Source: Podarcis erhardii
Taxonomy: Eukaryota
Direction: 5' to 3' (one strand)
Assembly: GCA_964252035.1 (NCBI GenBank)
Contig: OZ176214.1
Length of the DNA: 64,000 nucleotides
Every line of letters starts with the position of its first letter. Position 1 is the stretch's first letter. Below, piece by piece: positions 1-64,000 of this stretch. The notes below the pieces were generated by a model. The model ran no database searches, had not been told where the DNA came from, and worked only from the letters and a program-made list of their open reading frames with translations. Both the position numbers and the translations under genes were made by a program.

Positions 1-1152
1 GGGAAAAACAGTAGTGTTCTTAGGAGGGAAACTAAGTTTCTTGTGATGATTTAGGCAGTCAAGGACATTGATCCCTAGCTAGCTTGCTGCTTGAAACTGC
101 AAACTGAGATGCCTACCTGTAAATGAATTAACACAGGTGTGGGGAACCTTTGGCCCTTCAGTTGCTGCTAAACTCTAACACCCATCAGCCAATGGCTAGG
201 GAGGATGATGGAAGTTGTAGTTCAGTATCTTCTGGAGTGGGTATTAGGTTTGTGTGTGCTCCCTGGCAACTCCTGTGCTGGTCTTTATCTTAAAGGGGCT
301 GGGAAATAGACAAAAGCCATTGCAGAAATGTACCAGGAGGAGAGAAACCCACCCACCACTCCTTCCTCAAAAAAGAACAACAGATAGATCGCTGGAGCAG
401 AAACTGCCTAAAGATTTCCCAACTCCAGCCTGGTCTGAGGGAGTTCCAATCTTGTGGATCAATATGCAAACCGTTTGTATAAGACAGACACTCTTCCTAC
501 CCAAAAGTCGAAACGAAGCCAGTGTTTTGTTTGTTCCATCAGTTTATTTAAAATAGAACTTGCTACTTTGAAAACTGGTTTCATTTGCATTTTTTTGCAC
601 ATCCCATCGTTAAATCAGCAGTTGCACATGAGCTATGTGTTGTTCTTAGCAGTTGGCCTATTACCCTTGGCTGATGTGTAGAGGCCCACTGCTGTTCTGA
701 AAAGCAGGTGCTGCAGCGGTTCCTGGACCAGAGGCAACAGGCTGCCCAAAACCAGGGGGGCATAAACTGCTTGGCTTGGGGGTTTGGGAGAAGAGCACAA
801 TACTAGACTCAAACATTGAGGAAACAAGTGATCAAGAGCCTCCAAGCAATAGGCACAGGCCTCTTATTATATTACCAGAAAGAAGTACTGGCACAATGAC
901 TGAAGCTCTCTGTACATTTCTGCTACCACTGATATGAGTAAAAAAATAACAATAGAGCATATGCTACTTAAAAGTATTATTAAAAGAACGTGGAATAATT
1001 TTCCTGTCAGCTTGCCAGCTATTTTCAATCATGGTACAGTCTAAAAACAAAAAAGTACAATCAAGCACACTAATTGTATCTAGCATATAAAGCCAACCAT
1101 CCTAAGCAGGCTATCTTAGCTGGCGATCAGCACTCTTTCCACCAGTCAGGAG

Positions 1153-1330
1153 CATAGCTGTCAACTTTCAGATTTGAAAATACGGGATCAGCAGCCTCGA
1201 CAATAAAAGATCAGCAGCCTCACCTGTCCCGGGGACAATCTACGGGATATCTAACAATCCGGAATAGCAGCGGGAAGCGGCGCTGGAATAAGGGAATTTC
1301 CCACAAAAAAGGGGAAGGTTGACAGCTATG
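1153..1330. mobile_element. hAT-type MITE, 178 bp, probably in the SLC31A1 3' UTR
   Basis: TIR catagctgtcaac/gttgacagctatg; perfect 8-bp TSD gtcaggag on both sides. Confidence 0.93.
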
Positions 1331-1524
1331 GTCAGGAGCCCATGTTTATTGGGAAGGAGGGGGAAATGGGGGGAGGGGGGAGTGAGAGGCACAGGTTTCA
1401 TCCCCAGAGAGTTTGGGGGGGGAGCATCACATGGGATGTTCTTGGCCTGGTTTCCAGTAAGACTGGGGCTGCACCTGGTCCCTGCCAGAGGCTGTAGGGA
1501 AAGGCCTGGACCCGTTGCCTGGTG

Positions 1525-4943
<3,419 letters not shown>

Positions 4944-7599
4944 TTTGACCCCCAAGGAAATAGAGGGCAGGGGATGCTGTAGAAGCCTGGAAGACACACA
5001 CAAAATAGAAGAAATTAAGAAGAAAGTACCTCTAAGAGGCATGCCTGTAGCTAATCTTAAGAAACTTGGCCCTTAGACCAAGCCTATGGATATTCTACAT
5101 AAACACTGGAATGTTCATTACTCTTTTAGTTTTTTTCGGAAAATCAAGTTTCCAGACCTCATAAGGATATGGAAGTCAGTTCTGGAAGATTGCGCAATGC
5201 AAGAACAGCTAACATGTATATACAGAAGTGCATTCATTAAAAGTGCTTTTTATTTATATTCCATCATTTTCCCCCTCTGCTCCACTGTATCTCACAACCA
5301 CTCTGAGGTTAGGCTGAAAGCTGGTGAGTGGCCCAAAGTCACCTGCAGCAGTAGTCTTCAACCTTTACAGACCTGGGACCCAACTTTAACTCAAGCATAC
5401 ATTTGGGGACCCAGTTCTTTCTCTCCCCCCCCCCATATGGTGATGCTGCTACAGCCTACTTTAGATGAGGCCATGAACCAGTAGTGGCTTGGTTCAGGGG
5501 TGGCTCGTGGGTCGGTTAAACGACCCCCATGGGCCTTAGGTTGCCGACCCCTGACCAATACTATAATGGACAGAGCAGTACAAGGCTATCCCATTCAGCT
5601 CTCCCAGCTGTGAAGGGCAACGAGCCCATGGAAGAGTCCCTTAGCAGCTTGGCAGAAGGAACTGGCATTTAAGAACTGGAGAAGGAAGGGGTGCCAGAGG
5701 GTACATAAAAGCATGTAGCAGGCCAGGAACTATTCCATAATAATTTCCAAGGCTGCCATAGACATAGTAGAGCAAACATGGGACTGCCCCACCAAACTCA
5801 GTCTACCCTCTGCCAGCCCCAGCCTGCCTCGTTACTTACATCCAGCCCAGACTCCTCCGCTTAGTCTCAGTGTTGCCCTTGTAGAACTCAGCAGGTGGGA
5901 GAACGCTGGAATAAAATTCACTCTGCCTGTCAGTGATTCAGGCTCCACCTACTGATGTTCTTCATAACATTGGCCCACCAGGCCCAATGAGCACCATCCT
6001 ACACTGCACAGACACATAGAGGACCAAAGGGAACCTGGTCACCTTGTGGCCAGACCTACAATTCTATGACGCAACAGGGAGCAGGAATAAGCAAAAATGG
6101 ACATGCTTTTTATCAAATATCTGCTTGGGAACTGCAGGAGCTATCCACAAACATCTACAAAGATAACTTTGTTGTCACAGGTTTAATTGTGCTACAAGCC
6201 CTATTTTAAATTACATCAACTCAAAAGTCAAATGCATGGAAACTTTCCCCTCTAATTGGCAACTGGACATTTTTATGGGGAACAGATCTCTACAGTCACA
6301 TTAGGTGAAGGTGTTGTCCAGCAGCAGAAAAGGACATCGGCTGCCCCCAGCCATCTAGTCCCCGTTGCCAGAGCAACAGCCTCCCCCATGTCTTCATAAT
6401 TGAATGAAGCGGGAGATGGTTAAGTGCACAGAAGGCTGGATTGAAATCTTTTTAATCTCATTGCCATGGATAATCAAATAGTCTCCAGGGAAAGAGAGAG
6501 AAAATGTGGCTGCCCACCATTCAAGGTGTAGGTGCTTCCACAGGAGGAAAAGTGGTAAGAAATCCAAGCAAGGAGATGTTTAAAGGTTTACCATATAATG
6601 ATCCAAACCATATAGTACAGTAGTTTGGAACTGTAAAGAAGGTACTTTACATGTACTGTAAGGAAGCTATTAATGATGAACACTGGACACAAACTCCTGC
6701 CCCCCCTTTTTCTCAGAGTCAGGAAAACTCAGCTAGATAAGGGGGATTTATGGTTTATAATGCCATGGCACTTCCAAGGAGTAACATATTTGGGGAGTGG
6801 GGCAGGAAGAGAGCCATGTCCTTTCTCAAAGGAGCTCACAGCCTAAATTTCAACAGAGAGTCAAGAATAACAAGGAATGAATATTATCAAACTCTACCAC
6901 ATGTAGGCTTTGTTTCAATTGGGGATGAGGACTTTCAGGGAATAAAGCAGAAGATTGACTCCAAGGAAAGTTATGAAGGAAGAAATGGATTGGTGGTGCC
7001 AGCGATTTTATATGTGTAAACCAGGAATGGGGAACCAGATAGTGGGCACCCCACTATCTTCCTGAGTTTTCCTCTTGAGATATGTTGTGAACTGCTCTGA
7101 GACCTCCGGGTATAGGACGGTGTATAAGTTGAATAAATAATAAAAATAATAATATGTCAGGCACCTGCCACCTGTACTTTCCAGAAACAATTGAAGACTG
7201 TTTGTTTTCATCTTTGTTTCAACAAGAGGAAAAGGTCTCTGCCTAGGTGTTCATCCTGTGTTGATTTTAAACCTATACACAGTTGTTCTACTGCTTTTAA
7301 AATTATTTAAACCGGTTTTAAGAATGTGTCCACAAATCACCTTGCAACGTTAATCCACAGATTAATAAATAAATACTTACCTGTGGCCCTCTAGATGCTG
7401 TTGGACTACAGCTCTTACCATCCCTGCCTATTAAGTTGATGGGGAATCCAATAACATCAGGAGGGCCACAGAATCCCTATGCATGGGGCAAACCAAGCAG
7501 TCTCCCAAGTAGGGCAAAAACAAGGGCGGAAGCTATGGTAAAAGGTTGGAATGTTACAGGATCCAACCCAGCTCTGAATGACTTTCAATATGGTGATGG

Positions 7600-8015
7600 C
7601 AGCAGTAGTAGTAGTGAGGCCCTCGGTCCCACCACCCTCACAGGCATGCTTGGTACAAACATGGGAAACGGCATCCTCGGTGTCTGCTCCCAGACTTTGG
7701 AACTCCCTCCCTAGAGAAGCTGGACTGGCTCTCTCCTTGCTGTCCTTCTGCCAGCAGGTGATGACCTTCTTGTTCCAACAGGCTTGGGGGAATTGACTGC
7801 TTTTAATGAAGGTCTGGTGCTGTGCTGTTTTTATTGCAAATATTGATATGGTTTTAATAGATTTTATATATGTATACATTTTTTATTTTATTGTTTAGTT
7901 GTTTTTAATTACGGTCTTTTCTATGTTTTTAACCCTTCTTGTTATTTATCTGTAAGTTGCCTTGCATAACGTCAGGCAAAAAGGTGGGTATCAAATAAGA
8001 ATATACAATAATAAT
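7600..8015 (+). mobile_element. L2-type LINE 3' end
   Basis: ..SAPRLWNSLP.. remnant followed by a T-rich tail ending in aataataat. Confidence 0.7.
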
Positions 8016-9866
8016 AGTAAGTAACTTAAGCTGATGTGTGGCGAGAGCCTCTTTCCTGCCCCACAAACATGCCAAGGCCCACACCTTACACAGCAATACC
8101 AGATGCTCAGAGATTTTCCAGCCACTGCAAAAGGAGATCCCTGCACAACATAGCCAGTCAAGTGAAACAGCAGAGCTGCAGCCCCCAAAGCAAAGTGTGC
8201 GGTTCTTTGACAGGAAGCCAGTGGCTCAGCCTGAAAGCACCTTATTGTCTGCCGCAGGCAGGACTCCCGAGCAGCCTGGGCAACCCAAGTGAATCCTGGC
8301 AGCTGAATCTCAGGGCAGGGAGGGGCTCCACCTCTCGGCACTGCTCTGAACATTAGCATAAATGATGAAAAAGCATGAAGATCAAGAGCTGAATGTGTTC
8401 CAGTGCTAGGCAACCTCCTCCGCTAGAAGCGCACACCATGTACTCACATGCATATTAAAGGGCTGTGTATAGCTCCAAGTTTGCAACTTTAAATATAGAA
8501 ACTGGTCCTTGAAAGGCTGTAGCCTGGTGCAGAGCACACACTTTACATGCAAAGGATCTCATAGAGCCATTGAGCTTGAAGGAATCTCTAGTCTAACACT
8601 TCGTAAATGTAGTACTACATACAGGGAGTCTGATAGATGTCCATCAAACCTCCGCTTACAGTCTGTCTCACTGCCCAACAGATTGTAACATAAGGGTTTT
8701 TCCTAGTGTTTATGTCAGAGACGGGAAACTAGTCTACAGCTGTTATTGGACTACAATGCTCATCATCCCTGGTTACTGTCTGGGCTGGCAGGGGCTGGTG
8801 GGAACTGGAGACCAACACTACCCAGAGTGCCAGAGGTTTCCCATCCCCAGTCTAAATAATTTTTCTTCCAATTTGAACCCACTGGTTCAGGTTTATTCTC
8901 TCTGAATTTTGTCAACATATAAGTGGTATTTTGCAGCCAATGTAGTTATGTTTAACATGTCCCACTGAACTTTTTTTTGTAAAAAGAAAGAAAGAACCAA
9001 ATTGGAGGTTCTGCTCCTTGTCCCATTTGGGAAAATCAGCTACAAAGGTACCCATGACAGAGCCTTTTCTTTCATTTATTGAAAACTTTGTTTCAATGGT
9101 GCTTTGGCTGTTGCTACATGACTTTTAACTTCTTTTTTAGATTCAGTTTTACCTGCCTGAGTCTTAAAAATATTCCTATTTTATGAAGATTATTTATGCT
9201 TTTACAACACAAATCCCAGGCACGTAAGCCCTAGGAGGCACAAGATTGCAGCCTTAATATCTTTTTTTTCTTCATTTTGTAGCATGATTAGGGGGGGAAG
9301 TGTGGGGTAAATATTATTATTAATTGCATTTATTCATTACTTTCTACAAAAAATGTCTCAGAAGCAACTTACAAAAATATAAAAATATCCAACAGGTCAT
9401 AAATCATTTAAAACAATGGGTTGCACTCGATTAAGTTGGGTAGACCCGCTGAGATTAATAAACCTAAGTTAGGCATCTCCATTAATTTCAATTGGTCTAC
9501 TCTGGATGGTGCCCTGCACGCCTCCTTCTGGTAACTCCTGCAGCCAAGCTGGTGCCAAACGTATTACTTTGCGTTCCTTTGGACAACATCAGCAAGGCTG
9601 AGAGGTGATTCTTATTGTCTGGGCAGCCCAGGATCTCCATATACACTGCCCGGGCTTACACCGTGGAGAGGTCACTTTGGTGCTGCTAACACAGTGGTTT
9701 GACTTTACCCCCAGAGATGAACTCAGTTGTCTCTTGAGATAGACAGATACCAACAACAACTCCTGGCAGATCTTGGAGAGCTTGTAGTTCGAGTGAATTG
9801 GACTGAAATAGACACAGTGTCTGGAGTTCAAAGATTTTATTAATGCAAAAGCAGGTTTATCTTGGC

Positions 9867-9868
<2 letters not shown>

Positions 9869-9904
<36 letters not shown>
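9869..9904. repeat. (GA)n microsatellite
   Basis: Read directly. Confidence 0.97.
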
Positions 9905-9906
<2 letters not shown>

Positions 9907-12803
9907 CAAATATCTTGCCTCAACAAGTTGGGAGAGAGAAAACAAAATGGCTCAGCTTGTAGGGGGCAGAATTAACTTAGAGAGGATACAGGCAAGTGCT
10001 GGCTAGATTGCTGGACAAACAGTGCCCTCGTGTAACAAAGGACCTAGAATCTCAGAATAATCAAGTGTATTTGCTTTTTTCCAATAGGCCAAACATTGGA
10101 TACAACCTTATATACATAGAATAAGAATACAGTAAAAAAAATGCCTATAGGTGTCCATCCAACAAAAATAAAAACAACAAATCCTACCCCACCCCACTAG
10201 AAGATGAACACAAAAAAATCCCAGATTATAAATTGATCTAAGTGTGATCTAAATTAAAACCAAAAACTTGAGCAAACAGGCTCAGCGCCCCAAAGCTGAC
10301 AATGTTGGCACCAGGCCAAAACCAATCAAATATCCAGTGGACAAAGTGTCCTGCTCAGATCTCACTCCTTCCTCAGGACCAGCAGAATCAGAACAATTTT
10401 TTTAAAAAAAATTAAATAAATTTTGCTTATCTTATACAGGACATGTAAACCACCTAAAGCAGCACCCCCCCACACACTTCAATAGCAAAACTGCAGGGGA
10501 GTTAGAAAACCTGTTTTACAACACAGCCCATCAGCTGTTCAAACGGGAAAAGTCCTACTGGGTCTAAGGAAACACTTGGGCGAGTCTAAGTAGGGCTTTG
10601 GATTTCAGCCGACAATGCGCAGCTGCAAAAATAGATTTGAACCAAAACCCTTAAGATCAAAAAATAATAACTGAGTGGCTAACAAGCTTTACTGCAATGG
10701 TTAATCCAATGGTTAACAGCAAAATCTCTTAAATCAAAACACTACACTGCTAAAGAGATTATAGCACCAGGAAGCTTCCCTCCTCCAACATGTACATGTT
10801 CAAGGAAGCACAAATCAAAATGACTTTCCCTCTCACCCAACACTTACAGATGCAGAGCACTTACAAATGTAGAATACAATATATTTTTTTAATTCAACAC
10901 ACACATATCCCTCTGCCCTTTAATCACTGCCCTCAGGTCTTCCCAGAAGAACAAGAGTTAAACATCACACTTCTTGGGTTTCCATTGTGACCAGGTTGTT
11001 CAACACACACATAACCTTTTCCTTCCCCACCAGATCCCAGATTTGGAAAAATAGCAGCCGTCCAATGAGGCAGATAACAAATGGTTTGCCACACTGGGAT
11101 GTTCCCATCTTGCAGCAATTCCACACGAGCAGACAATGCTTGTTAGGAACGCTCTCCAGATTGTAGTGAGATACAGCCACTATTTCTGGTGCTCTGATCC
11201 ATCCCATAAGCAGACAGCAGATAGTCCACAGCTCAGACATACATATGTAAATTATTCCCCTTCTATCTCCCAGGACAAATGATATAAACTTCAAACAAAT
11301 GCTGGGGAGCATCTAATTAGCCCTGTCTCCTTGTGAACGGGAAAAGATTCCCTGCTACACATGCAGAGTTAGAAATAACAGCCAATACATACAGGTGAGG
11401 CAGAAGCTGGCAGGTAAACACAGTGTTAGGGATTCTTACCTCTGAGCCAAGCTCTTTTCAGACTAACCTTTTGCCCGCTAAAGGGAGATGAGGGACCCCA
11501 GAGCTGTTTATTCACACACTCTCTTGCCAACTGCAATGGATACTCTTAATCTCAACATCATAAGACCAGAATGCTGCTCCCAGTTTATTCAATTTCCTGA
11601 CATCCTTTTGCAAATATTAACCACTTCCTTTCCAAAGTAAATACTACCACATTTCAAGCCCTGAACCTCAGCAGTTTGCAAAAAGGAGTTGTTGAGGGGA
11701 AGAATATTTATGGAAAGAGTCACAACAGGATTCGATCCAAGTGTTTGCCCACACTTCCACAAATATTCAGAGAAATGGCGAGCAAAGAGCTGTTGAATTT
11801 TATATCCAGACACACACAACTCATATGTTCAGTCTCCTCCTCTTCTCCTTTTAAAAACAAACAAACAAACAAACAACCTCATTATCTCGCTCCTTCCTTC
11901 CCCTTATCACTGCCTCTGTTTGGTTGTAAACCTTTGCTCTCTGTGCTTACGCTGCTCTTCCCTGCCCCCTCCCTGAGTTGCATTATTTTTCAAATTTGGG
12001 TTGCAAACCAGGCTCATTTGACACACAGGCTGATTTATGGCTTAGGATTTACTGGGTCTGTGACTGAATAATAAAATATGTATTGGTGGCTTATGACAAA
12101 CTATGTACAACACCATGTCCATTGCCCAGGCTGGTGGCAGGCTGTATTACTAGGAGAACACATATGGAGAGATGATGGAGCAGCCATATTTATTTATTCA
12201 TAGGACTGCAATGTTCATGGGTAAAATGGAAGAATGGGAGGGTCTGCTTTGCTCCCTCAAAGGAGTTCACGGCTAAAGGGAAGCTGAATCTTGTCTCACC
12301 TTCCGTCCTATCCTGACTGAAAACTATAATCAAGCTAGGCTGGGGAGATAAGTGGCAGGGTACATGAAAGGTCAGAATAGGGAGAGGTTTGGAAGGGAGA
12401 TGCAGGTCTGGGCTTGAGCCAAATTTTTCTTGGGGGATATATTTGGTGCAGAATTTCAGAATGCTCAAGTGTCATGGAATATGGGGAGAGGGGAGACATC
12501 TCACCAAGATATTCTCCAAGAGACCTCTCTAAACCCTTTTTTCACATTATTTCACTTCCTCTTTTTGGCTAGGGAAAAATTATCTCACTGGCTATGTCAT
12601 CCAGGCAATCAACGATCATATAACCAATATGACAACAACATCATGGCAACAGATTTGGTTCTGCAATAGCATCATTAAACCAAATCAAAGTGAGGCCAAT
12701 GCTTCCCACCCTCAAACCAAATGGAGGAAATTTTTGCCCTATATTCCAGTGCCCCCACCTCAAATACTTATTGCTGCATTTGTGAATGTGAGTATATACA
12801 GTA

Positions 12804-13416
12804 CCGTATTTTTCCGTGTATTGGACGAGGTTTTTTGACTCAAAAATCACGTCAAAAAACTGGGGTTGTCCAATACATGGATAGTGGATTCGGGGGGGGG
12901 GGGAGAAGTGGCGTGCCGCCAGCCAGCTTGTTGGCGGGAGCGCAGCTTCCCCCGATGCCACAGCAAGCAGGGAGCGACCTGGGGGGTGTTTCCTGCCTGC
13001 AGCTACATGGGGGCCGGAGAAGCTGCGCACCACCAGCCAGCTCGTTGGAGGGAGTGCAGCTTCCCCCGCTGCCGCTGCGTGCGGTGGGTGCTCCCTGGAT
13101 TGTTTCCCCCAATGCCACTGCGTGCGGTGGGTGCTCCCTGGATTGTTTCCCCCAATGCCACTGCGTGCGGTGGGCGCTCCCTGGATTGTTTCCCACAAGC
13201 AGCAGCACTGGAGCGCAATGGCTGATGGGAGCGCAAATTCCCCCCCCCCCCCATGCTGCTGCGCATGGGAAACTAGAAAGTGTTTCCTGCCCCCGGCTGC
13301 GTGGGGGAGAGGCTCAACAACTTTGGGCCATCTGCCCTCATTTTCCTAAAATTGAGTCCCCTAATATGGGGGGGGGGTCTTATATACGGGGGTGTCCTAT
13401 AGACGGAAAAATATGG
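12804..13416. mobile_element. TA-flanked Tc1/mariner(pogo)-type MITE with internal 43-bp tandem repeats
   Basis: TIR ccgtatttttccgt/acggaaaaatatgg with TA on both sides; 43-bp unit starts at 13075, 13118 and 13161. Confidence 0.82.
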
Positions 13417-16400
13417 TAGCATTCACAAGGGGTGATTGTTTCCCATGAAATATGCTTTTCCATTTCAGCTGTGTATTAGATGTGGACTAATAGGACAGTA
13501 CAGAGGCATGACCTTGTGAGTAATTTCTTATAGCGGCACACTACTTCTATTTGGCCTTTTGTATGTGTGCATGCACATTTATGCAGCTAGAGACCAAGTT
13601 CCATGGGCAGGAAATTGAAGCTTGCCACCCTGCTATTGGCTATTCTAAAAGCTTGAAATCAGCTGCCAGCCCAGAAAGTATTTATGATGGGCCAATTATC
13701 ACAGCAACAACATACTTGACAGGCAAGTCACACCCAACTGCATTGAGACAATCTAGAGGTCTACATTCACCGGAGGTACAGGTTTTACAACTTATCCTGC
13801 CAATGAGGTTATCTTTAAGCTTTAAAAAGAAGTTAATACTATTAGGTTCATGTTTCTGCATGTTTATAATCATGAAGTTGATAAGGATTTTGCCCAATTG
13901 TGTTTGTTTTGTTTAATGTCTCTCCCACACTCCAATCCCACACTTGACAATTTTGCTATTTTTAGCGCAGATTCAAGTATTTGGAGAGCACTGCCTCTAC
14001 TCCTGTGAACCTGAGGTCAGGGGTCAGAACACAGAAGCTCATGAGAGTTCAGAGGTGGCTTATAGCTTCTCTAATGTGTGATGCAGCTCAGATTCAATTC
14101 TGAAGATAGTCTCCCACACAAGTGTTTTCTCACTTAATCCTTCTATAACTGAGATGAGGGACCTGTGGTCCAACAATATGGGATGATCATGGGAGTTATG
14201 GTGCAATATGTGGAGAACCAGAGGTTCTTGCACCTCTGCTCTGGAAAATTGGAGTTTCCCCTTGAGATCAGATCAAGGTCCACCTAGTTCAGACCTCCTC
14301 ATCTAACAGTATTCCAAAGAAGATCACAAGTAGTTACTGGAGACAACAACCTATCCCCAAATCCCCTTTTTATTCTCCATATAATGCTATCCTGGCAATG
14401 TGGCACACAACCTTAAAAAGACAACAAAGACTGAACTGGCCACAGTCCCAATATTAACCCCTAATTTCTTCCAAACCTCAAAGGCAACTGGTCTGTATAT
14501 TTTGCTTCATAGCTGCAATTAGCTCATTGTCAGCAAATAATTCCTCTTCCTCTCCCAGGTGGATGAGAATTAGTACATCCTACAGCAAAGTGTTCCCCAG
14601 ACAGCAAAAAATACTGTTGTGTTTTCTTCCGATCTAAGACACAACCAATCTAAGACACAGCAGAAGCTCCTCCTCCTCATCTGCTCACATCGGAAGAGGT
14701 AGCGGATTCAGACATTACAGTGCAGCACCACATACTCTACTCTCTAAACAATAAGCGAGCACTGCAGCAATCTTTCCTTCCTAGCCCAGGGGATCATTGA
14801 GGGTAGGATGCTGCATTCACTCTTCCCATTTGGGAAGAATAAGCACAAACCAGGCAGGAAGAAAGAGGACAAAAAAGAACAATATCTGACTTCTTGAAAC
14901 CAAAAAAGGCCAGGCTTTTCAGGCCACACACCAAGATGTTCAGCACCAAAGAGTGTGCTTAACATTTGAGAGAAACATAGGATACTTTCTTATACAAAGT
15001 CAGAACATGCAGAAGCTCCCCAGACTTTTGGACTGAGGTCTCTCTGAGCCCTACCTGAAGATGCCTGCTACTGAGCTACAGCCCTTCCTCAGACAGTCTC
15101 CTCCCAGAGAGGAGCCTGTGTAATGTGCAAGGTGGACCCAGGTAAGCAATAAAGCCATGCGAACCACACCAAAGGGCCCAGAGCAATATTGTAAGAGATT
15201 CAAACCCCTCTTCCCTCAGCAGATCATCACTATTATTTCCTGGGAGAACTTAAAGAGGCACAGGCTGGTACACTAATGACCATATCAAGGCAAGAATCTA
15301 GGTTACAGGAAGAAAAGCACCAGGGAAACTGGCTCCTGCTGAAGGAGCAATTTTATTTCCTGAAACCCCGCAGATATTTTGCAAACTCAATACTGTTGTT
15401 CATGAGGTGACAAGAGAATGGACATTGTGCCCTTGCACAATGTAAGACTTACCGTACTAGGGGAAACAATACCTCTGTACCTCTCCTCTGACTAAGCCTT
15501 TAGATTAGAATGTCATTGTAAAGGAATTGCTGCCACTATTATTTACAGCTATTGCAACAGGCTGTAATGATCCAATTGGCAAGCTCCACCCTCAAGTCCA
15601 TTGCCCGTGCCTGACCCCAAAAAAGATGGTAAACCTGCTTACAGTGGGGTTCTGCCAAAAGTCACTGCAGCATCAAAAGAAAACAGGAGCAATGGTTTTG
15701 GTCCCGTGCCCCCCATCCTCCAAAGAAGCACTGCAACCCTTTGGCTACAGGCAACTGTTGTGCAACTTTGAACTCTAGAACAGCACCCAACTTTGTCTTG
15801 GCATGATAAGGCCAGAGGGCTGGCAGATTAGAGCCTTTGATGCAATTCCATTGCTTGCTGGGACAGGTATCTGTGGGGGCCAACAGCCAGGAGCAGTGAA
15901 TAGTAGGTACCTCCTATGAACCATCACTATTGCCAGTGAAATCTGGATGGAGGACAACATAACGGAAGATAGTGTGTTCTGACAGTTTACAGAAAAGTCA
16001 GAAACATAAGGAGGACAAATGGGGCAAGGTGGGAGAAATGAGGCATGAAGTTCCATTCAGAGTTGAATGGCAAAGTACCCCCACAACATCTTATACATTT
16101 TGTACAGCAAGAACATAGGATTGAACCAGACCATTGGTCCATCTAATTCAATACTGTCTACCCTGACTGGCAGTGGATCTCTAGGGGTTTAGGCAGAGCT
16201 CTCTCCTAACCTTAACTTGGAGGTACTGCTAGAGATTGAACCTGGGATTTTCTGCATGCAAAACCAATGCTTTCCCACTCAGCTATGACCCTATCCTGTG
16301 CTGTAAAGACTCAACATTAAACACAGTCAAATGTATGCAAACCCATTCTTTATTTTAGTATAGCACATAGCAATTGTAGGGATCATCAGGTTTCAAAACC

Positions 16401-18483
16401 AGGAAGGACCTCAGCCAAATGGAACAATGAGCAGTTCGGTTTGTGTTAGGAAGGTCCTTCTCACCCCCTAGAGAGAAGAGCAGACAGGCAGACTCTGTAT
16501 TTTGGCAGATTATTCAATCTGCCAAAATACACATTAAAGTTGTGGGTATGGAGCTCTGGGATGGGAGGGGGGGAATGTAACCAAAGCAAGAAAAAATTGT
16601 TTCTGCAATAGATGGTGTCAAGCTGGTGGTACCAGTATATTTTTGCTGCCTTGCTAAAGAAGCCTCTCAAGACTGCTCCTTCTTCAGAAGCCTTCCTTGA
16701 ATTCAAATGTTATCGCCTTTGAATATTACCCTCTATCTAATTGTCAGGTGAGCAGCTGATTGGAGGAGGGCTGTGCGGGGAGGGAAGATATAGTGGTAGC
16801 TAGGCCATGTTGTGACAACATGCCGTGCATTTGGTCATAAGAAAGATATTGAAGTGGTCAAAGATAAAGATTTGCATATATGGTCCGGCCAGTAGGAAAT
16901 GCAGCTTGCCTTTCCCACTAGCAATCCAAGCTATGTGGTGCCCAGAGGACTCATAGTTCAATGTAAGAGCTGATTTTTCGCATGCAGGAATTCCCAGGTT
17001 AAGAGGGATGTCAGGTAGCTGGGACAGACCACTACCTGAGGTCTTGGGAGAGCCTGCTGCCAATCAGCACAGGCAAAGAGTGAACTCCTGTTTGGCATCA
17101 GAACAATAAAGGTTTGCAAGTTCCAATAATCTAGCTTCCTGGCTTTCTTAAAAATGCTTTTCAAGAAATCCTGAATAGGCCAACAAGGGTTGGGGGCTTC
17201 CTTTCTCCCCATCTGCTTCCCCATTTCACAGCTGGCAGGAGACCAGCTTTCCGCCCTTGCCAACAATCCCTCAGCAGATCAAAGTTTCCACACAGCAGCT
17301 TTCAATGGCACTGACATGCAGCATCCAGACCCACTGTGTATACCTGGAGGGTAATTATTAACTCTCCAAAGCTGCTTCAGCTTCACAGTCTCTCTTCTTC
17401 CAAGCCATCACCCCCAGGGAGGTTTGAGACTTGAGCTCATTCTAATAGAGATATTTGGGGAGAGGGCAACAGAAGCAAAAAGAGGGGGTGCAACTAATCA
17501 AACCAAGTCAGCCTGCTTCCTCAATGTACCACTATTTCTAGCAATTAAAGATTCTGTATGACCTGTGATTAAGCACTGCTAGCCTAGAAAGTCACATGAC
17601 CCAAACCTAAATGCCCCGCCAAATAACTCCACAGACTACTGTAGATTAAGAAAAAAATAGTTTTCTGTTTGGAAGCCTCCATACAGGCATGGGTAAATGA
17701 CACTGACAAAGGACAAGAAGAGATTAACTTTAAGGCACATGAATATAGGCATGTGATGCACATTTGTGAGTGACTCTTTGTATGGGTTGCTTGTGGGTTT
17801 TGCAACTGTTTTCTAGCTGTGGACCCTATGTTCAAGTAACACCCACTCTTAGGAGAGCTGGCAAGATTTTACAATGAGAAGAGAATCATTCCTGTGGAGT
17901 TAAGGCAAGCCTTTTCGCATTATCACTGTGTACTCTCAAGGCTTTCTCCCACCCTACTGCCATGTAGAGTAACTACAGAACAGACTAGGAGCGGTAAGAA
18001 GGTGGATTGGAATCTACTGGTAGATCTCTGAGTGACTTGCAGCTAGGTGTTTTTTGTTTTGTTTTGTTTGTTTAATAAACAACTATTCTTTCCATATGAA
18101 TAATATGCTGAAATGAAAAAAGCTGAAGGCTAACTGGGAGGATTGTGAGCTTAGTTCAGTTCTTGTACTGAGAACAAATCCCTAGGCTCAAAATGCACTT
18201 AGACACATGCCCTTTAAATCTTGTGTATCTTTTGCATCTGACTCTGGTTGATAGATCCTGAGATTCTAGAAAAAAAGAAAAGAAAGAAAAAACCAAGGGG
18301 GGAGGACATTCACCTAAGTTTTACTCAGAACAGACCCACTGAAATTAATGAAATTAGGTCCATTAATTTCAATAGCTCTACTCTGAGTTTAATTACTCTG
18401 AGTTAAAGTTTAACTTTAATTAACACCACCCAATCCAACAAACATGAAGTCTATTCTGGGGTAAGCAGACAAGTCAGCACAAA

Positions 18484-18769
18484 ACAAAACAAATTCCTTC
18501 CAGTAGCACCTTAAAGACCAACTAAGTCAGTTCTTGGTATGAGCTTTCGTGTGCATGCACACTTCTTCAGATACTTCAGATTTTTCTTCAGATTTTCGTG
18601 CATGCACACGAAATTCTTCAGATTTTCTGAATTCTTCAGATTTTCGTGCATGCACACGAAAGCTCATACCAAGAACTGACTTAGTTGGTCTTTAAGGTGC
18701 TACTGGAAGGAATTTGTTTTGTTTTGACTATGGCAGACCAACACGGCTACCTATCTGTAACTGGAACTA
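18484..18769. mobile_element. Penelope-like element terminus forming an inverted repeat
   Basis: ccagtagcaccttaaagaccaactaag...gtgtgcatgcacacttcttcagatac motif (I recognise it as a lizard PLE end); 13-bp flanking direct repeat aagtcagcacaaa. Confidence 0.75.
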
Positions 18770-18929
18770 AAGTCAGCACAAATGAGACTCTCCCTTCTTA
18801 TCAAAAACAGGCCTGCTTTGGATGCCACTGCAAGAAAATTAAAATGTTTAAGAAGCAAAAAGCAGAAGCACCTAGGCTAGTTACCATGGTTTATCCTCTA
18901 TGAAGCTGTACATGGTCTGGGACCAGAGT

Positions 18930-20230
18930 ATTTCATAGAATCATAGAATTGTACAGTTGGAAGGGACCTCATCTAGTCCAACCCCTTGCAATGCAAGAAT
19001 CTCAACTAAAGTAGGGCTGCCATGTGTCCAGGAATTGTTCAGAAAATGGTGTCTGGGTGATTCTTTGCTGAATCGGCAAAATGTCTGGGAAAACCTGAAA
19101 GTATGGCAAGTTGGGCTATTTTAAAAAAATTCTAAAAAATCTAAGAAAAGCCCCCCAAAAGAGAGATGTTCCCAAAAAAAGCTCAGCAACTTTGATCCAA
19201 AGAAAAACAACAACTCAACAACTCTGTACAGATTTTCACCATTGGGAATATGGCAACCCTAACTAAAACATCTGGCATCCATGACAGATGGCCATCCAAC
19301 CTACGCTTAAAAATTTCCAAGGAAGGAGAGTCCACAACCTCCCAAGAGTCTCTGTTCCACTGTTGAACAGTTCCTACAGTCAGAAAGTTATTCCTGAAGT
19401 TTAGTTGGAATCTCCTTTCTTGTAACTGGAAGCCATTGATTCGAGTCCTACCCTCCAGACCATAAAACAAGCTTGCTCCATCTTCCATGTGACAGCCCTT
19501 GGGATATTTGAATATGGCTATTACATCTCCTCTTAGTTTCCTCTTTTCCAAGCTAAATATACCCAGCTCCTTCCAACTGTTCCCATGAAGTCTTTATTTC
19601 CAGACCCTTGATCATCTTGGTTCCTTCCTCTGCACATGTTCCAGCTTGTCAATATATTGGCTATAGTCTGACTAAGGTAGAATAGAGTGGTGTTGTTATT
19701 TCCCTTGGTTTGGACACTATACTTCTATTGATGCAGGCTAGAATTGCATTAGCTTTCTTGCTGCTGCATCACACTGTTGACTTATGTTAAGCTTGTGGTC
19801 CACTAAGATCCCTAGGTCCTTTTCACAAGTGTCTCTGATCTTATATTTGTGAATCTGGTTCTTCCTGCCTAAGTGCAGAACCCTGCATTTGCCAGTATTG
19901 AAATTCATTTTGTTAGTTTGGGTCCAGTTCTCCAATCTGTTACGGTCATCTTGAATCCATTAGCTACCTGTCCTATTTGGTGTTATCTGCCAATTTAATG
20001 AGCATCCCCATCAATTCCTTCATCCAAGTAATTTTTAAAGACATTGAATAACAACGGACCCAGGAGAGAACCCTGTGGTACCCCACTTGTCACTTTTTTC
20101 CAAGATGATGATTAGTGAGCACTCTTTGGGTTTGGTCAGTGAACCAGTCAACAGTTACCTCATCCAGTCTACATTTTACCCCCTACTTTGCAAGAATATC
20201 ATGGGGAACTGTCAAAAGCCTTACTGAACT
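18930..20230 (-). mobile_element. CR1 LINE, 3' ~1.3 kb (RT C-terminal half plus tail)
   Basis: ORFs 19738..19935 (NKMNFNTGKCRVLHLGRKN) and 19183..19551 (RKLRGDVIAIFKY..SPSLEIFKRRLDGHLS); (catagaat)n tail. Confidence 0.93.
19012..19261. mobile_element. hAT-type MITE nested in the CR1 tail
   Basis: TIR tagggctgccat/atggcaacccta; degenerate TSD aactaaag/aactaaaa. Confidence 0.7.
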
Positions 20231-23200
20231 CGACTTCTAAGGAGGAATGATGGGAGACTAGTTATCAGCTGCTGACACTCCTGTCTGCAGAGATCATTAT
20301 GACGTGATTAAAGGCAACCAAGGCATATTGACAAAACTCCCTTTTGAGATAAGGGGGTCAGGGATAAGATAAACCTCTCATACGACATAGAAGTTTTGGG
20401 AGGTGGAGAACTGTCTTGAGCAAGGAACATTAATGAAGTCCACACACTGTATAATAGTTCTTAAATTAGGGCACTAGGTCGGCAATATCTCCTTCTTTTA
20501 ACTATTCACGAAACTAGAAGAACTATTTGGATTCTCTATCTGCCAGCTAATTAGTGTCCACAAAATAAATGAACTGCTGGAAGATAAACAAGCATTAATT
20601 AACAAGCTAAAAATAGACCAAAAAGCTTACCTTAACTACGGATGACTTCAAAAGTTTACAAATGAAGAGATAGCTCTTATCCTGTGTAAAATTTGCAATC
20701 TATATCATCTGTAATTCTCCGTTGTTTGTGTGCTCAGCTCTGCTCCCGAACACCTAAGCCTAAACTCCAACTCCTGGCAGCAGATTGATGATTTCTGTAC
20801 ACTGCCAAGAAAGAAAAAAATGGACAGTTTAGTCAATAGGAATACAGTACCACCTTTAAGAACCCCAGGGACATGGGCAGGTACACAGTAAAAGGAGAAA
20901 AGTTGCCCTCAGGTTGATTTTTATTTTGTGCCCTCTTCTTATGAAAACACTCTCGATCTGGCAAATACACAGTCCAAGGTCAGATGGATAGCACAGTGAC
21001 TGGAATCAAACAGCTAGAACAGGTCAATGTGGTTTCTGGGGATTTCTTTTTAAAACTGTGTACATGCTCTAACAAAAGTGTGAAGAACCTTCCCCCTCCC
21101 ACCGAGGTTGCTGAAGTACAACTCCAATTATTATTGTCCATTGTGCATGATTGCTAGGGCTGATGGGAGTGTAGCAACATCTGGAGGAACAAAGGTTCCC
21201 CTGCCCCTGCATCTGGGATGTGCTTGCTCCCTTCATCAGGGCAAGGAGTCAGATGTGCTGTTGCGAGTGGGTCAAGTCTGAGGCCTTCTTCTGACATTAG
21301 AGCTGCAGAGGGGTAGAAATTACTCCCTCCGCCATCCCAAACATGGTTAGAAGCCTACAGCTTGCTTTAGTTCTGCACTTGCTGGGTGTGAATACAGAGC
21401 CAAAACAAACCTCTGTCTTACCTTTCTGGCTCTGAGCTGGAGGAAGATGATGCAGGTGCAGAGATAAGGAAAGATACCACACCCTTGCATCTTTGTCCTT
21501 CATCTTACACCATGTTCCAGTGGTGCAGCAGGCTTTTTGTAGCAAGGGCATGTTCGGGTGACCACAAATTTTGAATTGGCTACCCAGGCCACACAAGCTT
21601 TACAAGCTTGTTATAAGACACTGTAGAAAAATCAGCAATGCTTCTGTTCACTGATTCCTGGAACTTTCTTGAAATGTAGGCTTCAGCTGCAAACATTATT
21701 GGAGCAGTGTGTGGGAATGAAAGGCACACCACTTGTTCAGTGCAAGAATTAACCTCAAGAAATGATCCCAGAGTTGGATTATTTTCTATGACATGTCATG
21801 GGTGTTTAGAGTAAGATGCATCACCAAACCTCTTAAATCCCACATTATTGGCTACACCAGCTCAGTTTCCTGTTCAGCTATTTGTCCGATCTAACCAACA
21901 TCTGTTAGGATTTGAATGAGTACAAAGAATTTGAATCTGCTGTTTCTGGTGATGCAGTTTTCAAAGACACAATACAGCTGGCTTCTAAACTCTCAAGTTT
22001 CAAATCACATTTTGAGAGAGACTCTTATTACAGAAAAGTTTGTTTTTTGTTGTTGTTTTTTACAGAGTTAATCTCCAACAGTGTAAAAGCCTTTTTAAAA
22101 TCAGTTCTTAATTCTTCTGGGAGACGTGCCTAGCCAACTCTCCAGACAAAGGCATTCTAAACCAGGAGATCCTGGACAACAGCCCAGAAATGGAACCTGA
22201 GGCACAGAAGATAACAGAAGAAGGGTGCATTTCTGGGTAGAATGAATTAGACTACACCTGCAAAAAGATTTCCTACTCCTCAGTAGTCAGCACCAATCAT
22301 GATAGTTCAAGCCTGAGAAGTTCTAGGTGCCACCTTTACACTTATTGGAGCCTGGGAAACCAGATGCCTAGAATACTTATCCACCTACTCCTGTCCGCCA
22401 ATCTAGGAAGTGCCCTACAACCCTGCCACCTCCAAAGCAAGGGTGGAAAAAAAACATTTCACACAAGCCACTCCTATACAATATAGATTTATTGATTTAT
22501 TTGTATTTTGGGCCTGTTTGTCTTCCAAATCAGCAAACACTTCTTCACCAGCTTGGAAACTGAGATTTTTTCTAGCTCAGTCTTGAAAAACCCAAAAAGA
22601 AAAATCCCTCAAAGAAACTGTTTGGACATAAAAGAACTAGAGAGTTAGGAAGGCAAGTTACATTGCTTCCTAGAACGGCACTTTGGAAGGCCTGCTGGTC
22701 ATAAATACACACCTCCCCATTTCCCTATAACATTAAACTCTACTAGTCCAGCCAGCTGATCATTCTCTACCACCACTCTCCTTTCTCATTCGGCCTCTGT
22801 CTCTTGCCTATCATTCACTCTCATGTTCTTTCCCTTAACCCACCTCTTCATCCTGTCACCAATTCCATTCAGTCCCCTACACTTTACGAATCTCATTTCA
22901 ATTCAACACTCAGGTCCCATCCTTCTCACCTTTCCACACACACCTTCACTCACAGAGGCTTTAAGAGGCTACCAACAGCTACTAGCCATGATGCCTATGT
23001 CTTCCCTCCACTGTTGGAGGCAGTCAGTGTCTGAATATGAGCTGCTAGGGAGCACTGTAGTTGCACTCAGCTTCTCCCTGTGGGCTTTCCATGAGGACAT
23101 CCATCTGGTTGGCCTCAGTCAGGACCGAAAGCTGGATTACCATAGATAGGCTTTGGCTTGTTCCTGCAACAGAGTTCTTCTGCCCATCTTCTGCTTTCAC

Positions 23201-23309
23201 GGATCCTTACTCTTCTTCACTACAATTAGTAGTGACATTTTTGCATTCAGGTACCTCAAAGCGACTTACACAGTAAAACAACTGAGGCTGTAAAAACACT
23301 ACATTGTTA

Positions 23310-23715
23310 AAGCACACAATTCCCCCTCACGACAAAAGAATGTTGGGAACTGTAGTCTGTTAAGGGTTTGGGGAACTTGAAGGGGGGAAATGTAATTTAA
23401 ATGTATGTTGCATATGCAACCAGGTTGCACACATGCCACAAATTTAAAGCACATTCCCCACAAAGTACCCTGGGCACATTAGTTTATGGGTGCTTGGAAC
23501 TGTAGCCCAGTGAGGGGTACACTACGATTTCCAGGATTCTTTGCGGGGGGGGGGGAGATGCATGCTTTAAACGTATGATGTGTATGCAGCCAGCCAGGGA
23601 ACTTAAGTTTAAGGGTGCTGGGAAGTGTAGCTCCACGATGAACAAACTACAACACCCAGGATCCTTTGGGGGAGGCAAGCATGTGCTTTGAATGTGACTG
23701 AAGTGTACTGTGTGG
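23310..23715. repeat. Cluster of short palindromic MITE-like repeats (tttaaagcaca..gggaactgtag..tgctttaaa); other copies at ~26640-26870 and 53870-54140
   Basis: Recurrent self-complementary motif. Confidence 0.6.
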
Positions 23716-24099
23716 CACATGCACCCAAAGGTATTGAAATCAGACGACAGCAATAATAAACAAGAACTAAAATGCCACATCGGAATACAACGGCACTTCC
23801 CACCTCCCGAGCTCCAGCCACCCGCCTTTTCCGCCCTCGTCCCTCCTGCCCTCTGCCTCCCCCTCGGAATCCTGCCCTTCTTCACCCCCGTTTCATTCCT
23901 CCTTTTTACCCTCAGGCCCCCAGGCTCCCTGAGTTCCCGTTGCTCCTCTGTCATTTAGGATTTATTCATTATTCTTGAGGTAACGATCATATTTATTTTA
24001 TTATTTTTCAAGATTACCATATAGATATATGAACACATATAAAAACAGAACTGTTTCCAGTTATCTTCGTTCCCTGCCTCCTCGTCCACCTCCCTCAGC

Positions 24100-24277
24100 C
24101 ACAGCTGTCAACTTTCAGATTTGAAAATAAGGGATCAGCAGCCTCGAAAATAAGGGATCAGCAGCCTCACCTGTCCTGGGGACAGGCTACGGGATCTCTA
24201 ACAATCCGGGACAGCAGCGGGAAACGGCACTGGAATAAGAGGATTTGCCGCAAAAAAAGGGAAGGTTGACAGCTATG
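24100..24277. mobile_element. hAT-type MITE, same family, 178 bp
   Basis: TIR cacagctgtcaac/gttgacagctatg; perfect 8-bp TSD ccctcagc; aligns end to end with 1153..1330. Confidence 0.93.
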
Positions 24278-24358
24278 CCCTCAGCCTCCCCCCGCCCCCC
24301 CCCCCGTGAGGCGCTGGCACCGGAACCCTCGCACTCGCTCCCTCTGCTCGCCGCCTAC

Positions 24359-24560
24359 CTGCGCCTTCCTCGCCTTCTGCTCCTTGCCTCGACCTCCTCA
24401 GACGTGTCCCTTCTTCGCCCGGCGAGCGGAGGCGCCACCTCACTGGCCAGCATCGAGCGAGCGTCACCCGCCCTCCCGCCTCCCTCTCCCAGAAACCAGC
24501 TTCTCATTGGTCCCCCTCCCTTTCCGTCAAACATAAGAGCCCCGGCGCTAAAATCACGGC
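24359..24560 (-). other. SLC31A1: Probable SLC31A1 exon 1 (5' UTR); 5' end not determinable
   Basis: Donor GCGCAG|gtaggc at 24359/24358 at the CpG-island edge; the head-to-head SLC31A1/FKBP15 layout with a non-coding first exon is known from mammals. TSS is a guess. Confidence 0.65.
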
Positions 24561-24798
24561 AGCGGCTCGCTAGCGCCCCCGTGGACGCGTTTCTTTCTTC
24601 CGCCTGGAAGTTTGGGCCGCTTGGTGACCGGTAAATGCTTGGCCGTGATCACGTGCCGCCGGCCGCTTTGGCTTGCTAGTTTCGCTTCCGCAGCGCAGCG
24701 CTTGCGCCATGGCCGAGAAGTTGCAGCCGCGCACTTTGCGGCTCTCGCCTCCCGGCTCGGGCTTAGCCGAGGGGCGCGGGGAGCGAGGGGCCGTCAGG

Positions 24799-24854
24799 AT
24801 GTTGGGGGACATGGATGAAGAAGAAGACGACGCCTTCCAGCTTCCGACGGGAGG
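24799..24854 (+). CDS. FKBP15: FKBP15 exon 1 (MLGDMDEEEDDAFQLPTGG)
   Basis: 56 nt, GG|gtgaga, phase 2. Confidence 0.93.
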
Positions 24855-26993
24855 GTGAGAATGCGGCGCCTCTCTGCCTGGGGGGAGATGCGGGGTGTGC
24901 GGGTGTCTTTGGGTCCGCGTGAGGGGCGGGGCTGTGTGAGGGGACCAGAGCTGTATGTGGGGCTGGGGCTGCATGTGGGGCTGGGGCAGCATGCGGGGCT
25001 GAGGCTGTGTGTGGGGTTGGGGCAGCATGTGGGACTAAAGCTGTATGTGGTTCTGGGGCTGTATGTGGGGCTGGGGTGGGTGTGGTTCTGGGGCTGCATG
25101 TGGGACTGGGGCTGTATGTGAGGCTGGGGTGGGGGGTGCAGGCTTGCGAAGGGTGATTCCGAGCACATGCAGAGGGCTTTGTCTGCAAATACGTGCTGTT
25201 AGGCGCTGAGAGAGAGGCGAAGTTCAGCTGAGCTAGGCGTCTTTGAGCCAGCTGGTGAGGATGAAATGGGCGGGGTTTCGTCCAGCTAAGGATGAAATGG
25301 GAGGCACTGGCTTGCATCCGACTAAGCTATGCGTTGGTTATGCCCGCCCATTTCAGTGGACCTACTCTGAGCTGAAACCGAAGTGCCTTGTGTTTTCACT
25401 GTTTCTTACATGCTTAGCTTTGGAGCATGCAGTGGCTAAAAAGTTCCCCTCTCATGATGATTGGGTGCAGGAGGCAGGGACCCTGCTGCAGAAATGGTAA
25501 CCTCCGCAACCCCAGACCCCTACACCACTGGTGATGGGAGTAGGCTTGCGCTACAATCCAGAGGGCCAAAGGAACCCCACACCTTTTGTAGAGTGAGGGA
25601 ATACATTACGTTTAGTAGTGGTTTGGGACTAGGAAGTTCGGCCCAAGGGTTAATGGGGAAAGGAGGATTATTCTTAAAAAGCAAGACTTATTGGGGGGTA
25701 GACTCCACTGAATTCAACTGAATTTCCCCATGAATGTATAGGGTTGATTTGCATACAAATGCCTGTTGCCTGTGCTGTGGTGAAATATTTTCCCATTTCC
25801 TCATTCTAAATTTCTGTTTCCACTTCTTCTGTGCTGATGTTACACTGAGAGAGAGTCACAAAGTGAGCTTCATCTCCAAGTGGGGGTCTGCACCCTGATC
25901 TCCCAGGTCACAATTTGGCATTCTAACTCCTGCCCTAAAGCGGGTGCCAGTAACAGGACTGAATGGAGGTGTTTTGTGGTCTTAGATTCATTCTACAAAA
26001 GGAACCCTAAGAAAGATTTCTAGTGCCCTTACACTGTGACATTTTAGGTGTTCAAAATAAGGGCACTGCACTGTTGTTTTTGGCAACATTGGCACTGAGC
26101 AAAGGTCAGAGTGACATATAGCCACCTGAATAAAGTGGCCACTGAACCCTAACTGCCCCATGAGAGGACGACTCATCTGGAGGGTAACGTAGGTCTGCAG
26201 CTTGGTCAGCTAGGATTCACTCTTCCTAACACTTGTAGCTGATTAATTTGCTTCAGGAACTGGTGTGATAATTAGTAAGCAATAGAAAAAGGCATCACTT
26301 GGAAAGTCCCCAATTCAGTACGTACATTATTTAAGTGAATCTGCTATCTTTCAGGCTTTGGTCACTACTTCCTATAGGATTGGGAATACTATACTGGTCT
26401 ACATCACAGACTTGTAAGGGCTAAGGTCATAAGGAGAACCCTGCTGAATCATGCCCAGAGCCCATGTAGCTAAGTACTCTGTTCCTGCAGGGCCCAACCT
26501 CTGCAACCCACACTTTCCAACACTGGCATTACAGGGTGGTGAAGTATCTTCTTTGCATGTAGAAGGTCCTGGGTTCAATGCCCAGCATCTTCAGGTAAGG
26601 CTGGGAAAGATGAGATCACTTCCTGATCTCATCTTCACTTTACATTTAAAGCAGTATCATACAGCTTTCAATAGTTTTTGCATCCACACACAATTCTCAG
26701 AGTGACTGCATTCCCTCTTCCCAGGGAACTCTGGGAATGGTAAGTCTGTGAGGGGAACAGGGGGTCTCCTAACAACTCACAGCAGCCTTAACATACTACC
26801 GTTCCCAGGATTCTTTGTAGGAGAAGCCATGAGGGCATAAAGAGTATAATAGTGCTTCCAATGTATAGTGCAGATGAGGTCCCTGTCTGGGACTCTGGAG
26901 AGCTGTTGCTATAGGTGAAATTGAACTAGATGGAACAAGGACGTGACTCAATGTAAGGCCACTTCTTATGTTCCTAGGAAGAAGACATCCAAC

Positions 26994-27024
<31 letters not shown>

Positions 27025-30000
27025 GAATGGCCTTCAAGCTGGGCTGGGGTGCTTGGGCAAGTTGAGGAGGTTTTTAAAAAAATCTTCCCTCCCCCTCAAA
27101 TTATTATGGAACCACAGAGACAAGTAAACTAACAAAAATTAAATGTTTTATCCAACTAAAGGCAGGGTATACAAAACCTAAACATACTAAATTGTCTTCC
27201 ACCTCACATTTCTCTGGCAAAGCAATGAGAATCCTTTGCAAGGGCATTCAGCTTGACTTGAGGGATGTCTGTCAGTCTCCTTGGGAACCTAAATCAGGGC
27301 AGCGCCTCTTGCAGCTCAACTTAGCTTGTTTTTCCTACTGCAAAAGACATTTATCTAAGCTGCAGCTTCCCCCCGCCCCAAGGCTGAAGGTAAAGTCCTT
27401 TGATTAGCTGAGTTGATTCTTTTGGAATGCTTTGGGAACAAAATTTAGTGTCTGCTTTGCATGCAGAAGGTCCTAAGTTCAATCCCTGGTATCTCCAAGT
27501 AGAGCTGGGAATGCCCCCTGATTGAAACCCAGGAAAGCTACGGCCAGTCAGTAGACAGTACTGAGCTAGATAGACAAAGGGTCTCGTTTGATAGAAGGCA
27601 GCTTCTTATGTTCCTGATCTTTTTCCTTTCAGGCATGACATTTTCAGTTGGGTGTTCACCTCTCGTGTCTTATGGTGGTTGGTGGGGAGAAGGCTCTGCC
27701 TTGTTTCCATAACTACCTCCTCCTAAATCTGTGCCTCCAAAGGAGAGATTGCCCCACAGTAGAACATTCTTCCAGAGCAAGGGGGCTAGAGCTCTTATCA
27801 AGGAATTATTATGTCAGAGGGCCACAAGGAGGGCATAAGGCAGAGATGAGGAACCTATGGCTGGACTCCAGCTTCTGTCAGTCCTTGCCAGCATGGCTGA
27901 AGGCCAGGGACAGTGGGAGTTGTAGTCCAGTAATTTCTGGAGAAATGCTGATGCCCCCCCCCCAATATCATGAGCGGACATGATGGTGTTGGAGAGTGTC
28001 GTCGTTGCCTTAGAACTCTTAAGGGTGGCAATGGGGGAGGTTAACTGTCTCGACCCCGAGTGAATGTTGCAAGAATTCAGTGAGATAAGCAAGCTGTGAA
28101 TACTGATTGCACAAAAGGAACAAGTGCAGTTGGGTTTAGCAAGGTTGGGGTGCCATTCATTGACTTGTTGGCTGTTCCTGTGGTAGTGGATTCCTGGATG
28201 AGGAGGCATGTAAAAATGAACCCTGATCCAGCAAGGAACATTGCATCATCATCATTGGAAATACATTGAGGAATAGGAAAGATCATTGGTGTTAGTTTCC
28301 AGTTTAGGGAGGATTTTCAGAAAAAACAGGAATCTAAAAGAATTCAGAAGGGCAAACACTGAGGAAATGCTGGTGTAGGAACTTGGTGAATTCCTCAATT
28401 GCACCACTACTGCGCTCAGAGCCTAGTTCTTGGCATAGAACTGAGAAATACTGTACTGGGAATAGATTCAGGTAGGTAGCCATGTTTGTCTGACGCAGTC
28501 GAAATATATAAATTTTTTTATCCGAGACCAGGGAGAAGAGTCGGTGGAGGAAGATTGGAGGAAATTTAAAGACTATTTACAGAAACACTGTAAAATTAAT
28601 ATCTGTTAGAAGGATGTTGGAACAATATTATATGATTTTAGCAGGAAGGATATAAAGGATTTGAGAATAACTGACTGTTAATTGGTGAAAGGAGGAAAAG
28701 TAAAGCTACATTATATTAAGACAATTTACAGGACAAAAATTTTAAAAGAGGGAAAGGATTTGCTGAAATAGATAATAGACCTAGAATACAAAAAAGGGAG
28801 GTGTGAGTAGGTCAAGGAAATAAGCTAATGAAAGAATGGTAATGAGGAGATCTGATGCATTTTCTTTTTTGCGTTTTGTTTTTTTTAATGGGTTTTATTT
28901 CTCTGGTTTTTTGTTTTTTTTTGTCCCCCCCCCCTCTTTTTTATATTGTGGTGTGTTGTTTTGTTTTTGTTTAATGTGGTATGTTTATTTTTTCTTTCTG
29001 TAATTGTTGAAACTTTAATAAATATTATTTTAAAAAAAGAAATATATATAAAAAAATTTAAAAAATGTCCAGTAGCAGCTTAGAGAACAACTAGGTGTGT
29101 ATCTGAAGAAGTGTGCATGCACATGAAAGCTTATACCAAGAACAAACTTAGTTGGTCTCTAAGGTGCTACTGGACAATTTTTTTATTAATATATTTGTAT
29201 TGGGAATCTTGGCTTTTATTTATGAGAGTTTTCACCTAAGGTTGTGCCTTTATAAAATTATTATCCTTCTAGCCTTGAAGGATATGAAGAGAAGCTTGAA
29301 AACGTGATTAATGCCTGGTAGAAAGTTGATGCCAATTTTTAAGGGGGAAAGAACTGCTCTTTTGAGTGCTTTCGGTGTGCAAGTAGGAAAAATGTCATGA
29401 TTCTGAGTAACAGCGTCAAACTTTTAAGCCCTTGGGAAGCCATCAGAGGCTGCTGTTTTAGGGCATATGGGACACTGCCCCATCAACTTCAGTCTGCCCT
29501 TAGCCAACTCCCACCTGCGTCCCTTCTTGTCTATGCCCACCAGTCCAAGGGGTGGCCCTAGTTTTCCCATTGTAGAATTCAGCAGGAAGAAAGAGGATGG
29601 GGACAACACCACCAGACTTTCCTGGCTCTGCCTCCTCCTACTGTTGGGCTCCCAGCCTTCCACCCCACCAGTCCCAATGGAAACCAGTTATCACCAGTTC
29701 AGTTAATGTACAAATGTGGTAGCAGAGAGATCCTTTAGAATTCAGTTCTTTGGGCCTTTACCAAGGTGATGCCCACTCCCTGGTTCACTCTTCTGACTGG
29801 CCTTGCCCTGCGCACACCTCAGGTGCTTTTGCTTGTGTGGAATGTTTTCTTGAACTGTGATAGTGCCTCTTGCTTCCCTAGATGGAGAAAATAGAGAGAG
29901 GGGTGTGTGGAAATCTCTGACTTTTGCATGGATGGGATGTAGCCTCATGTGCAGAGTCAATTTTCAGATGTATTAATAAGGCAACCAAATATAGGTTGCA

Positions 30001-33000
30001 GCATAAATTATGCATAAAGATTGAACATAAAAATAAAAAGTTGACCTGTGCAGAAGGTAAGAGTCGCACTTTGGCCCCTGATCCCACCCACAACTAGTAT
30101 GTGGCCCCTGAAAGGTTGCCCACAGGGGAATGAGGTCCTTTGTCTGAAAAAGTTTCTCATCCCCTACTTTAGTTTAGAGGGGCCATGGGAAGAGAGCCTG
30201 TGAGATACAGGAAAATCCTATCTTGGCACTGCTGAAGTCCCAGATTACTTAAGGCATTTCCGTACTCCATGCAGTACTTGTCAGTTTAATCCCTTTCGAC
30301 CTGTGGAACTTGCACTTCGGCAAGGGCCATTGGTGTACCATCTGTCACTAGGGAGTCATTTCTTTTAGTGTGGCAGCACCCAAACTGTGGAACTCCCTGC
30401 CTGTTGACATTAGGCAGGCACTATCACTGCTCTTCTAGATGCCTGCTGAAAACTCTTCTGTTTTAACAAGCCTCTCCGGGCACATGGTTGGATTCCTGTT
30501 CTTAAATTGGTTTTAGATGTTTTGTTATGCTTTTAGATGTTTTTAACAGTTTCTCTATTTTTATTTAAGTTTTTTATATATATCACACACTTGTTTGCTG
30601 CTATGGCAAGGGGCGTGTGATGTATAAAGAAATAAATGTTTGAGGGTCCTGTCAACTCCCAATTCCTCTTTTACTTCCTCTTCTTTAGTTTGCTCTCCCT
30701 GCCTCCAAGTGGAACTGAGTAGGCACGTGGGTGGGGTGAGCTGGATCTGTGTCATCCCAGAATGTCACTCTCCCCAGAAGGAGAAGCCAAGCTCACAATC
30801 TCTGTTCCGCTCACTTCTTTTGGGAGCCCCTCTAACATGCATGTTGCCACTCATGGTTTTTCTCCAGCTGGAATCCTATAAGAACTGCTTAGGGATGATA
30901 CGGGATAGATTTTCGTATCTTTCACAAGGTCATGCAGCCATTCCAGAGGATTGCTGTTGTGCAAACGCAGAATTGCCTTTGGAAACCTTAGCTGTTTAAT
31001 TCACCCCCCACTGCCCACGCCTTACTTTGCTGATGCTTCAGGATGGAAAAGAGAGGGGAGGGGTAATGACACGAGAAAACAGCAGCCAACATTGAATGGG
31101 TGGGAGCTGGAGAACCGACTGGGGCGCCTGAACAGCGATGTCAGACCTACAGCGAACAGAGTACCTTTGGCAGGCAGTCCACGGGTTTGTTTCATCTGGA
31201 CCAGCTGTTTGGGGTGCTGTCAGGCATTTAAAATGGGCACTTCACCCCTTGGATATTTTTGCTTGCTGTTCAGTAAAGCATGGAGTTTGGGGCTAAGTCT
31301 GGAAATTTAATGTTTGAAGATACTTGGCCTTAGTGTTTGTTCGTTTGTTTTAATCTGCAAGTTTCTAGCTCTCAGGAGTGTAGGGAAGTGGGCTAGGATG
31401 TGTGGTAACTGGTAAGTTTCAGCTACCAGAACAACCCTGAGATGAGATACTTCTGAATGTCTGTAGGGAAAACTACTTCTGTTCAGCAACGTTTATTCCC
31501 TCTCCCCACATTCCTGGCTGTGAATCTCCCTGTGTCGGGAAAGGGTAAACTGCAAGGGCAGGGCTTGTATCCTTGCAATAATGGATACCTTTAAATTTTT
31601 CTTTTGTTTACTAGGTTCTATAAAAGCCTGGGTGCACTAATTTGGCAGCAGTCTTTTCAGTTTTAGGGACTTTGTAGTTTAGACAAAAAGCAAGTAAGAG
31701 ATAATATGATAGAAGTTTATCAAATTAGGCATGGCATGGAGAAAGTGGATAGGGAACAGTTTCTCTCCCTCTTGTGAACATCCGATGAAGCTGAATGTTG
31801 GAAGACCTTCAGGAAAGGCAAAAGAAAGTACTTTCTCACACCATGCACAGTTAAACTACAGAACTCTCCTGCAGGAGGCAGGAATGGCCACCAACTTGGG
31901 TGACTTTAAAAGAGGATTAGAAAAATTCAGAGAGGAGAAGGCTAGCTATGCTCACCACGTTGGTGGCAGCAGGGCTTCTGAACAACTGTTGCTGGAAACC
32001 TCAGGAGGGGAGAGTCCTCTTGTGCTTGGGTTCTGTTGGCTACTGTAAGAACAGAATGCTGGACTCGCTGGGCCTTTGGCCAGATCCTGCAGGCTTTTCT
32101 TTTGTTCTTAAGAGAGGTTATAGAAACTTGATAAGAGAAAGAAGGGATTGTCTCCAACTAAGTTCTGCTTAGAGAAGACCCACAATGTGTCTACTCCTTT
32201 AGGTAAAGGGGCCCCTGACCATTAGGTCCAGTCGTGACCGACTCTGGGGTTGCGGCGCTCATCTCGCTTTATTGGCCGAGGGAGCCGGCGTACAGGTTCC
32301 AGGTCATGTGGCCAGCATCCTAATCACTGACAGGATTCTAGTTTTTGAATCCATTACTCTCTGGTCTTTGGGGAAGGCTGCAACATAATCGCCAACTTGC
32401 AGTGAAACATGAGCATCTTTGTGCTTGCAGATACATGTCTTGTTCTGTTCCTACCCACTTGCCTCTCTCTGTGAATGAAGTGAATGGTTACTTTTCTCTC
32501 TGCCCAGGACCAGGCTGGCCTCTCTCTTTGGACAGGATCAGACAGCTACAGAATCTGGAAATGTGCTCTTCCAATACATGCCACCCAAGCAGCCTAAAAA
32601 AGGTCAACTAGCTACTGGTAAGTAAACTGTTCACAATGCCTAGGAACATAAGACGAGCCCTTGTGGACCAGGCCAGTGACCCATCTAGTCCAACCTTTGG
32701 CTCTGAAGCCCCACAGAATCAACTGGGTTGGTCTGTGGCAACTCCCGGGTAGTGCTGGGGAGAGACCCCTGACCTGGGGCTCCAGAAAGGTGACAGTCTT
32801 CTGGATTCACCACACTGAGGTAGATGGACCCAGTGGTTTGACACCATACAAGGCAATTTCCTGTTTTTCATTAATCTGAGCAACTGGCTTGGTCCCAAGA
32901 CAAGGGAGCTAACTTGGCCTGATGTTTGCAAGCAATGCTCTGTTTGCGACAGAGCACTTAACCTTCTCATGTGCTGCTCCAGCTGCAGGTCTGCCCACCC

Positions 33001-36000
33001 AGAAGCATCTTCCTGCAGCTGCTGCTGCTGCTGCACCCACTGCTGTGCCCGCTGCTGCTGCTCCTGCGCCCACTGCAGCAGTGCAGTCAGTCTTCTTTGC
33101 TACAGCTGTTCATGCATATTTGTTGTGAGTACTACAGTAGAGGGGATGAGCTGCAGTGTGTTCTTGCTACCCAAGTCCTGTGCTCACATCTTTTGCAATC
33201 ATCTCTCCATCTTGCCTGGCTTCTTCGGAAAGAGGTGGAACTGAACAACAGTGGGGGGTGGTCGATTAGGGCAAATGGGGCACTGCCAACTCAACCTCAG
33301 CCTGCCCCCACCTGCCTGTTGTTGTTTTTTTACTTCCAGCCAATCAGGTTGTGGATATCATTGACTCTGGCTCGATGTGCTGTTGATTTCCTTGCCTTAT
33401 GCCACACCAGTGAAAGCAGGTCCAGTAGGAAGGTGCCCCCTCATTCTGCCCTCAGCTGCCTCCCACCTGCCTGCCTTCTTACGTCCAACCGATCCAGAGG
33501 GCAGGACTTCCTGTCAGCTTCCTCTTCCCCCTCAGTCTCCATGCTGCCATGGTAGAACACAGCAGGGAGGAGGATGTGGACAGCCCTAGACTTAGCTGGC
33601 CCTACCTGTCATTGGCTCTGGTGCCACCTAGAGTTGGGCTCCCTGCATTCACCCCAATGAGGCACCAGCCAACACTGAACTGAAATGAGGACAAAGACCT
33701 CCTAGGATGGGGAGCTTGTGGGCTGATAAAATGTTGCTGGGCTGCTACTGCCCGCCCCCCACATCGCCCCTCACCGTTGGCCAGATGGTCTGGGCTTATC
33801 AAACAACCCCTGGGAAGTCTTTGTAAAGAGCTGCTAAATATAACTCATGGGGTTGGCATGGTGGCAACGATTGTGGGAAGCTAAGAGGTGTTCTCTTCTC
33901 ATTCCAGTACCAATGGGAAATATGTGAAACATGGCAAGTATGGAGCAGCTGTAGTGGGCAGCAATGCAACCAAGGAGGTAAGAGGAGGAGGTGTGGTGTC
34001 TTGAAGTAGCCTGGCTTTCTGCCAACCTGCTGTCCTCCAGATGTTTGGGACTACAGCTGCTGTCGGTCCTAAACATCTGGAGGATACCAGGTTGATGTAG
34101 GTTGGGCTAAGGAAATGCTTCCCTTTCTCTGAATCCTGGTTTTCTGATGATGTCTTACTCTGGAAAAAGCAAAGGTGCTGTTTTGGCTCCTGTCTCTTTC
34201 TGCCCAATCAGCTCACAAGGGTTATAGCTCCCATTGTTCTTATTCTGACCTCACTTCTCTACAAAAAGTATTTTCAGCAGGGAAGGGGGCTGTCACTCAG
34301 TAACACAGCATCCACTTTGCAGACAGAAGCTCCCAAATCCAATCGCTAGCTCCTCTGGGTAGGGCTGGGGACACTGCTGCCGGTCAGAGTAGGCAGTCCT
34401 GAGTTAGAGACACCAGTGGTTTGATTCAGTCCAAGGCAGCTCCCTGTGCTCTTATTTAACTAGAACCATGTGGACTAGCATCTTGACAAAAGAAGGGCCT
34501 AGGGGGTATTGTGTGCAGAGTAAATAGAGGGAGGTGGGACGGTAACTTTGTCGTGGCTTGACAAATCAATAAACGTTCACTCAAAAAAGGAAGGGGGTTT
34601 CAGCAGCTTATGTTGGAAAAGGGATTCAGTTTTTCCAGCCTCTGTCCTTTTCAGCTCAGTCAGTAGCTCTTCAGTGGTTTGTTCTGCCCCACTTTGCTGT
34701 GAAAGGATTCACAGGTGTTTTACAATAAACAGATAAAAACAGGAAACATATGCGTTTATTCCAGGAAGACTCTGGTATGATTGCCTTGTCCTACTGCGCC
34801 GTTGCAGGTGAGGGTGGTGGGGACAGGATAAAACACTGGGCTGTCATTCTCATTTAGCTAATTGGGCGGAAAAGGACAGATCTCACCCCTTGGTTTCTCC
34901 AGGTGTAGGGAGCCTTTGGTCCTCCAGATGTCGCTGAACGACAGCTCCCATCACCCCTCTCCACTGGCCATGCTGGCAAGAGCCAATGGGTGTTGAAGCT
35001 CAGCACCAAAGGCTCCCCATGCCTGCTCCACTGTAATGAAGGCACTCCACATGTAACTAAGCCTGGCACCTGCAACCAAAGCAATTCCTACGATGAACAC
35101 CTCTGATGTATTTATATGTTAATATGTCATTTGGCTGTTGGGGTGCTGTGGAAATGCTACATGGTATAAGAAGAGCTCCAGGTGCTTTTGAAAACAGCCA
35201 GCCCCGTAGTTTTTGATTCCTCACTTTTGCTACTGTTTTCTTCTGTCCTTCTATCTCTTGTGGAATCCAGTATAGAGTGCTTCTTTACATCAGCAAGCAG
35301 CAGCAGATTGCGACCGCCAGGATTGATGCATGGTTTGTATTCACGGTAAGCTTTGGTGTTAAAACCTGCAAGGACCATGCCATAGGCATCTTGCTGAAGC
35401 TAAGGAGGTGTGGAGCTGGTTGGCTCCTGGACAGCAGACCTTCTAGGAACCCTGTGGGGCTGCCTTGAGATCTCTCATGTAGTAATAGAAATCACTCGGC
35501 TTAAGCCAGGTATTGTGCATCCAGAAGGTCAGCAAAAATAATTGATGCAAAAGAATCCTGGAAACCTAATGGTCTGCCTTTTTGCTTATTTTTTGCATTT
35601 CTATGCCTCCTTTTTCTCAAGGTGGTATGTGTGGTTCTCTTTTTGCCTCATTTAATCCCCACAAACACCCTGTGGGGGGAGGTGAGGCTGAGAAGCAGTG
35701 ACTGGCCCAAGGTCACACCCAGCGATCTTCATGTTTCAACGGTCAGTCCCTCTTCGTACAGAACGGGGGGGGGGGGATTGTAGCCCTGTGGTGAGGGGAC
35801 TAGGGGCATCTCCCAACAACATTTCAGCACTCTTGGATTCTTTGGTAGTATGATATTGTCTGAAATGCACATTGCATATGAGGTCTCAGCTGTGGTCAAT
35901 TAATTTCAGTGGGTCTGCTTTGAGCTAATGCTTGTTGCAACCCATTAGATTCGAATAGTGTTAGAACCAAGGGGCCCCTCTATGGTTAAAACGCTTACCT

Positions 36001-39000
36001 AGAGGTAACAAGTAGATGACATTCTGCCCTCTGTCCTACTGCAGCTAACATCCCTTGGGGTAGCCCTCCACCCGAAATCCTATAGCATTTTTCCATTTCT
36101 AAACATGACACACTACAGACGTTGATGTTTGTGTGTGTGTGCTCAGAGTAGACTCACTGAAATTAATGCACCAAAGTTCATCATGTCCATCAATTTTCAT
36201 GGGTCTGCTCTGAGTAAGGCTAACATTGGGACACAACCCAAAGTCTTTAGCAAGACCCATCAGGAAGAAAGTTGTTTTGAGCAGAGGCTGTCTGCTGCTC
36301 AGAATTCCACTTTCTCCTTTCTCTTTCCGCAGGTGCAGCCCAACAACTACTGCACATTTTATGATGATCAGAGGCAGAATTGGTCCATCATGTTTGAATC
36401 AGAAATGGCGGCTGTGGACTTCAGCAAACAGGTGCCAGAGGCGTGCATTGCATTGTGGGGTGGGGGGGGTGGCTGACCTGCAGACACTGAACTAGTGTTC
36501 GCGGGAGCTCAGCTCTCTTGCATCAGTCGCCAGATGCTTTCTCTGCCAACCACTAAGAAGCATCCAGGGAGGGCAAGGAATGGTGGTGTAGCCAGTTGGG
36601 GCCTTTTCAGGCCCCTGGGGTCTTCAGCCAGTGCTGCGCTGGGCCAGATTGCATAGGTGCGGGTGACAATGCAGGCTAATAACACAAAGGGCTTGGTTCT
36701 TCTTCTTCACAGCTGTGCATTGCCAAGTATAACAGCATCCGTTCTCCTGACACAGTGCTGTGCCAGGATCTTGTTCTCGGAGACGGCCAAGCTGTGGCGA
36801 CTGGAGATGTCCTGGAGATCACTTTTACAGGCTGGCTGTTCCAGAACGGTAGTCTTGGGCAGGTGAGACCTGGCAGAGGGGGTGTCTGGGGATGATGGGG
36901 GTCGAAGTCTCTACCAGCACTGCATAGCCACAGCTTTCCCACTCCTGGTTTATAGATTGCATACAGCCCTTTTCTTCCACAACCCCATCCTTTTGCCTTT
37001 CAATAACATTGCAAGGAAATGAAACAGGAGAGGCACTTGGTGAGGCTCACCCAGCTTGCTTGACAGCTCAATGTGCATTTCAACTTGACCTTTGCTCACT
37101 GAGGCTTTAATGAGCTCTAGCCAGATTGTTTCTATAGAAAAAAGGCTTTTTCATGGCATTTGCATTGGTTGCTCTCCAGAGGTGGGGCCTTGCCCAGCCT
37201 TGCCGCCCTTTCTCAACTGGGGGTGCCAGGGAGGGAACCCAGGACCTTCTTCCTGGGAAGCACATGCTGTTAGGCCCTGAGCTACACCTGTCTCCAAGGT
37301 GTAGATCCTATTTCTCAAACTCATTTTACCCAATCTGCAACATGGGAGGCACTGCTAGGTAGGGGATTCAACATGGAAAGCTGCCTTGCACTGCATCAGG
37401 CCACTGGTCTAGGTTGGCATCGCCCACATTGACTGGCAGTAGCTCTCCAGGCTTCCAAGCAAAATCCTTTCCCTGACCTTACTTGGAGATGCCAGGGTTG
37501 AACCTGGAACCCTTTGCCTGCAAAACAGGTGCTGTGTCCCTGAGCTGTGCCCCGTCCTTCAATACTCATTGCTGTTGGCTCAGCAGTGGGAGTAGCGGAA
37601 CATGAACCTATTATCTTCTGCATTAAAAGTAATTTCACCCCATTGACCTTCCACTTTTGGAACAGGTTTTTGACTCGAATGTAAATAAAGAGAAGTTGCT
37701 CCGGCTGAAGCTAGGCTCTGGCAAAGTCATCAAGGTAAGATGGCGCTACCTTCCCACCGCAGTGCAAGGTTTTATGTTTTGATTTTTTTAAATAATATTT
37801 ATTAACATTTTAAAAACTGCAAAAGAAAGACAAAGAATTAAACAAAACAAAACAATACAAAAACAAAAACAAAAACACCACACAACACAACACCAATCCC
37901 CAAACATTAAATTAACAAAACCACACAAACACAATTTAAAAAACATCTAATAAGTTCAGTATCTTAACTTTCATTTACTTGTTTCATCAACCTCCTCGCA
38001 CCTCCCTTTTTGTATTCCACTTTAATTAACTGTTTCAGCAATTCCTTTCCATCTTCCTCTGTTTTCTGTCCTGTAATTTATCTCGACATGTTCTAACCTT
38101 ATTTTTCCCTTTAATATATAATTGTCTTAACATATTTTAACTTTATTTTCCCTTTAATACTCTTGTACTTAATTCCTTGTAACATTTCTACTAAAGCTAT
38201 ATAGCTCCTTTCCAACATTTTTCTAAAACTCATTAATTTTACAATATTTTTATAAATAGTCTTTAAACTTTTTCCAATCTTCTTCCACTGACTCTTCTCC
38301 CTGGTCCCGGATTCTGCCAGTCATATCCGCCAATTCCCTATAGTCCATCAACCTGGTGATCTTCTGTCCGATGCTCTTAACTCTTTTCCAAGTCCCTTCT
38401 GCGAGTCTTCTTCATATTTATACATGAACTTTACTTTGTCTTCCGTTTTCCTTCCTTTGAGGCTATAGAGTAGATCTCGGGGAAACTCCCACCTAAAGAT
38501 GATTTTATTCCTTCTCGACAGGGCAACCAAATCTCCGTAATTGGATCTAAGATCCGAAAGGTATTTCAGGACATCTTTCAGAATTTCCACTCTTGACTGT
38601 TGTTCTTCTAAGTTCCTCTGGTAGTTCCAACAGTCTCTTATTTTGTTCTTCTCTTTTTTCCCTCCTCTTCCAAGTCCGAGAGCCCTCACAATTTTAATCT
38701 CTTCTTGGCCCAAGTCCCAGTCCCAAAAGTCATCAAATTCCTGTGTAAAAAAATCTATCAAACTTTCCTTCTCCAGTTCAGGTAGGGCTCTGATCCTTGA
38801 AATCTGATTTTCTTTAAATTCAATCATAGCAGGCATCAACTTATGGTCATCAAATTGCATCTGTATGGCTGGGACTTTCTCTCTCTCCAATTGTGTTACT
38901 TTAGGTTCAACGGCAATAACTTTCTCCCTAGCCTTCTCCGCAGTTTGCTATGCCAAAGTAGATTCTTGTGTCAGTTTCTGACCCAAATTGTCAATTTTGG

Positions 39001-42000
39001 TAGTTACCAGATCCACCTTTTTGTGGAGCTGTTCCAGTGAGTCACTTATCTTACATAATACAACCACTAAGGCCTCTTCTGTCAACATTCTTAACCGATT
39101 CAAGGCCCCCAGAATCTCACAGGTTTTTATCTTGCAGCTGGAAATCCCCCCAGCTCAACTCTTGAAAGTTTCAAAAGCTTCCTCTAGAGGGAAACAGTTC
39201 CTCTAGAGGGAAACGGTTTCTATTTATATTAGTCCTTTTAAACTCAATTCAAACAATAAAGTTAGTTTCAATTTTCTGTTACTTTTACTCCTTTTTAAAC
39301 GCAGACAGAGACTATGGAAACAATGTATTCCTCTTATTTGACTAACTGTCAGTGAACGTTCTAATCACGGTCAGTCCTGTTGGCAGCCCGTTTCCAGGAT
39401 CGGAGCGGTGGTATATTAACTCTGTTCGCTCTCTCCTGCAGGTATACTCAATCCAAAACTTTCCCCCCTCTTCTCCTGCCACCAAGGGGGGTTTAGTATT
39501 TTTACTGATGGAAATTTAGTCCTTTAAGATAGGCTTTCAGAGACTTCAGCTTGCATCCTCATTGCTTCAATCTATTTACAAAAGGGGAAGGTGGACTTCC
39601 TGTTTTAGACCTCCCCGTTTCGGCACCAAATTAAGACGTTTAAAAATCCAATTCTCCGCTCTACTCACAGGTAGTTACTTTAAGATCAAATTGTCCACAG
39701 GAAAAAGTCAGTGCTCTCCGGCAACAGCTATGCGGCTTCACTCCGTGGAAGAAGCAGTCAATTCAAAGCACCGCGCCGCTCACCCCATGTTGCTCCGGAT
39801 CCCCGAAACCGGGTTTCCCCGCGAGTAGGGAAGGCGCAAAAGGTGCCAGCCGAATCCCATGTTCACAGGCTTCACCTGCCTGTGATTTCTAGTGGGTCTC
39901 CGCCTTCACCGTGGCGGCCATACCCGGATTCCTACGAAGCAAATTCCTCCCGATCAGAGGAATTCCGCCATTACCGGAGGCACTAACCCGGAAGTCCCCT
40001 GTTTTTAAGCTCAAACCCTTTTTGAGCTCAAACCCTGATCAAATGGCTTCCTCAAGAACAGCAGGCAGGTAGCTGTCCCAGCTTGTCTACGCTTGCCAGG
40101 ATCTGCTGGAGTGGGAGGCCCAAACAGGGTCCCTCGATCCCTGCAAAATTCCTGATCCAGCCCTACTGGTCAGTCAGGCTTGCCCTTTCTTTACAGGAGG
40201 GGTGAGGAACCTCAGGCCCAGCAGGGACTGAAACTGGCCCTCAGGATTCACCCCAGGCCATGCCCCTCGCTAAGCCTGCTCTGTGGGCTGGACCAAAACA
40301 GTCCTGGACCTCCAATGTTGCCTCTTGCTGTCCTGGATGAGAGACAGAGGGGGGGAGTGTGAGTGGGTGTCTAAAGTAGCCTATTGTACAAAGGTAAAAA
40401 TTACATTCGTTGCCCCTCCCACTTTCCCCTCTAGCCCCGCCCACTCCTGGCATGCTCCTCCCCACCAAATAGGTTTCCCCAGAGGGAATGGTTTTCATCC
40501 CTGCTTTAAACTACAGTACTGTCCACAAGAGTGCAAGAGAACTGTCAGTATTCCTGTGCCCTGCTCTCAACCAGCCTTTACCAGCCTGACAAACACACAC
40601 ACAGATCCTGTGGACTCCAACTCCCATCAGTCCCAGCCAGCGCCTGCTGATTGGAGTTGGAGTCCAAGGTATCTGGATGACGTCAGTTGGCGAAGGCTGT
40701 GTGGTTCTGGCACTTAGCGTAGGCGGTCACCCAAACTTGTTTTTTGCATGGTTCTCCATTTCTGGAACTTGAAGGGCTGGGAAGATGGGATGATTGGCAT
40801 GAAGAGAGGAGGCAGGCGGTTCCTCCTCATCCCGCCAGCATTGGCTTACGGGTCTTCGGGAGAAGCTGAACGCATTCCTCCGGACTCAACCCTGGCCTTT
40901 GAGGTGCAAGTCAAACGGGTGAGTGTGTCTTCCTCCCAATGTGTTAGCAACCAAGAGAACCTTGGAAGGTTGTTGGGTGGTCGGTCTACTGCCTAGATAA
41001 GGTTCTACAAATGGAGGCAGTGGTTGCCTTGACCAGACTCCATGGTGCCCCTCTTTTGCTCCCTTAGGTGAGATTTGCAAAGGGCGCTGACTCCGCCGGA
41101 CAGAGCCTGGGCCCCAGGGACTCCCTCACACCTTCACCAGCGCCACAATCAGAAAGCCCCGCTACAGACCCAGCCTGGCTGACTCCTCCTACACCTGCTC
41201 CAAAGCCAGGGTGAGAAATAAATTGAGGGTGCCCTTAGCTTTTAAGCCTTCCATTCTCCCAGGTGTCACATCCTAACTCTGCATAACCTCAGCTGCATAA
41301 CTCAGACCCCATCTGCACTGTACCACCTTGAGATCTACGGATGAAGTCCGGTATACAAATTCAATAAATCATAGTAAATCATATGTTCCAAACAGCACCA
41401 TGCCACTTTCAACAGCCGTGGCTTCTTCCAAAGAATCCTGAGGGCCACCTTGCCTCATAGGCAACCTGGCAGGGGCCACATTCCAGGGCTGCGCTGGGGC
41501 TCCAGTGGACAGAGCAACAGATGCTGCTCCTGCCTTCTGTGCAGCCAGAAAATACACCATGTGGGGCTTCTTTCTGCACACACCTCTCCCTGTCCAGGGA
41601 AGCAAGATGCACTGTCACAGTTCAAGGACACATTCCAGCCAGGCTAAAGCTCCCTTGGGGAGGTCATGAGGTGGAGTAGGTGAGGGCCTTGCCCGAGGCA
41701 GAGTCTCTTCGTTTGTTAACTCCCTTCCTTCCATACTGCAGGGAGCCAGCTGTGCGTGCCAAATCAAGCTCTATTAGCGAACAACTAGCGGTAAGTCCCC
41801 ATTGGACTCAAATCTTCCTATTGATTGTATAGTTCCTGTTGAATGTGACCAAAGCAATGAGAAGTAACTTGGTCCTCTCACAGAGCACGGATCCTTATTG
41901 GTGAGCATTTTTTGAGAAACTCAGGTTACATTTCCCTGTTGATCCTGTGATATATTTTTTTAAATAAAAGCTCCCACGTAATAAAGATACAGTATTTTTC

Positions 42001-42253
42001 CGTCTATAAGACGCTCCCATGTATAAGACGCCCCCTATTTTTATGGACTTAGATTTAAGAAAATGGGGGAAGATGTGTCTGTGTATAAGATCACCCCTAA
42101 TTTTTGACATTATTTTTAAGAGAAAAAACCTAGTCTTATACACGGAAAAATACGGCGTGTCACAGGAAAAGCATATCATCTGTGACTACAAGTAATTAAA
42201 ATTTGATATTGTGCTTGCATAGACTTCTGAGATGGGTTTCTAAGCGGGTTTTA

Positions 42254-42296
<43 letters not shown>

Positions 42297-45036
42297 CAGT
42301 TTTAAGGTTCTTTCATTAATAGTTTTAGAGTGAAAATGTAGCAAGGAAATGGTGCGTTCATGAGGACCCCCCCACACATTGGAAGGTTCTATAAATGTAA
42401 GGCCCCCCCCCCCCCGTATGGGTGTTCATGTTTACAACATCTTAGTTGATTATCTGTGTATTTCATTCCCGTTTCCTATCAGAGGGCATGCTGGCTGGGG
42501 GCTGATGGGAGTTGTAGTCCATTACACCTATAGGGCCCCAGGTTGGTGAAGGTTGCTGTGCCCTTTCCTATAATAATTTTTATAAAGTTTTCTATTTTAA
42601 ATTTCAAAATAAACATTTTACAAACTGTAAAATATCCAGTCATTTTCCTTCTTTTCCTTCCATGGTTCTTTTTATATATTATACATTCTGGCATATTTTA
42701 GTATACCATTCAAATAAACTTTCCACTTTTACACCCATCAAAAATTATTTACTCTGTTGAATTTATCTCAGTTCTGCCGTCATTTTCAACTGATTGATAT
42801 GCCCTTAACTAAGGCCTAAGTACTGAGCATCTGACATGCATTGTCAGGCACACAAAGGAAGCCACGGGGGGGCGGGGGAGAGAAGGACAAACCAGCTGCT
42901 TTCTCTTAGGGGATCTGGTCCCCTTGGCTTAATCCTGCCCAGGGGTTGTGACAGCCCTCACCACCATTTTGAAATCCCTCTGTTAGGCTTTGAAAGGGTA
43001 TGAAAGGTTGTTTTACTGGATGCATCCCATGATATGGGAAGAGGAATCTCTCTCTTTTTTAAAGAAACCATGAAGATATCAAATGCAGGAAGATTGGAAA
43101 TCTAAATGCAATATAAGCTGTTGTATGAGCTTGTAAACCACTTTTATTTTCCTTAGGTGGGCAATGAGGTCACTTTGGCTTGGGGAGTTGTAGCCGACAA
43201 CATCCAGATGGAAGGTCCCCTCAATCACCCTCCACTGTTATATAGCCTGATGTCATATTCTGACAAACAATAACTATGTTTCTGAAAAGCCTGGATGGCC
43301 AATTATAACACCAATTTCTCTTCCCTTCTCTTCTCGCCCCCCCCCCCACTTCCGCGGACAGAATCCTGATGTAACAAAAGTGAAACTCATTTCCCGTATG
43401 GCGAAGATGGGTCAGCCTATGCTACCTGTCCCCTCCAGCACATTTGCACCCCAGCAAGACTCAGCTGACAAGGAGGTAGAGGTGTGTTAGCTTCAATTCT
43501 CAGGTTTTTTTCAGTGGGGTTTGTGTGTGTTGGCTGTTGCTGAAATTCAGGTAGGTTGGCAGGATGACTGTTGAGGAACATAGCAAGCTGCCTTATACCA
43601 AGTGAGACTGCTCATCCACCTAGCTCCCTACTGTCTACACTAACTGGCAGTGAAGGAGGAGAGGGCCCTTTTTTTTTTACTTAATTACAAACCTACCTGG
43701 TTCTCCAAACTTATTACCAAACTTAAAACCATGGAGAGACCTGGTCTGAACAAAGACATTGGATTCTTATCTCATTATACATGACAAAGCCATTTTTCAC
43801 CTTCTCACCCCTTGCTTTTTCCTGTAAGACCTATTGCAGTTGTTAAGAGTCGTCAACAGGCTCATCACAGCTATCTGCCAATCACCCATTCCCACCACCC
43901 TTCTGAGTAATACCCCTCCCCACCTTCTCACTATATAGAAGGGTCTGGTGACTTCTGTTTCAGTGTATCTGAAGAAGTGTGCATGCACATGAAAGCTCAT
44001 ACCTAGAACTAACTTAGTTGGTCTTTAAGGTGCTACTGGAAGGAAATTTTTTTATTTTGTTTTGGTTCTCCAGGGTTTCACACAGGGGGCATTCCCTGCC
44101 TACCGGGTATCAAACCTGGGGCCCTTTGCATGAAACTGAGGTCTTGCCCTCCCTAGATCTAGTATTCACCCCAAACTGGTTTTGGGTCTGAATCTTAATT
44201 TGAGGGAAAGCCTTGTAAGGATCATCAATCATTTTGTTTGTATGTCGCCTTTCCCAAGTTAAAACAATGCTCAAAGCGGCTTACAACGTATTAAAAAAAA
44301 CCCCATAGCTACAAATGTTCTGGCATGCCTCTCTCTCGTTAATGTGGGATTTGAAGCCTCCAGGGTCCCTTTCCACTTCCCAGGAGGGTTAATTGTGCAT
44401 TGTCTTCTTCAGGAGCCGCATGCCATTCAAGAATTTTCAAACTTCTGTCCGAACGACTACCGTCCAATGGCCCCTCTTCAGTGGGCAACGCAAGGTAAAA
44501 AGTGTGTTCCCTTGTTGTGCCTTGGTGATGGTCACCAACTTGGGTGGCTTCAAAAGAGGGTTAGGCAAGTTCATGGAGGAGAGGGCTGTCAGTGGCCACT
44601 GGCACTGTGGCTGCGCCCTCCCTCCACGGCTGGAGGAAAGAATGTTTCTGAATGCCAGTGACTGGAAACCGCAGGAGGGGAGAGGGCTGTTTGCAGGTTT
44701 CCCATGGGGGGCACCTGGTTGGCCACTGTGAGAAGAGGGTGCCAGACTAGATGGGTCACTGGCCAGATCTGGCAGGGTTCTTCTTGAGTGCAGTGGCTCT
44801 ACTCAGTAGAATTTAGTTGGACACAACCCAGAAGCCAGCATGATGATTATGCATGGAAAGCGGAGGAAATCTGGATGTGTGGGGATGGGGGAGCAGTGTC
44901 CTTCATTTGCTGTAGATCAGCTTGAACAGAGTCTGCATCTGTCACTGGCATTGTGTTTAGATGCTTGAATTAATCTGTTTGTGTGCTGACTCCTCTGGGC
45001 TCCTTTGGGTGGAAATAGAGAGAAACATGTTGATGT

Positions 45037-45086
<50 letters not shown>

Positions 45087-48000
45087 TTGATGGACTGCTT
45101 GTATTGAGATGGGCAACGCTGATGCCTCTGCTTTCTTCCTAGCTCCTCATCCAGCTGTCTCGGGGCTCCAGGTGCCTGCTGCCCCCCAGCCACACCCACC
45201 CCTTGCAAGAACCCCTCAAAACTGTCAGGTAAGGAGTCCTTTGTAGGCAGGGAAAGGTTCTTTCATAGGTTGCCAGGTGAGCCACAACATCATGCTCTGT
45301 TCCCTGGTTTGCTCAAGACAGGGGCATGTGACTAGCAGGCTTGACTAAGTTTCTTCATCCTTTTCTGTCAGTGTCAGGTCTTCATTTGCAAAATAGGGAG
45401 GGTGCAGCATAACCATGTTAGCCTTATTGGAGTTCACCGATTGGGTCTGCATTGCTCCGGGACAGGAGGAAGGAAGTCAAAATGACACCAAGGTTGGTTC
45501 AAAGAAAGAGTTTATTCTGCTCTCCGGATAGCAGAAGGCACTTGCGTGATTAGTCCCCAGCAAGTCCAAAGAAATGACAAGTTTCATGCAGTATATATAT
45601 CCTCCAGGCACCCTCTCCCTCCTTCCAACCACATCAGCCTATGTATGCAGGTTGACATCACATATGTTCCTGCTCTGGTACTCTCAACCATAAAAGGATC
45701 TTCCTTCCTGTACTTCTGACCATAAAAGGGATCTTCCTCTTCCTACTCTTATCTGGGAAGAGGTAATCATCTCCGGGAACATGCTCTGGCGTTTGTTCCC
45801 AGACCTGGGTTTGTGTGTCAGAGTGTGTCCAAGACGTAAGATAAAGCACAGACGTGTCTTCTCTCTGTTCTGTTCTACTACTGGTACAGTGAAGGCCATA
45901 GTTGCCGTCACAACTGATAAAGGAGAGGGCTCTGAGCACCTGTCTATACAGCCGGGCTTTTGTTTATGCATTGAGCTCAGAGCTCAAGTTAATGGATTTT
46001 AGCTAAGGAAAAATAGGGATTTTGGTGCAGTTTCAAACTGCCTGGACAGTCAGTTTGGGGTTTTGGAAACCCATTCCTTCAACCATGAAGGTAATAGCCC
46101 TTCGGTGCAAATCCCAAAAGCACTAGATTAAGAGCTAGCAGCATTCATAGCCTTGGGTTGGAGGGAAGCAGTTTGTTACCGCGGCAGAGGTAGTTTCCAC
46201 CAAATCCAGCGGGGATCTTCTATATATTGGGTGATCTTTAGAAGAATGTAAGAAGAACCTCTGCTGGATGAGGCCAATGGCCAATCTCGCCCAGCATCCT
46301 ATTCAGATGGGGGCACCTCTTCTCAGTGGCTACCTGGATGCCCCAGTGCAAAGTGCACAAACAGTGCCTGCGTGCAAGAGCTCTTTCCCCTCCCCCAGTT
46401 TCCAGCAACTGGCATTCAGAAGCATTCCTCCTTCCAGCCATTAGCTGTCAAGGCCAGTAGCCATCAATAGGCGCCTCCCCCATGGATCTGCCCAATCCTC
46501 TTTTAAAGCTGTCCAAATGGTTGTCCATCGTTGCCTTTTGCAGGAGAGGATCCCTTGCAGTCCTTGGCCTTTGGGTCATCTAGCCCTCGAGAGCAGGCTT
46601 AAGCAATCCTGCTGTTTTAATGGGGGACCTTTTTGCCGTCTGTTTGGTCAGTGTGACAAGTCACCTGACTCTCCTTTCCCTCCCCCACCTGTGTTCTCAG
46701 CCTTATGCAGGGATGCCATATGCTTACCCACAAGTGAGTGCCGCAGTTTCCCAGCTCCAGCCTGTTGGGTTGTGCCCAGCTCCTTTCCAAGGTATGTTCA
46801 AACTGTGCACTATGTAGCTTTGGGAGCTGCTTCCAAACATTAACTTTTTTAAAAAAGCAAAACCCTTTATTAACATTGTTGACAACCCAAAAGTCTGGTA
46901 GCAGGCTTGCCATATATGAAGAAAGCAAACAGAAAATAATAAGAGAAAGGAATGGTGGCACACCAGTATTAATTAAGACACCCATATTTCCCAAACTGGT
47001 ACGGATAGTGAATGTTGAGCATCTACCTCTGTAGCTCAGGAAATGAAATTCTACCTGTTGAGCATTAACTCAGTGAAAGTTAGAAATTCCCCTGTTCAGA
47101 GCATCACAGCCTACTGGATCAGGCCAGTGACCCATGTAGTCCAGCATTTTCTTCTTACAGTGGCCAACCAGATGCCTGTGGGAAACCCACAAGCAGGATC
47201 TTAGCACCTTTCCCTTCCTGTGCTTTTCAGCAGCTGGTATTCAGAAGCATTTATTGCCCCCAATTGTGAAGTCGCAACATGGACATCATGGCTGGTTGCC
47301 ATCAATAGCCTTCTCCTCCTCCGTGAATTTGTCCAATCCTCTTTTAAAGCCATCCAAGTTGGTGGCCATCACTGCCTCCTGAAGTCTGCACTGTGTGAAG
47401 AAGCATTTCCTTTTGCCTTATTCCAGCCGTTTAAAAGCTGGGAATTAGGCAGCTAAATTGCCTTAAAGTCCCCCACCCTAGAAGATTCACGGCTGCTTGT
47501 TAAGATGCTCAAGGACGACTGTGTTCTTTTCTCCCTGCCCTTTCTTATTGGTGTGACCCCTTTCTTCCCGCCCTGTCCACATCTACAGTGGTACCTCGGG
47601 TTAAGTACTTAATTCGTTCTGGAGGTTCGTTCTTAACCTGAAAATGTTCTTAACCTGAAACACCACTTTAGCTAATGGGGCCTCCCGCTGCTGCCATGCT
47701 GCTGCTGCGCAATTTCTGTTCTCATCCTGAAGCAAAGTTCTTAACCCGAGGTACTATTTCTGGGTTAGCGGAGTCTGTAACCTGAACCCAAGGTACCACT
47801 GCATTTGCTTCTGCTGGCAGTCTCATTTTGAAACAACAATAACAAACACAACCTTGCAAAGTTTTCTTTCCTGTCACAGCAGCTGGAGACCTTGGTTCAT
47901 TCCTGCTGACAGAGACCCGGCAGCAGAACACAGAGATCCGCCTGGCCGTTGGGAAGGTGGCTGACAAGATGGACCAGCTGTCAGTCAAGGTAATACAGAA

Positions 48001-51000
48001 CTTTCAGGGTAAAGGTAAAGAGGCCCCTGACCATTAGGTCCAGTCATGACTGACTCTGGGGTTACGGCGCTCATCTCGCTTTATTGGCTGAGGGAGCTTC
48101 CGGTTCATGTGGCCAGCATGACTAAGCCGCTTCTGGTGAACCAGAGCAGTGCACAGAGACGCCGTTTACCTTCCCGCCAGAGCGGTACCTGTTTATCTAC
48201 TTGCACTTTGACATGCTTTCGAACTGCTAGGTTGGCAGGAGCAGTCACCAAGCAACGGGAGCGCACCCCGACCTTCTGATCGGCTAGCCCTAGGCTCTGT
48301 GGTTTTAACCCACAGCGCCACCCATTGGTTTTGTATTGTTGATTATTTTATTTCATAAAAAAACTCAAAGCACTTTACAAAAAGAATAAAACAATAGAAT
48401 TATTAGTAAAAACAATTTAAATATTTTAAAAATTAAAACCAGCGATAAACTAGAAACCTATCAGCATTCTAGAGATCTAAAGAAGCATGTGCCAAAAAGG
48501 GAAAGGCAGTTCCCCATTTACATGGGGTTTGCGTTCTGAGGCACTATGCATGTCAGCCTCCCCCGCACCCCTGAGGGCCAAAACTGGTGCGCCCACAGAT
48601 GGGGAGTTGTCTGTACAGTGAAGGTGCCTGCCTGATATTGATCATTGTTCAACTGTTTTAAGGCTTTTAAACAATTTTGGCATTTTATGTTCATTGTATA
48701 ATACATATATCAGGCAGTATATGCATTTTCTGAAATAATCAATCAATCTACCTTCAGGTTTTGCTTCTGTTTCATAGTGTTGGAGAACTGTATCTAGCTG
48801 CTTTTATAGTAGGCTTGTGAATTGTCTTTTTAATCTCTGATGGGGGGGGGGAGGTTTGGGACTAGGGAAGTTGCTTCAGCTAGGTGGTGGAGCACCTCTT
48901 TGCATGCTGAAGGTTCCATGTTAGCTCCCTAATGTCTCCAGGTAGGACTGGGCGACTCCCCAGTCTGTAAACCCAGGGAGATGCTGCCCGCCAGTGTTGA
49001 CAGCACTGAGCTAGATGGACCCAGTGGTCTGATACTGAGCCAGATTCCTGTGCTCCCAGCAGTTTCTCTCCTTGGCAAGCAAGTGAGCAGCTCAAAGGGC
49101 CCAGGCCTGATCTGGCTTCTTCTCTCCCATGTGCTGATGCTTCAAGCTGCACCTCCTTTTTGTTTTTCCTTTCTCTCCCCACACCCCTTGCAGCTGGAGG
49201 AACTGCGGAAGCAAAACTCTGGCCCCGGTTTGCTGCCAGGCATCTCTTCTGTTACCATGGAAACCTCTATGATCATGAGTAACATCCAGCGTATCCTGCA
49301 GGTAAAGAGCCTGTCTACTTGAGAGCATGAAGACTTTTACCTTGCTTTTACCTTCAGGTGAAGGGTCACAGCTAAGTGGCAGAGCATGTGATTCGCAGGC
49401 AACAGGTCCTGGGTACAGTCCCCAATGGTGTCTCCTGGCAGGGCTGAGAGAGACCCCGTGCCTGAAACCCTGGAGGAGACGCTGCCAGTCAGTGGGGAGC
49501 CTTGGGCACAAATGCTGCCCTGTCCTTCCCTGTTCCTGCTCTGCACCTTCCTTGAGTTCTTTTGGCCAGCTGGAAGTGTCTTTGTTGCTAGCCTGGATGT
49601 GGAGCAATCGGTGTAGAGACTTCTTGTCTCCTGTATTATAGCCACATCTGTTGCTCCACCCACTTTTGTCCCACACCTGGACAGTTGATCCAGAGGCAAG
49701 GCAGCCTTTGGACTGGCAGAGCTTCTTTGCCCCTGTTGTAGGCTACACTGGGCTAGATACACGCAACTATCTGGCTTGAGCTAAGAGAGCTTCCTCTGTT
49801 CCAGTTCCTCTAAGGCTGCACTAGCTATTGGGCTTTTAGTATTGCAGCTCCAGACATCCAGAATGAGTTTCCAGCCCAAATCAGACCAGGGCCTAGTGTG
49901 ACGCTGTTCAGATGCCTCTTGAAAGCATGCTTGCTTTGGAGGGCTTTCCATCCTGAGATGTCACTTATGAAGATCAAGTTTTATACCTGCTGAAATGGTG
50001 TTGTTTTTTAAAGTTGAGTACAATAGATGGGCATATTGTATCAGAGTTTGTGAAATTGATTTTATTCATTCTCAGAGCTTGGATTTCTGTGTTGTTGTTT
50101 GCTTTTACCATGTATCTTGCTTCCATGGCTTCATGCAGTACAGCTGTCTCGCAATTTGCTTACTAAATAAAGTTTACCTAGGAGGCTTGCAAAAGGGGAG
50201 CAGCTCCAAACTGCCCATGTTCTGTCCATGACCATGGCGGAAGACCACAACGATTTCTCTCCTCAAATCTGGGTCCCCGAGAGAGGTTGGGGAAGAGATT
50301 GTGGCTGGAGATTGTGAGAGTTGTAGAGGCTAGGACTGACTCTGACACATTCTGTTTTGCTCTTTGTGCCACAGGAAAATGAGAGGTTGAAACAGGAGAT
50401 CGTTGAGAAGAGCAGCCGCATTGAGGAGCAGAACAAGAAGATTGGTGAACTTATTGACCGCAACCAACGGTGAGGGAGACTCTTGCTCACTTTTAATGCT
50501 CTATGAGAAACAGCTGGTATTTGTGGCTGAAGCCTAAAGCTCAGGTGGCCTGGCTCAATCCCCAGGCACCCCAAGGCTGCTGCCAGTCAAAGTGGACAGT
50601 ACTGGGCTGGATGGACAAATAGAGGAATACAGGAATATAGCCAGTGTGGGGTTCCAGTTAAGAGGGTCGGTCAGAGTAAGATCTGGGAGACCAGGGTTCC
50701 AATCTGATATAAAGGTAAAAACTCTCCTAGGGTGGCTTTTGAAAAGTGAGCTCTACATATAATACTGCCTTGATTTATTTATTTTTACATGAGAGGATGG
50801 AAAGTATCAAATCATGCAAACATTCACCTGTGTAAAAAAACAAATCTCCCCCAGCTATGTGGAGCAAAGCAACCTGTTATCTGAGCAGAGCAACAGCTCA
50901 CTGCAGAGGACCATGGAGCACACCCAGGCAAGGGTCCTACATGCTGAACAGGAGAAGGTAAGCCCTGGCAGTGTGACAGCCACAACAGGAAGGCCAAGTG

Positions 51001-54000
51001 ACTGAGGCTGTGGGGAGGGCAAGTGCTATCCCAGGATCCCGTCCTTGAGTTCACAATCGCTAGTGCAGGTCACTATTCCCCTTTGCTTGCAGGCCAGAAA
51101 TAAGTTACATTTTTGAGCAGCAGCATTAACAAAATACAGTGCTACCTTGGGTTACATACACTTCAAGTTACACTCGCTTCAGGTTACAGACACCGCTAAC
51201 CCAGAAATATTACCTCGGGTTAAGAACACAAATCGTGCAGAAGCGGCGCGACGGCAGCAGCAGGAGGCCTGCAAAGTGATTCTTCAGGTTAAGAACAGTT
51301 TTAGGTTAAGAGCAGACCTCATGAACGAATTAAGTACTTAACCCGAGGTACCACTGTAGAAGAAACAACTGTCTAGGTATACATGCATGTACAGGTAAAA
51401 GATTCATAAGCTTCAGGTAATCCTTTGAAAAGCACCTCAGGTTGAATATGAGAGAACAACAGAATGTCCCTTTAAAATCTAACAGAGTGGTTAAGGAAAA
51501 AAATGCACCACATTGGTCTACAGTAAGATCTCATTGGCTGCATTCACATGCCATGCTAAACTGTGGGTTGGCATGACGTGAGCAAGCACAGTGAACATCG
51601 CCCTCACCTCCTCCTATGCAGCCAAGAAGAAGGGTGTGAGAGTTTCCACTTCTAGGTAACTGCTGCTTCCTCTGTTGTCTGGACTGAGAACAGCCATTAA
51701 TGTTAAGCAGAATAAGTTTCTGAAGTTAGCTTATTGAAACAAACATTTGAAGTTGGTGTGTTTGATATTAACCATAGTTGATGTTAGCTGCAGCTCGTTG
51801 TCCCGGGCAACACAGCAAACCATGGCTAGGCAATAAGTGTCAGGGTTCCTGGGCGCATGAGAGGAGGAGATGTAAGGGGAGAGCACGCAGGTCCAGGTTG
51901 GCTGTGGCCTGTTCTTGCTTGGGCATCGGCGTGCAAACTCTGCCATTAAGGGATCTTCCGTGCATCTTACCCTGAGGCCGCTGGGATTTTGAGTGATATA
52001 ATCAGCCCTTGGACCACAGAATAAGCAGAGTGTGCTTAGCCCCAGAATGCCATTGCCTCTTTTGATAAAACTTTCTCCCCTCTTGCTGTTCTTGCTTCTG
52101 GTGGTGTTAACTCTCCTCTCCTTGTCGCCGCTTTTCTCCCTAGCACATGCCGCCACTGGATCAGGGGTGGGACCAGGTGAGGCATTGTCCTTGGGTGTCC
52201 TGATTACCTGAGCACTTCCTTACTCCCTTCATACTTTCCAGGTCACCATTTCATACTTTTAGCAGGCGAAAACCCCACGCCTTCTGCAGGTGTCTCTCGT
52301 TGCGAAGCCTCTCTGTGCTTTGGCATCCCAGCTTCAGGGACAATGGGTTTTCCTAAATCAGTTGTGGGGGGACTCCAGGACCCTGGACCAAAGGCCACCT
52401 TCCAGGCCTATGTGTCTGGCCCTCAAAACTCCTTCCAAGCCACGCACCCTCACCAGTCCTACATTGCACCCTCCTTGAGTGCTTTTGCCTGGCTGGATCA
52501 GGCCCAAAGCCTGTCTTATTCTCACAACCAGATGTCCCAAAAGGGAATTCTACAAGCAGGATCTGCGCTCACCCCACTTGCAATTCCCAGGAACAGCATG
52601 CTGCCTCCAACGGTGGAGGGAGACCTTGTGGCTGCTGGCTGTGGATAGCTTTTCCTGCTCCATTGCTAAAGCCATCCAACTTGGTGGCCTTCATTCCATC
52701 TTGTGGGAGAGAGCTCTGCTGTGTGAAGATGTCCTTTCTTTTGTCTGTCCTGAATTTTCTGGGGAAATCTTTTCTGCTCTCCATTTTATGCACCTTTGTC
52801 GTGCATGCTTTCTCCTGAACTAACTAAAAAGCCCAAGGCTTCTGCCTCCCCCCGCTCCTCATAGCCTTGCCAGTAGACCAGTTCTGCAGGGTGTTTCCTG
52901 GGAGACTCATTTTTAGCATTTGGGAGCCTCCAAAAGCACAGCTCTTGCATCCTCCCAGGAAAGGTCTTGTGGCTCTCCTTCCCCATATGTTCTCCTGTCT
53001 CTTCTGCTCCTTTGCGTTGCAGGTCAGGGTCACCAAGGAGCTAGCGGAAGCCACGGCGCAGATCTCCCAGCTCCAGCTGGAGCTGACCCATCATCAGAAG
53101 CAGGAGATAGATCTCCACTCCCAATTGAATGAAGCCCTGACAGAGTCGGAGAGGCAAAAAGCCCAGGTCAACCTACTGCATGCACAGCTGGCAGGTAAGG
53201 GAAGCTGAGAGGAGGCTCTGAAACGGCAGAAGAGCACGATCCAAGCACGTGCAGAGTAGTTTTATCATCCTAGGAAATTCTTTAGCTTGCAGGTAGGGAG
53301 CCTGTGGCCCTCCAAGTATTACTGGCCTTCACTTCTCATGAGCCCTAGCAAGCATAGGCAGGGATGATGGGCGTTGGAGTCCAGCAACCTCTGGAGGTCC
53401 TGCTCCTTAGGGCCTCCTGCAGTGTAGCTGTTAAAAACTCAGACACACAATCTCCAAAAAAGACTCTTGACTTTAATTCCATCCTTTTAAAAAGGGCAAG
53501 CTTCTGATCTCTACAAACTTGATTGATTGTATTTGTATGCTGTTTTTTGTTGAAATGAATCTCCAGCTTACAAACAATAAGTAACATTAACATAATGTAA
53601 CATAATAGAAAATGGGTTTGTGCAGATTCTGCACCTTCCTTGCCCTGCATGCAAGAGCAGAGCGGTGTAAGAGTGAGAAGAAACATGTGATATGTCTATA
53701 AATGCCATGATCATCACAATTATAACAAATAAAGGCTTGACATATCTCTCTTTGCATGTCATTAGTTATCTCATATATTAGTTTCACCTTTTAAGTTGAA
53801 TTACTGAAATAAATGAACTTTTCCACCTGTATGTCTTTAAAGTTACACGGAGGCCCCATCCACACTATACAGCGTTATCATGGCACTGCAGTCAGTCATG
53901 GCTTTCTCCCAAGGAATCCTGGGAAGTGTGGTTCGTTCCAGCTGCCAATAGTTGTGTAGAAGTGGAGAGCCCTGCTTAAGCAGCCATTTCCAGCATAGAT

Positions 54001-57000
54001 TAACAGTCTGGGAATTGTAGCTGGGGGTGGTGGCAGACCGGGGGTCCCACCACCTCTCAGCACCCTTAAGAGAATGTTCCCATTTCCCAGAATGGTTTGT
54101 GGGAAGCTGTGCGTGTTTGACGCATATAGTGCAGATGGCGCTGTACTTAGGCTTAGCTACAACAGTGGATGGAAACAAGGGCATGCACTGTAACTGGCTT
54201 TGTGCCCCACCTCCACAGAACTTCAGAAATCGTCTGATGACATGAAAAGCAGATACCAGGAGGAGAAGCTGAGTGGGAAGAAGTTGGATGAGAAGGTGAC
54301 AGCCCTGGAAGAGGAGCTGGCTGATATCCGCATTAAGAAGGAGAATCTGGAGAAGGTAGTGCCCAGGGGTGGCAAAAGTCATCACCCGAGGCCAGAAGTG
54401 GCTCCCTGGAAAACTCTCTCTGACCCTTAGGATTCTCCCAGTGCCATACCCCTCCCCCTCTCCCCCATCTTTGCACCCTTGATCATTCTTTGCTTCCCTG
54501 GAAGATCTAATAATAATAATTATGATGATAATGATGAAATAATCTATATCCCGCCCATCTGACTGGGCTTCTTCTTTCATTCTTAAATGGAGGATTGAAA
54601 GGGACAAGTGGGGAAATTAACATATGTTGCTCCACCTACCTTTACTCTTAGCAGGCGGCCCCCAAGAGGTCAGTCAGTGGAGTGGAGTCTGTTAGGCAAA
54701 CAGGGCACTTCCCTCACCCAGCCACCACTTGCTTGCCTTCTTCCTTACAGCCAATCAGGATGTGGCTCTGCCTGTCATTGGGCTCCTTGCCTTCTGCCCC
54801 ACCCACCTCAATGGGCAGGAGCCACCTGTCCTTGGAACACCTCTGCTCACTCTGCTGGCTTCTCATGTCTGCCGTAGGTCTCTGCTTACTGTTTATTACA
54901 GGGGCTCCTGAACTGTGGTCTGCGGACCACCACTAGTTAATGCTGGTTTTCTTCTAGCTTTCCCTGCTTAAAACCACAAGAAGCTCAGAGAACGAGAAGC
55001 TGTCACCACAGCAGGAACAGCCAGAGCCTGTGAAAGGCAAGGTCAGTGGGGCTCTCTTAAAACGTCTTGATGGAGGGTCTGCGGTTCTAACGTGTCCCAC
55101 AGGCTTGTTACACATCTGTGCTGTGAGCCAGTGTGATGCTGTGTACTAATGCAGAGACTGAACTGCATTACTGTATATAGAGCTTAGCATTAGCTGAAAA
55201 AGCAACTCATAAATTATATGTTGTCAAAGGCTAGAGGACCCTGAAAAATTCTATGCAGGCAGCTGGGTGGGATTTTACCTTGTATACAATCTGTAGAGAG
55301 AGACTGGACTCCCTGTCCATAGTACAGTGTGAAATGTGGCTTGCCAAATTGGTCCCAAACTTTTGGAAGGGCACCAGGTTGGCAGAGGCAACAGCAGTTA
55401 ACAATACTTTAAAACAGTTTACAGTCTCACAAATAAGGTATCTCCTAAAAATACACACAGATGTGTTCCTCTCTCTGTAACAAACCCTGAAGTGCTCTTG
55501 AAATAAGAAATGTTAAGGAAAGTCGCGGGGCGCAAGCAGTAGAGAGAAATCTTAGTCACATTCAGCAAAAGCAATGGCAAACCACACTTCTGTAACTTCA
55601 ATCGGGAGTTCTTACCTGTTAGTCTGAACAGCACAATTCAATGCCATCCATTGCTTGGCACGTAGATGCTATCCAGATAATGTATGTTCCTTGTAAAATA
55701 AATGAATAAATGAAATCATCACCACATTTGGCTGTCCAGAAACTCTTGAAAGCCCACTGTCCTTGCTGGTGTTGCTTCCCTGCCTTCTGACTCTTTGGCA
55801 TCATCCTGCCCCAGGTGAAGAAGATCATGAACGAGGTCTTCCAGTGCCTGCGGGGCCAGTTCAACTTGGAGGAGTCCTATACCGGCCAGGAGGTCCTGGG
55901 TATCGTCCTGAACGCCATCAAGGTACAGCCCAGGGCAGATGGATCCTGACACTTGAATAAGATGAAATTGAGTGAACTGATCTATCATTTCTCTTCCTTT
56001 TTGTATGGTTCCAAATGTCATGAGTTTGGGTGCCAGAGTTTTGGGTGCAAGATGCCCATAACTACTGGGTTTAGTAAGTGTTAGAATTTAATCACTGCTT
56101 GGAGAGTGAAACTGAAAGTCAGGCGCTTAACAGCTGGACTCAGCTTCCTGTGTTGAGGAGATCGCTTGAGAGGTGGGCCATTAGAGAACTAATAATGAAG
56201 ATGATGATGATGATTTTGTTTATACCCAGCCACTCTGGGTGGCTTCCAACACATATATAAAACATAGTCAAACATTAAACATCTTTAAAAAATGGAACAC
56301 TTCACCAATTTGCAGAGGCCATGCTAACCTCTTTATCGATCCAATTTTAGTATACAGTATGTGCTGCAGACAGAAAGATGGGCCATCAGCAAGACAGACA
56401 CTCTGCCAGCCAGCAGATGGGTGAAGCCCCACCCAGAGCTTTGAGATAGTGAGTTTGAAGAGAGTGCCAAAGTTTTGGTTAGGAGGAAGTTTTAGGATTT
56501 CAGTTGGCTATGGTGTGATCAAAAGAAAAAAGGCTTTCAGTCTGTTAAATGCAGCAAGCTGGAGAGGCAGGATCAGAGCACAATGCAGACTGACAGTTTG
56601 AATTAGAGGTTGCAGCAATGGGAAAAATGGGACTCTCTTGGAGTGTATGCTGGGGGCCCCCTCCATTACAGGCTCAGGCGTAAATAAACTATATATCATT
56701 ATGACACCACAGTCTACACTGTGCCTCATTTCCAAAGGAAACACAGACTAAGTGCCTAGACCCCTGGAATCTTCCACCGGTCAGAGACTGGGGTGGCATT
56801 TAGCCCCATATTTCTAATCATGGGAGCAGCAAAGAGGGTGAAGCCCAGCTCTCTAGAAATAACAGGTTGCATCTAAGGTACTACAAAGTGAAAGTCACTT
56901 AGCTGTGCCTGTGTGGCTGAGTAGGGATTCAAACCCTGGTCTCCTGAGTCCTGGTTAGAGACCAACCATTACACAGTACTTTCATCAGGGGCTGCAGTCT

Positions 57001-59345
57001 TTTTTGTGGCAAATAATCCCCCCTCCCCTCTACTTGTTCCAGACAACAACTCTGCAGCTGCTGGAGAGTCAGGAGGAACAAAGGGGGAGCAGCAGCACCG
57101 AGGAGGAAGAAACTGCGGAAAGGAAGCAGCCAAGTGCCGCACCCCTTTATGGGGATCCCCACAGCAACTCTCTCCGAGAACCAGCACCAGTGGCATCCCC
57201 CGCTCCTTTGGCTAATCTGAAGGAAAGCTCAAGCAGTCCGCCATTCACCACTCTCAAAGGAGCCCAAGACAGACTGCTTTTTGCAGCTCCTGAGGCTCAT
57301 TCTTCGGAAGCACCGGTTGAACAAACTCGTGCAGCCTCTGCTCAAACTGCAAGGCCGCCTCTCAGGCTCTCCGCCAGTATTGAGAAGGAGAGGCCAAGCA
57401 CTCAGGGAGAAATGGACACAATAGACACCGCCATTATGGCACCTCCAAATCCAGCGGCGGATGAGACGGCATCTGCAATGGAGGGGCCCACAAGGGATCC
57501 AGAGGGCAAGGAGGAGAGTGGGGCAAATCAGCACACCGCTGGCCCCACCTCTCAAGCTGCTCTAGCCGACAAGCAGCAGGACCTGGCTGGAGCCTCACAG
57601 CCAAGACCAGCGTCCAGCCCCATGGAAGCAGATTCCAGGTCTGTGGCAGGGCGGGAGGGGGACAGGAACTGTACCCATTATGAGTCTCTTGCCTTTCCGT
57701 GCCTTCCCCCCACCCCCTAATAGCATGGGGTTTCAGGCACAAAGGAAGAGCCTGGCTCCCCCTTGTTGGGTGATAACGCCGAGGCCTGTTGCCTCCCCCC
57801 AACTGCAGCGTCGCCTGGGATTCATTCCTCGGGTCTCCCATCACACTGATGTGGCCCATATCCAGGGACATGAGCACACAGTGAGCAGAATTCAAAACAG
57901 ACGCTCAGCCTTCAGTAGTAACATCTAAACCTAATTTATTGCAAATTAAATCAAACAGAACAGATAAATAAAACATGGCTCCTCTCTCTGTCTTTATTCC
58001 TCGGAGAGAGAGCGGCAAAAAACAAAAGCTATACAGAGCGGAAACAGCATATCTCAACTTCCTCTCACAAGACTCCCACAATCAGTGCTGGAATGTAAAC
58101 AGACATGTGACATGTAGCAATCCCACACACATCTGCAGTACGGGAGGAATGGAATTCTCAACACCCCTCTGCTCCATTCATTGACATCAGTGCTAGCACT
58201 CTCCCACTCCCTCATTTAACCCCCACATCAACCCTATAAGGTAGGCACTACCCAATGAGCTTCAGGACTGAGTAGAGATTTGAACTCTGGTCTCCCAGGG
58301 TTCTGGTCCGTTAACCACTGCATCACTCCCACTCTCCTTTTCCTTCTGTCTTTTTCTCTTGCAGTCTTCTTGAGGACAAGGGTGGTTTCTTCAAAGTTGC
58401 CACTCCCAAGCCATCTGCACTGGGAACTCTGTTGGTAGAAGATGACGACGACGAGGAAGAGGTGGTAAGAGCTTTGAGGGGGTGCAGTGGTGTATGGTGC
58501 CATTTGGGATGGCTTAAGGTGGAAGGCATAGGTAAAGGTATAGGGACCCCTGACCATTAGGTCCAGTCGTGGCCGACTCGGGTTGCGGCGCTCATCTCAC
58601 TTTATTGGCCGAGGGAGCCGGCGTACAGCTTCCGGGTCATGTGGCCAGCATGACAAAGCCGCTTCTGGCAAACCAGAGCAGCGCACGGAAACGCCATTTA
58701 CCTTCCCGCCAGAGCGGTACCTATTTATCTACTTGCATTTTGACATGCTTTCAAACTGCTAGGTTGGCAGGAGCAGGGACCGAGCAACGGGAGCTCACCT
58801 CGTGGTGGGGATTCGAACCGCCAACCTTCTGATTGGCAAGCCCTAGGCTCTGTGGTTTAACCCGCAGCGCCACCCATAGAGGCCCTCAATAGGTGTTTGA
58901 TAAACTAAAGTGGTGGTATTTTGTTACCAGGGCACCACCAATCTTTCCTCTGGCTGTTAGGGGCGCTATATTGTTATGGTTTTGTGGCATGTTCACTTTA
59001 TTAGGGTCAATGTCCACTATTCAATACTAACAATAGCTGGAGCCATAGCCACTGACAGGCAGCAGAGCCAACTACTTCCAGTTTTGTCCTCTTCCTCCCT
59101 GCTGAGTCCCACAAGGGGCAACCTTGCGACTTACTAGGAGGAAGCTAGAGCCCACATCCTTGTCTTCCTTTTCCCGCTTGCCTTGCTGATGGTCCTGTTC
59201 AGCTGGCCACCTGCTCTGCCAAGCAGCGATGACATATCCCTGCCTTTCTTTCTCTCGGTTTCAGAGCCTTAAGGGTCGGCCTCCCCCCACCCCACTCTTT
59301 GATGATGATGACGATGACAACGATGACCTATACCTGCTGGGATGA
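24799..59345 (+). CDS. FKBP15: FK506-binding protein 15 (WAFL), copy 1; 26 coding exons, 3174 nt = 1057 aa + stop (1087 aa from the upstream ATG at 24709)
   Basis: All 26 exons join in frame with GT-AG ends. Recognisable motifs: RLASLFG, PKQPKKGQ, FYDDQRQNWSIMFESE (WH1-like), VFDS/KVIKGWEDGM (FKBP domain), KLISRMAKMGQPMLP, METSMIMSNIQRI, ENERLKQEI, VKKIMN, KGRPPPTPLFDDDD. Confidence 0.96.
24950..25128 (+). repeat. G-rich 18-bp minisatellite, ~10 units (consensus gctgtatgtggggctggg)
   Basis: Units read directly; lies ~95 bp into FKBP15 intron 1. Confidence 0.9.
27450..27615 (+). mobile_element. tRNA-derived squamate SINE (Squam3-like; family name inferred). Other copies at ~16110-16290(-), 26540-26975(+, split by a MITE), 34270-34450(+), 37400-37560(-), 43560-43690(-), 48880-49040
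   Basis: tgctttgcatgcagaaggtcc..gttcaatccc (B-box-like) head and ..ggcagcttcttatgttcct tail repeated across the window. Confidence 0.75.
28520..29040 (+). mobile_element. L1-like LINE 3' end, inserted in a Penelope-like fragment (~28465-29190)
   Basis: IRDQGEESVEEDWRKFKDYL remnant, T-rich 3' UTR, aataaa and A-rich tail; same family as the 3' end of 37781..39999. Confidence 0.8.
30280..30560 (+). mobile_element. L2-type LINE 3' end
   Basis: ..FSVAAPKLWNSLP.. remnant. Confidence 0.7.
31670..31945 (+). mobile_element. CR1-type LINE 3' end
   Basis: gataatatgatagaagtttatcaaatt...ggccaccaacttgggtgactttaaaagaggattag, typical of this tail; a related - strand piece lies at ~52640-52800. Confidence 0.75.
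32202..32318 (+). mobile_element. Sauria SINE, 3'-truncated
   Basis: ggtaaaggggcccctgaccattaggtccagtcg...gccagcat. Confidence 0.9.
32508..32617 (+). CDS. FKBP15: FKBP15 exon 2 (TRLASLFGQDQ...PKQPKKGQLAT)
   Basis: cccag|G ... G|gtaagt; 110 nt. Confidence 0.95.
32989..33124 (+). CDS. FKBP15: FKBP15 exon 3 (Ala-rich...FATAVHAYL)
   Basis: ctgcag| ... TT|gtgagt; 136 nt; alternative in-frame acceptor at 32983. Confidence 0.9.
33908..33977 (+). CDS. FKBP15: FKBP15 exon 4 (TNGKYVKHGKYGAAVVGSNATKE)
   Basis: ttccag| ... GAG|gtaaga; 70 nt. Confidence 0.95.
35271..35345 (+). CDS. FKBP15: FKBP15 exon 5 (YRVLLYISKQQQIATARIDAWFVFT)
   Basis: atccag| ... ACG|gtaagc; 75 nt. Confidence 0.95.
36143..36215. 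repeat. Short hairpin repeat (ctcagagtagac.cactgaaattaat..attaatttca..ggtct.ctctgag); other copies at ~2775, 9437, 18320
   Basis: Recurrent imperfect palindrome. Confidence 0.6.
36333..36431 (+). CDS. FKBP15: FKBP15 exon 6 (VQPNNYCTFYDDQRQNWSIMFESE...KQ)
   Basis: ccgcag| ... CAG|gtgcca; 99 nt. Confidence 0.96.
36713..36862 (+). CDS. FKBP15: FKBP15 exon 7 (LCIAKYNS...ITFTGWLFQNGSLGQ)
   Basis: tcacag| ... CAG|gtgaga; 150 nt. Confidence 0.95.
37666..37734 (+). CDS. FKBP15: FKBP15 exon 8 (VFDSNVNKEKLLRLKLGSGKVIK)
   Basis: gaacag| ... AAG|gtaaga; 69 nt. Confidence 0.96.
37781..39999 (-). mobile_element. Internally deleted L1-like element (5' UTR + ORF1 + last codons of ORF2 + 3' UTR)
   Basis: CpG-rich 5' end (ggggacttccgg..); ORF1-like frame ~39088->38348 with one TAG at 38948-38950; LMDYRELADMTGRIRDQGEESVEEDWKKFKDYL follows directly; candidate TSD tgtttt at 37775-37780 and 40000-40005. 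Confidence 0.82.
40775..40918 (+). CDS. FKBP15: FKBP15 exon 9 (GWEDGMIGMKRGG...LAFEVQVKR)
   Basis: ttgaag| ... CGG|gtgagt; 144 nt. Confidence 0.95.
41068..41210 (+). CDS. FKBP15: FKBP15 exon 10 (VRFAKGADS...PKP)
   Basis: ccttag| ... GG|gtgaga; 143 nt. Confidence 0.92.
41742..41790 (+). CDS. FKBP15: FKBP15 exon 11 (EPAVRAKSSSISEQLA)
   Basis: ctgcag|G ... GCG|gtaagt; 49 nt. Confidence 0.93.
41990..42155. mobile_element. Short pogo-type MITE related to 12804..13416, in opposite orientation
   Basis: TIR cagtatttttccgt/acggaaaaatacgg. Confidence 0.78.
42254..42295. repeat. (AAT)n microsatellite
   Basis: Read directly. Confidence 0.97.
43362..43481 (+). CDS. FKBP15: FKBP15 exon 12 (NPDVTKVKLISRMAKMGQPMLP...EVE)
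   Basis: ggacag| ... GAG|gtgtgt; 120 nt. Confidence 0.92.
43700..44050. mobile_element. Penelope-like element fragment
   Basis: Ends in gtatctgaagaagtgtgcatgcac..ttagttggtctttaaggtgctactggaagg, the same terminus as at 18.5 and 29.1 kb. Confidence 0.75.
44413..44494 (+). CDS. FKBP15: FKBP15 exon 13 (EPHAIQEFSNF...WATQ)
   Basis: cttcag| ... G|gtaaaa; 82 nt; poorly conserved, chosen because it supplies the required phase 0 to phase 1 bridge. Confidence 0.72.
45031..45091. repeat. (GAT)n microsatellite
   Basis: Read directly. Confidence 0.97.
45143..45228 (+). CDS. FKBP15: FKBP15 exon 14 (APHPAVSGLQVP...QNCQ)
   Basis: tcctag| ... CAG|gtaagg; 86 nt; resembles human APQPSVTGLQ. Confidence 0.82.
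46701..46791 (+). CDS. FKBP15: FKBP15 exon 15 (PYAGMPYAYPQ...PFQ)
   Basis: tctcag| ... G|gtatgt; 91 nt. Confidence 0.92.
47586..47801 (+). mobile_element. Tc1/mariner-type MITE
   Basis: TIR cagtggtacctcgggtt/aacccaaggtaccactg; TA on the left, CA on the right. Confidence 0.85.
47880..47989 (+). CDS. FKBP15: FKBP15 exon 16 (AGDLGSFLLTETRQQNTEIRLAVGKVADKMDQLSVK)
   Basis: tcacag|cag NAGNAG acceptor ... AAG|gtaata; 110 or 107 nt. Confidence 0.93.
48008..48322 (+). mobile_element. Sauria SINE, near full length with small internal deletions
   Basis: Aligns to 58531..58874. Confidence 0.93.
49194..49301 (+). CDS. FKBP15: FKBP15 exon 17 (LEELRKQ...METSMIMSNIQRILQ)
   Basis: ttgcag| ... CAG|gtaaag; 108 nt. 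Confidence 0.95.
50375..50469 (+). CDS. FKBP15: FKBP15 exon 18 (ENERLKQEIVEK...RNQR)
   Basis: ccacag| ... CG|gtgagg; 95 nt. Confidence 0.95.
50855..50957 (+). CDS. FKBP15: FKBP15 exon 19 (YVEQSNLL...RVLHAEQEK)
   Basis: ccccag|C ... AAG|gtaagc; 103 nt. Confidence 0.95.
51137..51356 (-). mobile_element. Tc1/mariner-type MITE, inverted copy of 47586..47801
   Basis: TA on both sides; the reverse complement begins cagtggtacctcgggttaagtacttaattcgttc. Confidence 0.87.
53023..53194 (+). CDS. FKBP15: FKBP15 exon 20 (VRVTKELAEATAQ...AQLA)
   Basis: ttgcag| ... G|gtaagg; 172 nt. Confidence 0.94.
54219..54355 (+). CDS. FKBP15: FKBP15 exon 21 (ELQKSSDD...LEEELADIRIKKENLEK)
   Basis: ccacag| ... AAG|gtagtg; 137 nt. 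Confidence 0.94.
54958..55041 (+). CDS. FKBP15: FKBP15 exon 22 (LSLLKTTRSSENEKLSPQQEQPEPVKGK)
   Basis: ttttcttctag| ... AAG|gtcagt; 84 nt, phase 0/0, stop-free; weakly conserved. Confidence 0.72.
55815..55922 (+). CDS. FKBP15: FKBP15 exon 23 (VKKIMNEVFQCLRGQF...NAIK)
   Basis: ccccag| ... AAG|gtacag; 108 nt. Confidence 0.95.
57043..57638 (+). CDS. FKBP15: FKBP15 exon 24, large low-complexity acidic/Pro-rich exon (TTTLQLLESQEE...EADS)
   Basis: ttccag| ... AG|gtctgt; 596 nt inside ORF 57004..57720; phase matches the next exon. Confidence 0.88.
58365..58464 (+). CDS. FKBP15: FKBP15 exon 25 (LLEDKGGFFKVAT...DDDDEEEV)
   Basis: ttgcag|T ... GTG|gtaaga; 100 nt. Confidence 0.9.
58531..58874 (+). 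mobile_element. Sauria SINE, full length
   Basis: ggtaaagg..gggacccctgaccattaggtccagtcg ... gggattcgaaccgcc ... cagcgccacc; matches the lacertid-type consensus as I recall it. Confidence 0.94.
59265..59345 (+). CDS. FKBP15: FKBP15 last exon (SLKGRPPPTPLFDDDDDDNDDLYLLG*)
   Basis: tttcag| acceptor; TGA at 59343-59345. Confidence 0.95.
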   Translation, partial: SLKGRPPPTPLFDDDDDDNDDLYLLG

Positions 59346-59763
59346 GCGGCCTGGCAAATGCCATGGCAATACTTTCTTCTCTCAAGAGCTTCAGTGATTG
59401 CTGATCTGGGGCTGAGATGGATGGAGCTGGGTTTTTTCCTGTGGGCCTCCCCAGATTGCTCATTTGGGCTTTGGTGGCCTTAACTTGTGGTTTTTGAGGC
59501 TGCTGGCGGGAAGAGGGGTGACTCTCTCTAACTCTCGGTAGCAAATGTCAATTTGGGACTTTGTCTGGCTTCAAAGTCCTGACTGTTTAATTCACTACTG
59601 CCAAACACACCTGTACCCTACACGCTTTTGACCCAGCTGCTGCTGGGAGTAGCGGTGGGTATCACCTTGAACAGCTCCCCCCTGTGGAAACCAAACTTAA
59701 CCTATTGCCATAGCTCACCTCCAGTTCTGAACCTTGGCAAAACCAGATCTTGAAGAAAATAAT

Positions 59764-59785
59764 AATAAAGTGCAATTAAAATAAA
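59764..59785 (+). terminator. Probable FKBP15 polyadenylation signals
   Basis: AATAAA at 59764 and 59780, ATTAAA between them, followed by TG/T-rich sequence (tctgttgtctcagttctttc). Confidence 0.7.
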
Positions 59786-59809
59786 TTAACTCTGTTGTCT
59801 CAGTTCTTT

Positions 59810-60170
59810 CACTTTAGCAAGGCAAGAAGGGGAGGGGAAAATTAGATATTTAAGAGATCAAAGGTTCATTGAGGACTGGGGGAAATTTGTGGAATATCTG
59901 GAAAATATAAGTGAAGGTCAGATAACGCTAGTTGGGTTTAAAAAAGCTCTGTGAAAAGGTTGGAATATTGTCTAAAGAGAAAAAGAAGGAAAGAGAAAAT
60001 AATGTCAATATAAGCTAGGATTTGTGTGAATTTGTTAAATTAGGGTATGGATGATTTCAGTGGAAGCTGAAGGAAGTCTTATAGAAAGAAATCTGAGACA
60101 ACAAGGTGTAAACTGTTTTATTTTCTTGTTTGTTATGATTTTAAAAACAATAAGAATTATGCGTGAAAAA
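59810..60170 (+). mobile_element. L1-like 3' end fragment
   Basis: ..GKIRYLRDQRFIEDWGKFVEYLE.. followed by a T-rich UTR and A run. Confidence 0.65.
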
Positions 60171-63100
60171 AAAGGGGGGAGGGGTATTTGTGTGATTAAA
60201 CCCACTCACCATTTATAGGGCACCTTAGGTGCTTCACGTACATACACCTGATACAGTAAGAATTAACACCAGTCCTGTGAGGGAGGCCAGTATTAGTAAT
60301 CTCTAATTAGTAATTGCAGATGGGGAGGCTGAAACAGAGAGTGGCTTGCCCAAAGGTTGAATGATATGCAGAAGGTGATACCTTGGTCCTCATCTCTGAT
60401 ACAAAACTACAAAATATATACAAAAGTATCAAATGTGGTGACAGTAATAATAATGCAGCAAAACAACACCACCACAAACTGGCTTATAAGTATAAAACCA
60501 AATTTACTAGAATTTGAATAACTGGAATAGAGCTAGACTTGTAACCATTCAAGCAACAAACATACTAAGGTGCCATGTGCAAAACAAAGCCTGGAGATAC
60601 TGTAAACATGGAGTGGATAAATGTACAACTGAATCTTAACAAGTTGCATGTGCAATAAACGTTATACAAACTGGATAAGTGAACCGTTCAACAAGTAGCG
60701 TAAGTCCAATAACAGAATGGCAACCCTGTGCCGCCACAATGGCAAGGGTAGCACACTGGAGAACATGAAAAAGTTTTTCAAAGCTGTTCTTCAAAGATTG
60801 AACTGGATGAGATATTCTTCAATAGGTCTTGAGTTGGAAACACAAAGCCGTTTGCATGGATCAATCACAGGAAGGCAAATCAAAGCCACCACCCTGGTGA
60901 GAAAAACGCAAGTGGGCAAAAGGAGACCTGTTCTCCTTGCTACGCGCTTCATCAGTCCGAAAAGGCAGTCATAGAAAACGGTTTGCTCAGGATAAAGTAT
61001 TCACAGGCACAGCATGTTGTGAAACGGGTCGCTCTTCCCCATTTCCTGTTTACAGTGATTGGGCATGCTCCACTGATGCAGAGCACTTTCCCTCGACCCA
61101 CCACTGAGCGCACCACGCCGGAAGTCTCATATATAAAAACATAAAACATTACTTTTTTAAAAAACTTCCCTATACAGGATTGCCTTCAGATGGCTCAGGG
61201 GACGGATAACTCCATACCCTCCAACCTTTCTCCATTGAAAATAGGGACATCCTAAGGAAAAGTGGGACACTCCAAGATCAAATCATAAACCAGGATGGCA
61301 TCTTTAAATCGGGAACATCCCTGGTAAATATGGACACTTGGAGGGTCTGCAACCAGTGCCATTTTTCTAGAAAAAGATGTGCCAGAACTCACCGTGAACA
61401 CCTCCCTCATTCTCTTAGAATGGCAATGGTACCCAGAGCTAGTGCTGTGCACTCTGGGGCAGGGCTAGCTGCCTGTAGGGATGGGGTTAGCCACCTGCAG
61501 GGACAAGGTGTCCCCGGGGGTGGCGGCGAGCGTCCCAGGAAGGCATGGCGAGTGTCCCATGGAAGCGGCGCAGTGATGTTCCCCCACAGGGATGACACCC
61601 AGGGCAGCCCGCACCCACATACCCCTTCCTCTGCCAGTGATCGCGCCCACCTGAGATGTGCTAGAACGGAGTTCCAGCAAGTTCCAGCTGAAAAAAGCCC
61701 TGCTTCCAACATTATAATTATCGTACCAAAGAGCTTCGTAGCTTCTCTCTTTCACACACCCCACCTGTCACACACTCCAAACTTACATAACAGCAAAGGC
61801 TATTCAGCAGGGTTGCCAGTTCAGACCCTTCCATTTCAGGTGTAACAGGGAGTCCTTGGAGCACCCCACAATTACCTAACCTTGATTCCCATAGGTTCAG
61901 GTTGAGCGTCACAAGCAAAAGACTTTAGCCAGGTGATAGAAACAAAACAGCAGCCAGTAGGCCTGATCTTTCTTGTTGCAACAAGACTTCCCACTGCCAC
62001 AAAGACAAAGCAGCCAGAAGCCCCCATCAATAGTTACATCTGTATTTTAAAGTTTCCCATAATACATCTCAGGATGCATCACCAAGACATCATAGATCTG
62101 TCACAGAAAAGGTGTGGTCTCGGGTAGAACCTGAGATCCAGGCATACCCCTGTCACGCAAATATAGTCTTTGACACTTACTCCCATCCCAGTACAAAGGA
62201 AAGTATTTACAGCTCCTTGGTCCCTGAGTCAAATCAAACACACCCCTCTGTCTTGTCCGGCTTCATCCCACTATAGGATGGATAGGCATTGTGATTGAGG
62301 TGGTTGGATATCACTGACCCATGACTCCTTGGGAAGGCCCTGCAGAGGTGTCTGTACATCTCGGGGATTATGGTGGGCTCACTCACCCCTCCCCTTATAC
62401 CTCACTTCCCGGGGTCCTAAATGCCATTGAAACGGAGAAGATTGATACAATGAGTGATTTCCGAGGAATTTCTAAAGTTTTGCCATTGAGCCAGTGCATA
62501 AATACATTTATCAGTGAATCGTTCCCAACCCCTTCTTTCCTGCTCCCAAGAGCTGGGACTCATGATTTTTCAGCTTTTAAATGGAATTATGTATTGACAA
62601 GACACTGGCTTTTTCTGCCATCTATTAATTCCAACTCTGGGGAGTCCAACTCTCCCCCCACCCCCACTTTTTCTATGTCATGCTGGAGGAATATGTTGAC
62701 CTGACTGATATTTTGGGAAATGGTTTGCCCATTTGCCCTCTATGCAATTGGACACCTCGCCATCCATAATACCAAACTTGGCATGAGGGTTCCCAGGGTG
62801 GGGCGGCAGACCTTATTGCTGTTTGTATGTTGGGTGCCATTTTGAATCAAGATGGCAGACTGAAATTTCAGTTTGGCATGACTTTGTCCATTTTGTGGCA
62901 CATGGTAAGCCACAAGTAGAGATATGATCGGTAGATTCAGCTCAAGAGTGCTCAAGGTGTGTGTGGGGGGGGTCTTCATTGATGTTTGGATGTTGGGTGC
63001 CATTGTGAATCCTGGACAGTGCCTGTGTGTGGGGTATTAGTGTGGGGGGTGTTAGAGGAGAGGTAGTACTTTGGTGGAGGACACACCATGCTCCTTCTGT

Positions 63101-63174
63101 GGTAGTTGGTTTTCAGCGAGCCAGCCAGCTAGGATTTGAATGAGTACAAAGAATTTGAATCTACTGTTTCTGGT

Positions 63175-63486
63175 AACAGTGATACCATCCTCGCAAAAAC
63201 GGACTGGCAAGCAAAAATGATAGAAGATCTACAACTTGCCAGAACAACAGGGAGAATAGGAGGAAATTCAATACCAAAAGTTAATCGAGATCGGATAATA
63301 TTTAAGGAAGATTTTAAAAATTAGTGACGACGTTAATCTCCTGACAGACCTAGAATGAATCTTGGAATATGGAGAATGTACATAGTAAAAGTTCATGGAT
63401 ATAACACGAGAAGGCTAAATAAGAAGAAAGAAATGTGTTTTGCCAGACAAAGCGTAAAGAGCACAATGAGAAGAATCGGAAGTTAG
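63175..63486 (+). mobile_element. L1-like 3' fragment at the duplication junction
   Basis: ..TDWQAKMIEDLQLARTTGRI..FKEDFK* resembles the ORF2 C-terminus seen in the other L1 ends in this window. Confidence 0.55.
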
Positions 63487-64000
63487 CTACCTGCGCCTTC
63501 CTCGCCTTCTGCTCCTTCCCTCCATCTCCTCAGACGCGTCCCTTCTTCGCCCGGCGAGCGGAGGCGCCACCTCATTGGCCAGCCTCGAGCGAGCGTCACC
63601 CGCCCTCCCGCCTCCCTCTCCCAGAAACCAGCTTCCCATTGGTCCAGCCGTGTCCCCCTCCCTTTCCGTCAAACTTAAGAGTCCCGCCGCCAAATTCACG
63701 GCTGCGGCAGCAGCTGATCGCTCGTGTTGCCCTGGACGCGTTTCTTCCCTCCGCGTGCAAGTTTGGCCCGTTTGGGGACCGCGAATGCCGCCGGCCGCTT
63801 TGGCTTGCTAGTCTCGCTTCCGCAGCGCAGCGCTTGCGCCATGGCCGAGAAGTTGCAGCCGCGCACTTTGCGGCTCTCGCCTCCCGGCTCGGGCTTAGCC
63901 GAGGGGCGCGGGGAGCGAGGGGCCGTCAGGATGTTGGGGGACATGGATGAAGAAGAAGACGACGCCTTCCAGCTTCCGACGGGAGGGTGAGAATGCGGCG
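63487..64000. promoter_or_regulatory. Second CpG island: duplicate of the SLC31A1/FKBP15 bidirectional promoter (paralog of 24356..24868)
   Basis: Direct alignment to 24356-24868 in the same orientation; runs off the window end. Confidence 0.95.
63931..63986 (+). CDS. FKBP15: FKBP15 exon 1, second tandem copy (partial; gene continues beyond the window)
   Basis: Identical to 24799..24854 including the GG|gtgaga donor; upstream in-frame ATG at 63841 also identical. Whether the rest of the gene is intact cannot be seen. Confidence 0.85.

Follow-up and report, generated by a model that had tools for sequence, protein, structure and literature searches.

The stretch of Podarcis erhardii DNA analyzed here, 64,000 nucleotides that we call the window, carries a complete FKBP15 gene and, beyond its 3′ end, a second copy of the promoter and first exon with which that gene begins. 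In mammals, FKBP15 is a single-copy gene; SLC31A1 (CTR1) lies head to head with it, and SLC31A2 follows. The question is what the promoter copy at positions 63487 to 64000 represents. We consider it highly probable that it opens the second unit in a head-to-tail Podarcis FKBP15 array, supplying that unit's promoter and first exon.

The gene identities given in a preliminary description of this DNA (CTR1 and FKBP15) are borne out by the features of the SLC31A1 open reading frames and by the FKBP_C and PF23649 domains of the second gene. The features of the first copy of the locus are as follows.

1525 to 5042, minus strand: SLC31A1 (CTR1) coding exons, recognized by open reading frame translations with a Met/His-rich N terminus, transmembrane segments, and the C-terminal sequence ...DITEHCH
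21221 to 21950, plus strand: SLC31A1 intron-1 segment at the left breakpoint of the duplicated unit, found after the FKBP15 3′ flank in every Podarcis unit
24355 to 24868, plus strand: proximal (original-position) promoter block, with SLC31A1 exon 1 plus the FKBP15 5′ untranslated region (5′UTR) and exon 1; 98.05% identical to the P. lilfordi proximal promoter
24709 to 59345, plus strand: FKBP15 copy 1, complete gene with FKBP_C and PF23649, mapped exon by exon with tblastn to proteins P0278 (1097 aa) and P0259 (1064 aa)
60176 to 63132, plus strand: ancestral FKBP15 3′ flank, the right end of the duplicated unit, orthologous to Lacerta agilis up to position 48497 of the L. agilis sequence (L002)

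The SLC31A1 coding open reading frames are at 4722 to 5042, 3046 to 3501, and 1525 to 1734 (minus strand), and the noncoding exon 1 of this gene, also on the minus strand, ends at 24359 with a GT donor at 24358 to 24357. The coding part of FKBP15 copy 1 exon 1 is 24799 to 24854, with the donor at 24855 to 24856 and an upstream in-frame ATG at 24709. The FKBP_C exon lies near 40.8 kb and the PF23649 exons at 53.0 and 54.2 kb, and both diagnostic domains are encoded (PF00254, E = 1e-14; PF23649, E = 6e-11 and 1e-10). The 1008 mapped codons contain zero stops, and every exon of the 1097-aa proximal protein of P. lilfordi, as well as of L. agilis FKBP15, is present in the gene; AATAAA signals follow at 59764 to 59769 and 59780 to 59785. 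The upstream ATG (MAEKLQPRTL...; 24709 and 63841) is absent in L. agilis (near L002 position 9990), which has GACCCGG for GCCATGG and a 28-bp deletion downstream, and the conserved FKBP15 start is the second ATG (MLGDMDEE...). The 3.7 kb that separate FKBP15 from the distal promoter show no trace of SLC31A2, and the open reading frames within 60.7 to 62.7 kb (85, 171, and 127 aa) have no Pfam match. SLC31A2 was likewise not seen in any of the loci examined in the relatives (P. lilfordi, P. muralis, P. raffonei, and L. agilis).

Several other features of this region were recorded. A block of ~2.2 kb in an FKBP15 intron (37777 to 40001) is missing at the orthologous site in P. lilfordi unit A (the units are described below), P. 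raffonei, and L. agilis; it carries a minus-strand open reading frame of 180 aa (38348 to 38890) with no Pfam match, has diverged inverted relatives at 28520 to 29037 and in P. lilfordi, and probably represents a lineage-specific insertion of a transposable element. Short direct repeats (matches of ~52 to 65 bp at 83 to 90%) cluster in SLC31A1 intron 1 at 12640 to 13420, together with long spurious open reading frames on both strands. One copy of a 178-bp direct repeat (1153 to 1330 and 24100 to 24277, 89.9% identity), probably an interspersed element, lies near the SLC31A1 3′ end, and the other shortly before the proximal promoter block.

The features at the distal end of the window are as follows.

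63130 to 63174, plus strand: remnant of the SLC31A1 intron-1 piece, 45 bp, the equivalent of 21906 to 21950
63175 to 63486, plus strand: distal-unit-specific segment of 312 bp, which replaces proximal 21951 to 24354
63487 to 64000, plus strand: distal bidirectional CpG-island promoter block, 87.4% identical to 24355 to 24868 and cut by the window end
63491 to 63700, minus strand: SLC31A1 (CTR1) exon-1-like orphan segment, in which homology to the proximal copy starts 4 intron bases in (GCGCAG/GTAG); the upper limit of ~63700 is approximate, as the transcription start site is not known
63931 to 63986, plus strand: coding part of FKBP15 exon 1 of the second unit, MLGDMDEEEDDAFQLPTG-G, with the splice donor GT at 63987 to 63988

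The preliminary description had reported a direct repeat with copies ~39.1 kb apart, the second of them ~4.1 kb after the stop codon of a complete FKBP15. Both observations hold: alignment with MAFFT and self-BLAST pair 63487 to 64000 with 24355 to 24868, both on the plus strand, with 87.4% identity across 533 alignment columns, and the distal block starts 4,142 bp 3′ of the FKBP15 stop (TGA, 59343 to 59345). This is the top-scoring repeat within the 64-kb window (self-BLAST E values of 0 to 9e-163), and its two copies lie in direct orientation on one contig, as expected of a head-to-tail segmental duplication. The repeat extends through the final base of the window, which lies 14 bp into FKBP15 intron 1, and the second unit is thus represented in the window by exon 1 only.

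Divergence is distributed very unevenly along the repeat. The 5′ part (63487 to 63785) has 29 substitutions in 280 aligned sites and indels of 10, 9, and 19 bp, whereas only 1 of 215 sites is substituted (Fisher P = 5.5e-7 for the contrast) in the 3′ part (63786 to 64000), made up of the FKBP15 5′UTR, exon 1, and the 14 bases of intron that follow. The binomial probability of finding ≤1 difference in the 3′ part at the 5′ rate is 1.6e-9. Residues 1 to 48 of P0007 (a P. lilfordi protein described below) and of P0278 match 63841 to 63987 and 24709 to 24855 equally well by tblastn, and the upstream in-frame ATG at 63841 is the start position in the P. lilfordi gene models. On the minus strand, the donor of the orphan SLC31A1 exon-1-like segment is intact (exon end at 63491, GT at 63490 to 63489), and within the unit there are no SLC31A1 coding exons downstream of it.

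A second collinear match detected by BLAST pairs 63130 to 63174 with 21906 to 21950 (45 bp, 97.8% identity) and lies 312 bp upstream of the distal block. In a sensitive BLAST comparison of 59.8 to 63.5 kb with 14 to 26 kb, this 45-bp piece was the only match beyond the promoter block. The 312 bp at 63175 to 63486 have no counterpart in the proximal region by BLAST or in L. agilis; in every P. lilfordi and P. muralis distal unit, they are contiguous with the promoter (the query 63175 to 64000 aligned end to end).

Since the block lies at the window edge and its last 187 bp (63814 to 64000) are identical to the proximal copy, it could be asked whether a false duplication or a chimeric join in the assembly has placed a second promoter haplotype after FKBP15. 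This is extremely improbable. Over the first 300 bp, the two copies differ by 10% and by three indels, far more than alleles would, and the window contains zero N bases and no gaps. The distal copy is ~96% identical to the distal-type promoters of the relatives over 826 bp, including the 312 bp that are missing from the proximal region. The same arrangement of 3′ flank and promoter is found in the chromosome-level assemblies of three other species, and because it is thus present in four independently assembled genomes, we regard an assembly artifact as excluded.

The closest full-length relative, found in a HMMER library search with the conserved N-terminal FKBP15 exon, is P0007, a P. lilfordi "FK506-binding protein 15-like" protein. 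Several distinct FKBP15-like genes are annotated in P. lilfordi (CAI5794223 to 227); P. muralis has several FKBP15-like entries (XP_077778478 to 498, including LOC114589174 and LOC114589411), and one FKBP15-like protein cluster was found in P. raffonei (XP_053229930 to 942). None of the Podarcis FKBP15-like entries is identical to the window FKBP15 product. Outside Podarcis, the plain name "FKBP15" is used for L. agilis, Zootoca vivipara, and all other reptiles and birds among the matches listed. It is because non-Podarcis squamates, birds, turtles, and crocodilians among these matches carry this plain name that the array appears to be confined to the wall lizards.

We merged three overlapping P. 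lilfordi loci, whose overlaps are identical, into a sequence of 147,302 bp with no N. Window positions 14412 to 64000 are collinear with the first 49 kb of this merged stretch (OX395140.1), ending in its second unit, with 98 to 99% identity in single-copy DNA. The merged sequence holds five promoter copies, and thus at least five units. One of the five promoters is of the proximal type (98.05% identical to the window proximal block), and the other four are of the distal type, with ~96% identity to the window distal block over 826 bp and ~85% to the proximal block. Overall, the distal block is 94 to 96% identical to distal-type promoters, of which four are in P. lilfordi and two in P. muralis.

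In those parts of the P. lilfordi and P. muralis sequences that were read, FKBP15 exons 2 onward come after the distal promoters. P. lilfordi unit A is complete (1097 aa) and is the only complete unit there. Units B and D contain exons up to residue 776 and then a large exon truncated at residue 970, with no 3′ end; unit C lacks residues 381 to 776; and unit E begins at the edge of the sequence examined. The starts of B and D resemble each other, as do those of C and E, which is a higher-order repetition. P. muralis has at least two distal-type promoters with gene bodies, and its RefSeq coding sequences begin at distal promoters. The distal units of both species are thus 3′ truncated or internally deleted. 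The collinearity of P. raffonei with the window reaches as far as the junction described below.

Three side observations concern these sequences. The P. lilfordi model CAI5794226.1 (816 aa; L001 positions 10001 to 55858) spans units B and C and is likely a chimeric prediction; overlapping models of 977 aa and 787 aa in P. muralis are like this two-unit model. Part of FKBP15 intron 1 (26124 to 30744) is missing from the distal units of both P. lilfordi and P. muralis. This part is ~98% identical to P. lilfordi unit A, and it serves as an internal single-copy control that shows the extra divergence of multicopy sequence.

The preliminary description had proposed two tandem FKBP15 genes. The tandem duplication is upheld by the junction found in three Podarcis genomes, but the number two is not, as P. 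lilfordi has at least five units and P. muralis several; exactly two copies is more than the window alone can demonstrate. The single-copy locus of L. agilis has the same head-to-head SLC31A1/FKBP15 CpG-island promoter, the same FKBP_C plus PF23649 architecture, and the same 3′ flank; the minus-strand neighbor upstream of its FKBP15 is a Ctr (PF04145) gene. The order there is SLC31A1 (minus strand), one FKBP15, the 3′ flank orthologous to window 60177 to 63132, and then ~900 bp of unrelated sequence. The L. agilis locus differs in that its 3′ flank runs past the breakpoint into this unrelated sequence with no second promoter. In P. lilfordi, P. raffonei, and P. muralis, by contrast, the FKBP15 3′ flank is followed by the SLC31A1 intron-1 piece and then by a promoter copy; the equivalent of 60176 to 63132 recurs after units in P. 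lilfordi and is present in P. raffonei. Based on these comparisons, the array is common to wall lizards (Podarcis) and missing in the sand lizard (L. agilis).

Alignment of the junction region resolves the breakpoint to the base. In Podarcis, the FKBP15 3′ flank ...AAAAAAGGCCTGCT passes directly into TGCTTCCTTCATCAGG... of SLC31A1 intron 1. At the breakpoint base, L. agilis continues with CAGGGGCC..., which is unrelated. The native SLC31A1 intron 1 at window position ~21221 reads ...GGGATGTGCT and then TGCTCCCTTCATCAGG, and the two parents have a 4-bp microhomology, TGCT, in common at the join. The junction is identical to the base between P. lilfordi units A and B, between units B and C, in P. 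raffonei, and in P. muralis. This identity, found twice in P. lilfordi and again in two other species, shows by sequence comparison a single founding event joined at the microhomology, and we infer that later copies arose via homologous unequal exchange. The founding unit would extend from roughly 21221 to just past 63132, which is ~42 kb.

The Podarcis relatives retain the whole 730-bp intron-1 piece at the junction. The window, in contrast, has a private deletion of ~740 bp that removed the junction together with ~50 bp of the flank end and 685 bp from the start of the intron-1 piece. At the former junction, the window has flank up to 63132 and then the 45-bp remnant at 63130 to 63174, and both sides of the junction are therefore still present. 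Because of this private deletion, the array of the window may differ from those of the relatives in further ways.

A promoter and exon 1 could also survive in the P. erhardii genome as a relic that no gene body follows. Compatible with such a relic are the end of the window short of exon 2, the instability of the array in the relatives (with their truncated and deleted units), and the private junction deletion of the window. The relic reading is nonetheless improbable, given that in collinear P. lilfordi the exons behind the equivalent promoter reach residue 970 of P0278 (1097 residues), that the CpG island, ATG, and donor of the distal block are intact, and that its exon 1 has recently been converted (see below). 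We therefore favor the reading of the distal block as the start of a second array unit.

A further claim of the preliminary description was that the copy next to CTR1 is the derived one. In its full form, this alternative has exactly two complete genes, of which the CTR1-side gene is derived and the distal gene is ancestral-like and faces SLC31A2. Consistent with it, window copy 1 lacks a coiled-coil segment of ~104 residues found in non-lacertid squamates (Rhineura FKBP15 residues 731 to 833; missing at window 54358 to 54958), and the proximal promoter has lost 10 bp and 9 bp in two derived deletions when compared with L. agilis. However, the ~104-residue segment likewise has no tblastn match in single-copy L. 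agilis or in the P. lilfordi and P. raffonei proximal copies, and since the segment is equally missing there, its loss is, by this comparison, common to all lacertids sampled and not copy specific. In addition, the proximal unit is the only complete one in P. lilfordi, the distal promoter type, with a 19-bp deletion of its own, is more distant from the L. agilis outgroup than is the proximal type, and there are more than two units in the relatives. We consider this alternative unlikely. The CTR1-side copy is complete and the distal units of the relatives are truncated or deleted, so that the claim of a derived CTR1-side copy is not sustained; judged from these sequences, the CTR1-side copy is the conserved, complete copy.

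The sequence of the array units also indicates their age. In the intron-1 piece, proximal and distal copies differ by 5.4 to 6.2%, compared with 6.6% between the window and L. agilis and 1.4% between the window and its P. lilfordi orthologue. Based on these values, the duplication is old and probably dates from an early point on the Podarcis stem, once this lineage had separated from Lacerta. Within the promoter block, the 299-bp 5′ part places the window proximal copy with P. lilfordi unit A (3 differences) and the window distal copy with P. lilfordi units B to E (8 to 10 differences), while the proximal and distal types are separated by 29 to 37 differences in 280 sites. L. agilis has 19 to 20 differences per 295 sites from the proximal type and 31 to 37 per 295 from the distal type. 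With L. agilis as reference for indel polarity, the derived deletions are those of 10 and 9 bp in the proximal type and that of 19 bp in the distal type. This comparison shows that the two promoter types separated before the species split.

The 215-bp 3′ part varies little within a genome, with 1 difference in the window and 0 to 2 among the five P. lilfordi copies; between the window and P. lilfordi, 4 to 5 sites differ. Three derived states (the G in GCAGCG, an extra GAA codon, and GACGAC) occur in both window copies, whereas neither L. agilis nor any of the five P. lilfordi copies has them. Since the promoter types split before the species did and the window copies nevertheless share derived states, exchange after speciation is required, which indicates that gene conversion (or an equivalent exchange) keeps the FKBP15 5′UTR and exon 1 nearly identical within each genome. 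Both the sharp step in divergence along the repeat and the derived states shared by paralogues, which are the marks of conversion, are observed here, and the boundary of the tract is near 63786/24654. A G-rich minisatellite-like array of GGGGCTGGGGC/TGTATGTG motifs (24900 to 25130, with a period of roughly 45 to 90 bp) lies in FKBP15 intron 1 directly after the conversion tract, and its length varies among units and species.

In multicopy sequence, the window and P. lilfordi are 95.5 to 97% identical, and every unit is about equally close. Window copy 1 cannot be assigned to one P. lilfordi unit by gene-body similarity, because past ~31.5 kb the units are equally close; the synonymous distances from window copy 1 are 0.096 to unit A, 0.069 to unit C, and 0.089 to unit D.

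Is the distal block functional? Its GC content is 0.66 and its CpG observed/expected ratio is 0.99, compared with ratios of 1.01 for the proximal block and 0.26 for the window. The distal block thus has high GC and a CpG observed/expected ratio of >0.6 between divergent first exons, as a bidirectional CpG island does, and both the minus-strand and the plus-strand splice donors are present. That CpG content has been kept despite ~10% divergence argues that the distal island has remained free of germ-line methylation. Distal exon 1 retains an intact ATG, reading frame, and donor, and its equivalent is where the public gene models of P. lilfordi and P. muralis start. Judged by these indirect signs (the CpG content, the intact ATG and donor, and the start of the relatives' gene models at this exon), the distal block still looks like an active promoter and most likely drives a second FKBP15-like transcript.

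The exons of the P. lilfordi distal units are open save for one stop each in B and D. The preliminary description had proposed calculating dN/dS for each copy. When this was done, all pairs, including those with single-copy L. agilis, gave values of 0.44 to 0.73, which give no sign of free decay and at the same time do not separate functional from decaying copies. Because the P. lilfordi and P. muralis distal units are truncated or internally deleted, the second "gene" of the window may encode no canonical FKBP15. The rearranged units are of two types, one without the C-terminal exons and one without the central coiled coil, each behind a CpG-island promoter and a conversion-homogenized exon 1. 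It is a speculative and rather doubtful suggestion that these Podarcis units are expressed as new truncated FKBP15 paralogues with altered endosome or actin-binding roles peculiar to wall lizards, and that the orphan SLC31A1 exons may add antisense or alternative CTR1 transcripts.

The history that we propose for the locus would begin with one nonhomologous join, which the breakpoint sequences show, from ~3.4 kb past the FKBP15 poly(A) site to SLC31A1 intron 1 (window position ~21221) at 4 bp of microhomology. The resulting unit of ~42 kb would contain all of FKBP15 with its 3′ flank, preceded by the CpG-island promoter common to both genes, the noncoding exon 1 of SLC31A1, and a piece of SLC31A1 intron 1. 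Unequal crossing-over would then have multiplied and rearranged the units while the junction was kept in each, as the unit structures of the relatives suggest. The distal promoter type would have diverged from the proximal type before the species split, with conversion homogenizing the 5′UTR and exon 1, as the shared derived states show. The distal block would drive a second FKBP15-like transcript, and the SLC31A1 exon-1 copy would be an orphan by-product of the duplication.

The Podarcis "FK506-binding protein 15-like" loci are like the window in their position beside SLC31A1, in their junction, and in their proximal and distal promoter types; among the P. lilfordi, P. muralis, and P. raffonei loci and the window, only the window has the private deletion of ~740 bp over the junction. 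A full-text literature search found no papers linking FKBP15 with Podarcis, lizards, or duplication. The view in the preliminary description that no account of the duplication was known thus stands for the literature but not for the databases, since GenBank and RefSeq already annotate "FK506-binding protein 15-like" paralogues. These public annotations name genes; the array, the junction, and the gene conversion are not described there.

Tandem segmental duplications that are joined at microhomology and expanded by unequal crossing-over with concerted evolution are well known from the globin, opsin, and amylase arrays. The Podarcis array likewise has head-to-tail units, a single microhomology junction, higher-order repetition, and a conversion tract over exon 1. 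In contrast to those arrays, each Podarcis unit includes one side of a bidirectional promoter pair, so that the first exon of the neighboring gene is left in it as an orphan, and the distal units are rearranged rather than faithful copies.

The kind of feature found here, a tandem segmental duplication shaped by unequal crossing-over and gene conversion, is textbook, and no general principle is changed by it. For work on the genus, it carries a warning about annotation, in that the Podarcis "FKBP15-like" models include chimeric and truncated units, and orthology of the FKBP15 body between Podarcis species is blurred by exchange between paralogues. As a multiunit array that, among the annotated species compared, is confined to Podarcis, it is a clean, datable gene amplification with a base-resolved junction, split promoter types, and an exon-1 conversion tract.

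What the first reader, a model, noticed from the sequence alone, without database searches (positions are those of the whole stretch)
63487..63700. Orphan copy of SLC31A1 exon 1 with its splice donor: possible distal CTR1 promoter or FKBP15 antisense transcript
Seen: homology between the copies stops 3-4 nt past the CTR1 exon-1 donor (CAG|gtaggc in copy 1, CAG|gtagct in copy 2), and this exon segment differs by only ~7 substitutions over ~158 bp. Inference: leftward transcription from the second promoter would run antisense through all of FKBP15 copy 1 and could splice to the SLC31A1 acceptor at 4986 (intron ~58.5 kb). That would give CTR1 a second, differently regulated first exon with FKBP15 copy 1 nested antisense in its intron. 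Caveat: the copy-2 donor lacks the +5 G and is weaker.
Basis: inference. Interest (0 to 1): 0.72.

Follow-up and report, generated by a model that had tools for sequence, protein, structure and literature searches.

The report
Leftover copper-transporter first exon in duplication
A second copy of the first exon and promoter of the copper-transporter gene SLC31A1 really sits at 63.5 kb, but it is a by-product of a wall-lizard (Podarcis) tandem amplification of the neighbouring gene FKBP15, and nothing yet shows that it feeds the copper transporter.

Summary
Window 63487-64000 is a diverged copy of 24355-24868: SLC31A1/CTR1 exon 1, a bidirectional CpG-island promoter and FKBP15 exon 1. There are 7 substitutions over 159 nt of the exon part. 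The donor is CAG|GTAGCT in the copy and CAG|GTAGGC in the original.

The window comes from a Podarcis lizard. The copy is real and not an assembly artefact: it keeps two ancestral segments that copy 1 has lost, and P. lilfordi carries the same relic four times (at least 5 tandem FKBP15 units). P. raffonei has the same duplication junction. The sampled Lacerta agilis locus does not.

The true duplication breakpoint is not at the donor. FKBP15 3' flank is joined to CTR1 intron 1 at window 21221, 3.1 kb from the donor, with TGCT microhomology. Homology stops at donor +4 because of a later LINE-associated rearrangement, and 63130-63174 is a 45-nt remnant of that intron.

All relic copies keep the GT donor, the CCAAT and GC boxes and CpG o/e of about 1. 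They have lost an E-box. The donor is weaker than copy 1's but matches L. agilis's in U1 pairing.

My best reading is a promoter relic that gives at most divergent non-coding transcripts. A real distal CTR1 promoter is unlikely (about 10%).

The scan had already noted this duplication (s1-220633).

The parts
63491..63645 (-). Orphan copy of SLC31A1/CTR1 exon 1 (non-coding first exon). The last exon base is 63491. The upstream limit (TSS) is unknown, so 63645 is only the end of ungapped homology.
   Evidence: 7 substitutions in 159 nt against 24355-24513. The peptide of the L. agilis exon-1-initiated model P0125 maps to 24361-24453 and to 63493-63582.
63487..63490 (-). The first four intron bases (GTAG) kept after the orphan donor. 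Positions +5 and +6 (CT) already belong to the LINE-derived flank.
   Evidence: The sequence is identical in all four P. lilfordi relics.
63175..63486 (+). 3' part of a LINE fragment (ORF2 C-terminal, zf-RVT-like) that abuts the donor and replaces the proximal CTR1 intron sequence.
   Evidence: It is collinear with a 1.09-kb piece in P. lilfordi (L004:8557-9647) and weakly similar to an L. agilis element at L003:30105-30694. The atlas look-alikes of the L. agilis ORF are zf-RVT clusters, score 0.97. Pfam itself gave no hit.
63130..63174 (+). 45-nt remnant of CTR1 intron 1, equal to 21906-21950. It shows that the duplicated unit once carried intron sequence.
   Evidence: 44 of 45 identical to the window and L. 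agilis intron. P. lilfordi units keep 125-730 nt of the same intron stretch here.
63646..63785 (.). Central part of the duplicated bidirectional CpG-island promoter. It keeps two ancestral segments that copy 1 has lost (10 nt and 9 nt). It has its own 19-nt deletion, which removes the E-box CACGTG, and it gains a second inverted CCAAT at 63574.
   Evidence: Alignments A2, A3 and A4 with L. agilis, P. raffonei and P. lilfordi. Motif scan. CpG o/e 0.85-1.2.
63786..63987 (+). FKBP15 exon 1 of the second unit: 5' UTR, ATG at 63841, donor after 63987. It is identical to copy 1.
   Evidence: 100% identity over 215 nt. tblastn of P0130 residues 1-48 matches 63841-63987 and 24709-24855.
24359..24513 (-). 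Original CTR1 exon 1 (copy 1), donor CAG|GTAGGC. The flanking intron is orthologous to L. agilis.
   Evidence: The L. agilis model P0125 maps here.
4722..4986 (-). The ORF that contains CTR1 exon 2, from the acceptor at 4986 down to the ORF's stop codon at 4722. Exon 2 itself is shorter: it carries the start codon and its donor lies near 4808, after the methionine run (inferred from the translation; the donor was not checked).
   Evidence: The N-terminal 45 residues (MSNHH ... MMMMM) are identical to the Podarcis CTR1 protein P0121.
21221..21221 (.). Proximal breakpoint of the tandem duplication unit, inside CTR1 intron 1 and 3.1 kb from the exon 1 donor.
   Evidence: The junction (FKBP15 3' flank ending GGCCTGCT, joined to TGCTCCCTTCATC of the intron) occurs three times in P. 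lilfordi and once in P. raffonei. It is absent in L. agilis.
24709..59345 (+). FKBP15 copy 1 coding range. It lies between the orphan exon and CTR1 exon 2, on the opposite strand.
   Evidence: tblastn of P0130; stop codon at 59343-59345.

Best explanation
The stretch is the CTR1-facing half of a bidirectional CpG-island promoter, together with CTR1's non-coding exon 1. It was carried along passively when FKBP15 was tandemly amplified in the Podarcis lineage.

Shown:
- The unit runs from CTR1 intron 1 (window 21221) through exon 1, the promoter and FKBP15 to about 52 nt beyond the equivalent of window 63132.
- Units are joined head to tail at a TGCT microhomology.
- In the founder of the extra units, a LINE insertion and/or deletion replaced the intron right up to donor position +4. 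That is why homology seems to stop at the splice site.
- Later deletions left only 45 nt of the intron in this window.
- Gene conversion with copy 1 keeps the FKBP15 exon 1 side identical and has touched the CTR1 exon side as well.

Inferred:
- The island has kept its CpGs, CCAAT and GC boxes and the GT donor in five relic copies of two species. It is therefore probably still an unmethylated, active promoter that drives the FKBP15-like paralogue.
- Like other CpG-island promoters it probably also fires leftwards. That would give short or unstable divergent transcripts, or at most a minor spliced non-coding RNA antisense to the 3' flank of FKBP15 copy 1.
- Productive splicing over 58.5 kb to CTR1 exon 2 is possible in principle, but it is probably rare and not needed for CTR1 expression.
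For: Structure:
- Repeat and alignment of the two copies.
- The L. agilis intron next to the donor matches copy 1, not copy 2. Copy 2 keeps 10-nt and 9-nt segments present in L. agilis but deleted in copy 1.
- Four further relics in P. lilfordi (L004:9647, L004:36585, L007:9546, L007:44832) share the same flank, donor, 19-nt deletion and derived substitutions.
- The junction with TGCT microhomology is present in P. lilfordi and P. raffonei. L. agilis instead runs on into unrelated DNA.
- The flank is LINE-derived.

Gene conversion:
- The window's copies 1 and 2 share an extra GAA codon and a C in FKBP15 exon 1, and a TG in the CTR1 exon, against the state in the other genomes compared (the TG site is deleted in L. 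agilis).

State of the promoter:
- CpG counts are identical in copies 1 and 2 (14, 15 and 26 in the three segments). CpG o/e is about 1 in all relics.
- CCAAT and GC boxes are kept.
- The U1 duplex is -7.7 kcal/mol for the orphan donor, against -7.2 for the L. agilis donor used in model P0125.

Background: CpG-island promoters initiate in both directions, and the antisense transcripts mostly terminate early (PMC11230626, abstract).
Against: - No RNA evidence of any kind could be obtained, so the claim of weak or unproductive leftward transcription is inference.
- There is no AATAAA or ATTAAA on the - strand for 3.3 kb after the orphan donor. About 2.4 would be expected by my own rough estimate from base composition (not a tool result), so this is not significant. 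An intact 5' splice site favours elongation rather than early termination.
- The exon part of the relic diverges 3.2-3.8% between species. The functional copy 1 exon diverges 5.8% between the window species and P. raffonei. Lack of constraint therefore cannot be used against function.
- The central promoter of the relics is 17-21% from copy 1, twice the distance from copy 1 to L. agilis. A purely passive history does not explain this.
Confidence: 0.7

Rival explanations
1. Distal alternative promoter and first exon of SLC31A1. Transcripts start at the relic, run 58.5 kb antisense through FKBP15 copy 1 and splice 63491->4986. This would give CTR1 a second, differently regulated 5' UTR. With several relics in a row, the array would work like a variable-first-exon cluster.
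For: - Same strand and order as the CTR1 exon 2 acceptor. That acceptor is strong and is the first bona fide internal exon downstream.
- The GT donor is kept in all five relics, with U1 pairing no worse than a working orthologous donor.
- The CpG island is kept.
- No canonical poly(A) hexamer for 3.3 kb downstream.
- The regulatory content differs from copy 1: the E-box is lost and a second CCAAT is gained.
Against:
- The transcript would have to cross a convergently transcribed 35-kb gene and the copy 1 promoter.
- The break at +4 is a rearrangement scar, not a sign of selection for the exon.
- In this window the relic gained an ATG in frame with the CTR1 ORF. That would add an arginine-rich extension to an extracellular N-terminus. 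P. lilfordi lacks this ATG, so the reading is not conserved.
- No Podarcis CTR1 protein with a relic-derived N-terminus appears in the 90% cluster.
- No RNA test was possible.
Confidence: 0.1
2. First exon of a spliced long non-coding RNA. The relic donor would splice to cryptic acceptors in the LINE and intron remnants or in the FKBP15 3' flank. The RNA might modulate the upstream FKBP15 unit by antisense or convergent transcription.
For: Intact donor and CpG island. A PAS-poor first 3.3 kb. The arrangement is repeated in every unit of the P. lilfordi array.
Against: No transcript evidence. The sequence downstream of the donor differs between unit types through large deletions, so no conserved second exon is apparent.
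Confidence: 0.15
3. Assembly artefact: a falsely duplicated or haplotype-derived copy of the promoter.
For: 100% identity of the last 215 nt up to the window end. This could look like a collapsed or duplicated assembly segment.
Against: - The copy is 13% diverged overall, with three indels and unrelated left flanks.
- It retains ancestral segments absent from copy 1.
- The same relic and junctions are found in independent assemblies of P. lilfordi and P. raffonei.
Confidence: 0.02

Closest known systems
Microhomology-mediated tandem segmental duplication that carries a neighbour's promoter and first exon (orphan first-exon relic)
   Same: Head-to-tail units, a 4-nt microhomology at the junction, copy-number differences between related species, later deletions and a LINE insertion inside units, and gene conversion between units.
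   Different: Every unit carries the first exon and donor of the neighbouring gene, and all relics point towards that gene's remaining exons. The homology break coincides to within 4 nt with the splice donor because of a secondary rearrangement.
Variable-first-exon clusters (UGT1A, clustered protocadherins; from general knowledge)
   Same: A tandem series of promoter plus first exon with a 5' splice site, all upstream of one common acceptor on the same strand.
   Different: Here the first exons are non-coding. They are separated by whole or partial FKBP15 paralogues transcribed in the opposite direction. No use of the relics has been shown.
Divergent (upstream antisense) transcription from bidirectional CpG-island promoters (PMC11230626)
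   Same: A TATA-less, CpG-rich promoter with CCAAT and GC boxes that natively drives two head-to-head genes. The duplicated copy keeps both halves.
   Different: The antisense side still has a genuine first exon and 5' splice site. That should favour elongation more than at an ordinary promoter with upstream antisense RNA.

Membership tests
Tandem segmental duplication | Head-to-tail repetition of a unit with a recurrent junction | tested here: met
   The junction between FKBP15 3' flank and CTR1 intron 1 (window 21221) occurs three times in P. lilfordi and once in P. raffonei. Unit spacing is 27-39 kb.
Tandem segmental duplication | The single-copy state in an outgroup shows both unjoined parental sequences | tested here: met
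   The L. agilis FKBP15 3' flank continues into unrelated DNA after GGCCTGCT. Its CTR1 intron 1 holds the other parental sequence. Loss of extra units by unequal crossing-over in L. agilis cannot be excluded.
Tandem segmental duplication | Real in the genome rather than an assembly artefact | tested here: met
   The relic keeps ancestral indel states lost in copy 1. The same structure is seen in two other species' assemblies. Reads for this species were not available.
Alternative first exon / promoter of SLC31A1 | Intact 5' splice site on the gene's strand, upstream of the common acceptor | tested here: met
   CAG|GTAGCT at 63491/63490; acceptor at 4986. It is weaker than copy 1.
Alternative first exon / promoter of SLC31A1 | Transcription initiation at the element | not testable with these tools
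The only indirect evidence is the retained CpG island and core motifs.
Alternative first exon / promoter of SLC31A1 | Junction reads or cDNAs joining the element to exon 2 | not testable with these tools
   No reads. No Podarcis protein model with a relic-derived N-terminus in the CTR1 90% cluster. This is weak evidence, because 5' UTR variants do not change the protein.
Bidirectional CpG-island promoter | Two head-to-head genes less than 1 kb apart within a CpG island (GC > 0.5, o/e > 0.6) | tested here: met
   In copy 1 the exon-1 uATG is at 24453 and the FKBP15 ATG at 24709. GC is 0.61-0.71 and o/e 0.85-1.2 in both copies.
Processed (RNA-mediated) copy of exon 1 | Homology limited to transcribed, spliced sequence, with no promoter or intron | tested here: not met
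   The copy includes the untranscribed intergenic promoter, four intron bases and a remnant of intron 1. P. lilfordi units keep up to about 1.3 kb of intron.
LINE (non-LTR retrotransposon) fragment as left flank | Similarity to the ORF2 C-terminal zinc-knuckle region | tested here: inconclusive
   Translated similarity to an L. agilis element with a 292-aa ORF. Atlas look-alikes are zf-RVT clusters, score 0.97. Pfam gave no hit at E <= 0.01.

The most novel reading that the evidence does not exclude
In Podarcis, the array of relic first exons (one per FKBP15 unit, all pointing at SLC31A1 exon 2) works as a set of alternative, differently regulated CTR1 promoters. Alternatively, it produces antisense RNAs that tune expression of the amplified FKBP15 paralogues. 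Either way, a variable-first-exon-like system would have been born recently by tandem duplication.
Probability: 0.1. Interest if true: 0.6.

Novelty: new member of a known kind. Interest (0 to 1): 0.3.

Why it matters
If the relics are silent or give only divergent noise, this is an ordinary scar of segmental duplication. It is still a clean worked example: the breakpoint is resolved to a 4-nt microhomology, followed by a secondary LINE rearrangement and gene conversion.

If they are used, Podarcis would show how tandem duplication of a bidirectional promoter can give a housekeeping copper importer extra first exons and place a paralogue antisense inside its intron. That is a young, testable model for the origin of alternative promoters.

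The lineage-specific FKBP15 amplification (at least 5 units in P. lilfordi) also matters for annotation. The gene models there merge partial units.

Tried and rejected

2. An SLC31A2 gene next to the relic. I suspected one from weak collinear hits. I rejected the idea: the hits had E = 8 and there is no CTR-like ORF.

3. Word search with the large FKBP15 exon ORF. It gave nothing, because full-length FKBP15 lies outside the tool's length window. The representative search then gave one hit, P0130.

Exon ORFs were searched singly by reference, and that joined step is left out.

5. Look-ups of P0133 and P0140 failed, because they are not the longest product on record.

6. Pfam on the LINE-like ORF gave no family.

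7. Using the between-species substitution rate as a test of constraint. I rejected this because the functional copy 1 exon diverges just as fast.

8. PAS depletion after the donor is not significant.

9. Literature. No paper in the library mentions FKBP15 together with Podarcis, and none treats the FKBP15/SLC31A1 promoter.

Full report
**What is there**

The window holds SLC31A1/CTR1 on the - strand. Exon 2, with the ATG, begins at the acceptor at 4986. A later CTR1 exon lies in the ORF 3046-3501. FKBP15 is on the + strand, with CDS 24709-59345. The two genes are head to head at a CpG island at 24.36-24.87 kb.

A second copy of that island lies at 63487-64000, 39132 nt to the right. It has three parts:
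- A CTR1 exon-1 part with 7 substitutions in 159 nt.
- A central promoter part that is much more diverged and has three indels.
- An FKBP15 exon-1 part that is identical over the last 215 nt up to the window end.

On the - strand the donors read CAG|GTAGGC in copy 1 and CAG|GTAGCT in copy 2. Contiguous homology ends at intron position +4.

**Source and comparative material**

The exon 2 peptide is identical to the Podarcis CTR1 protein P0121. The window is 92-98% identical to loci from P. muralis (L001), P. lilfordi (L002, L004, L007) and P. raffonei (L005). It is therefore a further Podarcis species.

The Lacerta agilis CTR1 model P0125 starts its CDS inside exon 1. Its locus L003 gave the orthologous promoter, and L006 gave the whole L. 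agilis FKBP15 with 10 kb downstream.

I searched exon ORFs one by one by reference.

**The copy is real and old**

- The L. agilis intron next to the donor matches copy 1 and not copy 2, so copy 1 is the ancestral locus.
- Copy 2 keeps a 10-nt and a 9-nt segment that L. agilis has and copy 1 has lost. P. raffonei copy 1 shares the 10-nt loss. Copy 2 also has its own 19-nt deletion.
- P. lilfordi carries four further copies of the relic (L004:9647, L004:36585, L007:9546, L007:44832). All have the same left flank, the same donor GTAGCT, the same 19-nt deletion and the same derived substitutions as the window's copy 2.
- P. lilfordi thus has at least 5 tandem FKBP15 units. The extra ones are partial. 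The annotated 816-aa model merges units 2 and 3, and the others are 795 and 778 aa.

An assembly artefact is excluded for practical purposes.

**Where the duplication was really cut**

In P. lilfordi (three times) and P. raffonei (once), the FKBP15 3' flank ends in GGCCTGCT and is followed by TGCTCCCTTCATC. That second sequence is CTR1 intron 1 at window 21221, 3.1 kb from the exon 1 donor. The overlap TGCT is a 4-nt microhomology.

L. agilis has both parental sequences unjoined. After GGCCTGCT its sequence runs on into DNA unrelated to any Podarcis unit. The unit therefore originally carried about 3.1 kb of CTR1 intron 1.

**Why homology stops at the donor**

In P. lilfordi units 2 and 5, the intron pieces equivalent to 21221-21848 and 23237-23710 are followed by a 1.09-kb piece, and that piece abuts donor position +4. 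Its translation resembles the C-terminal part of an ORF in an L. agilis repeat. The atlas look-alikes of that ORF are zf-RVT clusters of chordates, score 0.97, although Pfam itself gave no hit. I read this piece as a LINE fragment on the + strand.

The window's 63175-63486 is the last 312 nt of that piece. 63130-63174 is a 45-nt remnant of intron 1, equal to 21906-21950 in 44 of 45 positions and identical in L. agilis. P. lilfordi units 3 and 4 share exactly this shortened arrangement. At least two unit types therefore existed before these species split.

The coincidence of the homology break with the splice site is a secondary LINE-associated insertion and/or deletion in the founder of the extra units. 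It is not a duplication cut at the exon, and it is not an RNA-mediated copy. The copy includes untranscribed promoter and intron sequence.

**Concerted evolution**

- In FKBP15 exon 1 the window's two copies share an extra GAA codon and a C, where L. agilis and all P. lilfordi relics have the other state.
- In the CTR1 exon part the window's two copies share TG, where P. raffonei copy 1 and the P. lilfordi relics have GC.

Gene conversion between copy 1 and the relic therefore goes on. It explains the 100% block at the window end.

**Is the relic likely to work as a promoter or first exon?**

What follows is indirect.

In favour of activity:
- CpG counts in the three segments are the same in copies 1 and 2 (14, 15, 26), and o/e is about 1 in all five relics. 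This argues against germline methylation over the few per cent of divergence since the species split.
- An inverted CCAAT, a GC box and the CGTCA motifs are kept, and a second inverted CCAAT is gained.
- The GT donor is kept everywhere.
- Its U1 duplex (-7.7 kcal/mol) equals that of the L. agilis donor used in model P0125 (-7.2).
- No AATAAA or ATTAAA occurs on the - strand for 3.3 kb after it, though this is not significant.

Against a real CTR1 role:
- All relics lost the E-box CACGTG.
- The transcript would have to cross the convergently transcribed FKBP15 copy 1 and the copy 1 promoter.
- P. lilfordi has four relics, so the farthest would need an intron of more than 150 kb.
- The in-frame ATG that the window's relic gained is absent in P. 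lilfordi.

Between-species divergence of the relic exon (3.2-3.8%) is at the intron level. The functional copy 1 exon diverges 5.8% between the window species and P. raffonei, so this measure says nothing either way.

**Unexplained**

The central promoter of the relics is 17-21% from copy 1. That is twice the distance from copy 1 to L. agilis (8-10%), and the changes come in clusters. Either the founder relic changed in a burst, through complex mutations or a shift in regulation, or the duplication predates the Podarcis-Lacerta split and L. agilis lost its extra units by unequal crossing-over.

**Verdict**

The structure is explained as a promoter-plus-first-exon relic inside a Podarcis tandem FKBP15 amplification. 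The proposed function as a distal CTR1 promoter is untested and, on balance, unlikely (about 0.1). A divergent or spliced non-coding transcript from an active FKBP15-like promoter is the most likely output.

The library holds no paper that mentions FKBP15 together with Podarcis. General background on bidirectional initiation comes from PMC11230626.

Noticed in passing
window 11461-11511 (- strand): This is the homologue of the alternative 5' coding exon of the Zootoca vivipara CTR1 isoform X1 (MNSSGVPHLSLAG...). It lies in CTR1 intron 1. In this window the start codon reads I instead of M. Lacertid CTR1 therefore already has another alternative 5' exon, outside the duplicated unit.
   Followed up: partly
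window 63646-63785 versus 24514-24653: The central promoter of the relics is 17-21% diverged from copy 1, twice the distance from copy 1 to L. agilis. The changes are clustered and include a 19-nt deletion that removes the E-box CACGTG (24650 in copy 1).
   Followed up: partly
window 63523-63525 (- strand ATG): In this species only, the relic gained an ATG (EEMEG where copy 1 and L. agilis have EEVE). It is in frame with the CTR1 ORF across the hypothetical 63491->4986 junction. The relic also lost the upstream ATG that copy 1 and L. agilis share (MLASEV, 24453).
   Followed up: partly
L004 and L007 (P. lilfordi OX395140.1, 37.43-37.54 Mb): There are at least five tandem FKBP15 units. Units 2-5 lack different sets of exons. 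The annotated 816-aa 'FKBP15-like' model joins the 5' exons of unit 2 to the 3' exons of unit 3.
   Followed up: partly
window 24709-59345; L006: The single-copy L. agilis FKBP15 is 1064 aa and Podarcis copy 1 is 1097-1107 aa, against about 1180-1250 aa in other squamates. A shorter FKBP15 may therefore be a lacertid-wide feature rather than a loss specific to 'copy 1', as the scan note s1-220699 suggests.
   Followed up: no
window 62798-62848 and 62963-63011: A local direct repeat of about 51 nt (82% identity), just left of the unit end.
   Followed up: no
window 18479-18729, 29097-29196, 43963-44062; 32201-32285, 48013-48270, 58536-58802: Two interspersed repeat families (SINE-like), in direct and inverted copies, including a perfect 81-nt inverted pair at 18480-18560 / 18646-18726.
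   Followed up: no
L003:29261-31072 (L. agilis CTR1 intron): An L. agilis-specific 1.8-kb insertion relative to the window. It carries a 292-aa ORF of LINE ORF2 C-terminal type and belongs to the same repeat family as the fragment next to the relic donor.
   Followed up: partly
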